From assembly GCA_964449815.1 (NCBI GenBank), contig CAYVGC010000005.1, positions 1,275 through 65,274 of the forward strand: 64,000 bases of DNA, read 5' to 3'. The stretch is from an uncultured Bifidobacteriaceae bacterium. Its GTDB lineage: Bacteria; Verrucomicrobiota; Verrucomicrobiia; Limisphaerales; UBA11358. Positions within the stretch are counted from its first letter, which is position 1. Every line of letters begins with the position of its first letter. Under the pieces are notes generated by a model. The model saw nothing but the letters and a program-made list of their open reading frames with translations. It searched no databases and was not told the origin of the DNA. Positions 1 through 64,000 of this stretch are shown here, one piece after another. Made by a program: the position numbers and the translations under genes.

Positions 1-155
1 TAAACCCCGGTCGGATCAACGCCGGCGGTGACGGGGGCCGCGTTTTTGCAGCCGGCCAGCACCAGCAGCAGAAAGACGGCCAGCAGGCTCACGGCGACAA
101 TGCGGGGCAGGCAAGTTTCCAGGTTGACGTTGGTGGACAGCGGGATTGTTTTCAT
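1..155 (-). CDS. Lipoprotein, N-terminal part only (gene continues past the left edge)
   Basis: Reverse-strand ATG at 155-153 reads MKTIPLSTNVNLETCLPRIVAVSLLAVFLLLVLAGCKNAAPV... This is a hydrophobic signal region ending in a lipobox-like LAGC. The frame is open to base 1. It is too short to appear in the ORF track. Confidence 0.5.
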   Translation of the reverse strand, partial: MKTIPLSTNVNLETCLPRIVAVSLLAVFLLLVLAGCKNAAPVTAGVDPTGV

Positions 156-353
156 AAGGCAGTTATACCTCATGCCGGAGAAAGGCGTGAATTGATAATT
201 CCAATCGTCACATTGGAGAAATCAATCCTCGCCGGCTGCGCTTCCGCCCGCATTTCATTTCAGCGCCACGAGCTGCCGGAACCTCGTGCAATTGCCGCCG
301 GCAGGTGGCCGGCCTCATTTGCGAAGCGTCCGCCGGTGGGTTATTTTCCCGCC

Positions 354-719
354 ATGAAGACCAAGCTGCTGCTCGCCGGGCTGGGAGCCATTTTCATGTT
401 CGTCATCACGCCCGGCCTGCGCGCCGACGTGCTGGAAATGCAGAACGGCGACCGTTACTCCGGCAAGGTGTTGTCCGTGTCCGCCGACACGGTGGTGCTG
501 GACAGCGAGGTGCTGGGCAAGCTCAACGTGCCGCGCAAACAGGTGGCGGGCCTGGCGTTCGGCACGAACGCCGCCGCGCTAAGGCTGACGGACAATCCCG
601 CGCGGGTTTCCGCGCCCACGAATCTTCCGGCCGCAACGGCGGCGGGCCTGGCAAACAACAACGTGGATTTGTCCGCCGCGCTCCGGCGGTTGGGCGCGAA
701 CACAAATTTCGTCGGGTAG
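354..719 (+). CDS. Secreted hypothetical protein
   Basis: An internal ATG at 354 in ORF 192..719 gives MKTKLLLAGLGAIFMFVITPGLRA, which looks like a signal peptide. The upstream part of the ORF is not protein-like. No family recognised. Confidence 0.55.
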   Translation: MKTKLLLAGLGAIFMFVITPGLRADVLEMQNGDRYSGKVLSVSADTVVLDSEVLGKLNVPRKQVAGLAFGTNAAALRLTDNPARVSAPTNLPAATAAGLANNNVDLSAALRRLGANTNFVG

Positions 720-731
720 ATCCGCCGGCAA

Positions 732-989
732 ATGCTCGCCGGCAGTCCCGAGGCGTCCGGCAAATATGATGAGATGGTCAACGGCCTGTTGAGCGGGCAA
801 CTGAACTTGAACGATGTGCGGCGTGAAGCCCAGTCGGCGGCGGAGCAGTTGCGGGCGCTCAAACGCGAGCCTGGCCCCGACGCCGATGATTCGCTGGATG
901 CCTGCCTGAAGGTGCTGGACACTTTTATCAAGGAGACGGCCGACGAGCCGGCCAACGCCGCTCCGGCCCCCAAACCGCAGGCCCCTTAG
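732..989 (+). CDS. Hypothetical protein (same frame as the preceding ORF, separated by one TAG)
   Basis: 85-aa ORF that looks helical and charged. It lies in the same frame as 354..719 and begins 4 codons after that ORF's TAG. No clear Shine-Dalgarno sequence. Confidence 0.35.
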   Translation: MLAGSPEASGKYDEMVNGLLSGQLNLNDVRREAQSAAEQLRALKREPGPDADDSLDACLKVLDTFIKETADEPANAAPAPKPQAP

Positions 990-1082
990 TTTAGAGACTC
1001 GGTAACTCCGTTTTCCGCGTTTTGAAAATGGTTGTATCAGCGGAGCGGAATTGGTGCGACAATACGGTGCCGGTTTTTCACC

Positions 1083-1784
1083 ATGCATATTTCATCCGCC
1101 ATTTTTGATTGCAGCGCGCCGGCTCTGGATTCGTGTCCGGACGAGTCGCTGCCGGAATTCGCCTTCATCGGTCGCTCGAACGTCGGCAAGTCCTCGCTGC
1201 TGAATCTGCTCGCCGGCCAAGACGGTTTGGCCCGCGTCTCGCCCACACCGGGGTTCACCAAGCTCATCAATTTTTTCACGATGAACAAAACCTGGCGGCT
1301 GGTGGATCTGCCGGGCTATGGTTTCGCCGAAGGGGCGAAGAAGGACAGCGCGCGATTTAATCAGGCGGTGTCACATTATCTGAAGCGGCGCACGAATCTC
1401 TGCCTGGTCTTTGCGCTCATTGATTCCGGGCTTGCGCCGCAGGCAATGGACGTGGAGTTCGTCGAATGGCTCGCGCGCAACGCCGTGCCGTTCGTCCTCG
1501 TCTTCACCAAAACCGACAAGGAACCGCCCGCGACGGTGCAGGCGAACATCGCGGCGTTCACGGCGCGCATCGCCGGCTGGTTCGAGCAGCCGCCGGCAGT
1601 TTTCACCTGTTCCGCGACGGCGGAGCAAGGCCGGCAGGAATTGCTTGGCGTGATTGACGAGGCGATGACGGCGATCCAGGCTGAATCAAATCAGGCGCCG
1701 GTCGCTTCCGATGGTTTGACAGCCCCAAGCCTGCAGGCAAAGGCAACCCGCAAAAGCCGCCCCGACCTGTCACGCCCTTGGTGA
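1083..1784 (+). CDS. engB: Ribosome-biogenesis GTPase EngB/YsxC/YihA
   Basis: G1 motif GRSNVGKSSLLN, G3 motif DLPGYGF and G4 motif TKTDK, with spacing typical of EngB. Start chosen at the internal ATG 1083 (MHISSAIFD...). Confidence 0.85.
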   Translation: MHISSAIFDCSAPALDSCPDESLPEFAFIGRSNVGKSSLLNLLAGQDGLARVSPTPGFTKLINFFTMNKTWRLVDLPGYGFAEGAKKDSARFNQAVSHYLKRRTNLCLVFALIDSGLAPQAMDVEFVEWLARNAVPFVLVFTKTDKEPPATVQANIAAFTARIAGWFEQPPAVFTCSATAEQGRQELLGVIDEAMTAIQAESNQAPVASDGLTAPSLQAKATRKSRPDLSRPW

Positions 1785-2094
1785 AGGCTGACGTCTGACT
1801 GCTGGAGTTCGAGTCTGATGCCTTCAGAATAAAAGTCTTGGATTCAAATGCTGAAATATGGCGTCCAAAAGTTGAGCTTTGAAGTCCAAAGATTCAACTT
1901 TTGAGCCTCAATTTTATTCACCCCCGCGCTCGGCGTAATCCTTCAGGCAGACGAGCAGATGTCCCCATGTCGTGTTGCAGAAATGGCAATGGTCGCCGCC
2001 GCGTTCCCGGCCGCCGCGACAGGATTTTAGCAACACCTCGCCGTCCTGCGCTTCGAGGCGTGCCGATTTCCCCAAATCATGAACACCCGATGCC

Positions 2095-2313
2095 AGACGC
2101 TATTCCGGCAGGACCAGACCGTGTTCCGATAACGCTAGATTGTGTTCCGACGGCCCCGGAGCCTGTTTCGGTCATGTCAGACCGTGTTCACCTGATGCTA
2201 AACTGTGTTCCGGTGCATCTAGACCATGTTCCGACGATCTTAGACCGTGTTTCGGTGATGTTAGACGAGGTTCCGGAGATTTTAGACAGTGTTCCCGCGA
2301 TGTTAGACAGGCC
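2095..2313. repeat. Tandem array of about 10.4 degenerate 21-bp units, core AGACCGTGTTCCG plus a variable tail
   Basis: Units start at 2095, 2116, 2137, 2158, 2179, 2200, 2221, 2242, 2263, 2284 and 2305 (the last is partial). The register is exactly 21 bp with no indels. The (C/T)GTGTT(C/T)CG core sits at a fixed offset and the last ~8 nt vary. This array produces the heptad-like ORF 1901..2350. Confidence 0.9.
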
Positions 2314-2529
2314 AACCCTTCGGTCATCCGGCAAAAAACATGACAAGTGACTGATTTTCAACCACCTAAAGGCTGATCATTCCCACGTCAGCCCGATGCC
2401 GACGGCAAGCCGACGATGTGAATTATTTGAAGCAAAGTTTTTTCACGCCGCGCCGGTGGTGAGGGCGCGATAAATCGTTTCCGCCGGCGCGGCGATGCCG
2501 AGGCGATGGATGAGCGAGGTGGGCATAAG

Positions 2530-3225
2530 CTATCCAATTTGAATTGAATAAGTCTCAAGGCACATTTTTGCCCGGACAACTTTGGTTTCTGATAGGCCAA
2601 CTGCATCAAGTGCCTTGCGGATGTATAGCTCCTCCAAAGGGCAGCTGTAGCCAAGAATTACTTTCATCAAGAAATGGTCGGGAATCCGCTTAAAGTAGTG
2701 CCCACCCGAAATGTCGCAATCTTTGAGATCGAGAAAAACACGATATTCCCGTTCATAAGACCAGCCGGTTGATTTTTGCCGCAATAATTGATTCATCAGC
2801 GGCTTTGCATAGCTTTCAAAACCACCAGGGTCGTGAAGACGATTTGCATCAAAAACAGGGCGAGCATTTGTATATTCCATTTTGACAAGCCGTTCAGGAT
2901 CGAGAATGTAGCTGAACTCAAATGCAACACCTTGATGCTTGTCGGCATAGTGTGACCAAAGAACTGGATCAGTGATTGTATCGCTCAAGCAAAAAACACC
3001 CATCCATCCGTTCACCTCGTCAATAAACTCTTGCATGCACGTCCGCGCAACGATTTCACCTTCGGGAATTATATTTGAAATTCCCATGCGCCATTCAAAT
3101 GGATCATTGAAATCACAAAGCCTCCCGATTTTGAAGGCACGCGACTCGATGGTCTTTAATGCCGCCGCCGCATCCAAGTAGCGATATAGAAGAATCGAAC
3201 TTGGTGCGGCGGCGTTCATTGTCAA
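2530..3225 (-). CDS. DUF2971-family protein
   Basis: N-terminus LYRYLDAAAALKTIESRAFKIGRLCDFNDPFEW matches the DUF2971 pattern as I remember it (Y..l....l..l....l.fs....fNDPfE). Visibly AT-richer than its neighbours. Starts 4 bp downstream of the argG stop. Confidence 0.6.
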   Translation of the reverse strand: MTMNAAAPSSILLYRYLDAAAALKTIESRAFKIGRLCDFNDPFEWRMGISNIIPEGEIVARTCMQEFIDEVNGWMGVFCLSDTITDPVLWSHYADKHQGVAFEFSYILDPERLVKMEYTNARPVFDANRLHDPGGFESYAKPLMNQLLRQKSTGWSYEREYRVFLDLKDCDISGGHYFKRIPDHFLMKVILGYSCPLEELYIRKALDAVGLSETKVVRAKMCLETYSIQIG

Positions 3226-3229
3226 AATT

Positions 3230-4459
3230 TTAATTTTTCTTCGCGTGAACTTTCGCTGCGACTTTCAAGCGCAGCGCGTTGAGCCGGATGAAGCCGGTGG
3301 CGTCGTCTTGATTGTAGGCCTTGGTCGGGTCGGCTTCCATCGTGGCGATGTGCGGGTTGTAGAGGCTCACCGGGGATTTGCGGCCGCTGACCATGAGGTT
3401 GCCCTTGTAGAGTTTCACGCGCACGGTGCCGGTCACGTTCTTCTGGCTCTCGGTCACGTAGGCCTGCAACGCGAGGCGTTCGGGCGCATACCAGAAGCCA
3501 TTGTAAACCAGCTCGGCGTATTTCGGGATGAGGGCGTCGCGCTGGTGCATGACTTCGCGGTCCATCGTGAGGCTTTCCATCTGGCGATGCGCAAAATGCA
3601 GGATCGCGCCGCCGGGCGTCTCATACACGCCGCGCGATTTCATGCCGACGAAGCGGTTCTCCACCATGTCCACGCGGCCGACGCCGTGTTTGCCGCCGAG
3701 CTTGTTCAAGAATTTCATCACGCCGAGCGGATTTAATTTCTTGCCGTTCACCGCGACGCAGTTGCCCTGCACAAACTCGAGTTCGACAAACTCGGGCTTG
3801 TCCGGCGCGTCTTCGGGCAGCACGGAGAGCGTGGTGAAATAACTGCGGTTCTTCAAATCGCAGGAATCGAACCACGGGTCTTCGAGAATGCCGGCCTCGT
3901 AGGAAATGTGCAGCAGATTCCGGTCGGACGAGAACGGTTTCTTGGCGCTGGCCAGCACGGGGATCTTGTGTTTGGCGCAGTAATCAATCATCTCCTGCCG
4001 GCCGGGAAACTGGCTGCGATAGGAGGCGTCCCGCCACGGGGCGATGACCTGCAAGTCCGGCGCGAGCGCGGCGGCGGTCAGCTCAAAGCGCACCTGGTCG
4101 TTGCCTTTGCCGGTGGCGCCGTGGGCGATGGCATCGGCTTTTTCCAGCCGGGCGATTTCCACCATGCGCTTGGCGATGAGCGGCCGGGCGATGCTGGTGC
4201 CAAGAAAATACTGCCCCTCGTAAACCGCGCCAGCCTGGAGAATCGGATAAATGAAGTCGCGCGCAAATTCTTCCTGCAAATCCTCGATGTAAATTTTCGA
4301 CGCGCCGGTCTTGATGGCCTTTTTTTTGAGGCCGTTCAATTCCTCCGCCTGCCCGATGTCGGCGCAGAAACCGATCATCTCGGCGTTGTATTTTTCCTTG
4401 ATCCAGGACATCAGCACCGAGGTGTCGAGACCGCCGGAGTATGCGAGAACAATTTTCAT
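3230..4459 (-). CDS. argG: Argininosuccinate synthase
   Basis: [16 protein letters not shown]-type ATP-pyrophosphatase motif. 409 aa with full-length ArgG-like sequence. Confidence 0.95.
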
Positions 4460-4716
4460 ATCCGCCCATTAAACCGCCAAATACGAATGCGGGCAAAAAG
4501 AAAATGAAATGAAAACGAAATCACTTGCTCCCGGCCGGGCACGGCCTCGCGGCGGATGGCCGGGGCATTCGGGTTATGTCCAGCAGCAGTTCGATCAACG
4601 CAAAACCTGGTTTGCGCCGGGCGATCCCAGGCACTTCCACCATGCCGACTTCAGCCTGCGGATCTGCGGTCAGGCTCAATTTCGTTTGCCGTGGAATTTT
4701 CCACCCCGCCTTTCCG

Positions 4717-5559
4717 TCAGGGCGGAAAACCAATCGCCAGCTTCACGGCGGAATACTCCGGGTGAATTTTCCCGTCGCGTGCGCGGATGATGAGCGGCGG
4801 CTCGGCCCAGGTCTGCCCGCGAAACCATTCCGGCAAATCGTCCGCACGCATCATTCCGAACAACGCAACCAGCGCCGGATCACCTTCGCGGAAAACCACC
4901 GGGCGTTTGCGGACGATGACCAGAGCCGAGTTTTTTGCGGCGGCTTCGACGCGCGCAAGCTGCGCGGGCTCATGCGGAAACACGCACGCGAAAAATCCGC
5001 CGGGCGCGAGCCGCCTTGCCGCCGTGGCGCAGTAATCGGCAATCGTTCCGCGCAGTTCAAACCGGCAGGCAAGTTTCTGAGGATGTTCGCTTTTCACGCC
5101 CGCGCCTGGCGGAAAATACGGCGGGCTGCCGGTGATGAGGTCGAATTTTTCGTCGGCGCGGAAAAAGTTTGGGTCGCGGAAATCGCCTTCCCGGATTTCA
5201 TAGCGGCCGGCCAGCCCGTTGTAACCCGCGGATTTTCTGGCGAGCGCGGCGCTTTCACTTTGCGCCTCAATGGTCACAAACTTTGCGCCGGGCAGACGCC
5301 ACGCGCAAATCATGCCGACGGTGCCGATGCCGCCACCGAGATCCAGCGCCGTGCGCGCCGCCGGACACCAAGTCGTGCCATACCATGCCGTCAAAATATC
5401 GTCGGTGGAAAACCGGTGGCCGGCGCGCAGTTGGAACAGCCGGAAATGTCCGCTGATGGCGTCGAGCGTTTCATGCGGTTCAAGCGTCACGTCCGCCGCG
5501 AGTCCCGGCGGCACCGGGCCGGGCTTGGCCCAGCCTTTGAAATGCGTTTCGCTTTTCAC
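4717..5559 (-). CDS. Class I SAM-dependent methyltransferase (TrmN6/YfiC-like, SPPY motif)
   Basis: LDLGGGIGTVG (motif I) and DLITGSPPYF (motif IV). GTG start at 5559 forms a GTGA overlap with the upstream CDF transporter stop. The longer ORF to 5751 overlaps that gene and has an Arg/Pro-rich, non-protein-like N-terminus. Confidence 0.7.
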   Translation of the reverse strand: MKSETHFKGWAKPGPVPPGLAADVTLEPHETLDAISGHFRLFQLRAGHRFSTDDILTAWYGTTWCPAARTALDLGGGIGTVGMICAWRLPGAKFVTIEAQSESAALARKSAGYNGLAGRYEIREGDFRDPNFFRADEKFDLITGSPPYFPPGAGVKSEHPQKLACRFELRGTIADYCATAARRLAPGGFFACVFPHEPAQLARVEAAAKNSALVIVRKRPVVFREGDPALVALFGMMRADDLPEWFRGQTWAEPPLIIRARDGKIHPEYSAVKLAIGFPP

Positions 5560-6500
5560 GACGGAGACTTTTTTGCCGCGACGCCCAGCGGCTCGACGTG
5601 GACGAGCACGTCGCGGACGGACGGAATTTCCGTGCGCACCTTGTTTTTCACCTCGTGGCCGATGCGGTGGGAATTTTCCACCGTCATCTGCGGGTTCACT
5701 TCCAGGTGCATGTCCACGAAAAACTGGTAGCCCATCTTGCGCACGAAACATTTTTCCACGCCGTCCACGCCGGGAATGGTTTCCGCCACGGCGCGGATTT
5801 TCTCGATGAGTTCACGGTCAGGCGAGCGGTCCATCAGCTCGTTCACCGCCGGCAGCAGCAGCCGCCAGCCGTTCCACGCGATGACGGCGGCGGCGGCAAC
5901 CGCCGCCCAGTTGTCCGCCGTTTCGTAGCCTTTGCCGCCGACGAGGGAGATGCTGATGCCCAGAAATGCGGCGGACGACGTGATGGCGTCGCTGCGGTGG
6001 TGCCACGCGTCGGTGGCCATGGCGGAACTTTCCACCGTCGCGGATTCATGGAGCACAAAGCGGAACAAAAATTCTTTCACCGCTATCACCCCGATTAAAA
6101 TGATCAGCGTGAACGGCGATGGCGCGAGGCGGGGTGCGTTCAAAACATGCAGCGCAGCAAATGCAATCCAGCAGCCGGCGAGCAGCAGCATGACTGAAAC
6201 GGTCGCGGCGGCGATGGGTTCGGCCTTGCCGTGGCCGTAAGGGTGATCTTCGTCCGGCGGCGTCTCGGCGACGACGAGGCCGCGCCACACGATGATGGAA
6301 CTGAAAATGTCCGCGAGCGATTCCACCGCGTCTGCGATGAGCGCCTGCGAATGACCGAGGATGCCCGCCAGCAATTTCGCCACGACCAGCGCCACGTTCG
6401 CGGCAAGACCGAGGAACGTGGCGCGGAGACTGCGTTGCAGGCGGGCGGATGACACGCGGAGATAGTAGCGGCTGGGTGCGGCCGTCGCAACGGCGCTCAC
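5556..6500 (-). CDS. Cation diffusion facilitator (CDF) family metal efflux transporter
   Basis: ALIADAVESLADIFSS, HPYGHGKAEP and a C-terminal cytoplasmic domain typical of CzcD/FieF-type CDF proteins. Multiple TM segments. Confidence 0.85.
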   Translation of the reverse strand: MSAVATAAPSRYYLRVSSARLQRSLRATFLGLAANVALVVAKLLAGILGHSQALIADAVESLADIFSSIIVWRGLVVAETPPDEDHPYGHGKAEPIAAATVSVMLLLAGCWIAFAALHVLNAPRLAPSPFTLIILIGVIAVKEFLFRFVLHESATVESSAMATDAWHHRSDAITSSAAFLGISISLVGGKGYETADNWAAVAAAAVIAWNGWRLLLPAVNELMDRSPDRELIEKIRAVAETIPGVDGVEKCFVRKMGYQFFVDMHLEVNPQMTVENSHRIGHEVKNKVRTEIPSVRDVLVHVEPLGVAAKKSPS

Positions 6501-6513
6501 CGGTTCATCCCGA

Positions 6514-7725
6514 TCAAATCATGTGGCAGAACATCGCGTCGCGCAGCTTCGGCTCGAACCAGGTGCTTTTAGGCGGCATGATGCCGCCGGCGTCGGCGAT
6601 GCTCATCAAATCCTCGATGCTCGTCGGGAACATCGAGAAGGCACAGGCGCAGGCACCGCTGTTCACCAGCTTTTCCAGTTCCGCCGGGCCACGGATGCCG
6701 CCAACAAAGTTGATGCGCTTGCTTGTGCGCGGATCGTCAATGCCAAAGACCGGCGCGAGAATCCGCTTTTGCAAAATTGTCACGTCGAGGCGCTCAATCG
6801 GGTCGCTGGTCTCGGTGAACTGCAGCTTGAGGGTCAGCGTGCGCCACCGGCCCTGAAAATAGAAACCAAGTTCGTGCTTCGCCTTTGGCGCTGGACTTCC
6901 GGGCTTGATGTCAAAAACCACCGCGAGCTTTTGCAGCAATTGTTCCGGCGTGTGGCCGTTCAAATCTTTCAGCGCGCGGTTGTAGGGCAGGATCTGCATC
7001 TGGTTGTGCGGAAAAATCACGGCCAGAAATTGCCCGCTGTGGCCGGCCCCTTTGCGCGATTGGAAAATGCGTCCCGCCGCCGCGCAGCGGTGATGGCCGT
7101 CGGCGATGTAGAGAAATGGAACCTGCGCGAACTGCGTTTCGACAAACTGGATTTCATCCGCGCCGGAAATGGTCCACGACGTGTGCCGGACGCCGTCCTT
7201 GCCGGTGAAATCCACCGCCGGCGTTTCGGAAATTTTCCCGGCGGCGAAGGCGTCGAATTTTTTCACGGCGCGATAGGCCAGAAACACCGGGCCGGTCTGG
7301 GAACTCAGCGCCTCGATGTGGCGGACGCGGTCGTCCTCCTTGTCCGGGCGGGTGAGCTCGTGCTTCTTGATGATGTTGGCCAGATATTCCTCGCAGCTCG
7401 CGGCGGCGACGAGGCCGACCTGCGCGTGCCGGCCCAGGACTTGCCGGTAGAGGTAAAAACCCGGTTTCCCATCCTGCTTGAGCGCGCCTCGCAAAATGAG
7501 CTTCTGGAAATTCTCCCGGCCTTTCGCGTAAACTTGCGGCGAATACAGATCGGTGCCCGCCGGCAGGTCAATTTCCGGCTTGCTGACATGCAGGAAGCTC
7601 AGGGGATTGCCGGCGGCCATCGCGCGCGCCTCGTCGGACGACATCACGTCGTAAGGCAGTTCGCAAATTTGGGCGGCCAGTTCGGGTTCCGGCCGCAGGG
7701 CGGCAAAAGGTTTTAGGGTGGCCAT
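6514..7725 (-). CDS. DUF1015 domain protein
   Basis: MATLKPFAALRP...ELPYDVMSSDEAR N-terminus and 403-aa length are typical of DUF1015. Confidence 0.8.
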   Translation of the reverse strand: MATLKPFAALRPEPELAAQICELPYDVMSSDEARAMAAGNPLSFLHVSKPEIDLPAGTDLYSPQVYAKGRENFQKLILRGALKQDGKPGFYLYRQVLGRHAQVGLVAAASCEEYLANIIKKHELTRPDKEDDRVRHIEALSSQTGPVFLAYRAVKKFDAFAAGKISETPAVDFTGKDGVRHTSWTISGADEIQFVETQFAQVPFLYIADGHHRCAAAGRIFQSRKGAGHSGQFLAVIFPHNQMQILPYNRALKDLNGHTPEQLLQKLAVVFDIKPGSPAPKAKHELGFYFQGRWRTLTLKLQFTETSDPIERLDVTILQKRILAPVFGIDDPRTSKRINFVGGIRGPAELEKLVNSGACACAFSMFPTSIEDLMSIADAGGIMPPKSTWFEPKLRDAMFCHMI

Positions 7726-7846
7726 AAAAATCGCGCCGTGAAGATACGTTTGGCGCGCGGCAAAGGCACGCAGAATTTCCTGAAAAAGAGCTTGTCACTG
7801 CGAAATTCGCTGATAGTCTCTTTGACTCTTTAACGAAAGAAAATTT

Positions 7847-8116
7847 ATGGCACGCATTTGTAAATTGACCGGCAAACGCCCGATGAAGGGCAGCATCATT
7901 TGGCGCTCCGGTAAAGCCAAGAAATCCGGCGGCATCGGCACGCACATCACCGCGATCACCAAACGCAAGTTCATGGTGAACCTCCAGCGCGTGAAGGCGC
8001 AGCTGCCGAATGGCGAAGTCCGCTACGTCCGCGTCTCCGCCGCCGCGCTCAAAAAAGGCCTCGTCACCAAGGCTCCCAAGCGCACTTGGAAAAAGGAAGA
8101 AGCCAAGCAGGCTTGA
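7847..8116 (+). CDS. rpmB: 50S ribosomal protein L28
   Basis: MARICKLTGKRPMKG...RKFMVNLQ is the L28 signature sequence. Confidence 0.9.
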   Translation: MARICKLTGKRPMKGSIIWRSGKAKKSGGIGTHITAITKRKFMVNLQRVKAQLPNGEVRYVRVSAAALKKGLVTKAPKRTWKKEEAKQA

Positions 8117-8139
8117 TTCCTGCCCGACCATTTCAAAAA

Positions 8140-8167
8140 GCGAGGCCAGCCGGCCTCGCTTTTTTTA
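8140..8167 (+). terminator. Rho-independent terminator after rpmB
   Basis: GCGAGGCC-AGCC-GGCCTCGC stem-loop followed by TTTTTTTATTTT. Confidence 0.8.
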
Positions 8168-8229
8168 TTTTGTTTTCCGAGCCAGGACGCATCTTTGAAA
8201 AGTTTCTCCGCGTCTTTGCGTGAGATTTT

Positions 8230-8685
8230 TTATCTGCCTTTCGTCCACTTCATCCGCGCCCGTTTCAGTTCGCGGTCGGAATCGCGCTGCTTGATGTCGT
8301 CGCGCTTGTCGAACGTCTGCTTGCCCCTGCCGACACCGATGGAGACTTTCACCTTGCCGTTCTTCCAGTAAAACGCCAGCGGGAACAGCGCGTTGCCCTT
8401 CACCGCCGCGAGGCCGAACAGCTTGCGGATCTCCGATTTGTGCAGCAGCAGCTTGCGCGGCGCCTTGAGCGCGTGATTGTGGATGTTGCCGTGCGAATAT
8501 TCGTCAATGTTTGCGTTGTAAAGCCACACCTCGTTTTTTTCCACGCGCGCGAAGGCGTCGGCGATCTGCCCCTTGCCGGCGCGCAGCGACTTGACCTCCG
8601 TGCCATGCAGCACGACGCCCGCCTCGAAGGTCTCGAGGATGTGGTAATCCCGCCGGGCCTTGTGGTTGGTCACGATGTCAGCCAT
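8230..8685 (-). CDS. smpB: SsrA-binding protein SmpB
   Basis: NHKARRDYHILETFEAGVVLHGTEVKSLR and the basic C-terminal tail are typical of SmpB. Confidence 0.92.
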   Translation of the reverse strand: MADIVTNHKARRDYHILETFEAGVVLHGTEVKSLRAGKGQIADAFARVEKNEVWLYNANIDEYSHGNIHNHALKAPRKLLLHKSEIRKLFGLAAVKGNALFPLAFYWKNGKVKVSIGVGRGKQTFDKRDDIKQRDSDRELKRARMKWTKGR

Positions 8686-8821
8686 GGACTAAAGGTAGAA
8701 TGAAAAATGCAGAATGCAGAAACAAAAATGCCTCATTCAAACCAATGAATGAAGCGGGCAAATCCAAAACCGGCCAAGCCGGCGGAACGAAGGTTTCCTC
8801 ATTCTGCCGTCTGCCGTGCGT

Positions 8822-9076
8822 TCAGTGCTTCTTGCGCTTCTTGGGGATCGGGCGGACGGCCGCGACTTCCTCCGGCAATTCCCAGCCCATTTTGCCCTCG
8901 AGAATTTCTGTGAGCGCGATGTCGGCCAGGCCCATGCTGGCCGGCACGTCCACCAGCGGACGGCTCAAGCCGCCGCCCCCGGCGTTAAGCTGGCGCACGC
9001 GGCGCGAGATGAGGTTCACCAGCACATTGGGGTTGCCCACTTTTTCCACGGCGCGTTTGCAAAGTTCAGCGTTCAT
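8822..9076 (-). CDS. rpoZ: DNA-directed RNA polymerase subunit omega
   Basis: 84 aa. NPNVLVNLISRRVRQLN resembles the RpoZ core helix. Confidence 0.65.
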   Translation of the reverse strand: MNAELCKRAVEKVGNPNVLVNLISRRVRQLNAGGGGLSRPLVDVPASMGLADIALTEILEGKMGWELPEEVAAVRPIPKKRKKH

Positions 9077-9181
9077 TGTTCAAAATCAAGTTAATCAGCA
9101 TACCCGATAAAAGTCCCGGCGCAATGATAAAAAATTCCTTTCAAACTTGCCCGTGTTTCGGGCATTTTCTATGTATTATTT

Positions 9182-10084
9182 ATGGTCGCCAAAAAAACAC
9201 CCTTTGACCTGAACCATTTCCTTGCCACGCGCACCGAAACCGTCAACACCGCGCTCGACAAGTTTTTGCCCGGTGAGAAGACAAAGCCCGCCACAATTCA
9301 CCGGGCCATGCGCTACTCGCTCTTCGCCGGCGGCAAGCGGATGCGCCCGGCCCTGCTCCTGGCCGCCGCCGAGGCTTGTGGCGGCAGCGACGCCGTCGCC
9401 CTGCCCCTCGCCTGCGCCGTCGAATGCATCCACACCTACTCGCTCATCCACGACGATCTGCCGGCGATGGACAACGACGATTACCGCCGCGGCAAGCTGA
9501 CCAATCACAAAGTTTTTGGCGAAGGCATCGCCGTGCTCGCGGGCGACGCGCTGCTGACGCAGTCGTTTGAGATCGCCGCGCAATGCAAAAAATTTCCGCG
9601 CTATCCGCACGACAAAATTATTTTGGAAATCGCCAAAGCCGCCGGCTCGCTGCAACTCGTCGGCGGGCAGGTGGCCGATCTCGAAGGCGAAAACAAGAAG
9701 CTTTCCGTGGCCGAACTCCGCTACATCCACGAGCGCAAGACCTCCGCGCTGCTGTGCTGTTCCGTGCGGCTCGGCGGCATGAGCGCCAACTGCACGCCCG
9801 CACAGCTCGCGGCGCTCACCGACTTCGGCTACCACGTCGGCCTCGCGTTCCAGGTGATTGACGACATTCTGGACGTGACGCAGACCAGCGAGCAGCTCGG
9901 CAAGACGGCGGGCAAGGACGTGGCCGTGCAAAAGGCGACCTATCCGGCCATCGTGGGCCTGGAGAAATCGCGGAAGATTGCGGCGCAACTGACGGCCAAG
10001 GCGTTTGCCGCGCTGGACATTTTCAAGGGCAAAGCCGTCGCCCTCGAAGCGCTGGCGGAATTTCTGTTGAAGCGGGATAAATGA
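9182..10084 (+). CDS. ispA: Polyprenyl (farnesyl/geranylgeranyl) diphosphate synthase
   Basis: First Asp-rich motif LIHDDLPAMDNDDYRRGK and second motif FQVIDDILD. Confidence 0.9.
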   Translation: MVAKKTPFDLNHFLATRTETVNTALDKFLPGEKTKPATIHRAMRYSLFAGGKRMRPALLLAAAEACGGSDAVALPLACAVECIHTYSLIHDDLPAMDNDDYRRGKLTNHKVFGEGIAVLAGDALLTQSFEIAAQCKKFPRYPHDKIILEIAKAAGSLQLVGGQVADLEGENKKLSVAELRYIHERKTSALLCCSVRLGGMSANCTPAQLAALTDFGYHVGLAFQVIDDILDVTQTSEQLGKTAGKDVAVQKATYPAIVGLEKSRKIAAQLTAKAFAALDIFKGKAVALEALAEFLLKRDK

Positions 10085-10281
10085 TTTTATCCGATGCCCT
10101 CAAGCCGGTCAGAGTAAACATTGGCCGGCGGCGTGCAACCGGCGGAATCAAAAACCAGGCGTTTGGAAACGATTCCAACGGGACAACTGCCGCCATTTCG
10201 CATTCCGGCCGCGATGCAAGAATTCATTGGGTGACAATAATGTGAACTGGACGAACACGGCAATTTTGCTATGATCCAGCC

Positions 10282-10554
10282 GTGCCGAACCACACCAAAA
10301 ACCCGGGGCAAAACAGTCCCGCCAAAAGTCCGCCGTTCGAGGAAGCGCTGCAAAAGCTCGAAGCTGTCGTGGAAGCGATGGAGGCGGATGACCTGCCGCT
10401 CGAAATGTTGCTCGCGAAATATGAGGAGGGCGCGAAGCTGGTCAAAATCTGCCAGGAAAAACTGGCCGAAGCCGAGTTGAAAATCCAGCAGCTTGAGAAG
10501 ACAGCCGCGGGCGAAATGAAATTGAAGCCGTTTGAAGAAGACGTTGAATCGTGA
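10282..10554 (+). CDS. xseB: Exodeoxyribonuclease VII small subunit
   Basis: FEEALQKLEAVVEAMEADDLPLEMLLAKYEEGAKL is an XseB helical-hairpin sequence. It sits in the classical xseB/ispA/dxs neighbourhood. Confidence 0.85.
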   Translation: MPNHTKNPGQNSPAKSPPFEEALQKLEAVVEAMEADDLPLEMLLAKYEEGAKLVKICQEKLAEAELKIQQLEKTAAGEMKLKPFEEDVES

Positions 10555-10626
10555 ACCGTTCAATCGTTGCATTGGAAACCTTGCAACGATGCAACGATGC
10601 AAACCATTCAGCAATGTAACGAAAAT

Positions 10627-12612
10627 ATGAGCCGATACTTGGACATGGTGGACGGGCCGGAGCATGTGAAAAAACTCACGGTGCCGCAGTTGCAGGAACT
10701 CGCCGGTGAAATCCGCACGGAGTTGATCGAGGGCCTGGCCAAAGGCGGCGGCCATCTCGGCCCGAACCTCGGCGTCGTGGAACTCACCATCGCGCTGCAC
10801 AAGGTTTTCACCACGCCCAGGGACAAGTTTGTCTGGGACGTGAGCCATCAGGTTTATGTCCACAAGCTTTTGACCGGCCGCAAAAGCCGGTTCCGCACGA
10901 TCCGGCAGACGGACGGCCTGAACGGCTTTGCGCTGCGCACCGAGAGCGAGCATGATTGTTTCGGCGCGGGCCACGCGGGCACGGCGCTCTCCGCCGCGCT
11001 CGGCATGGCGGCGGCCCGCGACAAGCGCGGCACGAATGAAAACATCGTCTGCATTTTCGGCGACGCGGCGCTGACCAACGGCATTTCCTTTGAGGCGATC
11101 AACAACGTCAGCCACACGACGAAAAAATTCATCGGCATCCTCAACGACAACGAGTGGAGCATCGCCAAAAACGTCGGCGCGTTTTCCGGCTACCTCAACC
11201 GGCTGATCACCCATCCGCGCTACAACAAGCTGGCGAAGGATTTTGACAATTTCGTCCGCCGGCTGCCGAAGGGCGGCGTGGCCATGCAGCTCGCGCATCG
11301 CGCGGAAGGCGGTTTCAAAGGCGCGATCACCAGCGTCGGCCTGCAGCAGACCCCGCAGGCGATGGACACCGACGGGCGCGGCGGCTACGGCAGCCCGGTG
11401 TTTTTCGAGGAGATGGGCATCCGCTATCTCGGCCCGATTGACGGCCATAATCTGCCGTTGCTCATCAGCACCCTGGAATTTGCCAAGACCTGCGACCATC
11501 CGATTGTCATCCACATCCTCACGCAAAAGGGCAAGGGCTATGAGGCCGCGCTGAAATCGCCGGAAAAGTTCCACGGCCTCGGACCCTACAACGCCGCGAC
11601 CGGCGAAACGCCCGTCATCAAACCCGGCACGCCGCCCGCCTACCAGGACGTGATGGGCCAGACGTTGGTCAAGCTCTGCCAGAACAACCAAAACCTCGTC
11701 GGCCTCACCGCCGCCATGCCCACGGGCACCGGCATGAAGCATCTGGAGAAGGCGATGCCCGACCGCTATTTCGACGTTGGCATCGCCGAGGAGCACGCCG
11801 TCATCTTTGCCGCCGGCATGGCGACGATGGGGTTCCATCCCGTCGTGGCGATCTATTCCACGTTCCTCCAGCGCGCCTACGACTGCATCCATCACGACGT
11901 CTGCCTACAGGATTTGCCGGTGGTTTTCTGCATGGACCGCGCCGGGCTTTCCGCCAACGACGGCCCGACGCATCACGGCCTGTTCGACATCGCGTATCTG
12001 CGCTGCTTCCCGAACGTCATCGCCATGGCGCCGGCCAACGAGGACGAGCTCGCGGACATGATGTTCACCGCCACGAAACAGAATCATCCAACCTTCATCC
12101 GCTATCCGCGCGGCACGGCGGAAGGCGTGCCGGTGAAAGCCAAACCGCAGTTGCTGGAAATCGGCAAGGCGCAGGTCGTGCAGGATTTTGCGAACAACGG
12201 CCGGCGCAAAGTCGCGCTGTTCGGCCTCGGCCCGATGAACACCCTCGCGCGCAAAGCCGCCGCGCAGCTCAACGCCGACGGCTACGATGTGGCCGTCATC
12301 AATCCGCGCTTCACCAAGCCGGTGGACGCCACCACCACGGAAGCGTTTGGCCGCGCCGCCGAAGTCGTCGTGACGCTGGAAGATCATGTGCTCATGGGCG
12401 GCTACGGTTCCGCCGTGCTGGAACTCTTCAGCGAAAAGGCCGTGACCACGCCCGTCGTGCGCATCGGCTGGCCGGATCAATTCATCGAGCACGCCTCCAC
12501 GCAGGACGAACTCCGCGCCAAATACGGCCTGTCCGTCGAGAATACCGTCGCCAGGGTGAAGGCGCAGTTTGGCGAAACCAGCGCAGCCTCGAAGCAACTT
12601 GCCGTTGCGTAA
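10627..12612 (+). CDS. dxs: 1-deoxy-D-xylulose-5-phosphate synthase
   Basis: Full-length Dxs-like sequence (GGHLGPNLGVVELT, GDGALTNG-like GDAALTNG, transketolase C-terminal domain). Start moved to ATG 10627 (MSRYLDMVDGPEH). Confidence 0.95.
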   Translation: MSRYLDMVDGPEHVKKLTVPQLQELAGEIRTELIEGLAKGGGHLGPNLGVVELTIALHKVFTTPRDKFVWDVSHQVYVHKLLTGRKSRFRTIRQTDGLNGFALRTESEHDCFGAGHAGTALSAALGMAAARDKRGTNENIVCIFGDAALTNGISFEAINNVSHTTKKFIGILNDNEWSIAKNVGAFSGYLNRLITHPRYNKLAKDFDNFVRRLPKGGVAMQLAHRAEGGFKGAITSVGLQQTPQAMDTDGRGGYGSPVFFEEMGIRYLGPIDGHNLPLLISTLEFAKTCDHPIVIHILTQKGKGYEAALKSPEKFHGLGPYNAATGETPVIKPGTPPAYQDVMGQTLVKLCQNNQNLVGLTAAMPTGTGMKHLEKAMPDRYFDVGIAEEHAVIFAAGMATMGFHPVVAIYSTFLQRAYDCIHHDVCLQDLPVVFCMDRAGLSANDGPTHHGLFDIAYLRCFPNVIAMAPANEDELADMMFTATKQNHPTFIRYPRGTAEGVPVKAKPQLLEIGKAQVVQDFANNGRRKVALFGLGPMNTLARKAAAQLNADGYDVAVINPRFTKPVDATTTEAFGRAAEVVVTLEDHVLMGGYGSAVLELFSEKAVTTPVVRIGWPDQFIEHASTQDELRAKYGLSVENTVARVKAQFGETSAASKQLAVA

Positions 12613-12816
12613 TGAAAATTCAACAGCCAGGGATTCAGTCGGTTTTACGCTGACTGAACCTTTGGTCGTCAAGTGCCCACCACAGAAAACATCGGAGTGG
12701 AAAAGTCTTGGATATGCGTCAGCAATGCAACATCCGCGTCTTGACTTGAACGACAATTTGAAATGAAATGAAACGCATTGCACTTGAGTTCATTCATTTG
12801 AAATAAGGCCAGCAAT

Positions 12817-13473
12817 ATGTCTGTAAAACTTTTAAGCCACGATGCAAAACAATATTTGCAACTACGAATAAGGGAGTGGCGAAACTCTATAAGTAAATGG
12901 GAAGATATTAAAAGAAGGCTCCCAAATCAAGGAAGTGGGAGCTTTATGCATAAACGCTATTCCTTAAATTCTCAAAGTCATTCCATGTCCGATTTGATCA
13001 TGGAGATGGAGGCATTCTTAACGAAGTCAGAATTGTGGCAAAAAACAAACGATGACCCGACTCCTGTTGCTGGTCCCCCGGAAACGATGAAATCAATTTT
13101 TAAGAAAGAGATAAAGGGTGTGGTTATTTTGTGTTGCAATGCTTTTTTTGAAGTCAGTGGTTTGTATTCAACAGATGAAGCCAAGTTGTTGGTTCAAGAA
13201 AAAATCAGGAAGAGCAAAAGTGAAGTTGATTACTTAAAGTTCCGCCAAGAGACGCCTGAAGCCAGTTTGGAATATGAACGACTGCCAATTCCTGAAACGG
13301 TTCGAAACGAAGTTTGGCGGCGCGACCAGGGAAAATGTGCGCGATGCAAATCTGTCCGCAATTTAGAATTTGATCACATTATTCCAGTTTCCAAAGGCGG
13401 CAGCAATACAGCCAGAAACATTGAACTCCTTTGCGAGACTTGTAACCGACAGAAAAGTGCCAGCATTGGGTAA
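12817..13473 (+). CDS. HNH endonuclease-domain protein
   Basis: The C-terminus VWRRDQGKCARCKSVRNLEFDHIIPVSKGGSNTARNIELLCETCNRQK is an HNH motif. The N-terminal ~150 aa are unassigned. Single-gene AT-rich islet between dxs and uxaC. Confidence 0.8.
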   Translation: MSVKLLSHDAKQYLQLRIREWRNSISKWEDIKRRLPNQGSGSFMHKRYSLNSQSHSMSDLIMEMEAFLTKSELWQKTNDDPTPVAGPPETMKSIFKKEIKGVVILCCNAFFEVSGLYSTDEAKLLVQEKIRKSKSEVDYLKFRQETPEASLEYERLPIPETVRNEVWRRDQGKCARCKSVRNLEFDHIIPVSKGGSNTARNIELLCETCNRQKSASIG

Positions 13474-13635
13474 GTTGATTCATCATAAAGGCCAAGTGTT
13501 TTGCGACGGCCATGTGGAATCGCCGGCGCTGCAGTATCTTTTCGCGGACACCAGCGACGACGCCCTGCGCCGCTGGAACCGCGACCATCAGCCCCACCGC
13601 GAACGGCTGGTTCCGTGATTTCCAGGACCATGACC

Positions 13636-15045
13636 TTATTTCACGCCGGGGAAGGCCAGGTATTTTTTGGCGTTGGCGCAGCAGATGTTCTTGATCATCG
13701 GGCCGACGAGACTTTCGTCATCAGGAATCAAACCATTCTTCATGTCGCGGCCGATCAGATTGCACAGGTTGCGGCGGAAATACTCGTGGCGCGGATAGCT
13801 CATAAACGAACGCGAGTCGGTGATCATGCCGATGAAGCGCGAGAGCAAACCGAGGTTTGAGAGCGCGTTGAGCTGCCATTCCATGCCTTCCTTCTGGTCA
13901 AGAAACCACCAGCCGGAGCCGTATTGGATCTTGCCGGGAATCGTGCCGTCCTGAAAATTCCCGATCATCGCCGCGAACACATAATTGTCCGCCGGGTTCA
14001 AATTATAGACGATGGTTTTCGGCAGCAAATTGTCGGCATCCAGCTTGTTCAAATACGCCGCCAGCGTCTGCGCCTGCGGAAAATCGCCGATGGAATCAAA
14101 GCCCGTGTCCGGGCCGAGCTGCTTGAGCAGCCGCGTGTTGTTGTTGCGCAGCGCGCCGAGGTGAAGCTGCTGGGTCCAGCCGCGCCTGGCATCAAGCTGG
14201 CCGAAGAAGACCATCATGAACGAGGCGAACTGGGAATGTTCCAGCGGCGAAACCGCTTCGCCCTTGCGCGCCTGGTCAAAAATCCCGGCGGCAACTTTTT
14301 CGGAACAGAAATCCGCAAAACAATGGTTCAGACCGTGGTCGGACAGCCGGCAGTTCTGCGAATGAAAATACTCGTGCCGCTTCTCCAGCGCGCTGATGAA
14401 CGCACTGAAGCCATTGATGTCCACGTTCGCGGCGGCGGCAAGCTGCTCCACCCACAGGTTGAAGCCTGCGGGCGAGTTCACCGTCAGCGCCCGGTCGGGC
14501 CGGAACGCCGGCAGCATCTTGGTCGGATGGCCGGATTTGGCAAACGTGCGGTGAAATTCCAGGTTGTCCACCGGGTCGTCCGTCGTGCAGACGACTTTGA
14601 CCTTCATCTTTTTCAGGATGCCCTGCGTCGTGAACGCCGGCGTGGCGAGCTGTTCGTTCGCCTGCTTCCAGATTTTTGCGGCGGTCTTTTCGCCCAACAA
14701 CTCGCCGATGCCGAAGTGGCGCTTGAGTTCCAAGTGCGTCCAGTGGTAAAGCGGATTGCGCAGCGTGTGCGGCACGGTTCTGGCCCAGGCCTTGAACTTC
14801 TCCTCCGGCGCGGCGTTGCCGGTGACGAATTTTTCCGCGACGCCGTTGCTGCGCATCGCGCGCCACTTGTAATGATCGCCTTCCAGCCAGATTTCAAACA
14901 GGTTTTTGAACCGCCGGTTCTCCGCAATGTCCTTCGGCGGAAGATGGCAGTGGTAGTCAAAAATCGGTTCCGCCCCGGCGAATTTGTGGTAAAGCCGGCG
15001 CGCGGGCTTGTTGCCCAGCAGAAAATCTTCGTGGATGAAGGCCAT
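13636..15045 (-). CDS. uxaC: Glucuronate isomerase
   Basis: FLLGNKPARRLYHKFAGAEPIFDYHCHLPPKDI and 469-aa length are typical of UxaC. Confidence 0.92.
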   Translation of the reverse strand: MAFIHEDFLLGNKPARRLYHKFAGAEPIFDYHCHLPPKDIAENRRFKNLFEIWLEGDHYKWRAMRSNGVAEKFVTGNAAPEEKFKAWARTVPHTLRNPLYHWTHLELKRHFGIGELLGEKTAAKIWKQANEQLATPAFTTQGILKKMKVKVVCTTDDPVDNLEFHRTFAKSGHPTKMLPAFRPDRALTVNSPAGFNLWVEQLAAAANVDINGFSAFISALEKRHEYFHSQNCRLSDHGLNHCFADFCSEKVAAGIFDQARKGEAVSPLEHSQFASFMMVFFGQLDARRGWTQQLHLGALRNNNTRLLKQLGPDTGFDSIGDFPQAQTLAAYLNKLDADNLLPKTIVYNLNPADNYVFAAMIGNFQDGTIPGKIQYGSGWWFLDQKEGMEWQLNALSNLGLLSRFIGMITDSRSFMSYPRHEYFRRNLCNLIGRDMKNGLIPDDESLVGPMIKNICCANAKKYLAFPGVK

Positions 15046-15048
15046 GGG

Positions 15049-16311
15049 TTATTTGCCCAAGAGTAATGGTTTCATGTGCCGCTCGAAAAGATTTTCCGTC
15101 ACATTTTTGGCCACGACGGCCTCGTGCTTTTTGAGCGCGCGGAGATAGCGGCCGCCCATTTTCGCCGCCACCTTGAAGCTGACGTGCAGCAACTGCCGGA
15201 GGCTCGGATTGAAATTCGGATTTTTCCGGTCGTGGCGCAGCGCGTCGGTGAACTGCCTGGAACTCCAGCCGTTCACGGTCGCCGCGCCCGGCAGCTTGGT
15301 TTTATCAATGTCAATCACGCTGGCGTAAGGCGCGCAAAATTCGTCCACATGTCCGATGGCGCCGGCGTAAATCTCCTTCGCAATTTCCAGCCCGTCGCCG
15401 CCCGCTTCCGCGAGGCCGATGAGTTCTTCCAGCCACGTCGTGCCGGCGGTCTTGATATGCACGCCCGCGTTGAATTTCTTCAAGGCGCGGCGCATCGGCT
15501 CGTAAATGGAAAACTTGTCGCTGCCGGAATGCACGCTCAGCTTGAGCGACGGCGGCAGGCCGTATTTCTTGATGGCGAAGGCGATGACGGCAAGGTCCTC
15601 GTTGAATTCTTTTTCAAACTGTTTCACGTCGCCGACATAATCCACGCCCTTGTTGAACCGGCCGGTGAATTTCGGCGCGATGGTCTGGATGGGAATTTTC
15701 TGGTCCGCAATCGCGGCGAGAATGATCAGCAGTTCCGGCGGCGTCTGCGGACTGTCGGTCTCATCCATCGAAACTTCGGTGATGAAATTTTCCGTGCCCT
15801 TGGCCCCGGCGATGTGCCGGTAAATTTTCCCCGCGTCCTGCACGGCGAGCAAAAACTTGTCCGCCACACGCCCGATTTCCGCGCGCGTAATTTCAAACGG
15901 CCGGTCAATGTGCGGGATGGAAATTTTCCCAACGAGTTCGGGATGGCGTTCAACAAAAAATTTTGCGTCCGCCGCCGCTGCCGGCTTCGCAATCGAGTCG
16001 GCCACGTCAATCGTGAAAAAATCCGACGGCGCGATAAAGCGGTCCACCGTTTCCAGGCGGATGTGGTCGGCGTCCACGTGATAGGATTTTTTCCAGCCGA
16101 GCGCCTTCACCGCCGCATCGGCCTCGGCGCGCAGGGACGACGGCTCCGTGCCGACGAAGGAGTGTTCGCGGTTCGATTTGTTCCAGACGGGGATGAACTC
16201 CGCGCCGAGGGCGGTCGCTTTGATGCAGGCTTGCAGTTGCGCCCCGCCCTGTTGGCCGAAACGGTCGCCCAGGCCGAAGGAGAATTTGCCAAGGGGAAGA
16301 TATTTGCTCAT
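15049..16311 (-). CDS. uxaE: Tagaturonate/fructuronate epimerase (UxaE family)
   Basis: N-terminus MSKYLPLGKFSFGLGDRFGQQG is UxaE-like from memory. It lies directly upstream of uxaC in the same orientation. Start moved to ATG 16311. Confidence 0.65.
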   Translation of the reverse strand: MSKYLPLGKFSFGLGDRFGQQGGAQLQACIKATALGAEFIPVWNKSNREHSFVGTEPSSLRAEADAAVKALGWKKSYHVDADHIRLETVDRFIAPSDFFTIDVADSIAKPAAAADAKFFVERHPELVGKISIPHIDRPFEITRAEIGRVADKFLLAVQDAGKIYRHIAGAKGTENFITEVSMDETDSPQTPPELLIILAAIADQKIPIQTIAPKFTGRFNKGVDYVGDVKQFEKEFNEDLAVIAFAIKKYGLPPSLKLSVHSGSDKFSIYEPMRRALKKFNAGVHIKTAGTTWLEELIGLAEAGGDGLEIAKEIYAGAIGHVDEFCAPYASVIDIDKTKLPGAATVNGWSSRQFTDALRHDRKNPNFNPSLRQLLHVSFKVAAKMGGRYLRALKKHEAVVAKNVTENLFERHMKPLLLGK

Positions 16312-17155
16312 AAATTGGTTGGTGGCCGCAGTGTAATGCAATTGAACGGCCCCAGGCCAAGCGATATTTGGAAAATTTCGCCGCACGGTCGCGGCCCGCA
16401 GATGAATCAGACCGCCAGCAGCACCGTGTGAGTTAAAATGAATTGTCCATGCCGGGCAACCGGCTTAATTTGCCGCCATGCCCAAGGCCAAGCACCCCAA
16501 AGCGGCGCTATTGGTTCAAAAGCAGTTCTTCGCCAGCCTGACCAGCTTTGCCGAATTGGAACAGAAAATCGCCGCGCTGCCCGACGAACAATCTCGCGGG
16601 GCTGCGTTTGAAGTTTTCGCCGAAGCCTATCTCACCACGCAACGCAAATACGACGCCGCGCAAGTTTGGCCGCACGGTTCCGTGCCGCCGGACACCCTGA
16701 GACGTCTCGGCCTCACGGAATCCGATCAGGGCGTGGACGGCGTGCTACAAACCTTGCTCGGCCAGTTCAACGCCTATCAAGTCAAGTTCCGCACCAGACG
16801 CCAGGCTCTGACTTGGCGCGAACTTTCCACCTTCATCGGCCTGGCCGACAGCCCGCACATTCACAGCCGCGTGCTGCTCACCAACTGCGACGAACTGCCC
16901 GCCGTCCTCAATGACCGTCAGGGCTTCTTCTGCATTCGTGGCTCGGACTTGGATCGGTTGGAAGCCGGTGACTTCCGCGCGATGGAAGCCTGGCTGGGCG
17001 ACGCCGCTTACATCGCGCCGAAAAAATCGCCGCAACCGCACCAGACCGAAGCACTGGACGCCTTGCTGCCTGCGCTGCAAAGGCACGACCGTGTTTCCGC
17101 CATCATGGCCTGCGGCACCGGCAAAACACTCGTCGCACTGTGGGTTGCGGAAAGC

Positions 17156-17375
17156 GTAGCGCAGGCGTCCACGCCTGCGGGTTCCGGCGGCGTCCCGCCG
17201 CCAGTCGGGGGACACGCACCGGGACGGTGCTTGAATCCTAGCCGGAACGATGCAGTTGCCAGCGAGCGTGGCTGCGATGCCTCGTCGCGCGAAACAATCA
17301 ATGCATCATTTGCTTTGGCCGGCGGCTCCGGCGACGAGGCGTCGCCAACACGCTCTGCGACGAGGGCGTCGCAGC
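17156..17375. repeat. GC-rich palindromic insertion (REP/MITE-like family A, long copy) inside the helicase pseudogene
   Basis: The head GTAGCGCAGGCGTCCACGCCTGCGGGTTCCGGCGGCGTCCCGCCGCC (17156-17202) is nearly identical to the head at 18167-18212. It contains hairpins CGCAGGCG/CGCCTGCG and GGCGGCG/CGCCGCC. An inverted repeat GGCTGCGATGCCTCGTCGC ... GCGACGAGGGCGTCGCAGCC lies at about 17271-17373. It splits helicase motif I from the following strand (VAESV | PRILILLPS). Confidence 0.7.
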
Positions 17376-18166
17376 CACGCATTCTCATCCTGCTCCCTTC
17401 GCTCGCGCTGCTGCGCCAGACCCTGCACGAATGGCTTCGCGAAACCAATTTGCCGAATCTCGCCTATCTCTGCGTCTGCTCCGATGCCAGCGTGAAGGAA
17501 GGCATTGACGCGCTCACCACGCAACAATCCGACCTCGACTTCCAAGTCTCCACCGAAGCCGCGAGTGTGCGCAGTTTTTTGGACGCGCCCTTTGCCGGCG
17601 TGAAAATGATTTTCTCCACCTACCAGTCCGCGTCCATGGTGGGCGCGACGATGAAGCCGGGCGAGACGTTTGATTTTGCCGTGTTCGACGAAGCGCACAA
17701 AACCGCCGGACGCGCAGGCCGCAACTTCGCCTTCGCCCTCGACGACCAAAATCTGCCCATCCGCAAACGCCTGTTCCTCACCGCCATGCCGCGCCATTAC
17801 AATCCGCACGACCGCGACCGCGAAGGCGAGGCCCGGCTGCTGTTTTCCATGGACAATCCCGCCGTCTATGGCCCGCAAGCCTATCGCCTGACGTTTGCCG
17901 AAGCCGCCCGCCGGGGGCATCATCTGCGGCTACAAAGTCATCATCTCCGTCATCACCTCCGAAATGGTGACGAACGCCTGTTGAGCCACGGCGAAGTGCT
18001 GGTGAACGGCGACGCCGTGCGCGCCCGGCAGGTGGCCAACCAGATTGCCCTGCGCGATGCCATTGAAAAATTCGGCGGAAAAAAGTGTTCACGTTTCATC
18101 GCGACGTGAAATCCGCGCAATCCTTCGTCAGCGCCGGCCCGGAGGGCGTCGGCACGCATCTCAATG

Positions 18167-18273
18167 GTAGCGCAGGCTTCCAGCCTGCGGGTTCAAGCGG
18201 CGTCCCCGCCGCAAGTTCCGAAACTGCGGGCGGGGACGCCCGCCTAACCCGCACGCAAGATGCGTGCGCTACG
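18167..18273. repeat. GC-rich palindromic insertion (family A, short copy) inside the helicase pseudogene
   Basis: GTAGCGCAGGCTTCCAGCCTGCGGGTTCAAGCGGCGTCCCCGCCGC followed by GCGGGCGGGGACGC and ACGCAAGATGCGTGCG hairpins. Its head matches the 17156 copy at about 40 of 46 positions. Confidence 0.7.
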
Positions 18274-18548
18274 TTTCAAACCTTCCACGTCAACGGCTCC
18301 ATGCCGACCGCGCGCCGCGAACGCGAACTGCGCGACTTCCGGGCGGCGGCGCGGGCCGTGGTATCCAATGCCCGCTGTTTGACGGAAGGCGTGGATGTTC
18401 CCGCCGTGGACATGGTCGCGTTCCTTTCGCCGCGCCGCGCCGGGTGGACATTGTGCAAGCCACCGGCCGCGCCATGCGCCGCTCGCCGGGAAAAACCACC
18501 GGCTATGTGCTGGTGCCGCTGTATGTCGAATTGTCTGCCGGCGAATGC

Positions 18549-18708
18549 GCGAAGCGTCGTGGAGTGCGCCGTTGCTCTGGCGCTTTGGGTGGGCGCGACG
18601 CCGAAAACGGCAACCGGGACGGGCGCGCTCCCCAGCAAAGTCCCATTGGTGGCCGTGCGCAAGCACCGGCCAATGGCGGTTTGGGGTGGACGAACGGGGC
18701 AAAGGGCG
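18549..18708. repeat. ~150-bp dispersed repeat, copy 1 (family B)
   Basis: GCGAAGCGTCGTGGAGTGCGCC...CTCTGGCGCTTTGGGTGGGCGCGACGCCGAAAACGGCAACCGGGACGGGCGCGCTCCCC...GGTGGACGAACGGGGCAAAGGGCG aligns along its whole length with 19085-19228. Confidence 0.8.
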
Positions 18709-18726
18709 CGGAGTCGCGGAGCGACG

Positions 18727-18891
18727 GCAGATAGTAGCCCACGGCGCGAGCCGTGGGTTAAACGAACCAAACGAATCCAGCCCCGGAGGGGGCGAAAGAA
18801 GATTACCGGCGGCTGGTTTTCTGTCGCCCCATCCGGGGCTTGGATGGTGTTGACGACCAGACCCACGGTTTCACCGTGGGCTACTATCTGC
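18727..18891. mobile_element. 165-bp MITE-like element with perfect 18-bp terminal inverted repeats
   Basis: GCAGATAGTAGCCCACGG (18727-18744) is the exact reverse complement of CCGTGGGCTACTATCTGC (18874-18891). Each end also forms a local CCCACGG...CCGTGGG hairpin. No coding capacity. Confidence 0.7.
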
Positions 18892-19084
18892 CGCGCCTCC
18901 GGCGCTGGAGCCGGCCGTGCGCCAGGGTGGCCGGCGGTAAAGACCCGGCCAAAGGCAGTTTGAGGTGGACGAACGGGGCAAAGGGCGTTTGAAATTACGA
19001 GCGTGTTTCGTGCGCGTTGAAAAAGCGGTGGAGGGCCACCGCACTCCAAGACGCTGGCGCGTTGACCGAGGGCCATCGAACCGC

Positions 19085-19228
19085 GCGAAGCGTCTTGGAG
19101 TGCGCCAGCCCTCTGGCGCTTTGGGCGGGCGCGACGCCGGAAACGGCCACCGGGACGGGCGCGCTCCCCGGCAATGTCCCAGCCGGGCGGCCAATGGCAG
19201 TTTGGGGTGGACGAACGGGGCAATGGGT
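19085..19228. repeat. ~150-bp dispersed repeat, copy 2 (family B)
   Basis: Aligns with 18549-18708. A third partial copy of the tail GGTGGACGAACGGGGCAAAGGGCG is at 18964-18987. Confidence 0.8.
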
Positions 19229-19265
19229 GTTTGAATTTCAACAACGTCAAAGGCGAACAATTAAA

Positions 19266-20513
19266 ATGAAAATCATCTCCGTTATTATTGCGATTGCAGC
19301 GTCGCTCACATGGCAGGCCGGAGCGCAGACTTACGACACGAACAATGATTTTGTGCAGACGTTTGCTGGCTCTGCGTTCTATGGCTATTTGGATGGGCAA
19401 GGACAGGCCACAATGTTCAGCGGCCCAATGGCGATTGTTTCTGACTCACAGACTAATTTGTATGTTTGGGATTATTGGTCGAATATGAAAATCCGAAAAA
19501 TAACGCCAGATGCAACGGTTACGACATTCGCTGGCGGAGGAAATCAAACTCCGGGTGTTGGAATTGTTGGGACAAACGCCAACCTTGGCAATTTATTGAA
19601 CGGGGCTGTGAGCATGGCAGTTGATCGGAACAATACCACTTGGCTTTTCAACGAGACTTCGCTTTACACGATTACAAGCAACGGGGTAGTTTCAATGACC
19701 AACCTCGCTATTGGAATATCTTCAGGCATGTGTATGGACTCAAACGGCAAAATCTACCTTTCTATTGGCAACCAAATTTACCAATACAACACGAATGGTT
19801 CTGCGTCTGTTTTTGTTGGCTCTGGCAATTCTGGGGCAATTGATGGAAACGGGGTATTTACTTCATTCTCCAGCCCCAAAGCTTTGGCGTGTGACTCCGC
19901 AAACAACATTTACGTTTGGGATTCTGGAAATTATTTGATTCGCAGGATTGACCAGAGCCGGAATGTCGTGACAATTGCTGGGCACAATGGCGGTCCAAAC
20001 GAACCAATTGCCGATGGTGTTGGAACAAACGCTTCTTTTGCCGGAACGGGGATTCTCGCGATGTGCGCCGATAATTCTGGCAACCTTTATTTTGCCTGTG
20101 GCAGTTGCATCCGAAAAATGGACGCGCAAACAAACGTGGTCACGTTGGCCGGCAGCTTTACTCAAACCGGATATACGAATGGCGCGGGCAACCTGGCGCG
20201 TTTCAATGGCGCGGATGGTATCTGCATTTCGGGCGGCACAATTTATGTCAGCGATTATAGCAATTATCGCGTTCGGCAAATCAGTTTCAATCCGCAACCG
20301 CAAGTTGTTACCGGCCCCAATATCGGCATTGGCACTTTTGCTGGCGTCACCATCACCGGCTTGGTTGGCCGCACATATCAAATCCAATCGTCGCCCGACA
20401 TGAACTCTTGGACGACGCGAGCGACACTCCTGCTCAATTCCAGCCCCTACCTGTGGATTGATCAAAACCCCGTGAGCGGAAACAAATTTTACCGGGCTAT
20501 CCTTTTGCCGTGA
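19266..20513 (+). CDS. Secreted NHL/beta-propeller repeat protein
   Basis: ATG 19266 gives the signal peptide MKIISVIIAIAASLTWQAGAQ. Repeated ...YV(W/S)D..N..IR(K/R)I... blocks are typical of NHL repeats. The C-terminal YQIQSSPDMNSWTT...NKFYRAILLP tail is common in secreted proteins of this kind of genome. The upstream part of ORF 19017..20513 is translated repeat DNA. Visibly AT-richer than the core. Confidence 0.7.
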   Translation: MKIISVIIAIAASLTWQAGAQTYDTNNDFVQTFAGSAFYGYLDGQGQATMFSGPMAIVSDSQTNLYVWDYWSNMKIRKITPDATVTTFAGGGNQTPGVGIVGTNANLGNLLNGAVSMAVDRNNTTWLFNETSLYTITSNGVVSMTNLAIGISSGMCMDSNGKIYLSIGNQIYQYNTNGSASVFVGSGNSGAIDGNGVFTSFSSPKALACDSANNIYVWDSGNYLIRRIDQSRNVVTIAGHNGGPNEPIADGVGTNASFAGTGILAMCADNSGNLYFACGSCIRKMDAQTNVVTLAGSFTQTGYTNGAGNLARFNGADGICISGGTIYVSDYSNYRVRQISFNPQPQVVTGPNIGIGTFAGVTITGLVGRTYQIQSSPDMNSWTTRATLLLNSSPYLWIDQNPVSGNKFYRAILLP

Positions 20514-20525
20514 ACACAAATTAAA

Positions 20526-21275
20526 ATGGCGAAACCTATTCAAATATCTGGCGAGAATGATTTCGAGAAACTTCTGAAACGACTTTCGGATGACATAGTC
20601 AAAGCGCCGGCTTTTTTACGAATTGATAAACGACTGGTTGAATGCTTCGAGAATTATGACGACGAGGTATGCCAAGCTGAATTTTTTTGGGCAATGGTAT
20701 CTGATGCGGTGCGCGAAACCGGCTTGTCAAGGCTTGCCCGCGTCTATGACAAACAAAAAAACGCACTTGGTCTGCCTGCTTTGCTTGTCACAATCAAAGC
20801 AAATAGACATCTGTTCGCCGACCAGGCTGTGACGAAAAGGGTGGGCCGGATGAATGCCTCGTTTGCAGATAGCATTATTCCTGGGAGTCATTTCCCTGAT
20901 TCGCAGGTATTGCAAAATGACTTGGCTTTAGTTTCATACAGTGATCCTTTGGTAAGAAAACTTTTGGATTGGCGTGACAAATTTGGCGCACATATATCAT
21001 CAGAACAAACTATCAAGAGGAATATCCCGGACACAGGATTGCCAACGCAAGATGAGGCGTTCAAGCTCTGCGAACGAGCATTTGATGTTTTTAACAGGTA
21101 TAGCTCTTTATTCCATGCGGTCAGCCATTTGACCACGATCATTGGCGAGGAAGGCAGCGTGGATTCTGTTTTTAGGCATTTAAGGCGTGGACTTACTGCT
21201 GGCCGGAAACAAAGCGACGAGGATGCGGAAAGGTTTTTGCAGGAAATTGAAACAACGAGACGTAAAGCTTCATGA
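20526..21275 (+). CDS. Hypothetical protein, possible HEPN (AbiU2-like) abortive-infection protein
   Basis: 249 aa, all-helical in appearance. WRDKFGAHIS fits the HEPN Rx4-6H motif. The general layout recalls AbiU2-type HEPN proteins from memory. AT-rich, 13 bp downstream of the NHL gene. Confidence 0.35.
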   Translation: MAKPIQISGENDFEKLLKRLSDDIVKAPAFLRIDKRLVECFENYDDEVCQAEFFWAMVSDAVRETGLSRLARVYDKQKNALGLPALLVTIKANRHLFADQAVTKRVGRMNASFADSIIPGSHFPDSQVLQNDLALVSYSDPLVRKLLDWRDKFGAHISSEQTIKRNIPDTGLPTQDEAFKLCERAFDVFNRYSSLFHAVSHLTTIIGEEGSVDSVFRHLRRGLTAGRKQSDEDAERFLQEIETTRRKAS

Positions 21276-21768
21276 GGATGCGGCGAATGATTTGGCTTTG
21301 TTGAAAGCCGTTGGGCGGTTTGCACCGCTGCCTATTGCCGCGAGTCGCACGGTGAAACTGGGCGGGACGGTGGCCACGGTGGGTTTCCCGGACATCGGGT
21401 TGCAGGGGTTTGCGCCCAAGCTGGCCAAGGGGGAAATCGCGTCGCTGGCGGGCGCGGCGGATGACCCGCGCTATTTCCAGATCAGCCTGCCGGTGCAGCC
21501 GGGCAATTCGGGCGGGGCGCTGGTGGACGCGCGCGGGAACGTGGTGGGCATCGTGGCGGCCAAACTGGATGCGTCGGCGGCGCTGGCGGCCACCGGGTCG
21601 CTGCCGGAGAATGTGAATTATGCGGTGAAAAGCAGCCTGCTCTTGAGCTTCCTCGAATCGGTGCCGGACGTGGCCGCAAAACTCAAGGAACCGAACACGA
21701 AGGATGAATCGTTTGAGGACGTGGTGAAGTCGGCGCAGGCGGCGGCGGTGCTGGTTTTGGTTTATTGA
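21271..21768 (+). pseudogene. 5'-truncated trypsin-like (S1C/DegP-type) serine protease
   Basis: The Asp region (NDLALLK) and the Ser region (QPGNSGGALVD) are retained. The N-terminal His segment and any signal peptide are missing. Homology starts exactly where composition switches from AT-rich back to GC-rich (~21275). Confidence 0.65.
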
Positions 21769-21880
21769 ATCTAATCCAAAAGATGGCAATCCGGTCCCGG
21801 CCCGGCCATGCGTTGGCCGTTGGCCTTTTGCCCCGCTCCTTGCGTCCGGCCAGACCTTGCAGACGGCCACCGTCATTTTT

Positions 21881-22260
21881 GTAGGAGACGAGGTGATGAG
21901 TCTCTAACTTGAAAATAAATTTGGGGCGTCATATTTGAGACTTCTCACGTCGTCTCCTACATTCCGTTGACAATAGCCCAGCCATTTATGGCTGGGTTCA
22001 CGTTTCGGCAACATCCAAAGTCCCGTCCAGGGACGGCAGAATCTTTGCAATTGCCGGGATTTCTTTCGTCCCTGCCGGGACTTGGTTGGATAGGTCCGAC
22101 GATGCCCAGCCATAAATGGCTGGGTTATTTTCGTGGCGTTCCCCAGCGCCATCGGCGCGGCATCTATTGTAGAACCCCAAACCAAAATAAAATCAGCCCC
22201 GTCGGGGCGGCATATCCCCCACATTCCCGGGATGTCGCTCCTATCGGAGCTTGATTCAGT
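21881..22260. repeat. Patchwork of short palindromic REP/MITE-like elements
   Basis: Inverted repeat GTAGGAGACGAGGTGATGAGTCTC (21881-21904) / GAGACTTCTCACGTCGTCTCCTAC (21937-21960), matching at 21 of 24 positions. Hairpins CCCAGCCATTTATGGCTGGG (21977-21996) and CCCAGCCATAAATGGCTGGG (22105-22124). GTCCCGTCCAGGGACGG and GTCCCTGCCGGGAC hairpins lie between them. Only repeat-driven ORFs on both strands. Confidence 0.7.
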
Positions 22261-22798
22261 TTGTTGGCGCAAGCTACAACGATGTCAGCCCTGCGGGCTT
22301 GGCGGCCAATTTCCTTTCGTGTGCTTGGTGTGTTTCGTGGTTAAAATCCGGCCCCGGCCTTTTACCCGTCGTCGGTCTTTGCAGACGACCACCATTTTGG
22401 TTTGGTTTGGAATCTGCGTCCAAACCTTGCGGCTGCGAGATAAAATTTCCGCCACCCCTTCACGGTGGAATTATTTTTGGGGACGTTTTCCCGACGTAGG
22501 AACTGGCGCACCAACACCGGGTTAATATCCGCAGCACCTTCAGGGCTTCGGTTTGGTTGCGCGAGAATTCCTAAAAATCTGTGTTTATCTGTGTGCATCT
22601 GTGGCGGGTTTAATAAAACCCTTTGTTTATTAGGGTTTGCTCGCCGGATGGACGGCCACTGTCAGCAAAAGTGTCAGTCACGGGGCGGATGGTAATACAA
22701 TTCGCCAAAACTGGCCAGAACTTGCTGAAACTTTGCCACAACGCGCGTTCTAAACCGCCGTTGAAACAGGACTGGTATCTCGACAGAGAAAGCCAGTT

Positions 22799-23824
22799 AT
22801 GAAAACGAAATACACCTTGTTCCGGCGCGGCGAAATGTTCTACATGCAGGACAGCGCGACCGGCAAACAGACCAGCCTACGCACCAAAGACGAAACCGAG
22901 GCCAAGAGCCTTTTGGAAGCCCGCAACGCGGCGCAGCGCCAGCCAGTGCTGAATTTGCACCTTGCCCGCGCCTACCTGACAGCCAGCGACCCCGCCTTTG
23001 TGGAACGCACTTGGCAGGTTGTCATGGAACAGATGCAGAGCCGAGGCAAGGACAGCAGCCGCGAGCGTTACGCCAGCGTGTTCAAGTCGCCCAGCTTCGA
23101 CGGCTTGCGAAACAAGAAATTGATGGAAACCACCGCCGACGATTTCTTTGCCGTGTTCAAACAAAACAAAGTCGCCATTAACGAGTTTTTGAAACGGCTG
23201 CATAATTTCGCCGTGCATCTTGGCTGGATTGCCATTCCCATCATTGCGCCCTACCTGTGGCCGAAATACGAACCCAAAGACCGGCGCGGCATCACGCAGG
23301 CCGAGCATGAAAGCGTTTTGCAGAAGGAGAAAAACGCCGAGTGGAAATTGTATCTGGAATTGCTTTGGGAAACCGGCGCGGCGCAGAGCGACGCGGTTAA
23401 TTTCAAGGCCGAGGACATTGACTGGCAGAGCCGGACAATTTCTTATTTCCGAATGAAAACCGGCTCGCTGGCACAGTTCACCATTAGCAAGGCACTGGAA
23501 ACGGTTTTAAGCCATTTGCCGACCACCGGCGCATTGTTCCCGAAGTTGTCCACGTTCACGGCAAACGACCGCGCCAGCCGTTTCCGCCGCCGTTGCCACA
23601 AGGCAGGCGTGACCGGCGTAACGCTCCATTGTTACCGCTACGCATGGGCGGAACGGGCAAAAGTTGTCGGGATGCCGGAACGGTTTGCCCAGGCTGCGCT
23701 TGGGCATAACAGCAAGGCGATTCACCGCGCCTATGCGAAAAAGGCAATCATCGTCGCGCCATCCCTTGAAGAATACGAAGCAAAGGCAGCAGCAGCCACG
23801 CAGCAAAAACTGGTTGCGGCCTAA
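22799..23824 (+). CDS. Tyrosine-type site-specific integrase (integrase 1)
   Basis: C-terminal catalytic region: LHCYRYAWAERA (HxxR) and LGHNSKAIHRAYAK (His/Tyr). At the first-Arg box it reads WETGAAQSD, so Arg I may be substituted. Confidence 0.75.
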   Translation: MKTKYTLFRRGEMFYMQDSATGKQTSLRTKDETEAKSLLEARNAAQRQPVLNLHLARAYLTASDPAFVERTWQVVMEQMQSRGKDSSRERYASVFKSPSFDGLRNKKLMETTADDFFAVFKQNKVAINEFLKRLHNFAVHLGWIAIPIIAPYLWPKYEPKDRRGITQAEHESVLQKEKNAEWKLYLELLWETGAAQSDAVNFKAEDIDWQSRTISYFRMKTGSLAQFTISKALETVLSHLPTTGALFPKLSTFTANDRASRFRRRCHKAGVTGVTLHCYRYAWAERAKVVGMPERFAQAALGHNSKAIHRAYAKKAIIVAPSLEEYEAKAAAATQQKLVAA

Positions 23825-23842
23825 AGCCGTCAAAATAAATCC

Positions 23843-23885
23843 AGCGGTTGAGTCCCCGGCGACTCAACCGCTTTTGGTGTTTTGG
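23843..23885 (+). terminator. Rho-independent terminator after integrase 1
   Basis: AGCGGTTGAGTC-CCCGGC-GACTCAACCGCT 12-bp stem followed by TTTTGGTGTTTT. Confidence 0.75.
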
Positions 23886-24019
23886 GGATTTGCGCCATCC
23901 CCAAGCCCCGCGCCAAAGGGCGTTGCCCTTTGGAATCCGTCACCCGCTCGCGCTGGCCGTATCGCTGACGCGCAGCTTTCCGCACGGCGGAAAGAATAAT
24001 GTTTGGGAAGAAACAACGG

Positions 24020-24358
24020 CTAGGACGCCGCCGCCAAGGAAACGTGACCGTTTATTTCGCCGTTATAGGCATGGTCTTTTTTGCGGGCGTTCTGTTTTTG
24101 CCAGTGCTGGCAAATGGTGTTGCTGACTTTGACCAGCCAAGCGCGGTCTTTCGTCAGTTCCAAAACATCCGCCGTAGCGAAATACTTGGTGGAATTTTGG
24201 GAAAAATTACCGAGCGGCTTGAGCAGCCGCGCATTTACCAGCGCGGGAATATCGTGCGGCTGGCAGTTCAGCACCCAGCCCGCTTGCTCCGCCGTGAGGC
24301 GGGCGGGCAGTTGCCCCAAGAGCGACAGGAAGCGTTGCTGTTCTTCTTTCATGCTCAT
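24020..24358 (-). CDS. Hypothetical small protein, possible DNA-binding/excisionase-like
   Basis: 112 aa, divergent from the downstream genes and adjacent to the integrase. LTAEQAGWVLNCQPHDIPALVNARLLKPLG resembles a helix-turn-helix segment. The function is a guess. Confidence 0.3.
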   Translation of the reverse strand: MSMKEEQQRFLSLLGQLPARLTAEQAGWVLNCQPHDIPALVNARLLKPLGNFSQNSTKYFATADVLELTKDRAWLVKVSNTICQHWQKQNARKKDHAYNGEINGHVSLAAAS

Positions 24359-24452
24359 TCAGTCGCCACAAACGAACAGAAGAGAACACACCGCTTTTAG
24401 AAATATTGAATTGCGAACGTCTTGTGCCTAATATCCAATCAAAACGGGCCGT

Positions 24453-25148
24453 ATGACCGAACGACAAACATTTTTAGAATCTGCGCGTAAATGCTGCGCC
24501 AATGCTGAGCGTCTTTTGAGTGATGCGAGGATGGTGGAGTTTGAAAAGCCAAAGGCAACGCATTATTTTCTTGCGGTGATCTCGCAGGAGGAAGCAGCAA
24601 AAGCATTTCTGCTTTATTTAGTGTCTATTGAGGCCATCCCCTGGACTCCTTTTATTCTACGGGCAACCCGCGACCATCATTGCAAACAGCTCGTCGGAAT
24701 AATTTTGGATTATCTTGCGCCTGATTTTGATAAATGGATGCAGGAAATGGCAATTGCGATTGCCCAAAAAATACCCGTCACATTTCCCAAAACCGTAGCG
24801 GATGCCTTAAACATCCTGTATCACGAAAAAATCAGAAGATGGGAAAACGACCACTGGTTTTGGGCTGAAGACCCCGAATACGATAAACTTGCTCAACAGG
24901 TCGCAGATGGAAAGCGTGACAAGGCCAAGCAACAGGGGTTGTATGTTGACCTCGGAAGAAATGGACAAGTGGCTTCTTTGCCCACACGAATTACGAATGA
25001 GCAAGCGGACGAGGAATTTGAACGGGCGCAGCGTTACCAACGATGCGTGCATGGTCTTTTGGACGGTTCAAGTCAACCACGCGATTTTGAAAAAATAGCA
25101 GATTATTTCAAAGGCATGTTTACGCAGAACTTTTTTATCGAAGCGTAA
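24453..25148 (+). CDS. AbiV-like / HEPN-superfamily abortive-infection protein (putative)
   Basis: The N-terminal pattern C.NAERLLSDARMV...HYFLAVISQEEAAKAFLL resembles the AbiV family from memory. LRATRDHHCK fits the HEPN Rx4-6H motif. Confidence 0.45.
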   Translation: MTERQTFLESARKCCANAERLLSDARMVEFEKPKATHYFLAVISQEEAAKAFLLYLVSIEAIPWTPFILRATRDHHCKQLVGIILDYLAPDFDKWMQEMAIAIAQKIPVTFPKTVADALNILYHEKIRRWENDHWFWAEDPEYDKLAQQVADGKRDKAKQQGLYVDLGRNGQVASLPTRITNEQADEEFERAQRYQRCVHGLLDGSSQPRDFEKIADYFKGMFTQNFFIEA

Positions 25149-25162
25149 TACGATTTTTTTCA

Positions 25163-25726
25163 ATGCAAGACGAAAACCTGATTAAACTTGTCCGCACCTA
25201 CCGCCTCACGGAAGGGCTGGCGGAACGGCTCCGGTTGGCGGAAGCAATTTTTCGCCAGATTGAGCCGGATTTGCGTTTGTTTGTGTTCAACGCCATCCAG
25301 CCGCCAGCCGCCGAGGATGTTTTGCAGGAAATTTTAAAATCCGTCGCCGCCAGCTTGAAGAATTTCCGCCGTGACACGGTGGAAGCATTTCGCTCTTGGT
25401 TATACACGATCGCCCGGAACCGGCTGAATGACCATTTCCGCAAAAAGGCCCGCGATCCCTTGCAGCCCATGCCCAGTGACGAACTTCTGGACTTGCTGGA
25501 CGCATCGGAACAGGCCGAAGCCATGACGGCGGCAGATCGGCACGATTTGGAATATGCCCTGAAATTGCTGGACGGTTCAAAACCCGAATGCCGGGGTTAT
25601 TTGTGGAATCATTATGTGATCGGTTTCGATTACGGCGAGATTGCCGAGGAACAAAACCTGAATTACGATAACGTGAGAATGAAAATTGGGCGGTGCTTGG
25701 ACGAAGCCAAGTCGCTCGTTGCCTGA
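25163..25726 (+). CDS. ECF-type RNA polymerase sigma-70 family factor
   Basis: Region 2 FRSWLYTIARNRLNDHFRKK and region 4 YGEIAEEQNLNYDNVRMKIGRCLDEAK. 187 aa. Starts 15 bp after the AbiV-like stop. Confidence 0.8.
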   Translation: MQDENLIKLVRTYRLTEGLAERLRLAEAIFRQIEPDLRLFVFNAIQPPAAEDVLQEILKSVAASLKNFRRDTVEAFRSWLYTIARNRLNDHFRKKARDPLQPMPSDELLDLLDASEQAEAMTAADRHDLEYALKLLDGSKPECRGYLWNHYVIGFDYGEIAEEQNLNYDNVRMKIGRCLDEAKSLVA

Positions 25727-25728
25727 CC

Positions 25729-25953
25729 ATGCCAAACCAAAACAAAGACGCCGAAGCCGCCCTGCAAAAGCTGGGGCATCGCGTGCGCTTGGGGTGGGCC
25801 AAGAAACACCCCATTTCTGACAAGAGCCTGGAATCGGTCAAGAACACAGTGCGGGAGCAATGGGAGCAGGAGCAGACCGCCAGCCGCGCCAGCAAGCCAG
25901 CGCCAATCCCCGAAAAAGACAGGGGGCCGAAGCCCCCGGAACCAGAGCCATAG
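25729..25953 (+). CDS. Small charged hypothetical protein
   Basis: ATG 25729 lies 3 nt after the sigma-factor stop. 74 aa with a Pro/Glu/Lys-rich tail. No TM segment or zinc motif typical of anti-sigma factors. Confidence 0.4.
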   Translation: MPNQNKDAEAALQKLGHRVRLGWAKKHPISDKSLESVKNTVREQWEQEQTASRASKPAPIPEKDRGPKPPEPEP

Positions 25954-26010
25954 ACTTTTTAACGCCGACGGGGTAACAATTGAAATCGCATCAGAACGGG
26001 GTCGTGAATC

Positions 26011-28146
26011 ATGAAAATTTCAACCATCTTGGAAAAAATTGATGAAAATCAATTGTTCATTCCTGCTTTTCAGAGGGAATACGTTTGGAAGCGCGACGAC
26101 GCCAAGCAGTTGATTGATTCACTTATCAAGGAATATCCCACAGGCACGATGTTGACTTGGGAAACAGCGAATCCCCCCGAACTGAAAGGGCCTCACAAAT
26201 ACAATCCAAAACAAGGCGCAGTGCGTTTGCTTTTGGACGGCCAGCAGCGGGTGACGACACTTTACATGCTTATCTGCGGGGAAATTCCGCCATACTACAC
26301 CGCGCCGGAAATCATGAATGATACGCGGGGGCTTTATGTGAACTTGGAAACTCTTGAGCTTTCCTACTACATGAAAACCGTGATGGAACTAAATCCGCTT
26401 TGGCAAAACATCACAGATGTTTTTCAGGGAAAAATAAGCGCCTTTGATCTGCAAACGAAGTTTGCAGAAGTTCAGAAAACCATTGAAATGGCTGAGTTGA
26501 AGAAACTCAATGACAACATAAATGCAATCACCCGGATTAAGGAGCGGGAATTCCCGGAACAAACCATTCCTGTCAAAGCCAGCATCCGCGAGGCAATTGA
26601 TATTTTTTACAAGGTAAACGCAAGCGGTGTCGCGCTCACAGAAGCGGAACTCGCACTTGCGCAAATATCAGGTTATTGGCCGCAAGCACGGGACATTTTC
26701 AAGAAAAAGCTGGCGGCATTGGAGGAAGAAGGATTTGTATACAAGCTGGACTTCATTGTTTATGTGCTTCTCGGTTGCCTTTACCACATGGGTTCCGATA
26801 TGCGGAAACTTCATGGCGACGAAAACAACGAAAAAATCCGCGCTGCGTGGGATAGATTAGACAAGCAGGTTCTCGATTACGTCATGAACCTCATGCGCGC
26901 TAACGCATTTGTTGACCACACAGACGAAATCAACTCGCCCTATGCGCTAGTCCCTATTATTGCCTATTGCTACGACAAAAACGGAGCGCACTTGACCGAT
27001 GTGGAAATTCGCAAAATGGTGAAGTGGTTTTATTATTCACAAATCAAAACGCGATACGTCAGCCAGCTTCCCCAAAAACTTGACCGGGATTTGCGTATCG
27101 TGGCCGAATCACCGCAGCCATTCGATGAATTGCTTCGGGTTATTTCGGAAGAAAACAGGCTGGAAATCATGCCCCTTGATTTTGACGGACGCGCAATCCA
27201 GCACCCGCTGTTCAGTATGGTGCGGTGGTATTTGAAAAGCCGTGGTGCTGTGTGCTTCACGACGGGGATGAGTTTGAGAAAAAACATGGGAAAATTGTAT
27301 CAGTTGGAAAACGATCACATTTTCCCTTACTCAAAACTTCGAGACGCAGGATATGGCAAAGAAAACCGAGTCAAATATGCTTTAGCGCAGGAATTGACCA
27401 ATCGGGCAATCCTTACGCAAGTGGCAAACCGGACAAAATCGGACACCAACGCCGAGGATTATTTAGTGTCAGTGAAAGCCAAATTCCCAAAAGCACTCGA
27501 CCTGCAATGTATTCCCGAAGACACCGCTTTGTGGAAAATTGAAAACTACGAAAAATTCCTCGAAGAAAGGCGGAAGGTTCTGGCGAAACAGCTTAACAGC
27601 TACCTCGCCAACATAACAGCCACCGAAGAATCCGTTGCCCCCGTTTCGTTGGAGGACATGATTGCCGAAGGCGAAAGCGACGAATTGGAATTCAAATCCA
27701 CCCTGCGCTGGGACATTCAATCAAATGCTGTAAATAAAAAACTGGAAGAAGTAATTGTCAAAACCGTTGCGGCATTTGCAAACACACAAGGGGGAACACT
27801 TCTAATAGGTGTGAACGACAAGGGGCAAGTCCTGGGACTTGAACAGGATTATTTGTCCCTCGACGGCGGCGACGGAGATAAATTTGAACTGCACCTCCGC
27901 AATTTGCTCAGTCAGCAAATTGGCGCGGCCTTTGTAACAAGCAAGGTCGAAATTAAATTCCACCAAGTCGAGGAAAAGGACGTTTGCCAAGTTGAAGTTT
28001 CACCAGCAAAAGAGCCATTGATCCTAACGGTAAAGGACAAGAATGGTCAGCCCAGTGAGAAATTCTATGTCCGAAACGGCAATCAGTCGCAAGACCTTCA
28101 GCCGAGCGAAATGAATGCTTACGTTAAGGAGCGGTTCCATTCGTAG
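26011..28146 (+). CDS. GmrSD-type nuclease (DUF262 + DUF1524) fused to a C-terminal AlbA_2/Schlafen-like domain
   Basis: DUF262: FQREYVW and LLLDGQQRVTTLYML (the DGQQR ParB-like motif). DUF1524 His-Me finger: ENDHIFPYS ... LTNRAILTQVANRTKSD. C-terminus ESDELEFKSTLRWD ... VAAFANTQGGTLLIGVNDKGQVLGL matches the AlbA_2 pattern. Confidence 0.75.
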   Translation: MKISTILEKIDENQLFIPAFQREYVWKRDDAKQLIDSLIKEYPTGTMLTWETANPPELKGPHKYNPKQGAVRLLLDGQQRVTTLYMLICGEIPPYYTAPEIMNDTRGLYVNLETLELSYYMKTVMELNPLWQNITDVFQGKISAFDLQTKFAEVQKTIEMAELKKLNDNINAITRIKEREFPEQTIPVKASIREAIDIFYKVNASGVALTEAELALAQISGYWPQARDIFKKKLAALEEEGFVYKLDFIVYVLLGCLYHMGSDMRKLHGDENNEKIRAAWDRLDKQVLDYVMNLMRANAFVDHTDEINSPYALVPIIAYCYDKNGAHLTDVEIRKMVKWFYYSQIKTRYVSQLPQKLDRDLRIVAESPQPFDELLRVISEENRLEIMPLDFDGRAIQHPLFSMVRWYLKSRGAVCFTTGMSLRKNMGKLYQLENDHIFPYSKLRDAGYGKENRVKYALAQELTNRAILTQVANRTKSDTNAEDYLVSVKAKFPKALDLQCIPEDTALWKIENYEKFLEERRKVLAKQLNSYLANITATEESVAPVSLEDMIAEGESDELEFKSTLRWDIQSNAVNKKLEEVIVKTVAAFANTQGGTLLIGVNDKGQVLGLEQDYLSLDGGDGDKFELHLRNLLSQQIGAAFVTSKVEIKFHQVEEKDVCQVEVSPAKEPLILTVKDKNGQPSEKFYVRNGNQSQDLQPSEMNAYVKERFHS

Positions 28147-28470
28147 GATTTAGACCTTAAAACTCACTGTTGATTGAACGGCTATTTGTCCCGATTTCTA
28201 CTGCTTGTGGTTTTAGAATTCTTTTGCTACTACGGAATCAAGAAAAGCCGCATTTTTTACACAGTCACTTACACATACACAGTTTGCACCAGAAAAACTC
28301 ATTTTAATTCAAGGTGGTTGCGCTAGACCTAAAAGGACTTAAAAGCAAATCGTAGAAATCTAAAAAGCGCCTAAAACCCTAGTAAAACCGCCGTTTTTTC
28401 GTTGCCCGAACCGTTAAAATGTGTTACACATTACTTACACACTTTTGGTGGCTTTTTTAGGGGGGAAATC

Positions 28471-29679
28471 ATGCCAGAGCATCACCGTTTGATGGACGGA
28501 AAGCTTCATCTATACCGCCGCGAAAATAGCAGCTATTGGCAGTGTTCCACCTATCTCAATGAGAAGAACTGGCGCATATCCACAAAGGAGGACAGTCTTG
28601 CCTTGGCGAAAGATATAGCCTTGGACTGGTATCTCGGCTTGCGCGGCAAAAGTCGCAATGGCGATTTGAAAACCGGCAAAACCTTCAAAGATGCAGCCGT
28701 AAAATTCGTCGCCGAATATGCCATACTCACAGCCGGAGAACGCAACGCGCAATACGTGAAGGGACTCGGCGAAAAAATTAAACTTCATCTGATACCGTTT
28801 TTTGGCGACAAAGTTTTGTCCGAAATCACCCCCGGCCTGGTGCAGGAGTATCGCATCCACCGCGCAACATCGCGGATAAATCCAAAGACTGGTCAACCAA
28901 AACGACCGACACGCAGCACACTTCACAAAGAGATCGTGACGTTGCGGCACGTTTTGAAAACGGCCAACCGTCACGGATGGTTGCCCTACTTACCCGACCT
29001 CTCCGCACCCTACAAAACTTCGGGAAAGGTTACACATCGCGCTTGGTTTTCCCCGGAAGAATACAAGCGGCTTTACGACGCCACGCGCGAACGTGCGAAA
29101 CATCCCAAAAAATTACGCTGGAAAACGCAGTGTGAAAACTTCCATGACTACATCCTGTTCATGGCAAACACCGGGTTAAGGCCGGATGAAGCCATCCGCC
29201 TCGAATTTCGAGACGTTGCCATCGTCACCGATGAAGCAACGGGCGAACGCATCCTCGAAATCGAGGTTCGGGGAAAACGCGGTGTCGGCTACTGCAAAAG
29301 TATGCCCGGCGCTGTCCTACCCTTTGAGCGTTTGAAGAAACGCAAGCGGCCAGCGACGACTGACAGAGTTTTCGGAAAAACACAACATGAGCTGCTAAAC
29401 GCAATTCTCAAAGAATTGAATTTGAAATTTGATCGCGACGGCAACCGGCGCACCGCATACAGTTTGCGTCACACCTACATTTGTATGCGCCTCATGGAAG
29501 GAGCGGACATTTACCAAGTCGCAAAAAACTGCCGCACTAGCGTTGAAATGATCGAAAAATACTACGCTTCACATATTAAAAACACGCTGGACGCAGCGGC
29601 AATCAACGTGCGGAAGCCGAAACCGCCCAAGAAAAAACGCGCCACGCCCCGAAAAGACGAAAAAGACCCAGCAAATTGA
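28471..29679 (+). CDS. Tyrosine-type site-specific integrase (integrase 2)
   Basis: ATG 28471 is preceded by AGGGGGGAAA. Motifs: ANTGLRPDEA (Arg I), VRGKRG (Lys), YSLRHTYICMRL (box II Arg-His), VEMIEKYYASH (Tyr). It ends 53 bp before the tRNA-Leu gene. Confidence 0.85.
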   Translation: MPEHHRLMDGKLHLYRRENSSYWQCSTYLNEKNWRISTKEDSLALAKDIALDWYLGLRGKSRNGDLKTGKTFKDAAVKFVAEYAILTAGERNAQYVKGLGEKIKLHLIPFFGDKVLSEITPGLVQEYRIHRATSRINPKTGQPKRPTRSTLHKEIVTLRHVLKTANRHGWLPYLPDLSAPYKTSGKVTHRAWFSPEEYKRLYDATRERAKHPKKLRWKTQCENFHDYILFMANTGLRPDEAIRLEFRDVAIVTDEATGERILEIEVRGKRGVGYCKSMPGAVLPFERLKKRKRPATTDRVFGKTQHELLNAILKELNLKFDRDGNRRTAYSLRHTYICMRLMEGADIYQVAKNCRTSVEMIEKYYASHIKNTLDAAAINVRKPKPPKKKRATPRKDEKDPAN

Positions 29680-29689
29680 ACCTTTTCCC

Positions 29690-29718
29690 TTGGCTATCAG
29701 CAATTCAGATACTATAGC
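29690..29718 (+). promoter_or_regulatory. Candidate sigma-70-like promoter of tRNA-Leu
   Basis: TTGGCT (29690-29695), a 17-nt spacer, then TATAGC (29713-29718). The tRNA 5' end is 13 nt downstream. Pattern match only. Confidence 0.35.
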
Positions 29719-29731
29719 TGAAAATGGCTTT

Positions 29732-30024
29732 GCGGGCGTGGCGGAATTGGTAGACGCAACGGACTTAGGCCAAATTCTTGAGTGCTCTTGTGGGAAACCC
29801 AGGATGCAGAACTGCTCAAATTCGGGGAAACCTTTAACATGGCAATCCCGAACCAAGCCCGCGAGGGAAGGTGTAGAGACTAGACGGGCAGCACCTAAAG
29901 CATTTGCCAAGGTGAAGGGATAGTCCAGACCACAAACGCCGCAAGGCGGCGGCGAAAGCCGTAGTTGGTAAGAAAATCCGTCGGGCGCAAGCCCTTGGGG
30001 GTTCGATTCCCCCCGCCCGCACCA
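29732..30024 (+). tRNA. tRNA-Leu(UAA) interrupted by a group I intron in the anticodon loop
   Basis: Exon 1 (29732-29766): GCGGGCGTGGCGGAATTGGTAGACGCAACGGACTT. Exon 2 (29973-30024): AAAATCCGTCGGGCGCAAGCCCTTGGGGGTTCGATTCCCCCCGCCCGCACCA. When joined they give a 7-bp acceptor stem (GCGGGCG/CGCCCGC), a D arm, an ACGGA/TCCGT anticodon stem with loop CUUAAAA (anticodon UAA), a long variable arm, a GGGGG-TTCGATT-CCCCC T arm, and an encoded CCA. Confidence 0.85.
29767..29972 (+). ncRNA. Group I intron (IC3-like, tRNA anticodon-loop type), 206 nt
   Basis: Inserted between U34 and A35, as in cyanobacterial and plastid tRNA-Leu(UAA). Conserved cores CAAATTCGGGGAAACC (29817-29832) and GGAAGGTGTAGAGACTAGACGGG (29866-29888) are near-identical, from memory, to the Azoarcus and Anabaena pre-tRNA introns. 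GAGT at 29780-29783 can pair with exon ACTT, giving the U.G pair at the 5' splice site. The terminal G is at 29972. There is a GCGAAAGC tetraloop hairpin near the 3' end. Confidence 0.8.
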
Positions 30025-30032
30025 ACCACCGC

Positions 30033-30128
30033 CTAACGACGGCGGCGGCACGCTATGGCGAAGGTTGTCAGCGCGGCAACAAGCCGGGCGAGAGCGTCAA
30101 TCAGCAATGTGAAATCAATGTTGGTCAT
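30033..30128 (-). CDS. 31-aa hydrophobic peptide with poly-Arg tail (candidate small membrane toxin / type I toxin-like)
   Basis: ATG at 30128 is preceded at 7 nt by GAGGAG. It reads MTNIDFTLLIDALARLVAALTTFAIACRRRR. The longer ORF 30033..30248 adds a non-protein-like N-terminus. Confidence 0.35.
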   Translation of the reverse strand: MTNIDFTLLIDALARLVAALTTFAIACRRRR

Positions 30129-30402
30129 GGTTTTTCTCCTCAATTTGTCCGCCTTAATTGGCGTGACGTGAGCGAGGCCAAAAGCCAGTTTCAGAAGCAC
30201 AACGGGAAAGGCCGCGCAGCGCCGAGGACGCGGGATGAAGCTGCACAAGCGCAGCGCGGAAGCGAACCGCCTTGGACGTTATGCGTAACCGGCTATAGAT
30301 AGTTCACAGCCACGCCAAAGGCGGCAGGCGAGGAAAAACTGACAATTACAGATGGGAGACACGAAGATTAGCGAGAACCGGCTTATAGGCCCAGGAAGCC
30401 CG

Positions 30403-30434
30403 AAAAAACGCCCGCCCAGCGGTGGAGCGGGCAG
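30403..30434 (-). terminator. Rho-independent terminator ending the relaxase operon
   Basis: On the reverse strand: CCTGCCCGC-TCCACCGCT-GGGCGGGCG followed by TTTTTT, 48 bp downstream of the 30482 stop. Confidence 0.65.
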
Positions 30435-30481
30435 GCTTGGTGAAAGGGAGGCGGAATTTTCCTACCCCGTCAGAATCGGCT

Positions 30482-30940
30482 CTAATGCAGATTTAGCCCC
30501 GGCTTGGCCTTGATGTTGTTTTCGGTTTCCTCGACTTCTGGCCCATTTTCCTTGACGATCACTTCAATGGATTCAATCAGCGGGGCTTTGCTGTCTTTCG
30601 GCTTGGGCCATCTTTCCGCGTCAAATTCCTGTATGAAATCCGCCGTGCCTAATTCCAACGCCATCACGATTGGCGATAAATTTGTCCCACGCACCTTCAC
30701 AATCAGGAACGTATAAAGCAGCACCAGATGCGTGACGTTTGGGCCGCTATAAACCACGTCCAGCAGGTAGTGATAACCCGGCGACCGTGTCGGATCATCT
30801 TCGCTGGCCCGCCGAATTTTCAGGCGAGCAACCCGGTCTTTGGCGTCAAACGCCACATACCCATCCGGGCCTTTGGGCGGGGGCGGTTGCGCCCCCACGC
30901 CATCCGGCTTTTTCCGGTATTGTGCCAGCGGGTCATTCAT
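30482..30940 (-). CDS. Hypothetical protein (relaxase operon)
   Basis: 152-aa ORF whose start overlaps the stop of the preceding small ORF (ATGA). No family recognised. Confidence 0.5.
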   Translation of the reverse strand: MNDPLAQYRKKPDGVGAQPPPPKGPDGYVAFDAKDRVARLKIRRASEDDPTRSPGYHYLLDVVYSGPNVTHLVLLYTFLIVKVRGTNLSPIVMALELGTADFIQEFDAERWPKPKDSKAPLIESIEVIVKENGPEVEETENNIKAKPGLNLH

Positions 30941-31128
30941 ACTTCCCTCCCAATCGCATCCCGCCGCACCTGTCGCGGACGCGGCGGCGCTTGCCTGTCC
31001 ATTTGGCGAATGTGGGCGGCATACAGGGCGATGCCGCCTGTCAGCTTAATCATACCCACATGGGCGACCGTTTCCGCACAGGTGAAGGCGTTCACGGCCT
31101 GCTTTTTGATTTCGTCGGTTGGTTTCAT
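30937..31128 (-). CDS. Small hypothetical protein (relaxase operon)
   Basis: ATG 31128 lies 5 nt after the relaxase stop and reads MKPTDEIKKQAVNAFTCAETVAHVGMIKLTGG... (63 aa). The longer ORF to 31266 overlaps the relaxase. Confidence 0.4.
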   Translation of the reverse strand: MKPTDEIKKQAVNAFTCAETVAHVGMIKLTGGIALYAAHIRQMDRQAPPRPRQVRRDAIGREV

Positions 31129-31132
31129 AAAA

Positions 31133-32035
31133 TCACATTTCAATTTCCGGCCCGTCCTTTTGACGGGTCTTGTCCACCAGCTTCCGCCAAGAGTCTTTAA
31201 CCACCGTCGCGGCTTGTTCCCGGATGCGGGACATGAAGGTGATGGATTTTTCCCACCATGTTCCACCCATCCCCACTTGCGCCACTTCGCCGCGCTTCAA
31301 TACGGCCCTCATCATGGCCTTAACTTCGTTCATCATTTTCACTTCCCGGACGGCCTTGAACCGCTCCGGGTCTTGCAGGATGCCCTTGCGCTTCATGGCC
31401 GTTGCTTCCTTGCCGATTTTCGGCTGCGGAATCTGGTCAATGCCCCGGTCTTTGAGCGACCGATGATCCACCCGTTCCGGGCGTCCGGCCTTTTCCAAGG
31501 CGGCATTGACGGCGTCAGCCCAGGACTGGCGTTGCCTGACCAGCAACCCCTTGTCATTCCATTCCCGTGGTTTCTTGGCGCTGAATTTTTCGCCGTCTAG
31601 CTTCCGCATGGTGCAGAGGATATGCACATGGGGATTCTTGCCAGCCTTATCATGATGGAGGGAGATTTCGGCAACCATGCCGGAAGCGACCAGCTCTTTT
31701 TTGGCCCAATCCAGCGCCGTCTGGAATTGGGCATCGGCGGGCAGTTCCTTGGGAACCGCCAGAATAAACTCGCGTGCAAGTTGTGCATCAACCCGCTTCT
31801 CGCCCGCCTCGACTTTGTTCCAAAGCGCCCCCGAATCATGCACCCATCCGGGCGCACCGTCGGGGGCTAAAATGTCCGAATGGATGACGCCCTTGGCTCG
31901 GCGGGCGTAGTCGAAAATTTTGTCACGAATCTCATCCTTGAGCTTCGTGCCTGCCCGATACGCGGCGGCGGCAATGACCGACCGCCCCCGCTTCTCGCGG
32001 CTGAAAATCTTCGCCTCTAGTCTAAATATCGCCAT
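31133..32035 (-). CDS. MobA/MobL (MOBQ-type) relaxase
   Basis: The N-terminus MAIFRLEAKIFSREKRGRSVIAAAAYRAG carries the catalytic Tyr region. ISLHHDKAGKNPHVHIL is the HxDxxxxNxHxH 3-His metal motif typical of MobA/MobL relaxases. Confidence 0.85.
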   Translation of the reverse strand: MAIFRLEAKIFSREKRGRSVIAAAAYRAGTKLKDEIRDKIFDYARRAKGVIHSDILAPDGAPGWVHDSGALWNKVEAGEKRVDAQLAREFILAVPKELPADAQFQTALDWAKKELVASGMVAEISLHHDKAGKNPHVHILCTMRKLDGEKFSAKKPREWNDKGLLVRQRQSWADAVNAALEKAGRPERVDHRSLKDRGIDQIPQPKIGKEATAMKRKGILQDPERFKAVREVKMMNEVKAMMRAVLKRGEVAQVGMGGTWWEKSITFMSRIREQAATVVKDSWRKLVDKTRQKDGPEIEM

Positions 32036-32564
32036 GCTCCTTACCAGTCGTCATGCAGGCTCTATTTAGAACAGTATATCAGAAATTAACGGCTCAGTCC
32101 CTCGGAGACTGGCTGTGAGAGCCAGTTTGCGCCGTTTCGATACAGGCAGAAAAATCTGCCCAGTTCGCCCATAATCAGACCGGCGCGGCTTGGCTGCGCC
32201 GCCCCTTCCGGTCAAACAAAAGCAAAAGGCAAAAACCCGGAATGGCGCGGTTATACATTGCTTCGCAACGTCACCGCGCAGGAGGCTCCAAAGCCGCCTC
32301 CTTGACCACGCTTTCACCGCCTCCGCTCTGACGCTCCGGCAGGGGCTTCCGCCCCTCGGCAGGCCACCCCGACACAAGGTGCGTTCCGCCCTTATGGAAC
32401 CCTGACCAAAGGCGTCACGCCCTTGGAACCGTGACCAACCGTGCGCCGGTTGGATGCCGCCAGAGCCTTGCCGCTCTGGACAGGGCAGCAGGGGCTTGCC
32501 CCTGACACCCGCTTTTCCCGTTTTGCCTTGCCGCGCAAACCGGGTCTTGCCTACCATTTTTAGA
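32036..32564. promoter_or_regulatory. Divergent intergenic region: candidate oriT and promoters
   Basis: Lies between the divergent relaxase and coupling-protein genes. Dense hairpins are present (GGAGGC...GCCTCC ~32281-32301, AGGGGC-TTCC-GCCCCT ~32340-32356, CCAGAGC...GCTCTGG ~32460-32481, CAGGGGC-TT-GCCCCTG ~32489-32505). A tandem direct repeat GCCCTT(A)TGGAACC(C/G)TGACCAA lies at 32388-32409 and 32419-32438, and each copy is preceded by AAGG(T)GCGT..CGCCCTT. Confidence 0.45.
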
Positions 32565-34046
32565 ATGTCCTATGGCAAGAAACAGTTGCCCGAATTCCAC
32601 CCGCAAACGGTGTTGCGGGATTGGGGCAATGGCGAAGGCTTCCGCCTTTCAGACGCCCTCACGGGCGTCTGTGTGTTCGGCGCAACCGGAAGTGGTAAAA
32701 CTTCCGGGCCAGCAAAGCACCTGGCCTACGGCTACCTAGCCGCCGGTTTCGGCGGGCTGGTGCTTTGTGCCAAGAAGGAGGAACGCCGCCAATGGGAACA
32801 ATGGGCGGCGGAAACCGAGCGGACGGACGACCTTGTCATCATAGATGCCAGCGGTCAAAACCGCTTCAATTTCATGGCATGGGAGGCCAGCCGCCCGGAG
32901 GCTGGCGGCGGCCTGACGATTAACATCGTCAATCTTCTGGACGAAATCGCTACGGCGATTTCCGGGGGCAGCGGGCAGACCGAAGGGGGCGGCGGATCAA
33001 ACAAGTTTTGGGAAGATGCCCTTCACCACATGAACACCAATCTGGTGGACTTGCCCTTGTTTGCCGAAATTCCCGTTTCACTTCCGCTGCTTGCCGACAT
33101 CGTCGCATCCGCTCCATTGAATCCAGAACAGGCCAGCAGTGATGAATGGAAGGAGCAAAGCGTGTGCGGCAAGATTTTGAGGGAAGCGGACGAGGCCACC
33201 AAAAAAGCCGACGCGGGAACCCGCGACGATTTCACACGATGCCAAAAATATTGGGAAGTGGAGTTTCCCAATTTGGCCGAAAAAACCCGCAGTATCATTA
33301 GCTTGACGTTTTCCATGCTGGCAAGGCCGCTTGTTACGCGGCCATTGCGGGAACTTTTTTCCGCCGACACCAACATCAAACCGGAGGACGCATTTGGGGG
33401 CAAGATCATCATCGTTGATTTGCCCGTCCAAGAATTTAGGCTCGTTGGCCGGATTGCCAACCTTGCTTGGAAATACTGCTTTCAAGTGGCCGTCTTGCGA
33501 CGGACACCACCGACCAAACCGGACGCCTATTTGCGGCCGGTTTTTTTATGGGCGGACGAAGCGCAAAATTTCGTCACGAATTTTGACGCCGAGTATCAGG
33601 CCACGGCAAGATCCGCTGGCGGATGCACCGTGTATCTGACGCAGAACCGCGAGAGCTACGGGCGAGTTTTGAAAAACATGAATGCGGTGGATTCCCTTTT
33701 GGGAAATTTGCAGTGCAAATTCTTTTGCCAGAACACCGGCTTAACAAACGATTGGGCATCGTTCATTTTGGGCCAACGCTGGGTCAAGACCACCAGCACC
33801 AGCGCCGGCCAGTCGCAGAATGACGCCACTCCCAAGAATCCCGACGAACAGCGCAGCCACAATTCCGGGGTGAACCGCAGCGAACAGAAAAAGCTCTTTG
33901 TCGAACCGGCGACCTTCACGACGTTGAAGCGCGGCGGGCCAGCTCATAATTTTCAGGTGGAGGCCATCGTCTATAATGGCGGCAATCTTTTTTATGACGG
34001 CAATCTTGCGTTGCCGTTCCGCCTGCTGACGTTCAACCAGCGATAA
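32565..34046 (+). CDS. Type IV coupling protein-like ATPase (TraG/TraD/VirD4 family)
   Basis: Walker A GATGSGKTS, Walker B-like VFLWADEAQNF and YLTQNRESY. ATG 32565 (MSYGKKQLPEF). No N-terminal TM segments seen. Confidence 0.7.
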   Translation: MSYGKKQLPEFHPQTVLRDWGNGEGFRLSDALTGVCVFGATGSGKTSGPAKHLAYGYLAAGFGGLVLCAKKEERRQWEQWAAETERTDDLVIIDASGQNRFNFMAWEASRPEAGGGLTINIVNLLDEIATAISGGSGQTEGGGGSNKFWEDALHHMNTNLVDLPLFAEIPVSLPLLADIVASAPLNPEQASSDEWKEQSVCGKILREADEATKKADAGTRDDFTRCQKYWEVEFPNLAEKTRSIISLTFSMLARPLVTRPLRELFSADTNIKPEDAFGGKIIIVDLPVQEFRLVGRIANLAWKYCFQVAVLRRTPPTKPDAYLRPVFLWADEAQNFVTNFDAEYQATARSAGGCTVYLTQNRESYGRVLKNMNAVDSLLGNLQCKFFCQNTGLTNDWASFILGQRWVKTTSTSAGQSQNDATPKNPDEQRSHNSGVNRSEQKKLFVEPATFTTLKRGGPAHNFQVEAIVYNGGNLFYDGNLALPFRLLTFNQR

Positions 34047-34047
34047 A

Positions 34048-34734
34048 ATGCCACCACAACCACAACAAGGCCCGACGTTCCGCGAGAGCTACGCAATGGC
34101 GAAATGGCTGATGCAGTTTCCGGCACTGTCGATCATGGTTTTTTTCCGTCATGATTTGGGCTACCGGCTGCTAGACCCGCTCCGGGTTTTGGGCATCACC
34201 ATTTTTCTAATTTTCTTTGGCGTGCTGGCGCAACCCGGCAATGAGAGCGCCGAGCCGATTGCCTTGTTTTATTTCGGCCTTTGCTTTTTCGTTTTGGCAG
34301 TCGTCCAACGCATTAAACGCTGGTTTCAATTTAACCGTGCCGTCCGGCAACACAGTTATTACATCGGCACTTCCCCGTTTGCATTCCGCTGGCTACCAGC
34401 GTTCATGCACCGCAACCGGCGCGTGGCCCGCTTCATTGACCCGCTGTTTTGCGGGCTGATTGCTTTCGCGTTCTATCCGCTTTCGCACGCGCTGACGTGC
34501 TGGCTGCTTTTTTCGGCATTCTGCCTCCGGGCTTATGAATTCATGATTCATGAGCGCGACCTGAATTTGGAAATGGACACCATTGACGGCCTGATTCATG
34601 CCGAGAGCCAGGGCCAGACCGTTGAGCAGTTCGAGAATGTCCAACCGGGCCGTCAGCAGCAACAGCCCACCGGCATCCCCACGGGTTTGAGCGATGACGT
34701 TCAGGAACACATTAGACGACGCAAAACAAAATAA
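34048..34734 (+). CDS. Hypothetical integral membrane protein
   Basis: Starts 2 nt after the coupling-protein stop. 4-5 hydrophobic segments (e.g. ITIFLIFFGVLAQ, LFYFGLCFFVLAVV, FCGLIAFAFYPL, CWLLFSAFCL). Confidence 0.55.
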   Translation: MPPQPQQGPTFRESYAMAKWLMQFPALSIMVFFRHDLGYRLLDPLRVLGITIFLIFFGVLAQPGNESAEPIALFYFGLCFFVLAVVQRIKRWFQFNRAVRQHSYYIGTSPFAFRWLPAFMHRNRRVARFIDPLFCGLIAFAFYPLSHALTCWLLFSAFCLRAYEFMIHERDLNLEMDTIDGLIHAESQGQTVEQFENVQPGRQQQQPTGIPTGLSDDVQEHIRRRKTK

Positions 34735-34739
34735 AAAAT

Positions 34740-35267
34740 ATGAGAATGAATTCACAACACGCGCAAATGCTGATGTCCGCGCTAGGCTCGGCGGCAAGCA
34801 TTGCCGGAACCGTTGCCGAAGTGGAGCATGGCAAAACCAAATTGCGGGCGCTGGACGCCCAACTCGCCCACAACCAGAAAGCACTCGAAACCCGGCTGTC
34901 GCACGAACGCGACATTTTTGAGATCAAGACGGGCTTGGTGCGTAACCTCATCCACGCATTGATTGAGCGGCGCGTGGATGCCGTGCAGCAAGGTTTCCGC
35001 GACACGCTGACCATGTATGCGGAGCAAGCCCGTCATTACATGGCGCAGCAGGAAAAATACGCCGACGCCGAAATCAAAGCGGCCACGCCTTTGGAACGCG
35101 CCAGCATTCGGACGCGGTTGTCCGAAATTGACCTCCACCTGACAAACATCCGTGCCGATGCTTCCGCCTTATACCGGGAAATGATGCGCGTCATTCTCAT
35201 CATCGGCGGCTCCATGCCGCCCATGTCCAGCGATGACCAGAAGGCGCTCGCCGTCGTGAAAGGCTAA
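34740..35267 (+). CDS. Hypothetical helical/coiled-coil protein
   Basis: 175-aa ORF 5 nt after the previous stop. No family recognised. Confidence 0.5.
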   Translation: MRMNSQHAQMLMSALGSAASIAGTVAEVEHGKTKLRALDAQLAHNQKALETRLSHERDIFEIKTGLVRNLIHALIERRVDAVQQGFRDTLTMYAEQARHYMAQQEKYADAEIKAATPLERASIRTRLSEIDLHLTNIRADASALYREMMRVILIIGGSMPPMSSDDQKALAVVKG

Positions 35268-35272
35268 CGACA

Positions 35273-35968
35273 ATGGATTACGACGAATACAAAAAGAAAG
35301 CGCGCTGGGGCTGGTTCATCGTGCTTGGCATCATTTGGATGTGGTGGATGATCGGCATGGCGAACGACGCCTACAACAAGGCGGCAGCGGAAACCGCGAC
35401 GAAAACCGGCTTGGCGAAGTGGTGGTCTAGCGGCGCGGGCATTTTGAACAGCGACGCCGACAACGCCCGCATGAGCTACATCATCGGCGGGGTGTTCGGG
35501 CTGATCGGCGTCTTTTTTGTCGCGCACATCATTGCGGGTGTTCAGGTTTCCATGAAGGAGGAAGCCGTCAAAAGAAAACGCGAGGAGCAGAGCCAGCGCG
35601 AGCAGCGCGAGTTTCAGCAGCAGATGCAGGAAATGGACGAGCAAAGCAGCCAGCAGGACAAGCTTTCAAAATTCGCCCAATCAAAACAGGAATTGATTAT
35701 GCGGCTCGGCAGCATTGACCAGTTCATCCGCGTTCTCGAAACCGAGACTGACGCCAACAGCCGGACGATGGCGCTCCAAGACGCCCACTCGCAAATGACC
35801 AAGCTAACGGCCAGTCTTGCCTCGGAACAAATCAGCCGCGAAGCGTTTGATGACCCCGTTGTCAGGGAACACGCTTGGGAAACCAGCAAGGATTTGGCCC
35901 GCATCGGCCTGTCCAATGACCGCCTAAACCGCGACCTGATACGGATGTTTAAGCTAAACGGGGAATGA
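35273..35968 (+). CDS. Hypothetical membrane-anchored coiled-coil protein
   Basis: Two hydrophobic segments (WGWFIVLGIIWMWWMIGM, IIGGVFGLIGVFFVAHIIAGV) followed by a Glu/Gln/Arg-rich coiled-coil-like region. Starts 5 nt after the previous stop. Confidence 0.5.
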   Translation: MDYDEYKKKARWGWFIVLGIIWMWWMIGMANDAYNKAAAETATKTGLAKWWSSGAGILNSDADNARMSYIIGGVFGLIGVFFVAHIIAGVQVSMKEEAVKRKREEQSQREQREFQQQMQEMDEQSSQQDKLSKFAQSKQELIMRLGSIDQFIRVLETETDANSRTMALQDAHSQMTKLTASLASEQISREAFDDPVVREHAWETSKDLARIGLSNDRLNRDLIRMFKLNGE

Positions 35969-36102
35969 TCCGGGTTTCAATGTTCAGCCTAGCCCCGGCG
36001 GTAGTTTCGCATCAGCGCCCCCCAGGATTGTTGGTTAAGCCTACGATTCTTAACCCTGTTTCCCTTGCCCGACGTTTCAAATTCGCTTAAAACTGTGGGA
36101 TT

Positions 36103-38985
36103 GTGACCCAAAACGGCATCACCCCGTATCACGCTTGTTACTATGCCCATGAGCTAACAAGACGTTGCCCTTCCGACAGCCTGCAAAAACTGGCTGCGAC
36201 GCTGGCTGACGCTCAGGTGGATTTGAACCCCCATCAAATTGATGCCGCCCTTTTCGCATTCCGCTCCCCCCTTTCAAAGGGTGCAATCCTGGCGGATGAA
36301 GTCGGCTTGGGAAAAACAATTGAGGCCGGGATTCTACTTTCGCAGAAATGGGCGGAGCAAAAGCGCAAACTTTTAATCATCGTCCCTGCCGCATTACGCA
36401 AGCAGTGGAATCAGGAACTTGCCGATAAATTTTTCCTTCCGTCTGTAATTTTAGAAAATCGCTCGTTCAATCAAATCATCAAACAGGGCAATCTCAATCC
36501 GTTCGACCAAAATGAAATCGTCATTTGTTCGTATCACTTTGCCCGCGCCAAAGACGTTTATGTAAAAAAGGTAAATTGGGATTTGGTCATCGTGGATGAG
36601 GCTCACCGCCTGCGAAATGTTTACAAGCCCACGAACCGCATTGCCAACGCAATCAAAAACGCAATTGCAGACGCGCCAAAAGTATTGCTGACGGCAACGC
36701 CACTGCAAAATTCAATTCAGGAACTTTATGGCTTGGTGAGCATCGTTGACGGTTTTACCTTCGGCGATCTCAAAAGCTTCAAGGCGCAATTTGGACTCCT
36801 ACGCACAGAAGAAGATTTTGCTGCCCTCCGTGAACGCATTAAGCCGGTAGTTCAGCGCACACTGCGACGGCAAGTGCTGGAATACATCAAATACACAAAT
36901 CGCATCCCGATTACGCAGGAATTCATCCCGTCAGAGGCAGAACAAAAACTTTATGATTTGGTTTCCGGTTATCTGCAACGCGAAACATTGTATGCGCTGC
37001 CTTCGAGCCAGCGCCAACTGATGACGCTCATTCTCCGAAAATTGCTGGCGTCTTCGACCTACGCGATTTCCGGCACATTAGACGCACTGGCGAGCCGCCT
37101 TGAAACGGCGGCTGCCAAAAATACTCCAACCGTAGACACTCCAGAAGAAGTCACCGCCGATTTCGAGGCAATTGATGAAGTTGAGGAAGAATGGGACGAA
37201 GATGAAACGCCAGAAAAAGCCGAGCGCGTCTACACGGAGGAAGACAAAGAACGGATACGAGCCGAAATAAAATCGCTGCGCGAATTCAAAGAGCTTGCCA
37301 CTTCCATCGTCAAGAATTCCAAAGGAGAAGTGCTTCTCACCGCGCTCAAAAAAGGCTTTGCGAAAGCGCGGGAACTCGGTGCGCCGGAAAAGGCAATCAT
37401 TTTTACCGAATCCACCCGCACACAGGAATATCTTTACCGGGTTCTCGAACAGACAGCCCATGCTGGCAAAATCGTCTTGTTCAATGGCTCAAACAAGGAT
37501 GCGAAGTCGAAAGCAATTTACGCCGCATGGATGGAACGGCACAAAGACACGGATCGTATTACCGGCGCCCCAAGTGCCGACATGAGACAGGCGCTAGTGG
37601 ATTATTTCCGCGATGATGCCGTCATCATGGTTGCTACGGAAGCAGCGGCAGAAGGAATTAACCTACAATTTTGCTCACTTGTGGTGAACTACGACTTGCC
37701 GTGGAATCCACAACGCATTGAGCAGCGGATTGGCCGCTGCCACCGCTACGGCCAGAAATACGATGTGGTTGTCGTAAATTTCCTGAACAAAAACAACGCT
37801 GCCGACCAACGCGTGTATGAACTTCTCCGCGACAAATTCCAACTTTTCAGTGGCGTCTTTGGTGCAAGTGACGAAGTGCTTGGCAGCATTGAATCTGGCG
37901 TAGATTTTGAGAAACGCATTGCCGACATTTATCAAAATTGCCGCACACCAGATCAAATTGAATTTAATTTCAATACGTTGCAAAGGGATTTGGAAGTCAG
38001 AATTGATGAGCGGATGCACCAAACACGGCAGAAGTTGCTGGAAAATTTTGATGAAGCCGTCCAAGAAAAGCTGCGCCTGGGCAAATTGCAAACAGAGGAA
38101 ACCCTTGGGCGCTATGAACAATGGCTGTGGCAAATCACCCGATTTTTTCTTTCGGATTACGCAAATTTTGAAGATGGCAAAAACGCCTTTATTTTGACCC
38201 GCAATCCATTTCCAGAAGAAAACATTCATCCCGGCCCGTATCGTTCAGGCAAAAATGTTGAAGATGCAAATCTCTACCGTGTCGGACATCCATTAGCACA
38301 ACGTATCATTAGCAGGTGTATGGAATTGCCGACACCAGAAGCGGAATTGATTTTTAATTATTCCCAAACGGGACGAAACATTTCAGTAATCGAGCCGTTA
38401 TGTGGCAAGGGCGGATGGCTGGTTGTTCAAAAGCTCACAGTCACGGCGTTTGAAACGGAAGACCATGTTTTGCTGGCTGGCGTAACGGATGACGGCAAAG
38501 TGCTAGATGACGAGCTATGCCGTCGGCTGTTGTCGCTTTCAGCTTCAATAAATCCGCTCCAAACTGACGGGAATGGCGAAGGTCACAAAAATATTCTCCG
38601 CGATTTGCTGGACGTAGAACGCCAGCTTATTTTCGATGATTTAGAACAAAAGAACGGCTCGTATTTTGAGGGAGAATTGGACAAGCTGGATCGCTGGGGT
38701 GAAGACCAGCGTGCTTCCCTGAAATTGGCTCTCAAAGAATTGGAAGACCAGATTAAGGAAACTCGCCGCAATGCGCGGTTGGCGGGCAGCCTGCCTGAAA
38801 AATTAAAACTGGAACGCCAAAAGCGCGACATGGATTCAAAGCGCGACGAGGCTTGGAAACAATACGAGCAAGCGGCCAAAGACATCGAAGCGAAAAAAGA
38901 TGGATTAATGGATGAGGTCGAAAAACGCCTGAAACAACAAATCACCGAAAAGGTTCTTTTCAAAATCAAATGGCAAGTGAAGTGA
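36103..38985 (+). CDS. SNF2-family helicase/ATPase with a ~340-aa C-terminal extension ending in a coiled coil
   Basis: SNF2 N-domain: LNPHQIDAALFAF...ILADEVGLGKTIEAG (motif I), VIVDEAHRLRN (motif II), LLLTATPLQNS (motif III). Helicase C: MVATEAAAEGINLQ, NPQRIEQRIGRCHRYGQ (motif VI). The C-terminal 620-960 region is unassigned and Lys/Glu-rich at its end. Confidence 0.85.
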   Translation: MTQNGITPYHACYYAHELTRRCPSDSLQKLAATLADAQVDLNPHQIDAALFAFRSPLSKGAILADEVGLGKTIEAGILLSQKWAEQKRKLLIIVPAALRKQWNQELADKFFLPSVILENRSFNQIIKQGNLNPFDQNEIVICSYHFARAKDVYVKKVNWDLVIVDEAHRLRNVYKPTNRIANAIKNAIADAPKVLLTATPLQNSIQELYGLVSIVDGFTFGDLKSFKAQFGLLRTEEDFAALRERIKPVVQRTLRRQVLEYIKYTNRIPITQEFIPSEAEQKLYDLVSGYLQRETLYALPSSQRQLMTLILRKLLASSTYAISGTLDALASRLETAAAKNTPTVDTPEEVTADFEAIDEVEEEWDEDETPEKAERVYTEEDKERIRAEIKSLREFKELATSIVKNSKGEVLLTALKKGFAKARELGAPEKAIIFTESTRTQEYLYRVLEQTAHAGKIVLFNGSNKDAKSKAIYAAWMERHKDTDRITGAPSADMRQALVDYFRDDAVIMVATEAAAEGINLQFCSLVVNYDLPWNPQRIEQRIGRCHRYGQKYDVVVVNFLNKNNAADQRVYELLRDKFQLFSGVFGASDEVLGSIESGVDFEKRIADIYQNCRTPDQIEFNFNTLQRDLEVRIDERMHQTRQKLLENFDEAVQEKLRLGKLQTEETLGRYEQWLWQITRFFLSDYANFEDGKNAFILTRNPFPEENIHPGPYRSGKNVEDANLYRVGHPLAQRIISRCMELPTPEAELIFNYSQTGRNISVIEPLCGKGGWLVVQKLTVTAFETEDHVLLAGVTDDGKVLDDELCRRLLSLSASINPLQTDGNGEGHKNILRDLLDVERQLIFDDLEQKNGSYFEGELDKLDRWGEDQRASLKLALKELEDQIKETRRNARLAGSLPEKLKLERQKRDMDSKRDEAWKQYEQAAKDIEAKKDGLMDEVEKRLKQQITEKVLFKIKWQVK

Positions 38986-41630
38986 GCATAAAGGCACCGA
39001 AATCTGTGCTTCACGACATCTACGAATGGTCAATCGGAAGACCTTCGTGGCTACGCGATGCCTTGAGGCGAATCATAACAAATGGAAAATTGGACGATGC
39101 CGATTTGACGGAACTTGAACACTTGTGCCGCCAAACGCCAAACCCTACCGGCGTTGACGGTAAACCACTCGCGGCTACCCCGCTGGCAGAGGAGCACTTG
39201 CCCGCTGGCCCATCCTCCAAAGAATCCGTCACCATTGAGTATTTGAATGATCTGGCCGGAGTCAACAAGTTGCCATCCGGCCAAAAAATTACCTTCGGAA
39301 CGTCGCCTGGACTAACCATTTTCTACGGCGACAACGGCTCTGGCAAATCGGGCTACGCCCGCGTCATCAAGAAGGCTTGCCGCTCGCGTGGAACCGCTCC
39401 GGTAATTCGCCCGGATGCGTTTTCGGAAACGCCTGTCCACGCCTCTTGCAAAATTGGCATCAATGTCAGCGGCACAGGCTCCGAAATCCATTGGAAGGAC
39501 AACCAAGCATCTGACGCAAAACTTGCCAGTGTCTTTGTATTCGACGGTGACGCAGCGAAGGATTATTTGACCGCCGACGGCCCTGCCAGCTTTACGCCTT
39601 TCGGCTTGGACGTTTTGCCGAAGCTCTCCAAGGCGTGTGACGCTCTCGCAACTAGAATAAGAAACGAAGTCGCAAATGTAACCGCTGCAATCGAAGTCGG
39701 GAAAACGGCACTGAACAAATATCCCAACACGGCTGTCGGCGCAACCCTGGACAAACTCAATTCCAAGACTTCTTCCGCAAATGTGCTGCTTTTGGGAAAG
39801 CTGACCGATACAGAAACCAAAAGGCTCGCCGAATTGCGGACGCTTTTGAGTTCCGACCCAAAAAAGAAAGCCGCTGAAACAAGGGCGGCAAAAAAGCGCA
39901 TTGAGACTTTCAAAACCCTCCTCCTCGGAAATGCCGCCCTGCTTTCCGCCGAGAAAATCAACCAACTGAAAATTGCTTTTGAAAACACGGCGGCTACGGA
40001 AGCCGCCGCAAAAGCCGCCGCCGAAAGCAAGTTTGCAGAGGGTGTCGTGACCGGAACCGGCAGCGATTTGTGGCGAGCCATGTGGGATGCCGCAAAATCG
40101 TTTTCAACCACGACCGTATATCCCGGTAAAGACTTTCCTCAAACGGGCAACCAGGACCGTTGCGTCCTTTGCCAACGCCCATTCGGGGATGATGCCGAAG
40201 CAGTCGCTCTCGCAGGCTCCTTTGTGAAGTTCTGCAACGAGGATGTTCAGAATTCCTCAAAAACTGCCCGTAAAAAGTTGAATACTGAAAAGGCAGCGTT
40301 TGAAACCAAATCCGGCCTAAAAGCGGAACATGAAAAAATCGCCACTGATTTGGCGGCCTTGACAGAAATAGAAATCAAGTTGTTGGCCGAGTTTATTGTT
40401 TCCGCCGACGATTGCCTCAGCACGGTCAAAAAGTCCTTTGCCGATGACAAATGGGCGCAGCCCGTTCAGCTTGCCGCCGCCCCGACTTTAATTCTCACCG
40501 TCCTGATCGAAAATCTCGAAAAGCGAGCCGTCACGGAGGAATCCGCAGACGACCCAGTGGCACGAAAAAAACTTCAAACCGACCTTAACGAACTTGCGGC
40601 AAAAGAATGGCTCAACACGGTCGAGCAAGACGTGAAAGACCAAATCCAAAGGTTCAAAAACCTCGATGGACTAAATGAACGGCTCGCTGACACAAGAACA
40701 AACCAAATCACGACGAAGAATTCCGAACTCACGCAGGAATTGATAACCGATGCCTACTGCAAGCGCTTCGCCGACGAACTCGCGCAACTCGGCATCCGTT
40801 CCTTGAGTGTGAATCTTGAGGCCATCGGCGGTGCCAAAGGCGAGAAGAAATTTGGCGTTCGGTTACAGGGAGCGAAGGGAAAAGCTAATGTCTTTGAGAT
40901 TGCCAGCGAAGGCGAACAACGCTGCATCGCTTTGGCCTCTTTCCTCGCGGAACTCTCCCAATGCTCGCACAACTCGGCCCTTGTATTTGACGACCCGGTT
41001 TCCTCGCTGGACCACTTTTTTCGCGGCAGAATCGCTTTCCGTCTCTCCAAAGAAGCGCAGCACCGCCAAGTCATCGTTTTTACTCACGACACGGTATTTC
41101 TGAATGATTTAATATCGGAGGCAGGAACCGCCAAGGTTCCGTGCTCCACATTCTATTTGCGTTGGGAGGGCAGTAATCCCGGCAAAGTCGAGGCGGGCTT
41201 GCCGTGGGATTGCAAATCCCCACAAGACCGATTGGATAAACTGGAAAAAATGCAAAAGGCTTTGGAAAAGAAATGGCAGCCTTACCCTGACGAAGCCTTG
41301 AAAGCCGAAATGGGGAACGCATACAGCGACTTGAGGGCGACCCTGGAGCGCATTATTGAGAAGGTCATTTTCGCAGATGTTGTTTTCCGCTTCCGTTCGT
41401 ATGTCAATCTCGGAAGGCTCGACGAAGTTGTTGGCTTTTCCCAAACGGAATGTGACGAGGTTCTGCGGCTTTTCAAAAAGTGCTGTGATTATACCCCGGC
41501 TCACGATGCGCCCGCAGGGAAACATGCGACCGTTCCCGCACCTGCGGAACTCGCAAAAGACATTGACGACACCAAAAAACTGTTGGAAACCATAAAGTCT
41601 CGCCGGAAAACCATAAAAGTCGCTGCCTAA
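38970..41630 (+). CDS. AAA_13-type ABC ATPase with a coiled-coil CxxC zinc hook (RloC/PrrC-like architecture)
   Basis: Walker A YGDNGSGKSG, signature-like SEGEQRCIALASFL, Walker B ALVFDDPVSSLD and H-loop VIVFTHD. A long helical insertion contains DRCVLCQRPF (CxxC). It also has a ~110-aa N-terminal extension and a ~165-aa C-terminal domain. The ATG overlaps the SNF2 gene by 16 nt. Confidence 0.75.
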   Translation: MASEVSIKAPKSVLHDIYEWSIGRPSWLRDALRRIITNGKLDDADLTELEHLCRQTPNPTGVDGKPLAATPLAEEHLPAGPSSKESVTIEYLNDLAGVNKLPSGQKITFGTSPGLTIFYGDNGSGKSGYARVIKKACRSRGTAPVIRPDAFSETPVHASCKIGINVSGTGSEIHWKDNQASDAKLASVFVFDGDAAKDYLTADGPASFTPFGLDVLPKLSKACDALATRIRNEVANVTAAIEVGKTALNKYPNTAVGATLDKLNSKTSSANVLLLGKLTDTETKRLAELRTLLSSDPKKKAAETRAAKKRIETFKTLLLGNAALLSAEKINQLKIAFENTAATEAAAKAAAESKFAEGVVTGTGSDLWRAMWDAAKSFSTTTVYPGKDFPQTGNQDRCVLCQRPFGDDAEAVALAGSFVKFCNEDVQNSSKTARKKLNTEKAAFETKSGLKAEHEKIATDLAALTEIEIKLLAEFIVSADDCLSTVKKSFADDKWAQPVQLAAAPTLILTVLIENLEKRAVTEESADDPVARKKLQTDLNELAAKEWLNTVEQDVKDQIQRFKNLDGLNERLADTRTNQITTKNSELTQELITDAYCKRFADELAQLGIRSLSVNLEAIGGAKGEKKFGVRLQGAKGKANVFEIASEGEQRCIALASFLAELSQCSHNSALVFDDPVSSLDHFFRGRIAFRLSKEAQHRQVIVFTHDTVFLNDLISEAGTAKVPCSTFYLRWEGSNPGKVEAGLPWDCKSPQDRLDKLEKMQKALEKKWQPYPDEALKAEMGNAYSDLRATLERIIEKVIFADVVFRFRSYVNLGRLDEVVGFSQTECDEVLRLFKKCCDYTPAHDAPAGKHATVPAPAELAKDIDDTKKLLETIKSRRKTIKVAA

Positions 41631-41657
41631 ACACCATTGCTTTGCTAGGATTTTACA

Positions 41658-43628
41658 ATGTCACAACAACCTGAAAAATTTGAAGCGACTTCGGCCAGCA
41701 TCACCGATGAGCAAAAGGCGAAACTGAAATCGCTTTTTCCTGAAATCATCACCGAGGGCGGGAAGATTGATTTTGACCGGCTCAAGCTCACGCTTGGCGA
41801 GGCGGTGGATGCGGGCAAGGAACGCTACGGAATGAACTGGCCCGGCAAGGCGGAGTGCTTCAAAACAATTCAGCAGTCCAGCATGGCAACCCTCATCCCC
41901 GCGCGGGATGAGTCTGTAAATTTCGACACGACGGAAAACCTGATTATTGAGGGTGATAATTTAGAAACGCTCAAGCTGCTACAAAAGGCGTATCTTGGCA
42001 AAGTGAAGATGATTTACATTGATCCGCCTTACAACACGGGTAACGACTTTATTTATCCTGACAATTTTAGCGAAAGCCTCGAAACGTATCTTCGATATAC
42101 CGGACAGACCGACGAGGAAGGGCGCAAATTTTCTACGAACTCAGAAACTGACGGACGCTTTCATTCCAAATGGATGAATATGATGTATCCGAGACTTTTT
42201 CTCGCTCGGAATTTATTGCGTGAAGACGGCGTTGCGTTCATCAGCATTGATGACCACGAAGTAAATAATTTGCGGAAGCTCTGCGACGAAGTGTTTGGGG
42301 AAGAAAATTTTGTTGCCACCTTAGTTTGGGAGAAATCAAAAAAAGGTGATGCAAAACTGATTGCCGTCAGTCATGAATACGTTCTGGTCGTTGCGAAGAA
42401 TAAGCAATACATGATCGAGAAAGGCATCTGGCGGCGAAAGAAGCCAGGCGCGGAAGAAGTTCTTTCTCACTATCAGCAAATCCGGCAGACCTTCGACGAC
42501 AAACACGACGCCATTTCTAATGCCATGCGAGCTTGGTATTCCTCGCTTCCCAAAAATGACCCGCGTCGCGCGCATGAGCATTATCGTTGGTCGGACAAAC
42601 GCGGCTTGTATTTCGCCGATAATTTCGCAGGCCCGGATGATGGCCGAGAATCAAGACCCCGATATGACATTATACACCCAGAAACAAAGAAGCCATGCAA
42701 GAAGCCTTCAACGGGGTGGCGTTGGGACGAGGAACGCACAAAGCAGGCATTGTTAGCAGACCCCCCGCTTATCCATTTCGGCCCGGATGAAACCACCATT
42801 CCATGTCGCAAGAGCTATCTTGCCGACATTAGCTATGAGCCGTTTGCTTCCGTGTTTTATCGAGATGGTCGCGCTGGGACTCTCGAACTGGAAAAGCTGG
42901 TCGGAAAAGGATTAGTCGAATTCCCCAAAGATAAAGATATTCTTGCCGACTTTATTGATCTTGCGACTGAACCGGATTCCATAGTGTTGGATTTTTTCGC
43001 GGGAAGTGGAACAACGGCACAAGCCGTGTTGGAAAAAAATATCCAAGATGGAGGACGGCGAAAATTTGTTCTTGTTCAGTTGCCCGAACCGGCCACTCAC
43101 ACTCAATTTCCAACCATCGCCGACATTACGAAACAACGTGTCCGCGCTGTCTTAAAGAAACTGCATGATGAAGGCGTAAGCCAGCTTCCGCTACAAGGTC
43201 AGCATAAGGGGGATCATGGCTTTAAAGTTTTCAAGTTGCAAAGCTCGAATTTCAAAGCATGGAACACGGAGCAGCCAAAGGACGAGGCGGAACTCGGCAA
43301 GCAATTGACTTTGCATGTGGATCACCTCGTCGCGGGTCGCACACAAGACGATGTGCTTTACGAATTGCTGCTCAAGTCTGGCTTTCCGTTGGATACGAAA
43401 GTCGAACAAATTGCGATGGCCGGGAAGATCGTCTTTTCCATCGCCGATGGTGCGATGCTGATTTGTCTCGAAAAGGAACTGACTCCAGAAGTCATCAAGG
43501 CGATGGCGGAGAAAAAGCCTGAGCGAGTAGTTTGTCTCGACGCTGGTTTTGCTAACAACGACCAGCTTAAAACAAATGCCGTCCAGACGATGAAGGCAAA
43601 AGGGGTGACGAAGTTCCAAACGGTATGA
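41658..43628 (+). CDS. mod: Type III restriction-modification DNA methyltransferase (Mod, beta-class N6A/N4C)
   Basis: Motif IV MIYIDPPYNTGNDF lies upstream of motif I VLDFFAGSGTTAQAV (the beta-class order), with a variable region between them. 27 nt after the ATPase stop. Confidence 0.85.
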   Translation: MSQQPEKFEATSASITDEQKAKLKSLFPEIITEGGKIDFDRLKLTLGEAVDAGKERYGMNWPGKAECFKTIQQSSMATLIPARDESVNFDTTENLIIEGDNLETLKLLQKAYLGKVKMIYIDPPYNTGNDFIYPDNFSESLETYLRYTGQTDEEGRKFSTNSETDGRFHSKWMNMMYPRLFLARNLLREDGVAFISIDDHEVNNLRKLCDEVFGEENFVATLVWEKSKKGDAKLIAVSHEYVLVVAKNKQYMIEKGIWRRKKPGAEEVLSHYQQIRQTFDDKHDAISNAMRAWYSSLPKNDPRRAHEHYRWSDKRGLYFADNFAGPDDGRESRPRYDIIHPETKKPCKKPSTGWRWDEERTKQALLADPPLIHFGPDETTIPCRKSYLADISYEPFASVFYRDGRAGTLELEKLVGKGLVEFPKDKDILADFIDLATEPDSIVLDFFAGSGTTAQAVLEKNIQDGGRRKFVLVQLPEPATHTQFPTIADITKQRVRAVLKKLHDEGVSQLPLQGQHKGDHGFKVFKLQSSNFKAWNTEQPKDEAELGKQLTLHVDHLVAGRTQDDVLYELLLKSGFPLDTKVEQIAMAGKIVFSIADGAMLICLEKELTPEVIKAMAEKKPERVVCLDAGFANNDQLKTNAVQTMKAKGVTKFQTV

Positions 43629-46564
43629 AGCTGCAATTTGACGCAAAGCAGGAATTCCAGATTGCCGCAGTAAATTCTGTGGTTGACCTCTTTGACGGCC
43701 AGCCCTTGAACAAAGGGGACTTTCAAATTTCTTTTGAAACAAAGGGTAAGGGGCTTTTCGGCAGTCTCGTGCAAACGGAATTAGGCTTGGGCAATGCGCT
43801 CGTGATTGATCGCGAGACGATTCTTAAAAACCTTCAGCTTGTCCAGGAGCGCAATGATTTGGACGCGGACAAACATCTGCTACCGCAGGATTACAGCGCA
43901 AATGCTCCCGCCGCACTGAATTTCTCCGTTGAGATGGAAACCGGCACGGGCAAGACGTATGTGTATCTGCGGACGGTTTTTGAACTCAACAAAAAGTATG
44001 GGTTCAAGAAATTTATCATTGTTGTGCCGAGCGTGGCGATCCGCGAAGGCGTGCTGAAAAATCTGCAAATTACAAGCGACCACTTCAAGGCGCTCTACAA
44101 CAATGTGGAATTCGAGTATTTTGTTTATGACGCGAAAAAGGCGAGCCGCTTGCGGCAATTCGCAGTGAGCAATCAGATTCAAATTCTTGTCATTAACATT
44201 GATGCCTTCCGCAAAAATTTTGCAGGCACAGACGATGAGAAGAAAAGCAATGTAATCTTCAAAGAAGCGGATAAGTTATCCGGGCGTCAGCCGATTGAAT
44301 TTGTCCGTGCGACGAATCCGATTGTGATAATTGACGAGCCACAAAGCGTTGACAACACGGAGAAGGCGCAAGAGGCGATCCGGTCGCTTAACCCGCTTTG
44401 CACGTTGCGCTATTCGGCTACTCATGCGAATCCCTACAATCTGGTTTATTCGCTGAATCCAATCCGGGCGTTTGAACTCCGACTAGTAAAGCAAATCGTG
44501 GTTTCCAGTGTGACCGGCGAAGGCGCGCAAAATGATGCCTACGTCAAACTGGTTTCCATTGATCGAAAGAACGGCATCAAGGCAAAAGTGGAAATTGACG
44601 TTCAGACGAATGAAGGGCCAAAGCGGAAAGCCGTCACGGTAAAGCATGAAACCGATTTATTCATGGCATCAAAAGAACGTGGAAATTATCGGGATGGTTA
44701 TCTCATAACTGAAATCAACGCTGAACCTGGCAATGAATTCATTCAGTTCAACAACGGAAAAACCCTCAACATCGGTCAGGAGTTCGGAGGCATCCGGGAC
44801 GACCTTTGGCGAGTGCAAATCCGCAACACCATTCGCCGCCATCTCGACAAGGAAATCGCCTTAAAGAACAAAGGCATCAAAGTTTTGAGCCTGTTTTTCA
44901 TTGATAAGGTTGCCAATTACCGCTCTTACGACGAGCAAGGACAGCCGGTGAAGGGGAAATTTGCCGAGTGCTTTGAAGATGCGTTCAAGGAATTGATCGC
45001 GCAAGAAAAATACAAAGGTCTATTGCCGTTCCCGCTTGAAAGGCTTCATAACGGTTATTTCGCCCAGGATAAAAAGGGCGTCTTCAAAGACACCAACGGA
45101 AGCACTCAAGCCGATGATGACGTTTACAGCCTCATTATGCAAAGAAAAGAGGATTTGCTTTCGTTGGATGAACCGTTGCGGTTCATTTTCAGCCATTCCG
45201 CATTGCGGGAGGGTTGGGATAATCCAAACGTGTTCCAGATTTGCACGCTGAACGAAACTCGGTCTGTGATGAAAAAGCGTCAGGAAATCGGACGCGGCCT
45301 GCGCCTACCCGTCAATCAACATGGCGAGCGAGTATTTGATGAAAACATCAATAAGCTGCTCGTTGTGGCAAATGAGAGTTACGAGGATTTTGCCAAAGCG
45401 TTACAGAATGAATACGAGCAGGATTGTGGCGTCACGTTCGGCATAGTCCCCAAGTTTGCCTTTGCAAACCTGATGCAAATTGTGGCCGGTGAAGGAGTGC
45501 CGCTTGGCCGCGATGTATCGGTCAAGATTTTCGACGGGTTGGTTTCAAAAGGGATCGTCACTGAAAATGGCAAAATCAAACCGACATTTGACCCCAAAAC
45601 CCCAGGGTTAGACCTCGGCCTGCCCCCCGAACACGCGAACTTGCGTTCGGATATTATTGATGTCTTACAATCTTATCAGTTGGAACGTCACGTCAAAAAG
45701 GACGAAGAAGGACAACGGTTGCGTTTCAAGAAAGAGGTAACGCTTGACCCCGAATTTCAAGAGCTTTGGAATCGCATCAGTCCAAAGACTTCGTTTTCTG
45801 TTGAATACCAGACGGACACACTGGTCGCCAATGCGGTCAAAGCCATCAAAGCGATGGACAAAATCAAACCCGTCAAAATCCAAGTCACTGAGGCTGGTTT
45901 AGGCGTGGGGAAATCCGGCGTAAGCACGGACGTGCTTCGCGAGGCCGCCGAAACCGTAGTTTTTCGCGGGGCTGTGCCGGACGTGGTTGCCTATCTACAA
46001 GGCGAGACGGAACTAACCCGTTCGACTTTGGTGAGAATTCTCAAAGAATCAAACCGGCTTGCTGAATTCCTAGTCAACCCGCAAAAGTTTATGGACGCGG
46101 TTGCAGCAATCCTCAAGGTGCAACTTCACAAACTGATGATTGACGGCATTAAGTATGAGAAAATCGCCGGGGAGGAATACAGCATGACGCTTTTCGAGGA
46201 AAAAGAGATCATCGGCTACCTCAACAACCGCTTGGAAGTAAACCACAGCGTCTATGATGCCGTGGTTTATGATTCTGAAATTGAGAGGGAGTTTGCGGAA
46301 AAACTGGACAAGCGGCAGGACATCAAACTTTTTGTAAAGCTGCCGGATTGGTTCAAGATTGAAACGCCGCTCGGCACATACAATCCAGATTGGGCGATTT
46401 TGAAACATGACAACACCGTGCTGTATCTGGTGCGAGAAACCAAAGGCACAAAGAATTTCGAGAAGCTAAGAAATGTCGAAGCCGAAAAAATCCGCTGCGG
46501 ACGCAGGCACTTTGAAACGCTCCAAGTTGATTTTGATGTTGCGACTTCGGCGAGCGAAATTTGA
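43625..46564 (+). CDS. res: Type III restriction enzyme Res subunit (SF2 helicase + PD-(D/E)xK nuclease)
   Basis: Motif I METGTGKTYVY, motif II VIIDEPQS, and SALREGWDNPNVFQI with the QEIGRGLRL motif VI. C-terminal nuclease region YNPDWAILK...LVRETKG. The ATGA start/stop overlaps Mod. Confidence 0.85.
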   Translation: MKLQFDAKQEFQIAAVNSVVDLFDGQPLNKGDFQISFETKGKGLFGSLVQTELGLGNALVIDRETILKNLQLVQERNDLDADKHLLPQDYSANAPAALNFSVEMETGTGKTYVYLRTVFELNKKYGFKKFIIVVPSVAIREGVLKNLQITSDHFKALYNNVEFEYFVYDAKKASRLRQFAVSNQIQILVINIDAFRKNFAGTDDEKKSNVIFKEADKLSGRQPIEFVRATNPIVIIDEPQSVDNTEKAQEAIRSLNPLCTLRYSATHANPYNLVYSLNPIRAFELRLVKQIVVSSVTGEGAQNDAYVKLVSIDRKNGIKAKVEIDVQTNEGPKRKAVTVKHETDLFMASKERGNYRDGYLITEINAEPGNEFIQFNNGKTLNIGQEFGGIRDDLWRVQIRNTIRRHLDKEIALKNKGIKVLSLFFIDKVANYRSYDEQGQPVKGKFAECFEDAFKELIAQEKYKGLLPFPLERLHNGYFAQDKKGVFKDTNGSTQADDDVYSLIMQRKEDLLSLDEPLRFIFSHSALREGWDNPNVFQICTLNETRSVMKKRQEIGRGLRLPVNQHGERVFDENINKLLVVANESYEDFAKALQNEYEQDCGVTFGIVPKFAFANLMQIVAGEGVPLGRDVSVKIFDGLVSKGIVTENGKIKPTFDPKTPGLDLGLPPEHANLRSDIIDVLQSYQLERHVKKDEEGQRLRFKKEVTLDPEFQELWNRISPKTSFSVEYQTDTLVANAVKAIKAMDKIKPVKIQVTEAGLGVGKSGVSTDVLREAAETVVFRGAVPDVVAYLQGETELTRSTLVRILKESNRLAEFLVNPQKFMDAVAAILKVQLHKLMIDGIKYEKIAGEEYSMTLFEEKEIIGYLNNRLEVNHSVYDAVVYDSEIEREFAEKLDKRQDIKLFVKLPDWFKIETPLGTYNPDWAILKHDNTVLYLVRETKGTKNFEKLRNVEAEKIRCGRRHFETLQVDFDVATSASEI

Positions 46565-46672
46565 TTAAGCTTGAATTGAGTCACTATTTTAGCTTCCAGT
46601 TAACAACGCCCGCTACGATTAGTTTCTGGTTGAGGGAAATGAGGCCTTTTTTAAAAACTAGGGAGCATACTC

Positions 46673-46930
46673 GTGAAAAAAGAAGAACCTTTCAAAGAAA
46701 CAACCATTAGGAATTGCAAATTTGCATTCAAATGCACAAAGAAATGGGAAGAATTAGCTAAAACAGAAAACAAGAGCATTAGGTTCTGCGGAGACTGTGA
46801 AAAAGAGGTGCGCTTTTGCAGCACAGATGCTGAATTGACGGAAGCTATAAAATTCAACGAATGCATAGCTATTATTGATCCTGAAAGCGGAGAAGAGTTA
46901 TTAGGCGATGTCTGCCCCCCTCTGGATTAG
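46673..46930 (+). CDS. Small Cys-rich hypothetical protein
   Basis: 85 aa with a GTG start. Cys pattern CKFAFKC...FCGDCEKEVRFC suggests a zinc ribbon. AT-rich. No family recognised. Confidence 0.35.
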   Translation: MKKEEPFKETTIRNCKFAFKCTKKWEELAKTENKSIRFCGDCEKEVRFCSTDAELTEAIKFNECIAIIDPESGEELLGDVCPPLD

Positions 46931-47538
46931 TCATAGTAAAAGTTCGATTATGGCATTGATGCACAGAATAACCGAAATCCGTTTAACGGAAAAGCACCCC
47001 GCCGTCCAAGAGGCACAAGCAGCCGCTCGCCTTCAGCGTGGTAAGCCACCGCGCAGCTTGTGCCACTTGTCCTTGCCCATTTGCGTCTGACATTTGACCG
47101 TCCTTGTTCCGCCGTGCGCCTTTGGGCTTGCCCCATCCCCGCCAAGCCACGGCTCCCGGCTACTCCCGGCCAGCTAAAAGTCAGAGCAGGCCGGAATTGA
47201 GCCTTTGGCGACCCTGCGGGGCTAGAGGGTTTTGGTTAGTGTTTTTGACATGGCGCGTTTTTTAAGAACAGACGCCGCCGAGGTCTATCCGTAGTGCGCT
47301 TGCTGCTACGCCATCTTTTTCAAACTTCTTAATTCCCGCTATCGCGGGGCGTTTAATTTCCAGCGACGAAGGGCATGGGCCACGCCAGCGACCCGGCTAT
47401 CAGGTAACGCCGAATCTTTCGCTGTCATGCCCCATGCACGCCGGAAATAAAACTCATATAGCTCAAAAAATGGCTCCGCGTGGGGTGAAGCAAGCGACAT
47501 ACGGCGAGACACGAGCGGCGAACATCAAAAAAAAGCTT

Positions 47539-47925
47539 ATGAAAAACAAAATTAAAATTGAAGCAGCGACTCCAGCAAACGCCGATCAGCTATCATCAAA
47601 TAGAACTGACAGCCGGGCAAAAATTGATTTCAACCGCAGAAATGCGAACCGCGCATTGAACACCGAAAGACTTTTGGCTTTGCTCCGCAGGGAAACGCCG
47701 AGCTTCTTTGATCTCGCCGAGGTTGTCGGCAAATGGGTTTGGATTCAGTTTGATGGTAAGCAGCCCGTCACCGTCACCGCCGTTTTGTCAGAGCTTGGCT
47801 TTCATTGGAACAACAAGCGTCAGTCTTGGCAGCACCCTTGCGGAATGTTTCGTGACCAGTCCGTGCGGTTTGACCCCCGCAGAAAATACGGCAGCTATTT
47901 CGCTGCCGACCAGAAACCCGCCTAA
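47539..47925 (+). CDS. Hypothetical protein (transfer leading-region type)
   Basis: ATG 47539 (MKNKIKIEAATP...). The C-terminal part reads WVWIQFDGKQP...GFHWNNKRQSWQHPCG. It lies directly upstream of radC. The start is uncertain (the ORF opens at 47434). Confidence 0.45.
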   Translation: MKNKIKIEAATPANADQLSSNRTDSRAKIDFNRRNANRALNTERLLALLRRETPSFFDLAEVVGKWVWIQFDGKQPVTVTAVLSELGFHWNNKRQSWQHPCGMFRDQSVRFDPRRKYGSYFAADQKPA

Positions 47926-47939
47926 CCGGAGAAATCGCC

Positions 47940-48455
47940 ATGAATACCACCGCCATTTTTCCGAGCATGGAAACGCTTGTTAAACCGTTCAAATTTCCGG
48001 CCAGCCCGTATGAATACCGCGTGACCGCCTTGCGCGAATGTCCGACGCCGGAGAGCTTGCAGCAGTGCGAAACACCTGACAAAGCCGCCGATTATTGGCG
48101 GATGCACATTGCCACCCATCCGCATTTTAACCCCGATTGCGAATGTTTGGCCGTCCTGTTACTCAACACGCGCAAGCGCGTTAAAGGCCACCAGCTTGTT
48201 TCAATCGGCACAATGGACACCATTTTAGTCCATCCCCGCGAAGTGTTCCGGCTCGCCATCATCGCCGCCGCCAGTGCCGTGATTGTCATGCACAACCACC
48301 CAAGCGGCGAAAGCACCCCGTCAGAGGCAGACATCAAAGTGACCCGCGACCTAATACGCGCCGGACAGCTTTTGAAAATGGAATTGATTGACCACGTCGT
48401 AATAGGCAACGGCAATTTTTCATCACTTCGCGCCCTTGGTTATTTTTACGCCTAA
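47940..48455 (+). CDS. radC: RadC-like JAB/MPN domain protein
   Basis: JAMM motif VMHNHPSGESTPSEADIKVTRDL and ELIDHVVIG. 171 aa. Confidence 0.85.
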   Translation: MNTTAIFPSMETLVKPFKFPASPYEYRVTALRECPTPESLQQCETPDKAADYWRMHIATHPHFNPDCECLAVLLLNTRKRVKGHQLVSIGTMDTILVHPREVFRLAIIAAASAVIVMHNHPSGESTPSEADIKVTRDLIRAGQLLKMELIDHVVIGNGNFSSLRALGYFYA

Positions 48456-48462
48456 ACCCGCC

Positions 48463-48864
48463 ATGAACACACAAAACGAACCCTCGCCTTTTGGCGAAGT
48501 CATTTACAGCTACACCCGCAAACAGGCCATCGCCGACGGCTTTCAAGTGGACATTTCCAGCGCAGCCAAAGAAGCCGGAATCCGCTTTCCGGTGTTTATC
48601 ACCCGCACCGCGTTTGACGCTTATGTGACCATCCCGCCGAATGTCAGCGGGCAGGATGAAGCCGGACGCCTTTGGGATGTTGTTTGGATGCTCCGCTTTG
48701 CCATCCGCAAAGCAGCGCAGGGACAAAACCGCTTGCCTTTCGCGCTCTACGTCCGCAACGACAACCGCGCCGCCAAGCTGGTCAAATTGGTTGCCATGTG
48801 CGGCCCCCTCGACATGGACGACCCACAACCCGCGATCACGGTAATGATGCCGGATGAAGATTGA
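48463..48864 (+). CDS. Conserved plasmid/ICE leading-region protein (DUF6573-like, from memory)
   Basis: PFGEVIYSYTRKQAIADGFQVDIS...QDEAGRLWDVVWML resembles small proteins that accompany RadC and antirestriction genes on conjugative elements. ATG 48463. Confidence 0.45.
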   Translation: MNTQNEPSPFGEVIYSYTRKQAIADGFQVDISSAAKEAGIRFPVFITRTAFDAYVTIPPNVSGQDEAGRLWDVVWMLRFAIRKAAQGQNRLPFALYVRNDNRAAKLVKLVAMCGPLDMDDPQPAITVMMPDED

Positions 48865-49145
48865 AACCATTCAAATTTGCGGCTGGACTGGCAACGGTTC
48901 AGCCGCACACTGTCAGTGAAAGTGTCAGTTAAAGCACCGAAAAGTTAGCAAAAATAGTGACGAGTTAGAGCGAATTTGCATTGTTTAATCAATGGTTTTC
49001 GCTAGTTTATTGAAATCTGATTTAGATATACAGACTGTGTTCATCTGTGGCCCACCCCATCCGCATTGCGCCCCTGCACGCCAATCGTGGTTAATTTTCC
49101 CGAAACAGGACACTTTTTATCCCAAAAACGAGGATTCCAAGTTCT

Positions 49146-49418
49146 GTGTTTATAAGCACAGCGCCTGTGTTTGCAAGCACGGTCATTTTGTTTGCAATCA
49201 GAAAAATCGGGTTTGCAAGCCCGCTAACTGTGTTTGGAAACCGAATGGTCGTGTGGATAAACAACGTCGCCATGTTTGCCAGCAGCATCGTCGTGTTTGC
49301 CTTCACGCTGATCGGGTTTGGAAACACCGGAACCGTGTCGCGAAACCCAAAGGCTTTGTTTGCAAACAGAACCAGCGGGTTGGCAATCCGGCCGTTTGGG
49401 TCGGCAATCAAATCGTTC
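49146..49418. repeat. Tandem array of 13 degenerate 21-bp units, core (G/T)TGTTTGCAA plus a variable ~11 nt
   Basis: Core starts are at 49146, 49167, 49188, 49209, 49230, 49251, 49272, 49293, 49314, 49335, 49356, 49377 and 49398. The spacing is exactly 21 bp throughout with no indels. It produces open frames on both strands (48992..49432, 49146..49436, 49091..49543). Confidence 0.9.
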
Positions 49419-49911
49419 CCGGCCCCCGTTAAATGAAGTTTCCTGCCTCCTGATTTCTGCCGGGCGCGGAACCCTTTTGCGCCTTGGCGTTGAATTCCGT
49501 CCGTATTCCCGCTGATGTCGCTCCTAAACGGAGCTTCGTCCATTTGTGATTGGCGGTGCTACAAATTTACTGCGCCGCTGGCGCAAACCGGCGGGTGCTG
49601 CGGGGAAAATTCGGGGGAAATGATGAAGGCTGAAACGGGGCGTTTTCGCTATTTTGCGTGTTTGGCGGTTGATTTCGGCTTTTTTAGCAATTTCTGCTCC
49701 GCGCGACCGTCGGCTTGGACTGCAAGCACATGAGCTGACGCTTCAAGCATGTCGGCTGAAGCGACCAATGAAAACCCCGTTCCCGCTGTCTGGCAAATAG
49801 TCGCCAGCAGCACGGCATTCCATTCCGTTCAAGCGTTCAGGTGGCGGACACCTCCGCAACAGGAGGTGTGCAAAAAAAACACGGCGCGAACCGTGGGTGG
49901 TGAAATGGCTT

Positions 49912-50661
49912 TCAGCCTTTTGGCCGGATCTTTTTCCAGAGCCAGCCGAACGGATCATAGAATTCATCCACGACGCGCTCTTTCAAGGGAATGATCGCGT
50001 TGTCGGTGATGGTGATGTTTTCCGGACAGACTTTCGTGCAGCACTTGGTGATGTTGCAAAAGCCGATGCCCTGCGCCTGCTTGAGTTCCGGCAGCCGGTC
50101 TTCCGTGTCGAGCGGGTGCATCTCCAGCGCGGCGGCATAGACGAGGAAGCGCGGGCCGATGAATTCCTCGTGCTTGTGATGGTCGCGCAAAACGTGGCAG
50201 ACGTCCTGGCAGAGAAAGCATTCGATGCACTTGCGGAGTTCCTGCACGCGGTCCACGTCTTCCTGCTGCATCCGCCAGGTGCCGTCCGGCGCGTCGGGGG
50301 CGCGGGGCTTGAATTTTTTGATCTTGGTTTTGACGCGGAAATTCCATGACACATCTGTCGCCAGATCGCGGACGCTGGGAAAAGCGCGCATCGGTTCAAT
50401 GGTGACGGGCTTGCTGGTGTCGAGCGTGTCCATGCGCGTCATGCACATGAGCCTGGGCATGCCGTTGACTTCCGCCGAGCAGGAGCCGCATTTGCCGGCC
50501 TTGCAGTTCCAGCGGACGGCGAGATCGTTGGCCTGCGTCGCCTGGATTTTGTGGACGACGTCGAGAACGACGAGACCTTCCGTGATTTCCGTGGTGTAAT
50601 CCACGAACTTGCCGCCGCCGTTTTCATCCGTGCGCCAGATTCTGAAAGTGACAGTTTTCAT
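49912..50661 (-). CDS. sdhB: Succinate dehydrogenase/fumarate reductase iron-sulfur subunit
   Basis: 2Fe-2S motif CKAGKCGSCSAEVNG...LMC and the 4Fe-4S/3Fe-4S Cys clusters CIECFLCQDVC and CTKVCP. Confidence 0.9.
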   Translation of the reverse strand: MKTVTFRIWRTDENGGGKFVDYTTEITEGLVVLDVVHKIQATQANDLAVRWNCKAGKCGSCSAEVNGMPRLMCMTRMDTLDTSKPVTIEPMRAFPSVRDLATDVSWNFRVKTKIKKFKPRAPDAPDGTWRMQQEDVDRVQELRKCIECFLCQDVCHVLRDHHKHEEFIGPRFLVYAAALEMHPLDTEDRLPELKQAQGIGFCNITKCCTKVCPENITITDNAIIPLKERVVDEFYDPFGWLWKKIRPKG

Positions 50662-50672
50662 CGTGTCAAAGG

Positions 50673-52499
50673 CTAGTTCTTCATCTCCTCGATGACTTGT
50701 TTCAATTCCGCCGGCATCGGCGGAATCGGTTCGCGCCGCAGCTTCATCGAGCCGTCGGCCGCCTTGGCCAGCACGGTGTTATATTTCGCCGCCTCCGGAT
50801 CCTTGTTGGGAAAATCATCACGAAAATGGCCGCCCCGGCTTTCCTTGCGGTCCATCGCCGATTTCGTGATCGCCTCGGAAACGGTGAGCAGATGCTTGAG
50901 ATCCAGCGCCGTGTGCCAGCCCGGATTGTATTCGCGGTGGCCTTGGACGCCGACTTTCGCGGCGCGAACCTTGAGCTTGCCGATGCCGTCCAGCGCCTGC
51001 TCCATTTCTTTTTGGAGGCGGACGATGCCGACGAGTTGCTGCATCATGTTCTGCAAGTCGTATTGCACCTGGTAAGGCCCTTCGCCGGCGCCGCCGGCGG
51101 GACGTTCAAACGGTGCCACGGCTTCGCGGTAGGCGGCTTCGACTTCGGCGTCGCTGACGGAAATGCCGGGATTGGCCTGCGCATATTTCGCGGCGTGTTC
51201 GCCGGCGCGCTGGCCGAAGACAATGAGGTCGGAAAGGGAATTGCCGCCAAGGCGGTTGGCACCGTGCAAACCGGCGGCGCACTCACCGGCCGCGAAAAGT
51301 CCGGGGACATTGGTTGCCTGCGTGTCGCCGTTCACGCGGATGCCGCCCATCGCGTAATGCGTGGTCGGGCCGATTTCCATCGGCTCCTTGGTGATGTCGA
51401 GATTGGCCAGTTGCATGAACTGGTGATACATCGAAGGCAGTTTGCGTTTGATGTGTTCGGCCGCGTTCGGAAGTTTTTCCTTGATCCAGGCAATGTCGAG
51501 GAAAACGCCGCCGTGCGGGCTGCCGCGACCGGCCTTGACTTCGCGCATGATGCAGCGCGCCACATGGTCGCGCGTGAGCAACTCCGGCGGCCGCTTGGCG
51601 TCTTTGTCGCCCTGCGTGTAGCGCCAGCCTTCTTCGGGATCGGTCGAGGTCTGCGATTTGTAAAGATCCGGGACGTCGTCGAACATGAAGCGCTTGCCGT
51701 CCTTGTTTTTGAGGACGCCGCCTTCGCCGCGCACGCCTTCGGTCACGAGAATGCCCATGACGCTCGGCGGCCAGATCATGCCGGTCGGATGAAACTGGAT
51801 GAATTCCATGTCCAGCAATTCCGCGCCCGCGTGATACGCCAGCGAAACGCCGTCGCCGGTGCCTTCCCAGGAATTGCTCGTGATTTTGTAGGCGCGGCCC
51901 AGTCCGCCGGTGCAAAGCACAACGGCCTTGGCCTTGAAAATGCGGAAACGTCCGCGCTCGCGGTCGTAGCCAAACGCGCCCACGACGCGCTCGCCGTCCT
52001 TGAGCAGCGAAACGATGGTCTGTTCCATGTGAACCGAAATGCCCTGATGAATGCCGTGATCCTGCAACGTGCGAATCAATTCCAAGCCCGTGCGGTCGCC
52101 GACGTGCGCGAGCCGCGGATAACGATGGCCGCCGAAATTGCGCTGGAGAATCTTGCCGTCTTTCGTCCGATCAAACACCGCGCCCCAGGCTTCCAGTTCG
52201 TGAACGCGCGCCGGCGCCTCCTTCGCGTGCAGCTCGGCCATGCGCCAATTGTTGACGTATTGTCCGCCGCGCATCGTGTCGGCAAAATGGACCTTCCAGT
52301 TGTCGCGGTCGTCCACGTTGCCCATCGCCGCCGCCATGCCGCCTTCGGCCATGACGGTGTGCGCCTTGCCGAGCAGCGATTTGCAGATCAAACCGACTTT
52401 GACGCCGGCGGCCGAGGCTTCAATCGCCGCGCGCAGGCCCGCGCCGCCCGCGCCGATGACCAGCACGTCGTATTCGTGAGTTTCGTAATTGGTAGCCAC
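50673..52499 (-). CDS. sdhA: Succinate dehydrogenase/fumarate reductase flavoprotein subunit
   Basis: YDVLVIGAGGAGLRAAIEA FAD-binding fold, HTVMAEGG (FAD-linked His region) and HPTG. 608 aa. Confidence 0.92.
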   Translation of the reverse strand: MATNYETHEYDVLVIGAGGAGLRAAIEASAAGVKVGLICKSLLGKAHTVMAEGGMAAAMGNVDDRDNWKVHFADTMRGGQYVNNWRMAELHAKEAPARVHELEAWGAVFDRTKDGKILQRNFGGHRYPRLAHVGDRTGLELIRTLQDHGIHQGISVHMEQTIVSLLKDGERVVGAFGYDRERGRFRIFKAKAVVLCTGGLGRAYKITSNSWEGTGDGVSLAYHAGAELLDMEFIQFHPTGMIWPPSVMGILVTEGVRGEGGVLKNKDGKRFMFDDVPDLYKSQTSTDPEEGWRYTQGDKDAKRPPELLTRDHVARCIMREVKAGRGSPHGGVFLDIAWIKEKLPNAAEHIKRKLPSMYHQFMQLANLDITKEPMEIGPTTHYAMGGIRVNGDTQATNVPGLFAAGECAAGLHGANRLGGNSLSDLIVFGQRAGEHAAKYAQANPGISVSDAEVEAAYREAVAPFERPAGGAGEGPYQVQYDLQNMMQQLVGIVRLQKEMEQALDGIGKLKVRAAKVGVQGHREYNPGWHTALDLKHLLTVSEAITKSAMDRKESRGGHFRDDFPNKDPEAAKYNTVLAKAADGSMKLRREPIPPMPAELKQVIEEMKN

Positions 52500-52520
52500 A
52501 ATAAAAATCCGGTTCGGAGG

Positions 52521-53384
52521 TTAGAATTTGAAGAAAACAATATCATGCAGATGCCCCGTCGCGCACAGGCGGATATAAACATCCGTGAAACCGACCCAGA
52601 ACAAACTGATCCACGCCCACATCATGTGGCGTGTGTTCAGGCAACTCACGCAACTGTAAGCCTTCGCGCAGGTCGGCGCCTTGGACTTGGAATCCAGAAA
52701 TCCGCCGGTCAGATGCCGCAGCGAGTGGCAGCCGAAAGTATACATCGCCAGCAGAACCGCGTTCAACGTCAGCACGATGGTTCCGACGCCGACGCCGAAA
52801 TGTTTTCCGCCGGTCAGATCGGTGAACCACATTCCTTTCCAAGCGTCATGCGAGAGCAGGACGATGAACAGCGCCGCCAGATAAAAAAAGTAGCGGTGGA
52901 CGTTCTGGAGGATGAGCGGAAAGGAACGCTCGCCGAGAAAAGATTTGCGCGGCTCGCCGACGGCGCAGTTGACCGGGTCGGCCCAGAAAGCCTTGTAGTA
53001 AGCACCGCGATAATAATAGCAGGTGAACCGGAAGCCGGCCGGAATCCACAAAATCAGAAACGCGGGCGAGAACGGCGCCCAGCCCGGCCACCATGAAGGC
53101 AGCGCGGCGCCGAAAATCGCGTGGCCGGACGTGCCCCAGATTTCCGGCGAGTAAAACGGCGAAAGATAATCCGCGCCGCCGCCGCCATACCAGTAGCTGC
53201 AAACATTGTGGCCGGTCCGGACGGTTTCGCGAAGGTCGCCGACGCCCTGGAACGCCGCCCAGGTTGAATAAATGATGAAGGCGGAGAAACCGAGAAAGAC
53301 GACCAGCGGCTGGAGCCACCAGACATCCGGCCGGATTGTTTCACCGAAGGCGCGTTGCTTCGGCAGGGTATCAGCGTAAGCCAT
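52521..53384 (-). CDS. sdhC: Succinate dehydrogenase/fumarate reductase cytochrome b membrane subunit
   Basis: Polytopic hydrophobic protein with conserved His residues, directly upstream of sdhA in the same operon. Start moved to ATG 53384 (MAYADTLPKQ). Confidence 0.6.
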   Translation of the reverse strand: MAYADTLPKQRAFGETIRPDVWWLQPLVVFLGFSAFIIYSTWAAFQGVGDLRETVRTGHNVCSYWYGGGGADYLSPFYSPEIWGTSGHAIFGAALPSWWPGWAPFSPAFLILWIPAGFRFTCYYYRGAYYKAFWADPVNCAVGEPRKSFLGERSFPLILQNVHRYFFYLAALFIVLLSHDAWKGMWFTDLTGGKHFGVGVGTIVLTLNAVLLAMYTFGCHSLRHLTGGFLDSKSKAPTCAKAYSCVSCLNTRHMMWAWISLFWVGFTDVYIRLCATGHLHDIVFFKF

Positions 53385-53481
53385 AATGAGATTAACTCTA
53401 GTTACTATCCCGCCCGGCGTCAATGCGCGCCAACGCGCCGCGAAAAGTATAAGCGCCACTTCGACTTATCTTTCCGTGGGC

Positions 53482-54780
53482 TTATTGCAACATTTTAGGC
53501 GCAATCCACTCGTTCAACCCGCGCTCGCCGGAACCGGCCGGGGAAAAGCCCAGCCGTTCCAGCGCCTCGCCGACCAGATACAGCGAGCCGGTGATGACGA
53601 CAAACGGCCCGTCTTTGCTGGCGTTTAGGGCATCCGTCAGATTTTCACAAGCCGCGACCGCCGCCGCCCGGTTCGCGGAACGAAAGATCTTTGCCAGCTC
53701 GTGCGCGTCCGCCGTGCGTTCGCTGGCGACCGGCACCGTCAGGATTTTCCCCGCCAGCGGCGCTAAAATCCGGCAGATGCCCGGCCAGTTTTTGTCCGCC
53801 AAAGCGCCAAAAATAAGAACCGCCCCGGCGGCGGCAAAATGTTTTTCCCAAGCCGCGCGCAGGGTTTCCGCGCCGGCGACGTTGTGCGCGCCGTCGAGCA
53901 AAATTTCCCCGCCGCCGGGTTTGGAAATCAATTGCAGCCGGCCCGGCCAGTTCACCGCGGCCAGTCCGGCCCGAATTTCGTCCTCGGCGACGGGAATTTG
54001 CGCCTGCAGAATTTCCACCGCTGCCAGCGCCAGCGCGGCGTTCAGTTTCTGGTGGTCGCCCAAGAGCGATGCGTGAGGCGTGATGCGCGATGCCTGACGC
54101 GGTTGGACCCGCGTCAGCGGCGCGCCTTTTTCGCGCCCCACCCGCTCAATCACCCGCAATGCCTCCGGCGCTTCCGTTGCCGTCACCACCGGAATTCCCG
54201 GCTTGATGATGCCGGCTTTTTCGGCGGCGATTTTTCCCAGCGTGTCGCCCAGCCACTGCTGGTGATCGAAGGCGATGTTGGTGATCACGCTCGCCAGCGG
54301 CGTGACGATGTTCGTCGCATCCAGCCGGCCGCCCAGACCGGTTTCCCAGATCACCAGATCGCATTTTTGTTCCGCGAAATATATCAGCGCCATGACCGTG
54401 ACGACTTCAAAAAAGGTCGGATGATGATCGCGGGGAAACTGTCTGAGCAGCGGCTGGATTTCCGCGACGAGCCGGACGACTTCGGGTTCGGCAACCAACT
54501 GCCGGTTGATTTGAATCCGTTCGCGAAACGAGACGAGGTGCGGCGAGGTGAACAAGCCGACGCGCAGGCCGGCCGCGCGATAAACGCCTTCGAGCATCGC
54601 ACAGGTCGAGCCTTTGCCGTTCGTGCCGGCGACGTGAATAAAGCGGAGTTTTGCCTGCGGACTGCCCGCGAGCGCGGCGAGCCTGAACGTGTTTTCCAGC
54701 CCGAATTTTGCGCCGAACAAGCGGAGCGAATAAAGAAATCCGACGGCGGCGGAATAAGTCGGCCATGCTTCTTGCTTCAT
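53482..54780 (-). CDS. folC: Bifunctional folylpolyglutamate synthase / dihydrofolate synthase
   Basis: HVAGTNGKGST P-loop of the Mur ligase family, with FolC-like length and sequence. Start moved to ATG 54780 to avoid overlap with pyrG. Confidence 0.85.
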   Translation of the reverse strand: MKQEAWPTYSAAVGFLYSLRLFGAKFGLENTFRLAALAGSPQAKLRFIHVAGTNGKGSTCAMLEGVYRAAGLRVGLFTSPHLVSFRERIQINRQLVAEPEVVRLVAEIQPLLRQFPRDHHPTFFEVVTVMALIYFAEQKCDLVIWETGLGGRLDATNIVTPLASVITNIAFDHQQWLGDTLGKIAAEKAGIIKPGIPVVTATEAPEALRVIERVGREKGAPLTRVQPRQASRITPHASLLGDHQKLNAALALAAVEILQAQIPVAEDEIRAGLAAVNWPGRLQLISKPGGGEILLDGAHNVAGAETLRAAWEKHFAAAGAVLIFGALADKNWPGICRILAPLAGKILTVPVASERTADAHELAKIFRSANRAAAVAACENLTDALNASKDGPFVVITGSLYLVGEALERLGFSPAGSGERGLNEWIAPKMLQ

Positions 54781-54799
54781 TCTGCCTTCGTCCTTTCCG

Positions 54800-56413
54800 C
54801 TAGAGCGGCTTCTGGTGCATGCGCTGATACACGGCGGCAATGAAGCCCTTGAACAACGGGTGCGGCTGGTGCGGCTTGCTCAAAAATTCCGGATGAAACT
54901 GGCTGGCGATGAAAAATGGATGATCCTTCAACTCGATGACTTCCACGAGCTTGCCGTCCGGCGACAGGCCGCTGAAAACAAAGCCCGCCTTCTCGAATTT
55001 TTCACGGTAGGCATTGTTGAATTCATAGCGGTGGCGGTGGCGCTCATGGATGACAAACGAGCCGTAAAGCTGGCCCGCCTTGGAGCCGACGGTCAACTGG
55101 CAGGGCTGCGCGCCCAGCCGCATGGTGCCGCCTTTTTTGGTGACGCGTTTTTGATCATCCAGCATCGCAATGACCGGATGCGGCGTGGCGACGTCAAACT
55201 CGGTGGAGTGCGCCTTCGCCAGCTTCAAGACATTCCGCGCAAATTCAATCGTCGCGATCTGCATGCCGAGGCACAGGCCGAGATACGGGATGCCTTTTTC
55301 GCGGGCATATTGCGCGGCCAGAATCTTCCCGTTCACGCCGCGTTCGCCGAAACCGCCCGGCACCAGGATGCCGCCGATCCCTTTCAACATTTTTTCCGCG
55401 CCGTTTTTCTCGATGTCCTCGGCGTCCACCTGCACGATTTCGACGCCGCAATCGTTCGCCACGCCGCCGTGGATGGTCGCCTCGTAAACCGATTTATAGG
55501 CGTCCTGCAGGCCGATGTATTTGCCGACCACGCCGATGCGCACGCGATGCTGCGGCGCGATGAGTTTGCGGATGATCTCCTGCCAGTGCACCATGTTCGG
55601 CGCGGGCGTGGTCAGTTGCAACAAACGGCAGACCAGCTCGTCCATGCGCTCGCGCTGGAGCATCAGCGGCACTTCGTAAATGGAATGGTCCACGTCCTTT
55701 TCCTCGATGACCGCCTCGAGCGGGACATTGCAGAACATGGAAATTTTCTGCCGCAAATCCTTGTCCAGCGGCCGCTCGCAACGGCACACCAAAACGTGCG
55801 GCGCGATGCCGATTTCGCGCAGCTTGGCGACGGACTGCTGCGTGGGCTTGGTCTTCAATTCGCCCGCCGCCTTGATGAACGGCACATAGGTGACGTGCAT
55901 GAAAATGGCGTTGTTGTAGCCGACCTCCAGCGCGAATTCGCGGATGGCTTCGAGAAACGGCAGGCCTTCGATGTCGCCGGTCGTGCCGCCAATTTCGGTG
56001 ATGATGACGTCGGCCTTGGATTTTTCAGCAAGCAGGTGGATGCGGTTTTTGATTTCGTCCGTGACATGCGGAATGACCTGGACCGTTTTGCCGAGATATT
56101 TGCCCTCGCGCTCGTTGTTGAGGACGGTCTGATAAACCTGGCCGCTGGTCAGGTTGTTCATGCGCGTGAGCTTGACGTTCGTGAACCGCTCGTAATGGCC
56201 GAGGTCCAGGTCGGTTTCCGCGCCGTCGTCGAGCACATAAACCTCGCCGTGCTGATACGGCGACATGGTGCCGGGATCAACATTGAGATACGGGTCGAAC
56301 TTTTGCAGCGCGACCTTGAGACCACGATTTTCGAGCAGCGTGCCAAGCGCGGCGGCGGTCAGACCTTTGCCGAGCGAACTCACCACACCGCCGGTTACGA
56401 ATATAAATTTCAT
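54800..56413 (-). CDS. pyrG: CTP synthase
   Basis: [18 protein letters not shown]-terminus and the GATase domain GLCLGMQ. 537 aa. Confidence 0.95.
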
Positions 56414-56425
56414 TTCAAATTATTT

Positions 56426-56503
56426 TTTAGCCACAGATTCACACAGATGAAACACAAATCAAAAAATCAAATATGTTCGTCTTTCTGAAAATCTGTGGCT
56501 AAA
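56426..56503. repeat. 14-bp inverted repeat in the kdsB-pyrG spacer built from the dispersed ATCTGTGG motif
   Basis: TTTAGCCACAGATT (56426-56439) is the exact complement of AATCTGTGGCTAAA (56490-56503). Related copies (ATCTGTGTTTATCTGTGTGCATCTGTGGC at 22577-22605 and CTGTGTTCATCTGTGGC at 49035-49051) lie outside each end of the island. Confidence 0.75.
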
Positions 56504-57248
56504 GTTTTCTAAAAATTGCTTCCGCCCGCTTCATGTCTTCCGGCGTGTCCACGCCGACGCTGTCGTAATCCACTTTCACGACGACGATGCCGATGCCGTT
56601 TTCCAGCGCACGGAGCTGCTCCAGCTTCTCCGCATTTTCCAGCGGCGACACCGGGAATTTCACCAGCCGCAGCAGCGTCCCGCGCCGGTAGCCGTAAATG
56701 CCCAGATGCTTCAAAAAAGGAAACGCCGCCAACTGCTCCGGCACCGGACGGCTGGCGGCCTCGCGCAGATACGGAATCGTGCGCCGGGAAAAATATAACG
56801 CGCGACCGGCGGCATTGACAACGACTTTCACAACATTCGGGTTGTCCAGCTCGGAAGGATTTTTGATCGGCGTGGCGGCGGTGGACATTTCGTTTCGGGC
56901 CAGCGCATCCGCCACCGCGTCAATCACCGCCGGGTCAATCAACGGCTCATCACCCTGAATGTTCACGACCGCGTCGCCGCCGCAGCGCTCCGCAACTTCC
57001 GCGATGCGGTCCGAACCGCTCGGATGATCCGGGCGCGTCATCTCCACGCGGCAGAAATTCTGCGCCACCTCCCAGATGCGCGTGTCGTCCGTGGCCACGA
57101 TGATTTCGGAGAGCAATTTTGATTTCTGGCATTGCTCGACGACGTGCTGGAGGAGCGGCTTGCCGGCGATGAGCGCCAGCGGCTTGCCTGGGAACCGCGT
57201 CGAGGCAAAGCGCGCGGGAATGATGCCGAGAATTTTCACGCGGCCCAT
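56499..57248 (-). CDS. kdsB: 3-deoxy-manno-octulosonate cytidylyltransferase (CMP-KDO synthetase)
   Basis: IIPARFASTRFPGKPL N-terminus and NIQGDEPLI motif. Confidence 0.9.
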   Translation of the reverse strand: MGRVKILGIIPARFASTRFPGKPLALIAGKPLLQHVVEQCQKSKLLSEIIVATDDTRIWEVAQNFCRVEMTRPDHPSGSDRIAEVAERCGGDAVVNIQGDEPLIDPAVIDAVADALARNEMSTAATPIKNPSELDNPNVVKVVVNAAGRALYFSRRTIPYLREAASRPVPEQLAAFPFLKHLGIYGYRRGTLLRLVKFPVSPLENAEKLEQLRALENGIGIVVVKVDYDSVGVDTPEDMKRAEAIFRKL

Positions 57249-57524
57249 TTAGCCACAGCTTGCCGCGCTGAAGCAAGCAGCGAAGGCGGGATGAAACGCG
57301 GTTGAACGACAGGCCCTTGATTCAGCTGAAAAAACGGCGGAAAACAAATCAGACTGTTCATCCGCCCCAAAAGCGGCAATTTTGACGAGCAATAAACACA
57401 CTGGTTTTACCAAATTACGTCCAGAAAAGTCATCGCCGCCCTGCTATTTCTTGTTAAGGTTCGGGCAATTTTTAGATGGCAGCATCCCGCCGGACCGGAC
57501 GATTCACTTGAAATTTTTGAGCTT

Positions 57525-59189
57525 ATGACGACGCTGAAGAAATCGAAAACCAACCGCGCGCTCCCGGTCAAGGGCGTGGACTGGCTGCACAACCCCGTTT
57601 TCAACAAAGGCACGGCCTTCACCGAGGCGGAGCGCGACATGTTCGGCCTGCGCGGCCTGCTGCCGCCACACGTCCAAACGATGGAACAACAGGCGCGGCG
57701 CGTGATGGACAATTTCCGCAGCAAGTCGAGCGACCTGGAACGCTACATCCAAATCGTCGCGCTACAGGACCGGAATGAAACGTTGTTTTACCGCGTGGTG
57801 ATGGACAATTTGGAGGAGCTGATGCCGATCATTTACACGCCGACCGTGGGCAAGGCGTGCCAGGAGTTCGGCCATATTTTCCGCCGGTCGCGCGGTTTTT
57901 ACATTTCCAGCAACGATCACGGACAGATTGAAAAAATCCTGCCCAACTGGCCGACGCGCGACGTGAAGGTCATCGTCGTCACCGACGGCGAACGCATTCT
58001 CGGCCTCGGCGATCTGGGCGCTTCGGGCATGGGCATTCCCATCGGCAAGCTTTCGCTCTACACCGCCTGCGCCGGCATTCATCCCACGCAATGCCTGCCG
58101 GTGATGATTGACGTCGGCACCGACAATGAGACGCTGCTGGCTGATCCGCTTTACACCGGCCTCCGGCAAAAGCGGATTCGCGGTGAAGCCTACGACGCGC
58201 TCATTGAGGAATTCATGGTCGCCGTCCAAAAAAATTTCCCCGGCGTGCTCGTGCAGTTTGAAGACTTCGGCAACAGCAACGCCTTCCGCCTGCTCGACCG
58301 CTACCGGGACCGCGCCTGCACGTTCAACGACGACATCCAGGGCACCGGGGCCGTGGCGCTCGCGGGCGTTTTGTCCGCGCTGCGCATCACCGGCGGAAAA
58401 TTGCGCGACCAGCGCGTGCTGTTTCTCGGCGCGGGCGAGGCCGGCCTGGGCATTGCTGAAAACCTGGTCAATGTGCTGGCCGAAGAAGGCATCCCGCTGG
58501 CCGAGGCGCGCAAGCGCGTTTGGTTCGTGGACTCCAAAGGCCTCGTTGTCAAAAGCCGCGGCCAGCTCACCGAACACAAATCGCACTATGCCCACGATCA
58601 TGCGCCGTGCGCCGACCTGCTTTCCGCCGTCAAAGCCATCAGGCCCACCATGCTCATCGGCGCGTCCGGCCAGGCCAAAACTTTCACGCACGAGATTGTC
58701 ACGACCATGGCGGGCTTGAACGAACGGCCGGTGATTTTTGCGCTGTCCAATCCGACCTCGAAAGCCGAATGCACCGCCGACGAAGCCTACACCTGGACTG
58801 ATGGCCGCGCGGTGTTCGCCTGCGGCAGCCCGTTTAATCCGGTCACGGTGGACGGCCGCGTCCATGTTCCCGGCCAGGGCAACAACGCCTACATTTTTCC
58901 GGGCATCGGGCTGGGCATCGTCTGCACCGGCGCGCGGCGCGTGACCGAATCCATGTTCATCGTGGCGGCGCGCACGCTGGCCGGGCTGATCCGCGAAAGC
59001 GAACTTGCCGAGGGCCGCGTCTATCCTTCGCTCCAGCGCATCCATGAAGTTTCCCACGCCATTGCCGTCGCGGTCGCCGAGGAAGTGTTCGCCAAAAAAT
59101 TGAACACCCATTCGTATCCTGAAGACCTGCCGGGCTACATCCGTTCGCAGATGTTCAAACCGGAGTATCCCGACTACGCCCAGAAGTAA
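57525..59189 (+). CDS. maeA: NAD(P)-dependent malic enzyme (large, SfcA/MaeA type)
   Basis: PIIYTPTVG, FNDDIQGTGAV and LFLGAGEAGLGIA (Rossmann fold). 554 aa. Confidence 0.9.
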   Translation: MTTLKKSKTNRALPVKGVDWLHNPVFNKGTAFTEAERDMFGLRGLLPPHVQTMEQQARRVMDNFRSKSSDLERYIQIVALQDRNETLFYRVVMDNLEELMPIIYTPTVGKACQEFGHIFRRSRGFYISSNDHGQIEKILPNWPTRDVKVIVVTDGERILGLGDLGASGMGIPIGKLSLYTACAGIHPTQCLPVMIDVGTDNETLLADPLYTGLRQKRIRGEAYDALIEEFMVAVQKNFPGVLVQFEDFGNSNAFRLLDRYRDRACTFNDDIQGTGAVALAGVLSALRITGGKLRDQRVLFLGAGEAGLGIAENLVNVLAEEGIPLAEARKRVWFVDSKGLVVKSRGQLTEHKSHYAHDHAPCADLLSAVKAIRPTMLIGASGQAKTFTHEIVTTMAGLNERPVIFALSNPTSKAECTADEAYTWTDGRAVFACGSPFNPVTVDGRVHVPGQGNNAYIFPGIGLGIVCTGARRVTESMFIVAARTLAGLIRESELAEGRVYPSLQRIHEVSHAIAVAVAEEVFAKKLNTHSYPEDLPGYIRSQMFKPEYPDYAQK

Positions 59190-59376
59190 ATCGTCGGACC
59201 GGGTTTCGCCCAAGGTCGTTTTGAGCCGCCAGGCTTCCGGCAAACACGGCTGGTCGGCGGCTGTCCCTTTTCGGCGATGTGGTTGAACGAGTCCGCCGGT
59301 TTCCTTCGCCGTGCAGCCGGCGCGATTTTCAATTCTGACAAATTTAACTCCAGGCCAAATCCGCTGACACGGCACC

Positions 59377-62300
59377 TCAGATGGCGAGAAGCAGGCGCTT
59401 GATTTCCTTAAGCCGGGCCCTGGCCTCCTTTTTCGTCAGGCGCGGAAATTTGCCGCCGAGCTGGATGAAGTCGCCGTGGCACGTGAGCTTCAATTTGTCT
59501 TCCTCGACTTCGATGCTCGTCACGGCCTTTTCGCTGGCGAGAATTTTCAGTTCGCCGACGGCCAGCAGCAGTTCCACCGGCGGCGGCAGCGGGCCGAACC
59601 GGTCGCGCAGTTCCTTCTGCAAGGCGTCGAGCGCGGGCTTGTCCGTGGCCTGCGCGAACTTGCGGTAAATCCCAATACGATGATGCGGCTCGGTGACGTA
59701 ATTGTGCGGGAGTGATGCGCAGTGCGTGATGCGTGATGCGCCGTTCACGGAATTCGCATCGCGCGTCGCCCCCAGCTCCAGGAAATCCAGCGCGATGCGG
59801 ACTTCGACGCGCGGTTTTACTTTTTCGCCTTTCAACGCGCCGACGCTTTGCTTGAGCAACTGGCAGTAGAGTTCAAACCCCACGGCGGTGATGTGGCCGC
59901 TCTGCTCCGCGCCGAGCAGGTTGCCGGCACCGCGAATTTCGAGGTCGCGCATGGCGATCTTGAACCCGCTGCCGAGCGTGGCGTATTGCTTCATGGCGCT
60001 GATGCGTTTGCGCACGTCGGTGAGCAGGCGCGCATGGCGCGGCAGCAGCAGATACGCGTAGGCCTGATGCTTGTAGCGCCCGACGCGCCCGCGCAACTGG
60101 TAAAGCTCGCTCAGGCCGAAGCGGTCGGCGCGGTCAATGATGATCGTGTTCGCGTTCGGGATGTCGAGGCCGCTCTCGATGATCGTCGTGGACAGCAGCA
60201 CGTCCGCCTCGCCGTTGACGAATTTTGTCATCACCTCTTCGAGTTCATCCGAGTCCATCTGGCCGTGGCCGACGACGATGCGCGCGTCGGGCACGAGCGA
60301 TTGCAGTTTCGCGCGCATCATTTCAATCGTCGTCACGCGGTTGTGCAGAAAGAAAACCTGTCCGCCGCGATGCAGCTCGCGTTGAATCGCATCGCGAATC
60401 ACGCGTTCATCATAATGCGTGGCGACGGTCTCGACCGGCAGGCGGTCGTGCGGCGGCGTCTGGATGGTGCTCATGTCGCGCGCGCCGGTGAGCGCGAGGT
60501 AAAGCGTGCGCGGAATCGGCGTGGCGCTCAGCGTCAGCACGTCCACCATTGTGCGCAGCCGCTTGAACTTTTCCTTGTGCAGCACGCCGAAGCGCTGCTC
60601 CTCGTCAATCACGACGAGACCGAGGTCTTTGAACGCGATGTCGTCCTGCACGATGCGGTGCGTGCCGATGACGATGTCCACCGCGCCGTTGGCCAAATCT
60701 TTTACAACGCGCGTCTGCTCGCGCTGGGTGCGGAAGCGCGAGAGCAGTTCGACGCGGATCGGATAGTCCGACATGCGCTCGCGGAAATTGTTGAAATGCT
60801 GCTGCGCAAGCACCGTCGTCGGCACGAGAATGGCGACCTGCTTGCCGTCCATCACGCATTTGAACGCCGCGCGGATGGCCACTTCCGTTTTGCCGAAACC
60901 CACGTCGCCGCAAATCAAACGGTCCATCGGCTTGGCGCGCTCCTGATCGGCCTTCGTCTCGGTGATGGCGGTGAGCTGGTCACGCGTTTCCTCGTAGATG
61001 AAGGCGCTTTCAAATTCGCGCTGCCATTGCGTGTCCGGCTTGCAGGCATGACCGGGCTGGGTTTCGCGCACGGCCTGGATGCGGAGCAGTTCGGCGGCGA
61101 CATCGCGCACGGCCTTCTCGGTCTGCTCCTTCGCCTTGTGCCAGCGCAGGCCGCCGAGCATGTTGAGCGGCGGATGGGCCTTGCCCGCGCCGACGTATTT
61201 GCTGACGAGATACGACTCGCTGACGGGCACGTAAAGCTTCGGCGGCTCGTTCGCCGGATCGGCCGCAGCGTATTCGATGACCAGGCATTCGGTGGACGGT
61301 TGGGAACTGGGCGCCGAGTGGTCAACGCCGCGCGTGCCGCTGCCAGCGGGAAGGTTTTTCAATCCGAGATAACGTCCGATGCCATGCTGGAGATGCACGA
61401 CCAGATCGCCCTCCTCCAGATCCGTGAAATCAATGTCGAGCGCGGAGCGGGCCGCGAGCGCGTGCGGTGACTTGAGCCGGCGCGGACGCTGGATCTTGTA
61501 GCGCCCGAAAATCTCGGCGTCGGTGACGATGACGAATTTCGCCTCGTCACAAATGAAGCCGCGCGCGAGCGAACCGGTTCGAATGAACAGTTTTTCTTCC
61601 GCCGCAAACCCATTCTCATTCCATATTTCCTTGAAGCGCTCGCGCTCGCCGGCGTTGTTGCAGAAGACGTGGACGGCGTAATCCTGCCGCAGCCAGCGGT
61701 GGAGCTGCTGGAAAAATTCACGCCGCTGCGCCTCGGCGACCTGCGGTTCGGGCGCGCGTTCGGCGAGCGGGCGGAAAGCGTCAAGCGAGGCAAACAGCGG
61801 AATGCCTGGAACCGGCGCGACCAACGCAAGGCCAGGCTTCGGCCTGTCCGGGGAACCCGCCAAAACTTGAACTTCAAATTCGGCAGCGCTTATTTCGAGG
61901 CGCGTCATGCCGCGACGATCAAGTTTGGCAAGGAAATCATTCCAGGCGATGAAGAACCAGTCGTCCGCCGGAATTTGCGCGGCGTATTCAACCGCGCGCA
62001 AGGCGAGCGGCTCCGGTTCGCACAGCAAAAAAATGGTTTCACTCGGCAGATAGTCGAGCAGCGTGGCGAGACAAAAATCTTTGGACTTTGGACTCTGGGC
62101 TTTGGACTTGAGGATTCCCAGCTCGCCGGCGGGCGGCAGCGTGGTGCTGGAAATTTCTTCGCGCGAGATTTGCGAGAGCGGGTCGAAGCAGCGGAGCGAT
62201 TCCAGTTCGTCGCCGAAAAACTCCAGCCGCACGGGCCACGGGCTGGTCGGCGGAAAAACGTCCACGATGCCGCCGCGCAGGGCGAGTTCGCCTTTCTGTG

Positions 62301-62889
62301 AAACCTGCGCCTCCGGTTCGTAGCCCTGTGTTTCCAGCCATTCGACGAGGTCGAGCGGCGCGATTTTGGCGCCGCGCGCCAGCGTGCGGGTGCGTTCACG
62401 GATCTTGCCGGGCGGAAACGTTTTTTGCAGCAGCGCGGTGACGCTGGTGACAATCAGTGACGCGTGAGACGTGAGAGGTGGCGCGTTTTCAGAAAGCGTG
62501 ACGAGGGTTTGCAGGCGGTCGCTGATGATGTCGGCGTGCGGGAGCCTGCCTTCGTGCGGCAATGTTTCCCAGGCGGGATAGAAAAGCGGTTGAGCGGCGG
62601 GCGTTGAAAGTTGAGTGGTGCCGGCTTTGGGTCCGACCGCCAGCCAAGTTTCCAAATCCTGCTGAAAACTTTCCTGCGTTTTAAGATTTTCGGTGACAAC
62701 CACGAGGGGCTGCGCCGGAAGAAGTTTTTGCAGCAGCGCGGCGAAAAAAGGTTGCGCGGGCGCGGCGACGCCGGGAAAAGCCAGCGCTCCGCCATGCTCC
62801 AGCCGCCGGGCGAGAGCCTGCACGGCGGGAGCTTGCGTGACTTCAGCGAACCAATCGTTTGCCGCCCGGCTGGATGAATCTTGCGCCAA
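59377..62889 (-). CDS. mfd: Transcription-repair coupling factor
   Basis: 1170 aa. UvrB-homology N-terminus, CarD/RNAP-interaction region ([18 protein letters not shown]), SF2 motifs [11 protein letters not shown] and VIDEEQRFG, and a TRG/D7 C-terminus. Confidence 0.95.
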
Positions 62890-62946
62890 GCACGGGAAAC
62901 GTCGCAGCGAAAGCCGGCGGCGTCAAGCCGCACCGCACCGGACGGT

Positions 62947-64000
62947 TCAGTGCGGCGTGTTTTTCCAGCCGCTGGCCATGAACAATTCCGCGAGTTCGGC
63001 GACGTTGACCTCAGCGGCATCTGTTTTGGAAAGGTCATCCATCCGTTCATAATGAAGACTATGATCGCTCAGAAAGTGACCGGTTTGGGAGGCCCAAACC
63101 TGGGTGTAAGGCACGTCTGCCCAGCCAGAAGATTTCAGCGGGGCTGCGGGTAGACTGGACGGGGACAATGCTCCTAGGCGTGTGATCCCGGCCGCACTTG
63201 TGCCAGTCAGAACCCATACCCGATGACCGGATTGCAAGGCGGCGGTCATCCGATTGAACACGGACTGCATGCAATTGGTATTCTGGAGTTGAACTTTGAC
63301 GAGGTCGTAGCGGTGCTTGGAGTGATCAGTGATTGGCGGTAAAGTCGTCCAAGGGGTCTGGCTTTTAAAGTAATGGTCGAAGGTGATGCCATAATGCCAG
63401 GGGATGACGATCACCAAATCTTGCGAGGCGGCTTGTTTCATCAACTGGCCGGCAAACAAATCAACATTGGTAAAGCGCTGGCACAAATCACGTCCAGCAA
63501 AAGGGACGGAGAGGAGGGCGGTGGCGATGACAAAACCAAAAGCTGCCGCCCGGAAGCGGTTGCCCGGGAACGGCAGACTGAAGTCGAAACAGACTGCGGC
63601 GAGCGCCATTAACGGCAGGAAATACCAAGTTTGCGTGGACAGCCTGGCATACCACAGGAAGGCGATAAAGCCGGACAGCGCAGCCAACAGTGTTACCCCC
63701 GCGAACAATGGCAGGTCGGCGCTGGAATGAAAATTATTTTTAGCGTCCCTCAAACTTTTACACGGCATCTTGCCGGCATGGATGATCGTTGCCAGCACGA
63801 GCCCCGACCAAATCCAGGCGTAATCTTTCCAGGGAAATCCAACGGCGGCTCCAAAGTTTTTCCCCGCCGTATTTAGGTGGAACCCCGTCCGCAAACTCGC
63901 TGCGGATTCGGGCAGGGAAGTGATGGTTGTCCAGTAAGGCAGCAATGACGCGGCCGCCAGCAGTCCGGCCATCAGAATGACCGACGCCGATCGCCAGGAT
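62947..64000 (-). CDS. Hypothetical polytopic membrane protein (N-terminus probably beyond the right edge)
   Basis: The ORF is open to base 64000, and hydrophobic codons continue upstream of the Met at 63972. It has several TM segments followed by a soluble C-terminal region. No family assigned. Confidence 0.5.
   Translation of the reverse strand, partial: SWRSASVILMAGLLAAASLLPYWTTITSLPESAASLRTGFHLNTAGKNFGAAVGFPWKDYAWIWSGLVLATIIHAGKMPCKSLRDAKNNFHSSADLPLFAGVTLLAALSGFIAFLWYARLSTQTWYFLPLMALAAVCFDFSLPFPGNRFRAAAFGFVIATALLSVPFAGRDLCQRFTNVDLFAGQLMKQAASQDLVIVIPWHYGITFDHYFKSQTPWTTLPPITDHSKHRYDLVKVQLQNTNCMQSVFNRMTAALQSGHRVWVLTGTSAAGITRLGALSPSSLPAAPLKSSGWADVPYTQVWASQTGHFLSDHSLHYERMDDLSKTDAAEVNVAELAELFMASGWKNTPH

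Follow-up and report, generated by a model that had tools for sequence, protein, structure and literature searches.

Does an intron-split tRNA gene that lies between an integrase gene and a relaxase gene serve as the attachment site of the surrounding mobile DNA, or does it travel as its cargo? The question is raised by the tRNA-Leu(UAA) gene at positions 29732–30024 of the window (the whole 64,000-nt stretch analysed here; coordinates refer to its forward strand unless stated otherwise). We put at roughly 80% the probability that the locus holds a functional-looking intron-split tRNA-Leu(UAA) gene that travels as cargo on a 26.4-kb integrative mobilizable element, is preceded by a tRNA-Leu-recombining integrase (int2), and has UUA decoding as its likeliest benefit.

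Identification of the intron-split tRNA-Leu(UAA) gene

In default mode, ARAGORN does not call the intron-split gene in the window. Its sole call there, a 97-nt tRNA-Val at 18345–18441, lies within a helicase-like coding sequence and was rejected as a false positive. With introns allowed, the program reports tRNA-Leu(taa) with i(36,206), a class II gene whose intron is also detected by the Rfam model Intron_gpI. Exon 1 (29732–29766; 35 nt, covering tRNA nucleotides 1–34 plus one) ends in GGACTT at wobble base U34, and exon 2 (29973–30024; 52 nt) starts with AAAATCCGT at A35 and has an encoded CCA at its end. When spliced in silico, the two exons give, according to ARAGORN, a canonical class II cloverleaf of 87 nt, tRNA-Leu(taa), in which every stem is Watson-Crick and which has the long variable arm, UAA anticodon and A73 of a class II tRNA-Leu. 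ARAGORN intron calls of ‘Ser’, ‘Phe’ and ‘Tyr’ at related loci proved to be mis-parsed tRNA-Leu(UAA) genes.

A promoter-like element, TTGGCT-N17-TATAGC (29690–29718), has its 3′ end 13 nt ahead of the tRNA, and a CTTGGC...TATA(G/C) motif is conserved 5′ of homologous tRNA genes. No promoter upstream of the tRNA-Leu gene, this element included, passes a strict sigma-70 scan.

Structure and conservation of the group I intron

The intron (29767–29972) is 206 nt long, starts with A and ends with G, and no credible open reading frame was found in it. The covariance-model search that the original prediction had proposed was positive: Rfam RF00028 (Intron_gpI) matches 29757–29951 end to end over model positions 1–253 with 56.4 bits (E 1.3e-11), only 6 bits above the gathering score of 50 bits. 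Among 45 homologues, RNAalifold recovered the tRNA stems together with P1–P6, P8, P9, P9a and P9b, with compensatory changes in 42 of 84 pairs. At the 5′ splice site, P1 (29764-68/29778-82) contains the wobble pair U29766.G29780, which is U.G in all 45 homologues. In the same set, covariation supports P2 (29783-93/29798-808), P3 (29812-17/29886-91), P4 (29822-27/29846-51), P6 (29858-61/29863-67), P8 (29892-901/29906-14) and P9 (29929-33/29964-69). P7 (GACTA 29878-82/TAGTC 29921-25) is invariant as GACUA/UAGUC among the 45 homologues and therefore uninformative there; a plasmid homologue carries the compensatory form GACUG/CAGUC. The terminal intron G (omegaG, 29972) precedes AAAATC, and the GACTT at the end of exon 1 and the 3′ junction G/AAAATC are kept in 86 of 87 end-to-end homologues. 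The conservation and covariation of this intron-split tRNA are far beyond chance.

The intron P5 is a short hairpin without a P5abc extension, and IC3 introns are described as lacking P5(a-d) (PMC11835236). By its 34/35 insertion site, small size, absence of P5abc and absence of an ORF, the intron is classified as an IC3 tRNA-type intron of class Leu.3Ug. Rfam, ARAGORN and covariation thus bear out the predicted tRNA-Leu(UAA) gene, split at the classical 34/35 site by a group I intron of IC3 type; all previously given coordinates and strings are correct as well, both quoted catalytic-core strings being found in the intron. By established group I chemistry, exon 1 would pair with the internal guide, giving P1 and its U34.G wobble, exogenous guanosine would attack after U34, and the terminal G at 29972 would dock in P7, leading to exon ligation. 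The predicted product of splicing is an 87-nt tRNA with encoded CCA.

Relatives and distribution of the intron

The host had been described as an unusual lineage for such an intron. It is indeed not cyanobacterial: a MAG of Verrucomicrobia subdivision 3 has an SdhA 89% identical to that of the host. Among the species genomes sampled, however, at least 86 further non-cyanobacterial ones carry an intron of this type at this very site. It is common in Alpha-, Beta- and Gammaproteobacteria, Acidobacteriota, Bacteroidota, Chloroflexota, Armatimonadota and Nitrospinota and is found in another Verrucomicrobiia MAG. By 2020, 5,292 intron-split bacterial tRNA genes had been counted, in a survey with 21 classes that lists Leu.3Ug as a classical one (Williams 2020, bioRxiv 10.1101/2020.01.27.920355). 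The host is therefore not an exceptional one, and the intron-split tRNA-Leu is a further member of a widespread, already surveyed bacterial tRNA intron class.

In the phylogenetic comparison (an NJ tree), the 30 cyanobacterial tips are monophyletic and the intron sequence from the window falls outside them. Its identity averages 65% (maximum 68%) to the 30 cyanobacterial examples and 80% to the non-cyanobacterial ones. Judged by tree and identities together, the window sequence is not part of the cyanobacterial/plastid tRNA-Leu intron clade. Over 120 species genomes contain the core 20-mer AAGGTGTAGAGACTAGACGG, the host tRNAs being tRNA-Leu, -Met/Ile, -Arg, -Ser, -Phe and -Thr, and we take it to be a sequence of the Azoarcus ribozyme as well. 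Only partial matches to the intron core were found in a phage collection.

Two side observations concern related genes. At one locus (L210), exon 1 and the first ~130 nt of the intron are duplicated 1.7 kb upstream of the full gene. On more than 1,260 enterobacterial plasmids, an apparently intact, unannotated intron-bearing tRNA-Leu(UAA) gene lies beside aac(3)-IId and the AAA-ATPase gene next to it, and such a tRNA gene copy is present in 646 of 5,426 complete E. coli genomes. In pCTX-M3 the copy spans 61823–62121, with a predicted spliced tRNA of 86 nt. A literature search on group I introns with tmrB found nothing relevant.

A tRNA-Leu-associated integrase family upstream of the gene

The int2 gene (28471–29679) ends 52 nt before the tRNA and belongs to a tRNA-Leu-associated family of divergent proteins. 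Its match to Pfam Phage_integrase reaches 21.9 bits where 27.1 are required; of 18 homologues, 13 hit the same model at E<=0.01 (best E 2.6e-6), together with SAM-like N-terminal domains, and invariant TGLR..., SLRHT... and EKYY motifs run through the family alignment. Sequence and profile searches of the PDB gave no match for int2, and NCBIfam has no specific name for it or for the small island ORFs. The sub-threshold Pfam matches and conserved motifs point to a putative tyrosine recombinase.

Species genomes contain more than 559 int2 relatives. At 63 of the 80 loci inspected, a tRNA gene on the same strand follows within 300 bp downstream, called as tRNA-Leu in 61, and at about 45 of the 80 a copy of the tRNA 5′ half lies ~100 bp upstream of the integrase. 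The junctions at this upstream position consist, in many genomes, of a tRNA 5′ half ending in ...GGACTTAAAA joined to element DNA, and one tandem array (L279) has the order 5′half-int-5′half-int-5′half-int-tRNA. The family would thus consist of integrase-only elements of ~1.4-1.5 kb for which the tRNA-Leu anticodon loop is the site of recombination, each supplying a new 5′ half and promoter while the old 5′ half is displaced upstream. The 52-nt spacing between int2 and the tRNA is explained if int2 elements replace the tRNA-Leu 5′ half in place.

Of a displaced 5′ half, the window locus retains only a decayed relic with the anticodon-loop-like core GGACTTAAAAGC (28334–28345), which aligns with the ...GGACTTAAAA–element DNA junction. 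The ~25 nt before this core resemble a decayed 5′ half, and the same decayed form is found at the related locus L270 in a Verrucomicrobiia MAG. The core may be a relic of the displaced 5′ half of an intronless tRNA-Leu(UAA), or else the attL of the int2 element. The window tRNA-Leu bears the signature of earlier targeting by a small int2-type element immediately upstream. GGACTTA is common to intron-containing and intronless genes, so that an int2 crossover 5′ of the intron site and one 3′ of it are not separable by sequence. The int2 leader also contains a direct repeat, TTACACA-N4-TTACACA (28424–28441), at the same position in 17 of 17 aligned family leaders, a candidate binding site for the integrase or a regulator. 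Nothing relevant was found in the literature on group I introns with tRNA-Leu integrases.

Could the gene be a decaying relic, its intron splicing-dead or its tRNA unexpressed, that is merely dragged along with int2? Decayed integrase fragments do occur at many int2 loci (L007, L017, L092 and L094), the window's own displaced 5′ half has degenerated, and the region upstream of the tRNA-Leu gene yielded no canonical sigma-70 promoter. Yet the tRNA stems are all perfect, the intron retains all its core helices as well as the U.G pair and omegaG, its differences from homologues are compensatory, and int2 has a full-length ORF. Identity of the pre-tRNA to that of L270 is moreover 90-91%, compared with 58-71% for the flanking proteins, which argues for purifying selection on the pre-tRNA RNA. 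We therefore regard decay as improbable and retain the reading of a functional-looking gene.

Genes of the mobile island

As predicted, the tRNA gene is part of a mobile island and has an integrase on one side and a relaxase on the other. Besides int1, the island encodes a relaxase of the MobQ type and a TraG-like coupling protein, and it carries several defence genes. The tyrosine recombinase gene int1 (22799–23824; Pfam Phage_integrase, E 8.7e-12) lies 194 bp inside the left island end, attL, a position that makes its product the likely integrase of the island. On the other side of the tRNA are the gene for a MobQ-family (MobA/MobQ) relaxase (31133–32035, reverse strand; Pfam MobA_MobL, E 6e-65; NCBIfam MobQ, 217 bits with a cut-off of 200) and that for a TraG/TraD-like coupling protein (32565–34046; Pfam TraG-D_C, E 1.9e-8), which corresponds to a 493-aa gene call in L121. 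The order int-tRNA-orf152-MobA...TraG recurs in L270.

One gene of the island had prompted the suggestion of a link between the tRNA intron and PrrC/RloC-type anticodon nucleases. It encodes an AAA_13 ABC-type ATPase with a CxxC motif (38970–41630) and is located between a DrmD-like SNF2 helicase gene and a type III Mod/Res pair. The AAA_13 head, the CxxC (CVLC near residue 410) and the adjoining type III Mod/Res are all present, a combination that is common to many AAA_13 proteins and not specific. The best-matching family is PADLOC PDC-S06 (E 2.4e-181), an uncharacterised candidate family. The PrrC model matches at E 1.1e-4 over residues 646-722 only, in the ATPase part; the C-terminal nuclease domain of PrrC has no match, and a sequence search of the PDB found no relatives. 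Assignment of the protein to the PrrC/RloC nucleases is accordingly not supported.

In its wider form, the idea is that the island tRNA or its intron counteracts an anticodon nuclease or works together with one, with a spare tRNA-Leu(UAA) protecting host or element; the nuclease candidates on the island would be the AAA_13 protein (RloC/PrrC-like), a HEPN AbiV and the Schlafen-AlbA_2 domain of a GmrSD fusion. An AAA_13 protein with CxxC beside type III restriction-modification genes is reminiscent of restriction-linked RloC/PrrC, HEPN and Schlafen-type domains are encoded nearby, and a HEPN AbiU2 lies just outside the island. Anticodon nucleases, however, cut mature tRNA from which the intron has already been removed, so the intron of this gene cannot shield its product. 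The same tRNA module also occurs elsewhere without nuclease-candidate genes, and the adjacency of int2 and tRNA is fully accounted for by the target preference of the integrase family. A protective role of this kind is very unlikely, and the proposed PrrC/RloC link is not upheld.

Boundaries of the island and status of the tRNA gene

An empty-site contig, L125 (JGI 3300037184 Ga0395719_001774), has flanks 99.95-99.98% identical to those of the window and joins window position 22605 to 49035 through one copy of a 17-mer; the segment 22606–49034 is absent, tRNA included. Because of this join across the 17-bp repeat, a 26.4-kb integrative mobilizable element can be defined. The left copy of the direct repeat, CTGTGTGCATCTGTGGC, forms attL (22589–22605), and the right copy, CTGTGTTCATCTGTGGC, with one mismatch, forms attR (49035–49051). 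The proposed check of relatives without the island thus found no tRNA gene at the locus and a single 17-bp repeat that is not of tRNA origin. The element would have inserted at this 17-bp non-tRNA site in a Verrucomicrobiota chromosome. Its GC content is 46-55%, against ~60% in the flanks.

That the tRNA-Leu is a resident chromosomal attachment site, in or beside which the island inserted, is hardly credible: an integrase beside a tRNA gene usually marks a tRNA-targeting island, and int2, whose family genuinely targets tRNA-Leu, lies just upstream, but L125 lacks the whole segment together with the tRNA, the 17-bp repeat is unrelated to the tRNA, mobile-element genes lie on both sides, and the reading was dropped because a search of the window for further direct copies of tRNA or intron segments gave chance-level matches only (best 21 nt, 4992–5012, E 0.39). 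Of the two options that had been posed, target or cargo, the comparison with L125 selects cargo for the 26.4-kb island, and the signature of a target is confined to the upstream int2-type element. We conclude that the tRNA-Leu(UAA) gene is cargo of the 26.4-kb integrative mobilizable element and not the target of that element.

Codon use and wider significance

TTA codons number 6.1 per 1000 in island genes and 0.7 per 1000 in the flanks, a nine-fold difference, and given this correlation the cargo tRNA would most likely be of use in decoding UUA. That the flanks have 5 TTA codons and that a sister strain lacks the island suggest a second, native tRNA-Leu(UAA) in the host.

Taken alone, the finding is one more example, Verrucomicrobial and island-borne, of a known widespread class of tRNA introns. 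A broader proposal, which we advance tentatively and consider rather doubtful as it stands, is that tRNA-Leu(UAA) genes with such introns are more than sporadic oddities of chromosomes and move between phyla as functional cargo on mobile DNA. The vehicles would be resistance plasmids and the previously undescribed int2-family elements, which would replace the 5′ half and promoter of tRNA-Leu genes serially. If the plasmid and element copies are expressed and spliced, they would give hosts and elements extra UUA-decoding capacity. That mobilizable islands and plasmids can carry a whole intron-split tRNA gene as accessory cargo is relevant to an old question, the horizontal spread of tRNA introns without an ORF. 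The intron lies in the anticodon loop, at the predicted crossover site of the integrase, and may influence re-use of that site; the int2 family offers a clean natural system for asking whether an anticodon-loop intron blocks or permits site-specific recombination. Intron-split tRNA genes are missed by standard annotation (ARAGORN defaults, PGAP), which leaves gaps in the tRNA inventories of many genomes and plasmids.

Comparison with known systems

The window intron shares with the cyanobacterial tRNA-Leu intron the host gene, the insertion point CUU/a...g/AAAA, a compact IC3-like form, U-1, omegaG and the absence of an ORF. It differs in being carried on a mobile island and in belonging to a separate sequence clade, and the cyanobacterial genes examined have, unlike the window tRNA, no encoded CCA and an acceptor stem of GGGGG. 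The introns of Azoarcus tRNA-Ile and Agrobacterium tRNA-Arg have the core 20-mer in common with the window (presumably so for Azoarcus); these Ile and Arg types reside in other host tRNAs and at another exact loop position, whereas the window intron is of the Leu.3Ug type.

Like the codon-supply tRNAs of phages, plasmids and ICEs, the window tRNA is carried on mobile DNA of lower GC content and reads a codon, TTA, that the host seldom uses and in which the element is enriched. In contrast to those cargo tRNAs, it is intron-split, and its benefit is here a correlation of codon frequencies. Among the tDNA-targeting islands in Islander, 159 of 3,919 left a 5′ tDNA fragment. The int2 family resembles these 5′-fragment islands in having a displaced 5′ half, an integrase and a regenerated tRNA, with an anticodon-centred crossover. 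Unlike them, an int2 unit, measured from fragment to tRNA, spans ~1.4-1.5 kb with the integrase alone, under the 2-kb filter of Islander, and the int2-tRNA module in the window is nested inside another island.

A tRNA-Leu(UAA) gene with a compact group I intron

Positions 29732–30024 (+) of the window read as exon 1 (GCGGGCGTGGCGGAATTGGTAGACGCAACGGACTT, 29732–29766), an intervening sequence of 206 nt with A as its first and G as its last nucleotide (29767–29972), and exon 2 (AAAATCCGT...CGCCCGCACCA, 29973–30024). No tRNA-Leu gene was called here by ARAGORN in default mode; with introns allowed, the program reported tRNA-Leu(taa) with i(36,206). From the sequence spliced in silico it drew a class II leucine tRNA of 87 nt that is canonical in form: all stems are perfect, A73 is present and CCA is encoded. 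The Rfam Intron_gpI model, suggested as a check in the original prediction, matched full length at 29757–29951 with 56.4 bits (E = 1.3e-11), above its gathering score of 50. The sequence, ARAGORN and Rfam all agree with the exons and 206-nt intron originally described, and that observation is confirmed, while the accompanying interpretation was right only in part. Elsewhere in the window, ARAGORN reported a 97-nt 'tRNA-Val(GAC)' at 18345–18441 that overlaps helicase-motif coding sequence continuing, in another frame, the ORF ending at 18109, and is probably a false positive within a frameshifted gene.

End-to-end matches to the whole precursor were collected from species genomes (86 distinct sequences), and 45 of them were aligned (A1). 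RNAalifold analysis of these 45 sequences recovered all five helices of the tRNA, the two strands of the anticodon stem pairing across the intron, together with the intron helices P1, P2, P3, P4, P5, P6, P8, P9, P9a and P9b, and compensatory changes were found in 42 of 84 pairs. All 45 aligned sequences keep a U.G wobble pair at the 5′ splice site, and P7 (GACUA/UAGUC) does not vary among them; GACTT at the end of exon 1 and G/AAAATC at the 3′ junction are present in 86 of 87 sequences. No credible ORF was found within the 206-nt intron. The intervening sequence is, judged by its predicted fold and conservation, an intact group I intron of the compact tRNA type (IC3, 'Leu.3Ug'), for which we infer catalysis.

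The tRNA gene as cargo of a mobilizable island

The housekeeping genes of the flanks (sdhAB, a Mur-ligase-family gene and uxaC/uxaE) have a GC content of ~60%, and SdhA is 89%, 86% and 80% identical to that of three MAGs labeled Verrucomicrobia subdivision 3, unclassified and Verrucomicrobiae, respectively. The host genome is not cyanobacterial; the 89% SdhA identity to the subdivision 3 MAG bears out the original impression that the rest of the window is not. JGI metagenome contig 3300041809 Ga0455670_0002271 is 100% identical to the window.

From ~19 to ~49 kb of the window, GC falls to 46–55%. Contig L125, which comes from a different sample (JGI 3300037184), matches both flanks at 99.95–99.98% identity and joins window position 22605 directly to 49035, with a single CTGTGTGCATCTGTGGC as the junction overlap. 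This 17-mer is present in the window at 22589–22605 (exact) and 49035–49051 (one mismatch). The 26.4-kb insert is an integrative mobilizable element with many defense genes, ordered as the tyrosine recombinase int1 (194 bp from attL), an AbiV-like HEPN protein, a sigma-70 family protein, a GmrSD-Schlafen(AlbA_2) fusion, the putative, divergent tyrosine recombinase int2 (28471–29679 (+)), the tRNA, a MobQ relaxase, a TraG-like coupling protein, a DrmD-like SNF2 helicase, an AAA_13/PDC-S06 ATPase, type III Mod and Res, RadC and DUF6573. Whether the tRNA was the attachment target or cargo had been posed as a question. Because the gene lies 7.1 kb inside the island and no tRNA-derived repeat was found elsewhere in the window, it is cargo and not the attachment site; the island is absent from L125, and its boundary is the 17-mer. 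That a near-identical strain lives without the island tRNA argues that this tRNA is accessory.

Just outside the island, a low-GC segment (19017–22588) encodes an NHL-repeat protein, a HEPN AbiU2 protein and a Trypsin_2 protein. Because the empty-site contig retains it, it may have been acquired earlier and separately. Two Acido-Lenti-1 RNA motif matches in opposite orientation (18712–18757 (−) and 18862–18906 (+); 55.3 and 46.8 bits) lie in a block of 50–100-nt direct repeats (18547–19238) just downstream of a disrupted helicase/Mrr-like gene.

Among leucine codons, the share of TTA is 6.4% in island genes (6.1 per 1000 codons) and 0.7% in flanking host genes (0.7 per 1000 codons). Codon supply is an established concept for tRNAs on phages and plasmids, and a role of the island tRNA as a UUA decoder would fit it, as a correlation here. 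The original prediction had also speculated on a link between the split anticodon and a PrrC/RloC-type nuclease. The 886-aa protein encoded at 38970–41630, which adjoins the type III restriction–modification (R-M) genes, has an AAA_13 ATPase head, a CVLC motif and an R-M neighbor in common with RloC/PrrC, as do many other AAA_13 proteins. PADLOC assigned it to the candidate family PDC-S06 with E = 2e-181, whereas the PrrC model covers the ATPase part alone with E = 1e-4; a search for PDB relatives of the protein found none. An intron in DNA gives the spliced tRNA no protection from an RNA-cleaving enzyme. The proposed link is unsupported.

An integrase family associated with tRNA-Leu 5′ halves

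Relatives of int2 number more than 559 in species genomes of many phyla (62–79% identity). In 63 of the 80 loci inspected, a tRNA gene follows within 300 bp on the same strand: 38 Leu(CAA), 5 intronless Leu(UAA/UAG), 16 Leu(UAA) with the window-type intron, 2 Leu(CAA) with an intron, 1 intronless 'tRNA-Tyr(GUA)' and 1 intron-split 'Tyr'. The intron-split 'Tyr' is a mis-parsed Leu(UAA), and so is another adjacent intron-split gene, which was called 'Phe'.

About 45 of the 80 loci also have a copy of the tRNA 5′ half ~100 bp upstream of the integrase. These copies include the anticodon loop (...GGACTTAAAA or ...GGACTCAAAA), after which the sequence turns abruptly into a conserved leader that is AT-rich and has the repeat TTACACA-N4-TTACACA. 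The locus L279 of Sphingorhabdus has three integrase genes, all full length, each with a displaced 5′ half before it, and the series ends at an intact tRNA-Leu(CAA). Tandem arrays with a displaced tRNA-Leu(CAA) 5′ half before each integrase gene, seen here (8459–12825, three units) and at L251 and L255, indicate serial insertion of ~1.4–1.5-kb integrase-only elements. The loci are most simply read as carrying a family of such elements that replace tRNA-Leu 5′ halves: each would consist of an integrase and a tRNA 5′ half carrying its promoter, and would recombine in the anticodon loop, displacing the resident 5′ half. Islands of the kind that leaves a 5′ tDNA fragment form a recognized minority in Islander (159 of 3,919), whose pipeline drops candidates shorter than 2 kb and would thus not have listed units of ~1.4–1.5 kb. 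In the acceptor stem of some tRNA-Leu(UAA) genes with an intron there is an A5/C68 mismatch or a G.U pair (L245 11252–11590; L081), as expected if 5′-half replacement joins halves of different lineages.

In the window, what is left of this site upstream of int2 is GGACTTAAAAGC at 28334–28345, with a decayed half-tRNA-like stretch before it and TTACACA repeats (28424–28441) after it. A Verrucomicrobiia MAG locus (L270) has the same decayed site and the same order, int-tRNA-orf152-MobA...TraG. Since its proteins are 58–71% and its pre-tRNA 90–91% identical to those of the window, the association of the tRNA module with the mobilizable backbone is old and the pre-tRNA gene more strongly constrained than its neighbors. 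The displaced 5′ fragments are intronless. As the intron begins with A, GGACTTA is common to intronless and intron-containing genes, and int2 could thus cross over just 5′ of the intron insertion point. The closest integrases (L208–L210, 76–79%) adjoin intronless Leu(UAG) genes or a distant copy, and the closest introns (L034, L099, L051 and L009) have no int2 nearby; intron similarity does not follow integrase similarity, so the intron is not simply an int2 passenger.

Homologues of the window-encoded DrmD-like SNF2 helicase (53–70% identical) lie directly downstream of int2-associated tRNA-Leu genes in several Alphaproteobacteria (L245, L225, L223, L243, L273 and L241), with a weaker match (27–32% identical) to the type III methyltransferase of the window further downstream in L245, L225, L223 and L243. 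The 3′ side of these genes may thus be a recurrent landing site for this defense module.

Intron-split tRNA-Leu(UAA) genes on plasmids

A distant-mode plasmid search returned 1,271 records. Four Bradyrhizobium conjugative plasmids have a full-length copy at 82% identity, one with a C-terminal int2 fragment directly upstream. A homologue is found on more than 1,260 plasmids (PLSDB) of Escherichia, Klebsiella, Salmonella, Acinetobacter and others, with a small hypothetical ORF on one side and the AAA-ATPase/aac(3)-IId genes on the other, as at 61823–62121 of pCTX-M3 (NC_004464.2; L288 5001–5299). It comprises a 35-nt exon 1, a 213-nt intron and a 51-nt exon 2, and splices in silico to an 86-nt tRNA-Leu(UAA). 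Its Rfam score is 36.8 bits, under the gathering score, and it has compensatory changes in the T stem and in P7, where GACUG/CAGUC replaces GACUA/UAGUC. RefSeq annotates no RNA feature at this position, and a literature search found no mention of the homologue, which is apparently an intact tRNA-Leu(UAA) gene with a group I intron. Its nearest relatives are the Alphaproteobacterial copies. The sequence (≥99% identical) is present in 646 of 5,426 complete E. coli genomes; the E. coli AR_0013 chromosome (L290) is an example. An anticodon-loop-like relic, CCAGCGGACTTAAAAAGTC, lies ~170 nt upstream of the plasmid homologue. The integrase-only elements that would replace 5′ halves, and the predicted intron-split tRNAs on mobile DNA including resistance plasmids, are of more interest than the intron itself.

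Distribution and relation to cyanobacterial introns

The 20-nt core AAGGTGTAGAGACTAGACGG is present in more than 120 species genomes. Among the matches listed, 66 of 120 core loci align end to end with the tRNA-Leu(UAA) precursor, and these belong to Alpha-, Beta- and Gammaproteobacteria, Acidobacteriota and Binatia. At Bacteroidota and Chloroflexota loci, ARAGORN called Leu(UAA) genes with longer introns, and the integrase-based search added Armatimonadota, Nitrospinales and one Verrucomicrobiia MAG. At L210, exon 1 and the first ~130 nt of the intron are duplicated (12821–12988) 1.7 kb upstream of a complete intron-bearing tRNA-Leu(UAA) (14716–15027), with two membrane-protein ORFs between, which suggests an insertion or recombination event within the intron.

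A survey of ~80,000 bacterial genomes identified 5,292 intron-split tRNA genes and listed Leu.3Ug (CUU/a...g/AAAA) among four classical classes (Williams, bioRxiv 10.1101/2020.01.27.920355). With this number of split genes and the intron type present in many non-cyanobacterial phyla, the host lineage is not unusual, contrary to the original supposition, and the window tRNA is a new Verrucomicrobial, island-borne example of a known, widely distributed kind. In a neighbor-joining comparison, the copy in the window is 91% identical to the Verrucomicrobiia copy at L270, and 30 cyanobacterial copies form their own clade. Mean identity of the copy in the window is 80% to non-cyanobacterial copies versus 65% (at most 68%) to the cyanobacterial ones. 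The window intron thus has its insertion site and architecture in common with the cyanobacterial/plastid tRNA-Leu intron, but by sequence it falls in another group, which is non-cyanobacterial.

Follow-up and report, generated by a model that had tools for sequence, protein, structure and literature searches.

Background

Type III restriction-modification (R-M) is a textbook two-gene system, with hemi-methylation of an asymmetric site and a need, in cleavage, for two unmethylated sites of inverse orientation. A Snf2 ATPase together with a strand-asymmetric adenine methyltransferase is a feature common to DISARM, type 3 BREX, ARMADA and Hma. RloC has been defined by ABC ATPase motifs, a coiled-coil insert with a CX2C zinc hook, the residues Arg-X3-Glu-X36-52-His and a length of 658-897 aa (Davidov & Kaufmann 2008, PMC2610378). 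It is a tRNase that excises the wobble nucleotide under the control of a switch made of the zinc hook and a DNA-dependent ATPase; linear DNA activates it, and it is linked to type I/III R-M rarely (8/72). PrrC, of 341-416 aa, has no zinc-hook insert and invariably lies within type Ic hsd loci. ABC-HEPN proteins have been recorded as often embedded in R-M operons, along with RhuM. The PDC families were put forward on the basis of genes that lie within other defence systems; the survey of such embedding took in Hma, BREX, DISARM and type I R-M, but not type III.

Here we describe a four-gene locus in a 64,000-nucleotide stretch of bacterial DNA, all of which was analysed and is referred to below as the window. 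The locus is a known type III R-M core with an SNF2 triad (SNF2-Mod-Res) and a lineage-specific insertion of RloC type.

Anatomy of the locus and its island

According to the ORF listing of the window, four ORFs of the plus strand follow one another in the order SNF2-ATPase-Mod-Res at 36103-46564, with the following features:

36103..38985, plus strand: DrmD-like SNF2 (Swi2/Snf2) ATPase, 960 aa, GTG start (Pfam, PADLOC, motifs)
38970..41630, plus strand: RloC-type zinc-hook ABC ATPase, 886 aa, cargo between SNF2 and mod (PADLOC PDC-S06, motifs)
41115..41627, plus strand: C-terminal domain of the ATPase (aa 716-886), putative HEPN-like anticodon nuclease (residue triad, AF2 model)
41658..43628, plus strand: type III Mod, beta-class N6/N4 DNA methyltransferase, 656 aa (Pfam, PADLOC, motifs)
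43625..46564, plus strand: type III Res, SF2 helicase-like ATPase with C-terminal PD-(D/E)xK endonuclease, 979 aa (Pfam, PADLOC, motifs)

The reading frames of SNF2 and the ATPase overlap by 16 nt, a gap of 27 nt separates the ATPase from Mod, and Mod and Res share an ATGA. A first-pass annotation of this DNA had reported four co-directional genes with near-zero intergenic space and intact catalytic motifs in all four proteins; its coordinates, overlaps and gap agree with ours, and every motif that it claimed has been found again in the sequence. A promoter and terminator scan of 35.2-47.6 kb was uninformative, because the counts match the shuffled expectation.

The mobilizable-island setting proposed in the same annotation is borne out by a drop in GC content from ~0.60 to ~0.48, with a low-GC tract at ~25-47 kb of the window, and by three upstream genes, all identified with Pfam:

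28402-29679, plus strand: integrase
31133-32035, minus strand: MobA/MobL relaxase
32454-34046, plus strand: TraG/TraD-like coupling protein

The island is a dense composite of defence genes, with two integrases, AbiU2, AbiV, GmrSD/HEC-05 and a broken type IIG enzyme. A search for att-like direct repeats around it returned short, chance-like repeats only, and a megablast search of the operon against plasmids gave no match. The mobilization genes at 28402..34046 are context outside the system, because the flanks of the SNF2-Mod-Res triad are not conserved across loci.

The Mod/Res core and the SNF2 protein

That the core of the locus is a type III Mod/Res pair, as had been claimed, is confirmed by full-length matching of Mod to PADLOC MTase_III (2.4e-197) and of Res (aa 1-972) to REase_III (E=0). 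Mod also matches Pfam N6_N4_Mtase (PF01555, 1.6e-30), while Res matches ResIII, DEAD and RE_endonuc (2.2e-38) in Pfam and scores 364 bits against NCBIfam PRK15483, under the equivalog cut-off of 564. The features of type III membership are present in both proteins: in Mod, motif IV (DPPY122) stands ahead of motif I (FAGSG447), and Res, encoded directly past mod, combines an SF2 motor (GTGKT107, DEPQ237, QEIGRGLR553) with a C-terminal PD...ETK nuclease motif of the PD-(D/E)xK type.

The SNF2 protein has intact motifs I, II, III and VI (GLGKT68, DEAH165, TATP197 and QRIGRCHR541) in a helicase core that begins at ~aa 35, and it matches SNF2-rel_dom (6e-33) and Helicase_C in Pfam. Among the PADLOC models, DrmD (PDLC02619) gives 3e-208, a match limited to aa 33-674, with further matches to two BrxHI|BrxHII models (1e-68 and 2e-49) and to HmaA (5e-52). 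Neither of the NCBIfam DrmD equivalogs reaches its cut-off: DISARM_DrmD_b (NF038318) reaches 701 of the 950 bits required, and DISARM_DrmD (NF038317), over aa 39-931, reaches 268 of 610. The C-terminal third (aa 596-960) is predicted to form an alpha/beta domain with coiled coils on either side; a fold search with this part returned coiled-coil noise and no informative match, Pfam at E up to 10 gave nothing credible for the C-terminus, and no nuclease domain is recognisable in the protein by Pfam and fold search. Such proteins are currently annotated merely as "SNF2-related protein" or "RapA".

SNF2 is linked to type III Mod/Res in many phyla

Homologues of the SNF2 protein with 55-88% identity are present in at least 588 species genomes from many phyla. 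Their neighbours were identified by simple ORF calling and tblastn from a small set of query proteins, a procedure that may miss very divergent partners. A same-strand Mod was found downstream of SNF2 in 71 of 80 SNF2-anchored loci; where the downstream flank extends for at least 6 kb, a type III Mod follows in all of 51 loci and Res in 49 of them. One locus (L096) has SNF2 placed between Mod and Res. The linkage spans two very divergent flavours of Mod/Res, and the flavour is the same as that of the nearest SNF2 neighbour in 67 of the 71 cases. The first-pass annotation, which saw in SNF2 an extension of the type III core, was right in so far as these counts show a non-random linkage. The subclass has also been met on conjugative plasmids, in Klebsiella, Salmonella and E. 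coli.

From the side of Res the picture differs, with SNF2 in 14 of 56 Res-anchored loci. Its presence declines with falling Res identity (8/13, 4/10, 2/13 and 0/20), and it is absent even at 83% identity. Because Mod and Res accompany SNF2, while the same Mod/Res family is often found without it, SNF2 is a dependent accessory of type III R-M. Beyond the triad, gene families are shared by at most 2 of the 54 upstream or 37 downstream neighbourhoods, and no conserved extra gene was found beside it among these neighbourhoods. Small upstream HTH genes accompany about a dozen loci; they belong to differing HTH families, and none is present in the window. The unconserved flanks and the identity range of 55-88% argue against a single, recently spread element. 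SNF2-Mod-Res is a widespread, apparently unnamed subclass of type III R-M; no description of such a triad was found in the literature searched, which takes in few papers of subscription journals and leaves out REBASE, so that this absence is no proof. We propose to define the triad as an SNF2 of this family followed on its own strand by a type III Mod and Res, whatever genes flank them; the window fits this definition, having the same gene order with one cargo gene inserted.

A cargo slot between SNF2 and mod

The gap between SNF2 and mod carries inserts of more than 500 bp in 42/71 loci, and that between mod and res in 14/57; 79 of the 86 cargo ORFs are co-directional. The kinds of cargo comprise ABC ATPases, RhuM, GmrSD, Schlafen, OLD-TOPRIM, DUF3800, PDC-S05 and PDC-S23, and a second family of zinc-hook ABC proteins, with a canonical HEPN motif (RNQVGAH), has also been found in the SNF2-mod slot. 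Independent defence cargo is thus inserted at this junction time and again, and the triad can serve as a new scaffold on which to discover defence genes through "guilt-by-embedding".

The RloC-like zinc-hook ATPase

In the window the slot is occupied by a protein that matches PADLOC PDC-S06 (PDLC04891) with 2.4e-181, from aa 14 to 880 against positions 4-858 of the 858 in the model, and, in Pfam, AAA_13 (1e-16, ending at profile position 595 of 713), SMC_N and AAA_21. Its best solved relative in the PDB is Rad50. The ABC motifs are GDNGSGKS120, SEGE646, LVFDDP671 and THD705, with the zinc hook at CVLC398. An alignment of 20 family members shows that G120..K126S127, S646EGEQR, LVFDDP671-676 and T705H706 are invariant in all of them, as is the hook C398-V-L-C401, located ~270 aa past Walker A and ~245 aa ahead of the signature motif. 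All 20 sequences, which are 874-900 aa long, likewise retain R789-x3-E793-x51-H845 without any change in spacing. The ATPase carries every sequence feature by which RloC is defined, its hook-bearing insert being a presumed coiled coil, in agreement with the earlier suggestion of a PrrC/RloC kind of protein. PrrC itself is rejected as an identity, as the protein has 886 aa, a CxxC insert and a type III context, with a marginal match (1e-4) to the PADLOC PrrC model.

The AF2 model of the C-terminal domain is a helical bundle (pLDDT 77.6), for which the top PDB matches in Foldseek are HEPN structures (2hsb, 7bxo, 1wwp, 1ufb, 5yep and 1wol), with weak scores (E 0.05-0.8, TM 0.4-0.6). The canonical HEPN motif Rx4-6H is absent, there being no Arg 4-6 residues ahead of H845, and Pfam at E up to 10 reports no HEPN family in this domain. 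The extra N-terminal segment of ~100 aa is conserved and has no family match, Pfam at the same threshold giving nothing credible. By analogy with RloC, the ATPase is a probable tRNA-cutting back-up; no experimental validation of PDC-S06 was found in the literature searched.

A genome scan with the single protein as a query returned nothing, and an alignment query was needed to collect the homologues. The family is free-standing in ~90% of 163 loci, and the ATPase is missing from 80/80 SNF2-anchored and from 56/56 Res-anchored loci. The synteny with Mod/Res that had been considered for the ATPase together with SNF2 is the exception in this family. The first-pass annotation had proposed a composite defence system made of all four genes; the linkage of SNF2, Mod and Res remains of this proposal, while the four genes are not one obligate system, the ATPase being cargo. 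Within the clade of the window's ATPase (at least 57% identity), the order SNF2-ATPase-Mod-Res was found in all members sampled (the window, L001, L164, P0004, L404 and L405). Its placement varies: it follows Res in L002 and L019, and other cargo intervenes in L004 and L405. Since its frame overlaps that of SNF2 by 16 nt, a translational overlap, and the order of the four genes is stable in the clade, the ATPase could have become functionally integrated in this lineage.

Proposed function and alternative explanations

We regard it as probable that the locus is a layered operon based on type III R-M, in which SNF2 is the dependent accessory, the junction is the cargo slot and the cargo at this locus is of the RloC family. 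Mod and Res make up a type III enzyme of the conventional kind: Mod would methylate one strand at an asymmetric site, and Res, an SF2 motor switched by ATP and joined to a PD-(D/E)xK nuclease, would cut DNA lacking the methylation. The most likely role of SNF2 is that of a dsDNA translocase or remodeller which accompanies the Mod-Res complex on DNA and may widen or secure restriction; this would parallel the pairing of Snf2 with a methyltransferase in class 1 DISARM, type 3 BREX and ARMADA. By analogy with the characterised RloC, the cargo would remain inactive unless its DNA-dependent ATPase detects DNA ends, which could arise from cleavage by Res or from a phage attack on the R-M system; once activated, it might cut tRNA anticodon loops and so stop translation, a second line of defence. 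The anatomy of the genes, their motifs and families, the asymmetric linkage counts and the cargo slot are observed; we infer both the physical or functional interaction of SNF2 with Mod/Res and the RNase activity and trigger of the ATPase.

A stronger version, which we consider doubtful, sees in SNF2 a genuine third subunit, by which these type III enzymes would form a class of their own, with the slot docking back-up effectors in a two-stage circuit. If this were true, the third subunit would replace the passive sliding of Mod2Res1 in one dimension by directed translocation or remodelling and would close the known escape routes from type III enzymes (sites in one orientation, protein-coated DNA), and an RloC-like nuclease triggered by the DNA ends that Res makes would complete a wired two-stage immune circuit. 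Tight, probably translational coupling of the genes and the constant order in all sampled members of the window's ATPase clade could even suggest an obligate machine that needs SNF2, the zinc-hook ATPase, Mod and Res alike; this is quite improbable, given the lack of the ATPase in every SNF2- and Res-anchored locus, its mostly free-standing family and variable position, and the unrelated cargo that fills the same slot elsewhere. SNF2 might instead be a parallel, independent effector that reads the Mod mark and blocks unmethylated DNA alone, as in the DrmD/DrmMI pair of class 1 DISARM, which implies two restriction pathways with one common methyltransferase and an SNF2 that is no helper of Res. 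The DrmD-like character of SNF2 across its length, the recurrence of Snf2 and N6-methyltransferase pairs in DISARM, type 3 BREX, ARMADA and Hma/BR, and the position of SNF2 between Mod and Res in L096 speak for such an arrangement, but the retention of Res in 49/51 loci indicates that SNF2 and Mod alone are not the selected unit and, besides, SNF2 has no recognisable nuclease domain. We therefore deem it unlikely.

Two further explanations place SNF2 outside R-M altogether. It could belong to the backbone of a mobile element, with a role in conjugation, establishment or leading-region anti-restriction, as the triad has relaxase, T4CP or replication genes in its vicinity in the window, L001, L002 and P0004, adjoins ssb, psiB and psiA on Klebsiella IncF plasmids, and 32 of 51 plasmid hits are conjugative. 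Against this stand the absence of any widely shared flanking family and the many triad loci on large chromosomal contigs, and we find it very improbable. Finally, an SNF2 left over from DISARM could have come to lie by chance next to a stand-alone ATPase and an ordinary type III R-M system, for which the dense composite island would provide the setting. This is scarcely credible, being already contradicted by the linkage statistics, which hold in many phyla, for two flavours of R-M and between unrelated flanks, as well as by co-directional genes with overlapping or nearly abutting reading frames.

A large type III subclass that spans phyla carries a strictly dependent Snf2 motor. Should this motor work with Mod/Res, it would provide a mechanistic tie of type III R-M to DISARM, type 3 BREX, ARMADA and Hma, and the type III version would be a simple and tractable model for the pairing of Snf2 with a methyltransferase. 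The RloC-like cargo offers a natural setting, hitherto rare, for the coupling of an RloC-type anticodon nuclease to a restriction enzyme.

Comparison with known systems

Existing models recognise the genes singly, at scores far beyond chance, as DrmD-like, PDC-S06, MTase_III and REase_III, and none of them names the set; MADS gave marginal mad3 and mad8 matches only (PADLOC). The first-pass annotation had asked whether existing models place all four genes in one named system; they do not, although each protein is covered.

In class 1 DISARM (DrmD + DrmMI + DrmA/B/C), as in the window, a DrmD-like SNF2 directly precedes an adenine methyltransferase whose mark is set at asymmetric sites; in the window, however, the methyltransferase is a type III Mod (PF01555) and not DrmMI, and the effector is Res. 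Class 1 DISARM is rejected because DrmA/B/C are not found nearby and the DrmD equivalog cut-offs are missed; none of the domains of DrmA, DrmB (DUF1998) or DrmC (PLD) is encoded among the ORFs at 16-53 kb, as the first-pass annotation had stated. Type 3 BREX BrxHII and ARMADA ArmA, RapA-like Snf2 proteins encoded beside a PglX-type methyltransferase, resemble the locus in that a Snf2 ATPase goes with an N6-adenine methyltransferase within a defence operon based on methylation, but the window has no BrxC, PglZ or YprA partner and its SNF2 lacks the N-terminal Tudor domain.

Hma, or the DUF499-centred BREX-related (BR) systems, share with the locus a Snf2 helicase, a methyltransferase and an ATPase, and also serve as a scaffold for embedded defence genes. 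The resemblance that had been pointed out earlier is thus correct in words, yet Hma is built on a DUF499 STAND/ORC-type AAA+ ATPase, HmaC, where the window has an ABC/Rad50-like one; its methylase, HmaB, is m5C (PADLOC 2021) or a BrxXI-like N6 enzyme (2026 study), as opposed to a type III Mod; and its helicase bears the nuclease, with no Res, which is a separate protein in the window. Hma is rejected on these defining differences, and the HmaA model is far below DrmD on SNF2 (5e-52 vs 3e-208), with no match to HmaC.

The ATPase shares with RloC (the Geobacillus kaustophilus prototype) the ABC motifs, the CxxC hook in a long insert, R-x3-E-x51-H and its size of 886 aa, as well as a family linked to type I/III R-M loci just occasionally, and with PrrC-EcoprrI the embedding in an R-M operon (type Ic for PrrC). 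It differs from RloC/PrrC in the lack of the canonical Rx4-6H, in the extra ~100-aa N-terminal segment and in its location between SNF2 and mod of a type III, not type I, system. It matches the PDC-S06 HMM over its full length, but PDC-S06 has been defined as a single-gene candidate. Canonical type III R-M (EcoP1I/EcoP15I, Mod2Res1), in turn, has the same domain make-up of Mod and Res and the same overlap of the mod stop with the res start; the locus described here differs from it by an obligately linked third gene, SNF2, upstream of mod, and by cargo in the gaps.

The four genes and their products

Four co-directional ORFs were found precisely where the first-pass annotation had placed them:

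36103-38985, + strand, SNF2, 960 aa, GTG start
38970-41630, + strand, ATPase, 886 aa
41658-43628, + strand, Mod, 656 aa
43625-46564, + strand, Res, 979 aa

The 16-nt overlap between SNF2 and ATPase, the 27-nt gap between ATPase and Mod and the ATGA overlap between Mod and Res were all reproduced from the sequence, as were the catalytic motifs named in that annotation: motifs I, II, III and VI in the SNF2 protein, the ABC Walker A, CxxC, signature, Walker B and H-loop in the ATPase, DPPY122 preceding FAGSG447 in Mod, and GTGKT, DEPQ and motif VI together with a C-terminal PD...ExK in Res. Pfam, PADLOC and NCBIfam profiles assign the four proteins to SNF2-rel_dom/Helicase_C, AAA_13/SMC_N, N6_N4_Mtase (MTase_III, 2e-197) and ResIII with RE_endonuc (REase_III, E=0), respectively.

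SNF2 is an accessory of the type III Mod/Res pair

A search with an alignment of SNF2 homologues as the query retrieved at least 588 species genomes, and the best 80 of them (55-88% identity) made up the SNF2-anchored sample, which covers Verrucomicrobiota, Acidobacteriota, Bacteroidota, Planctomycetota, Nitrospirota, Chloroflexota, Patescibacteria, Pseudomonadota and others. A same-strand type III Mod lies 3' of SNF2 in 71 of these 80 loci and Res in 58, and among those with at least 6 kb downstream of SNF2 the counts are 51/51 for Mod and 49/51 for Res; in all but four of the loci missing a partner the contig end is too near. SNF2 is linked to two very divergent Mod/Res flavours, that of the window with its RE_endonuc C-terminus and a ~900-aa ResIII-only type, and the nearest SNF2 neighbour has the same flavour in 67 of 71 cases. 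Because no gene family recurs in more than two of the 54 upstream or 37 downstream neighbourhoods, the SNF2-Mod-Res triad is regarded as a self-contained module and not as part of a mobile-element backbone.

When the loci are anchored on Res, Mod is adjacent in 56/56, and SNF2 is present upstream in 8/13 at Res identities of at least 55%, in 4/10 at 48-55%, in 2/13 at 45-48% and in 0/20 below; it is missing even from one locus (L324) whose Res is 83% identical. Since Res is often found without SNF2 and always with Mod, the dependence runs one way, from SNF2 to Mod/Res, as is characteristic of accessory genes. The linkage of SNF2 to Mod/Res is thus borne out. The ATPase of the window occurs in none of the 80 SNF2-anchored loci. 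Two relatives' loci are irregular: L096 (218-7585) has the order Mod-SNF2-Res rather than SNF2-Mod-Res, and Res of L088 (13511-16420) contains an in-frame stop, which may reflect a pseudogene or a sequencing error.

Triads are also known from cultured bacteria, where they occur on plasmids. Rhizobium plasmid p7 (NZ_CP072872) carries HTH-SNF2-Mod-[GmrSD/HNH]-Res, and directly after Res there is a convergent gene for a Rad50-like 'AAA family ATPase' (AAA_23/SMC_N, weak AAA_13; 18193-20691 of locus L408). An enlarged variant adjoins ssb and psiB on Klebsiella IncF plasmids. In the Klebsiella pneumoniae plasmid NZ_CP023488 (locus L407, 8763-18515) it comprises HTH-SNF2 (45% identity), an N6_N4 methyltransferase of 1046 aa and a ResIII helicase of 1120 aa with no RE_endonuc match; its neighbours ssb, parB, psiB and psiA place it in the leading region of a conjugative IncF plasmid, and the block recurs on many plasmids of Klebsiella, Salmonella, Raoultella and Citrobacter.

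The ATPase family and the cargo slot

Among 163 ATPase-anchored loci, type III Mod/Res is found near the ATPase in about 10%. Clades at 28-35% identity are essentially free-standing, with SNF2 in 0/52 loci whose flanks both reach at least 6 kb. In the clade at 40-55% identity, a DUF2130 gene lies directly upstream in 7 of 10 loci, and the ATPase accompanies the triad in L002, L004, L168 and L171 and stands without it, beside type I R-M, in L406. All sampled loci of the window's own clade (57-78% identity; L001, L164, P0004, L404, L405) have SNF2-ATPase-Mod-Res, with a HIRAN gene added in L405. This distribution mirrors that of RloC, whose linkage to type I/III R-M loci is only occasional (8/72; PMC2610378). 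DUF2130 and the ABC gene may form a two-gene module; the loci concerned are listed below. DUF2130 by itself stands beside SNF2 in L139 and L147.

DUF2130 and the ATPase clade at 40-55% identity: L002 8706-9983; L004 6677-7972; L406 7411-8946; L166-L169, L171, L009

SNF2 abuts mod (at most 150 nt) in 27 of 71 loci, while 42 of 71 have 0.5-4.1 kb of extra genes between the two, and the mod-res gap likewise holds cargo in 14/57; 79 of 86 cargo ORFs are co-directional. The encoded domains are AAA_15/21/23 ABC ATPases, RhuM, Schlafen/AlbA+HATPase_c_4, DUF3800, GmrSD, OLD-TOPRIM, YhcG nuclease, HNH, Bro-N and DUF2130, and the PADLOC families PDC-S05, PDC-S23 and mad3 are represented; this is typical defence material. 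The slot is an instance of the "embedding" reported for Hma, BREX, DISARM and type I R-M, without type III (10.1101/2024.01.29.577857). It also houses a second zinc-hook ABC family, proteins of ~780 aa whose hook is CPxC and whose C-terminal part bears the canonical HEPN motif RNQVGAH; tblastn revealed no similarity between them and the window ATPase. One of the loci that carry this family, L085, is the nearest triad relative of the window.

Second zinc-hook ABC family, SNF2-mod slot: L085 13025-15409; L088 6977-9307; L090 4329-6659; L117 3617-5944; L151 13151-15451

Two-gene defence cassettes, namely AAA+Peptidase_S8, AAA_21+DUF4276 and a CBASS-like patatin+CD-NTase pair directly 3' of Res, were observed in or beside triads (L019 2085-5428; L004 7965-9718; P0004 contig).

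The ATPase has the sequence features of RloC

The ATPase matches the PADLOC candidate PDC-S06 over its full length (2.4e-181), and its best relative among solved structures is Rad50. RloC proteins, of 658-897 aa, are defined by ABC motifs, a CX2C zinc-hook/coiled-coil insert and a C-proximal Arg-X3-Glu-X36-52-His (Davidov & Kaufmann, PMC2610378). All these sequence features are found in the window ATPase, and they are invariant and identically spaced, including R789-x3-E793-x51-H845, in 20/20 family members. The Pfam AAA_13 match falls short of the C-terminal domain (aa 716-886), which was modelled with AF2 as a helical bundle (pLDDT 77.6); the top PDB matches of the model, weak ones, are HEPN proteins, the class to which PrrC/RloC nuclease domains have been assigned (PMC3710099). 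An Arg 4-6 residues before H845 is absent. The segment 5' of the ABC head (aa 1-107, window 38970-39290) is strongly conserved at W20, R24-P25, W27 and D30-ALRRI35; these N-terminal ~100 aa have no Pfam or family match and are not mentioned in the RloC definition (PMC2610378).

The surrounding island

The operon sits within a composite defence island of an uncultured Verrucomicrobiota genome. Its tract has a GC content of ~0.48 versus ~0.60 elsewhere, and the SdhA encoded nearby shares 89% identity with that of a subdivision 3 MAG. Upstream there follow in order type IIG fragments, HEPN_AbiU2, an integrase, HEPN_AbiV, GmrSD-Schlafen (PADLOC HEC-05), a second integrase, a MobA relaxase and a TraG/TraD-like gene; 3' of the operon lies RadC, and housekeeping genes resume from ~49.9 kb. 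A search for att-like direct repeats around the island turned up only short ones of the kind expected by chance and defined no att sites. Two tyrosine-recombinase genes (22799-23824 and 28402-29679), 5 kb apart, suggest that the island is made up of two or more integrated elements.

The two consecutive type IIG ORFs, 16478-18109 with Mrr_cat + ResIII and 18085-18963 with Helicase_C, cover no more than the first ~580 of the 1646 positions of a type IIG RE-MTase model and are followed by direct repeats of 99 nt and 51 nt (18547-19238), so that 16478-19240 resembles a type IIG gene that has been broken or truncated beside a repeat element; a 97-nt 'tRNA-Val' called there by ARAGORN (18345-18441) is doubtful. 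HEPN_AbiU2 and HEPN_AbiV are stand-alone genes (20526-21275 and 24453-25726), the latter followed by a gene for a sigma-70 region-2 protein; in L001 an HEPN_AbiV gene (17536-18240) lies directly 3' of Res. The gene at 26011-28146 encodes GmrSD_N fused to a C-terminal Schlafen/AlbA_2 and matches HEC-05, an Hma-embedded candidate reportedly active in experiments. The stretch 3' of the operon (47434-48455) holds an ORF of 163 aa that matches no family and a gene for a RadC-like JAB-domain protein; RadC is frequent on mobile elements.

Proposed mode of action

From established knowledge of the family, Mod/Res would act as a conventional type III enzyme. SNF2, by homology a DrmD-like dsDNA-dependent ATPase, is its dependent accessory and would extend or safeguard restriction. 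Class 1 DISARM, type 3 BREX, ARMADA and Hma/BR likewise pair Snf2 proteins with strand-asymmetric adenine methyltransferases, and this recurrent pairing suggests a common role on DNA beside a methylation-reading complex. The ATPase would provide an RloC-like second line of defence. In characterised RloC the zinc hook keeps the protein silent and the DNA-dependent ATPase activates it, with linear DNA as the best activator (PMC3458546); DNA ends arising from Res cleavage or from phage interference would be a plausible trigger.

Comparison with known systems

Hma was rejected: its ATPase is a DUF499 AAA+ protein, its methylase differs, its nuclease is fused to the helicase, and Res is lacking. 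DISARM was rejected as well: in agreement with the first-pass annotation, no DrmA/DrmB/DrmC-like genes were found among the neighbouring genes, and SNF2 misses the DrmD equivalog cut-offs. The ATPase belongs to PDC-S06, and the embedding of ABC-HEPN genes within R-M operons, frequently with RhuM, was recorded in 2013 (PMC3710099). For the SNF2-Mod-Res triad we found no name or description in the literature searched, and public annotation calls its SNF2 "SNF2-related protein" or "RapA". Of the earlier reading of all four genes as one composite, possibly undescribed system, the type III R-M core with a linked Snf2 protein stands, whereas the ATPase is cargo and not a fixed partner. The classification that fits best is a type III R-M subclass in which a Snf2 accessory is obligately linked and whose cargo slot here holds an RloC-family protein; the parts of the locus are familiar, and the triad itself is widespread, unannotated and experimentally tractable.

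Follow-up and report, generated by a model that had tools for sequence, protein, structure and literature searches.

The array of tandem repeats described here is located between convergent genes in a 64-kb stretch of DNA, which was analysed at its full length and is referred to as the window. On its right, the array abuts the 3′ end of an sdh operon, of which sdhB (nt 49912–50661, minus strand), encoding the Fe-S subunit of succinate dehydrogenase/fumarate reductase, converges on the side of the array that faces a promoter in related loci (see below) and is accompanied by a terminator-like hairpin at nt 49895–49880 of the minus strand. On its left lies an integrative mobilizable element of 26.4 kb (nt 22606–49034), the boundaries of which were defined by the near-identical strain L003, since this strain lacks exactly that segment. 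The element is flanked by direct repeats, a left copy at nt 22589–22605 (CTGTGTGCATCTGTGGC) and a right copy at nt 49035–49051 with the att core CTGTGTTCATCTGTGGC, which ends 95 bp left of the first repeat unit. It encodes a tyrosine integrase (nt 22799–23824), AbiV, a sigma-70-like factor, GmrSD, a MobA/MobL relaxase (nt 31133–32035, minus strand), a TraG/TraD-like coupling protein, an SNF2 helicase, AAA_13, N6_N4 methylase and RadC proteins, a type III Res subunit, and a DUF6573 protein. Relative to the att site, the array lies in the chromosomal DNA, and the island-free strain has retained it; the original prediction was correct in placing it immediately beyond the island's right end. The att core belongs to three copies of a 10-bp motif, ATCYGTGTNY, which also precedes the arrays in loci L220, L222, L223, L225 and L228. 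In L199, L219, L220 and L222, the sequence to the left of the motif showed no homology with the island's right end. The motif left of the array is the attachment site of this mobilizable defence island.

The array consists of 13 consecutive units of 21 bp (nt 49146–49418, plus strand, the orientation facing the promoter and gene in related loci), as originally described; the layout starting at nt 49146 was confirmed by a lag-identity scan and by unit-by-unit orthology with seven other copies. It was not reported by Tandem Repeats Finder (score ≥30) because the units are too diverged, and a lag-identity scan of the whole window, covering lags 4 to 63, was used instead. Identity of at least 0.5 was found at just two places in the 64 kb, both at lags 21, 42 and 63, namely this array (0.57) and a second 21-bp array at about nt 2060–2370. 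Each unit possesses a core, GTGTTTGCAAnC, which is a near-palindrome, followed by a variable spacer of 7–9 nt. Most information is held by unit positions 1–10 (consensus GTGTTTGCAA), positions 13–21 are variable, and positions 3–4 (G-T) and 12 (C) are invariant across the 13 units. The core is a 14-bp near-palindrome, GTGTTTGCAAACAC, a symmetry that had been missed at first reading. The GC content of the array is 0.45–0.51. No enrichment of the core was observed elsewhere in the window: 14 one-mismatch matches were found in the whole window versus 8.3 expected, 8 of the 14 lying inside the array.

Seven further copies of the array (L199 and L219 to L224) were found in other metagenomes. They share 73% to 95% identity and have all 13 units within 273 nt, the only indels being a -1/+1 pair in one error-prone contig. 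L199 was a true homologue among the listed matches to a permissive metagenome pattern of three cores spaced 21 bp apart, most of the loci listed being unrelated repeats, and L219 to L222 were reached via short relatives of a 150-aa open reading frame (see below) in an exhaustive HMMER search. The same pattern gave 14 matches in viral contigs, none of them homologous to the array. A synteny search of 80 species-level sdhB loci for relatives revealed no homologous array; only L030 among them has a 21-bp array, which is unrelated to that of the window.

The array alignment was gap-free in every pair of the seven clean copies, whereas, except in the near-identical pair L223/L224, pairwise alignments of the same loci needed 1–3 gaps in the adjacent 253-nt intergenic stretch and 0–2 in the 55-nt left flank. 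The array is also 273 nt long in all eight copies compared, as the original prediction had proposed to check, and no indel or length variant was detected in the four DNA metagenomes that cover the locus, at a depth of 26–58 in three runs and about 4–7 in one. Since the array lacks indels while flanking non-coding DNA carries them, the register is under selection, in support of the view originally taken from its perfect phasing. The minimal number of substitutions per column was 4.2 in the core versus 9.9 in the spacer, and the constraint was mirror-symmetric about unit positions 7/8: substitutions at mirrored positions numbered 1/0 at 3/12, 5/4 at 5/10, 6/3 at 6/9, and 6/7 at 7/8. The central dinucleotide was self-complementary in 46 of 60 distinct units versus 30.8 expected. 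A 14-bp near-palindrome under mirror-symmetric constraint has the dyad symmetry suited to dimers of helix-turn-helix (HTH) domain proteins.

Two explanations of the register had been put forward, helical phasing and a reading frame, and only the former is supported. A small heptad-repeat protein, translated either from the minus-strand '(L/F)ANxxxx' ORF of 150 aa (nt 49091–49543) or from the plus-strand 'xxVCKxx' or 'VFAxxxx' frames, would account for the gene-like lack of indels; gene finders predict the 150-aa ORF, which has no internal stop in any clean copy tested and whose stop codon marks the end of homology in three copies, and HMMER matched it to large phage-fibre-like proteins with xFANxxx heptads (E 6e-10 to 5e-4). 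However, the dN/dS ratio was 1.04 for this ORF, which alone among the frames stays open in all five clean copies analysed, and 0.93 for 'VFA' on the plus strand, so that purifying selection on a protein was evident in neither, and the remaining frames carried just 1–2 stops. The columns that varied least were fourfold-degenerate positions of the core; the third codon positions of '(L/F)AN' (unit positions 3, 6, 9 and 12) were among the most conserved, with 1, 6, 3 and 0 substitutions in comparison with the 9.9 per spacer column, as were those of the 'VFA' frame, and spacer substitutions were spread evenly over the three codon phases (36:29:24). Codon usage was alien to the host, GCA, GGG, TTT and CTT being over-used: GCA encoded 7 of 15 Ala residues versus 2% in host genes, GGG 7 of 14 Gly residues versus 6%, and GC3 was 0.58 versus 0.72–0.80. 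No frame had a conserved start or stop. The products called on the arrays (78, 96, 102, 106/150, 133, 136, 192 and 207 aa) had unrelated starts and ends, and the only shared ATG was put out of frame in L220 and L221 by a 1-nt indel. The 'xxVCKxx' frame lacks a start codon and contains stops in L199 and L219, and in L225, L226 and L030 the arrays in the corresponding position have all six frames interrupted by stops. A word-indexed search of 5.8 billion proteins returned the 150-aa ORF itself as the sole match, and no Pfam match was obtained.

The ORF is regarded as spurious, its openness being due to a repeat unit free of stop codons. Because F-A-N is read from either strand of the palindromic core TTTGCAAAC, antiparallel frames stay open and periodic matches arise to 'AN' heptad proteins; thus, the phage tail-fibre-like proteins P0006 to P0009 share with either 'FAN' frame a 7-residue (L/F)-A-N period, but the array shows no coding signature. 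A 3-periodicity of conservation had at first been read as 'xxVCKxx' coding; this signal came from the core only, was lacking in the spacers, and was mirror-symmetric. As for the RNA-seq check originally suggested for an expressed frame, the array was absent from every RNA run, although three metatranscriptomes cover the adjoining nt 49442–50700. The array is non-coding and not a gene, and a heptad-repeat protein is very improbable as its product.

Little favours a structured non-coding RNA, for instance a protein sponge of 13 hairpins, or intrinsically curved DNA acting without a protein partner. A hairpin of 5–6 bp is possible in each core, the block ends in a terminator-like element (CGGG...CCCG-TTTTT), and intrinsic bends add up where repeats span two helical turns. 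Nevertheless, five of the six arm pairs showed no covariation, Watson-Crick counts being those expected under independence, folding energy was no better than that of shuffled sequences (z = -1.65 and -0.95), Rfam gave no match at E ≤ 1, and the RNA runs contained no trace of the block. In an exploratory wedge-model calculation on six arrays, curvature did not differ consistently from that of shuffled or de-phased controls. Both forms of this explanation can be regarded as extremely unlikely.

In five related Verrucomicrobia contigs, the array is followed by a -24/-12 motif of the sigma-54 type (TGGCAY-N5-nnGCW), a leader of about 106 nt, and a gene encoding a 215-aa protein with a fibronectin type III (FN3) domain. 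The distance from the start of the array to the -24/-12 motif is exactly 421 bp (20 × 21 + 1) in L199, L220, L223 and L224, and the lattice in complete loci spans about -150 to -420 relative to the motif. In 8 of 10 loci, all but L225 and L227, the strict form, TGGCA[CT]-N5-nnGC[AT], was located 103–115 nt ahead of the start codon; in background sequence it occurs once per 57 kb, and the opposite strand of the same regions gave no match. Orthologues of the FN3-domain gene with 50% to 59% identity (L225 to L228) retain upstream 21-bp arrays with different cores, and across loci the arrays comprise 13–17 sites over 270–350 bp. Array, -24/-12 motif and FN3-domain gene are thus linked in the relatives. 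The predicted structure of the 215-aa product (pLDDT 84) has a helical N-terminal half and a C-terminal FN3 domain. The gene downstream of the array in L030 was considered as a further member of the FN3-domain family, but showed no detectable homology to it (BLASTP E 0.18, hhalign probability 1%).

The window contains only the first part of this module. Homology with L199 and L219 to L224 begins at nt 49091 with a conserved left flank (nt 49091–49145, plus strand), which holds a short inverted repeat, GGACA-CTTTT-TATCC, at nt 49108–49122, and continues through the array into a conserved right flank (nt 49419–49478, plus strand) consisting of GTTAAATGAAgTTTCC ... CCGGGCGCGGAACCC-TTTT (the latter element at nt 49460–49479). 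Homology to the complete modules stops at nt 49478, 60 bp past the last unit, and beyond this point none of the three downstream parts (sigma-54-type promoter, leader, FN3-domain gene) is present; inspection by eye of nt 49478–49912 revealed no -24/-12 motif, and no gene lies downstream on that strand. The promoter that accompanies the array in related loci is therefore lacking here, and the window copy is an orphaned array that has lost its promoter and gene.

Such an array, located between convergent genes and covered by no transcript, could be a decaying minisatellite relic without function even if the array family is functional elsewhere. Against this, it is still exactly 273 nt long with no length polymorphism in the four metagenomes, its cores are as intact as those of complete modules (25 mismatches versus 18–27), and only 2 of the 8 substitutions private to the window lineage fall in the core. 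Relaxed and maintained constraint are inseparable on only 8 private substitutions. A functionless relic appears improbable on these data, and the orphan copy may still bind its putative protein or be a relic of recent origin.

The arrangement in complete loci suggests that the array is an enhancer-like lattice of dimer-binding sites at a -24/-12 promoter, orphaned in the window, a reading to which we assign about an even chance. It provides 13 dyad-symmetric (T)GTGTTTGCAAACAC sites, which all face one side of the helix because their spacing is exactly two helical turns. A dimeric DNA-binding protein would occupy these sites cooperatively and act by looping on the downstream -24/-12 promoter, presumably sigma-54 dependent, which in the complete locus would drive expression of the 215-aa FN3-domain protein. 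Cooperative binding combined with looping, as proposed, would explain why spacing is fixed both within the array and from the array to the promoter. The most likely candidate for the binder is a sigma-54 enhancer-binding activator or its architectural partner. Dimers of enhancer-binding proteins typically recognize repeat sites 80–150 bp upstream of -24/-12 promoters, with looping assisted by IHF (PMC7910581, PMC7175178).

As in the upstream activating sequences (UAS) of sigma-54 promoters, such as the NtrC sites at glnAp2 and the NifA UAS, dyad sites are located more than 100 bp upstream of the -24/-12 motif at a distance held in helical phase. Several array units read (T)GT-N10-AC(A), which we take to be the outer layout of the NifA UAS, TGT-N10-ACA, and regard as a lead only. 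However, the sigma-54 enhancers known so far comprise a single site or a few, and in the textbook architecture two or three sites nucleate one hexamer, whereas the array has 13–17 sites in an unbroken 21-bp lattice of 270–350 bp. Further differences are that its core sequence is replaced from one orthologous locus to the next, with the period and roughly the number of units retained, and that the window copy lacks a promoter. Besides the unusual site number, several observations count against an enhancer. Loci L225 and L227 show no strict -24/-12 match, and no regulator gene is conserved beside the module. The core differs completely between the more distant orthologous modules, and therefore either the binder co-evolves or the role depends on the period more than on the sequence; furthermore, the window copy has neither promoter nor gene, yet its cores are not more degraded.

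The same anatomy and register would equally serve a protein coating one face of the DNA in another role at this promoter region, namely a silencer, a roadblock, a nucleoid-structuring filament, or autoregulation by the FN3-domain product via the helices of its N-terminal half. Across orthologous modules, core sequence and adjacent gene vary in concert, as would be expected if a cis site were paired with a trans factor encoded next to it, and no separate regulator gene is conserved beside the module, the neighbours varying by locus and a receiver-only response regulator adjoining it in three loci only. On the other hand, comparison of the predicted product structure with PDB and BFVD gave FN3 domains as the only matches, the N-terminal helices showed no recognisable DNA-binding fold, and a location at -150 to -420 of a -24/-12 promoter is classical for an activator. 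Roles of this kind are accordingly considered unlikely, though less so than a functionless relic.

The plasmid iterons and partition centromeres to which the array had originally been likened are the remaining systems with comparable geometry. Plasmid iterons are direct repeats of 17–22 bp at the oriV of RK2, R6K, pPS10, F and P1, a range into which 13 tandem repeats of 21 bp fall, and the likeness extends to a period of about two helical turns and to a conserved core with a variable remainder. Phased centromeres include parC of R1 (10 × 11 bp), the pSK41 centromere (4 × 20 bp) and sopC of F (12 × 43 bp), with which the array shares many evenly spaced sites, expected to load dimers on one face and form a higher-order complex. 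An origin or centromere of a plasmid-derived or integrated element could also be suspected from the adjoining mobile element and from a DnaA-box-like sequence, TGTGGATAA, in unit 6 (nt 49252–49260, plus strand). This sequence is present as originally noted, but was found in the window copy only, the other copies having GGTGGATAA, TGTTGATAA, TGTTGACAA or TGGCTATAA in unit 6; a conserved DnaA box is thus lacking, no AT-rich block that could be recognised as an unwinding element was seen in the array flanks, and GC skew shows no inflection at the array. The array differs from iterons also in being chromosomal and composed of palindromic units, and from centromeres in lying off any plasmid and outside the mobile element, beyond its att site. 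None of the copies with readable flanks was seen to have a rep, parA/parB or parM/parR gene nearby, and no Rep-like Pfam domain was found among the genes called around L001 to L004, L220, L222, L223 and L224. Because no rep or par gene was seen nearby in any of these loci, the array is not regarded as an iteron or centromere array, and the analogy fails also on the five relatives, in which it is tied to a gene as the upstream part of a chromosomal sigma-54-type promoter region; the probability left to it is minimal. REP/BIME elements of enterobacteria and pseudomonads are likewise imperfect palindromes repeated, as in the window, between convergent genes; however, their period is about 35–40 bp, and the array, with its period of 21 bp, shows no alternation of orientation, a unit number and order fixed across species, and a core that is not dispersed in the 64-kb window.

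No description of such arrays was found in the literature. It is possible, although we hold it with less confidence than an enhancer-like lattice in general, that the array represents an undescribed kind of enhancer: a lattice of 270–350 bp with 13–17 dyad sites, in register with a sigma-54 promoter 20 periods downstream, on which an oligomerising regulator would coat one face, with turnover of sequence and with orphans that may serve as decoy or titration sites marking hot spots of island integration. If the array is an enhancer, it would be a long phased platform in which register, not sequence, is the conserved property, unlike the textbook sigma-54 case, and would offer a natural system for studying how site number and helical phase control DNA looping and the assembly of AAA+ activators. 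Regulation would also become more accessible in Verrucomicrobia subdivision 3, abundant bacteria of peat and soil with almost no experimental genetics.

For annotation, several public assemblies place on the array a 150-aa 'hypothetical protein' that is most likely an artefact, and the three 10-bp motifs beside the array can be annotated as the attachment site of the defence island. A 20-bp hairpin element, GATGTCGCTCC-loop-GGAGC, was observed at nt 49514–49534 (plus strand), 36 bp past the homology breakpoint, and a second copy in the same orientation is located at nt 22231–22250.

The 13 consecutive 21-bp units predicted from the sequence are real and run from nt 49146 to 49418 in the window. 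Unit positions 3-4 (G-T) and 12 (C) were invariant among the 13 units, the consensus of positions 1-10 was GTGTTTGCAA, and positions 13-21 were variable. The core was a 14-bp near-palindrome, GTGTTTGCAAACAC, a palindromy overlooked in the original prediction. Constraint was mirror-symmetric around positions 7/8, the central dinucleotide was self-complementary (GC, AT or CG) far above chance, and no compensatory change was observed at the arm positions of the core. This pattern is characteristic of a protein-binding site with two-fold symmetry rather than of a hairpin or a run of codons. The array was not reported by Tandem Repeats Finder (score of at least 30) because its units are too diverged, and was detected, with an identity of 0.57, when lag identity was computed over the entire 64 kb (lags 4-63); values of at least 0.5 occurred at only two window loci, the array and nt ~2060-2370, both at lags 21/42/63. 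No core enrichment was observed outside the array within the 64-kb window, and intrinsic curvature was not consistently indicated by an exploratory wedge-model estimate.

None of 80 sdhB loci of other species possessed homologous DNA downstream. When metagenomes were scanned for three cores at 21-bp spacing, one true homologue, contig L199, was present among the matches listed. The 150-aa minus-strand ORF predicted on the array by gene callers served as query for an exhaustive HMMER search, which yielded four short relatives leading to contigs L219-L222, and the copies in L223 and L224 were reached via a neighbouring gene. All eight copies had 13 units in 273 nt with unit-by-unit orthology and shared 73-95% identity. 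The only indels within the array were a -1/+1 pair in L222, a long-read-style contig in which the neighbouring gene was frameshifted too. As an internal control for gaps, other parts of these loci were aligned for each pair of copies: the intergenic DNA beside the array (253 nt) had 1-3 gaps per pair at similar identity and the 55-nt left flank 0-2, while the near-identical pair L223/L224 had none anywhere; the array had no gap in any control pair, and likewise the neighbouring protein gene. No array length variants were found at the window locus in four DNA metagenomes. The claim that perfect register implies selection is thus borne out, as eight copies keep 273 nt while the adjoining intergenic DNA gains gaps, and by this comparison the register of the array is under selection.

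The register had been attributed to either a reading frame or helical phasing; the former did not stand, whereas an array acting as DNA agreed with the missing coding signature and the mirror-symmetric core constraint. Three of the six frames were open in the window array because the repeat unit contains no stops. Among five clean copies, only the minus-strand (L/F)ANxxxx frame was stop-free, the other initially open frames having gained merely one or two stops, which is weak evidence. The dN/dS was 1.04 for this frame and 0.93 for the plus-strand VFA frame, and substitutions in the nine spacer columns were even across the three phases (36:29:24). Third positions of the conserved L/F-A-N codons, of which several are fourfold degenerate, were among the least variable columns, with 1, 6, 3 and 0 minimal substitutions versus ~10 per spacer column. 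Codon usage of the 150-aa ORF was alien to the host, with GCA in 7 of 15 Ala codons (2% in host genes), GGG in 7 of 14 Gly codons (6%), and a GC3 of 0.58 versus 0.72-0.80. ORFs called on the array copies differed in length (78-207 aa) and had unrelated ends, the sole shared ATG was not in frame in either L220 or L221, and stops were present in all six frames of the 21-bp arrays of three further loci (L225, L226 and L030). The 150-aa ORF matched only itself in a word-indexed search of 5.8 billion proteins and nothing in Pfam. HMMER matches to large phage-fibre-like proteins with xFANxxx heptads have a simple explanation, since TTTGCAAAC translates to F-A-N on either strand and the periodic score accumulates over 12 repeats. 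No Rfam family matched the array block at E ≤ 1, and the folding energy of the block was ordinary. No RNA was found over the array in three metatranscriptomes, which covered sdhB and the DNA down to nt ~49442. The array, we conclude from these comparisons, is non-coding and functions as DNA. The metatranscriptome contigs, which are assembled and hence strandless, ran 320-470 nt beyond the sdhB stop through a predicted terminator (nt 49895-49880) and ended at the margin of this block (49442-49912 region).

Homology extended to the right of the array (window plus orientation) in L199 and L220 to L224, first over a short CGGG...CCCG-TTTTT element and then over intergenic DNA that was likewise conserved. 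Apart from L221, a short contig, it reached a conserved gene (start MKKTTVSLAYH...) in every one of these loci. This gene belongs to a family of 47 clusters encoding proteins of ~215 aa, with a predicted structure (pLDDT 84) in which the N-terminal half is helical and an FN3 domain forms the C-terminal part; matches to known structures covered the FN3 part only. A strict -24/-12 motif, TGGCA[CT]-N5-nnGC[AT], was located 103-115 nt before the start codon in 8 of the 10 loci examined, with no match on the opposite strand of the same upstream regions and a background of 1 per 57 kb in all fetched DNA. This motif lay 421 bp (20 × 21 + 1) from the first array base in L199, L220, L223 and L224, a distance kept despite compensating indels in the intervening DNA. 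Distant orthologues of the gene (50-59% identity) had 21-bp arrays of ~8-17 units in the same place with different cores: GGTTAAGTCAG in L225, TTAAGTCA in L226, AGCAGCCATCAG in L227, and GTTCATCAAC, in some units GTTGGCAAAC, in L228 to L230. In L030, a relative with 86% SdhB identity, an array with core AGACTTGAATCT was followed by TGGCATGGCTGATGCT and an unrelated 226-aa gene. The observation is sound, and its comparative pattern is striking: by recurrence of arrays, -24/-12 motif and gene across loci, the array forms the upstream portion of a recurring module, ordered as three 10-bp motifs, 21-bp lattice, sigma-54-type promoter, leader and small gene. The leader, ~100 nt from the -24/-12 motif to the start codon, was conserved in L199, L220, L222, L223, L226 and L228, hence even between distant orthologues (GGTGTTCACGG ... 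GGCCGGATGGCC ...), with a short GC-rich inverted repeat, and may be a regulatory 5' UTR element. In L030, nt 4885-6400 contained the array, a sigma-54-type motif and two small genes directly downstream of sdhB, and the place and orientation of its array were those of the array in the window.

Dimers of enhancer-binding proteins typically occupy repeat sites 80-150 bp upstream of -24/-12 promoters and reach the polymerase through looping, often with IHF (PMC7910581, PMC7175178). In complete modules, the lattice spanned ~-150 to -420, its dyad sites lying on one helical face and in phase with the promoter. We infer the function; in the simplest reading, a dimeric regulator would load cooperatively on the lattice and act on the sigma-54 holoenzyme. 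No regulator gene was conserved beside the module; alternatively, the ~215-aa gene product may autoregulate via the array, or the symmetric sites may be bound by a silencer or architectural protein. As a putative sigma-54 enhancer, a class defined by binding of an AAA+ activator, the array resembles the known ones in position, symmetry and phase, but differs in scale and regularity, with 13-17 sites in an unbroken lattice; the turnover of its core between orthologous loci is also unusual. The proposed analogy with plasmid iterons or partition centromeres failed, as the array is chromosomal and the rep and par genes that define those systems were not seen beside any copy with readable flanks, and the identity of the DnaA-box-like unit was not conserved in other copies. 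Full-text literature searches returned no description of such lattices.

The copy in the window is an orphan. Its homology to complete modules ended at nt 49478, 60 bp past unit 13, beyond which were unrelated DNA and the convergent 3' end of sdhB; no -24/-12 motif or gene was found by eye on the promoter-facing strand there. L219 was a second orphan, with homology ending within unit 12/13. The window copy was not visibly decayed, having 25 core mismatches versus 18-27 in complete modules and just 8 private substitutions, of which 2 fell within the core; it may still bind its putative protein or may be a recent relic. A 20-bp hairpin element, GATGTCGCTCC-loop-GGAGC, was present in the same orientation (plus strand) at nt 22231-22250 and 49514-49534, the right copy lying 36 bp past the end of homology. 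After removal of the island, the two copies bracket the array region (~840 bp in the near-identical strain L003), and the element may be linked to the rearrangement through which promoter and gene were lost.

Genes flanking the array were sdhCAB on the minus strand, and SdhB placed the organism among Verrucomicrobia subdivision 3 MAGs (best species representative, 94% identity). Exact-protein look-up of SdhB gave four near-identical metagenome contigs, including L003, which shared >99.7% identity over two aligned blocks and lacked nt 22606-49034. Because of this empty site and the sequence common to both junctions, CTGTGT(G/T)CATCTGTGGC, the island was delimited as a 26.4-kb element bounded by nt 22589-22605 and 49035-49051. 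It encoded a tyrosine integrase, a MobA/MobL relaxase and a TraG/TraD-like coupling protein, a gene content that marks it as an integrative mobilizable element, together with defence-related proteins (AbiV, GmrSD, SNF2 helicase, AAA_13, N6_N4 methylase and type III Res subunit), RadC and DUF6573. The array, predicted to lie just outside the right end of the island, was indeed chromosomal, separated from the att core by 95 bp, and was kept in the island-free L003. Near both ends of the element (~22660 and ~48908), CACTGTCAG(C/T)(A/G)AAAGTGTCAGT was observed in the same orientation; these copies may be integrase arm sites. The att site consisted of a motif of three 10-bp repeats, ATCYGTGTNY...ATCYGTGG (nt 22577-22605 and 49035-49051), which recurred immediately left of the arrays in L220, L222, L223, L225 and L228, often with restriction-modification or other defence-type genes beyond it, so that this site may be a hot spot at which integration recurs. 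A group I intron was also predicted by Rfam within the element (nt 29757-29951, plus strand; RF00028, 56 bits, above the gathering score), directly after the ORF at 28402-29679.

The second window array (nt 2083-2313) comprised ~11 21-bp units, the core of which, TAGACCGTGTTCCG, was different and not palindromic, and lay between a convergent ORF (1032-1784, plus strand), which we take from our own reading to be GTPase-like, and a DUF2971 gene (2530-3225, minus strand). No -24/-12 motif was seen near it by eye; upstream (~1800-1900) were motifs resembling the L030 array core AGACTTGAAT. Strictly 21-bp-phased arrays with TTTGCAA cores and variable spacers were also present in unrelated metagenome contigs of GC 0.32-0.58 (L128 at 10082-10417, L216, L161, L147 and L131/L132; L128 and L216 mutually homologous), the frequency of which means little as they were chosen by the search pattern. 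ARAGORN predicted an odd, dubious-looking 97-nt tRNA-Val(gac) at nt 18345-18441, and two Acido-Lenti-1 sRNA matches (RF01687) were located in inverted orientation at nt 18712-18757 (minus strand, 55 bits) and 18862-18906 (plus strand, 47 bits).
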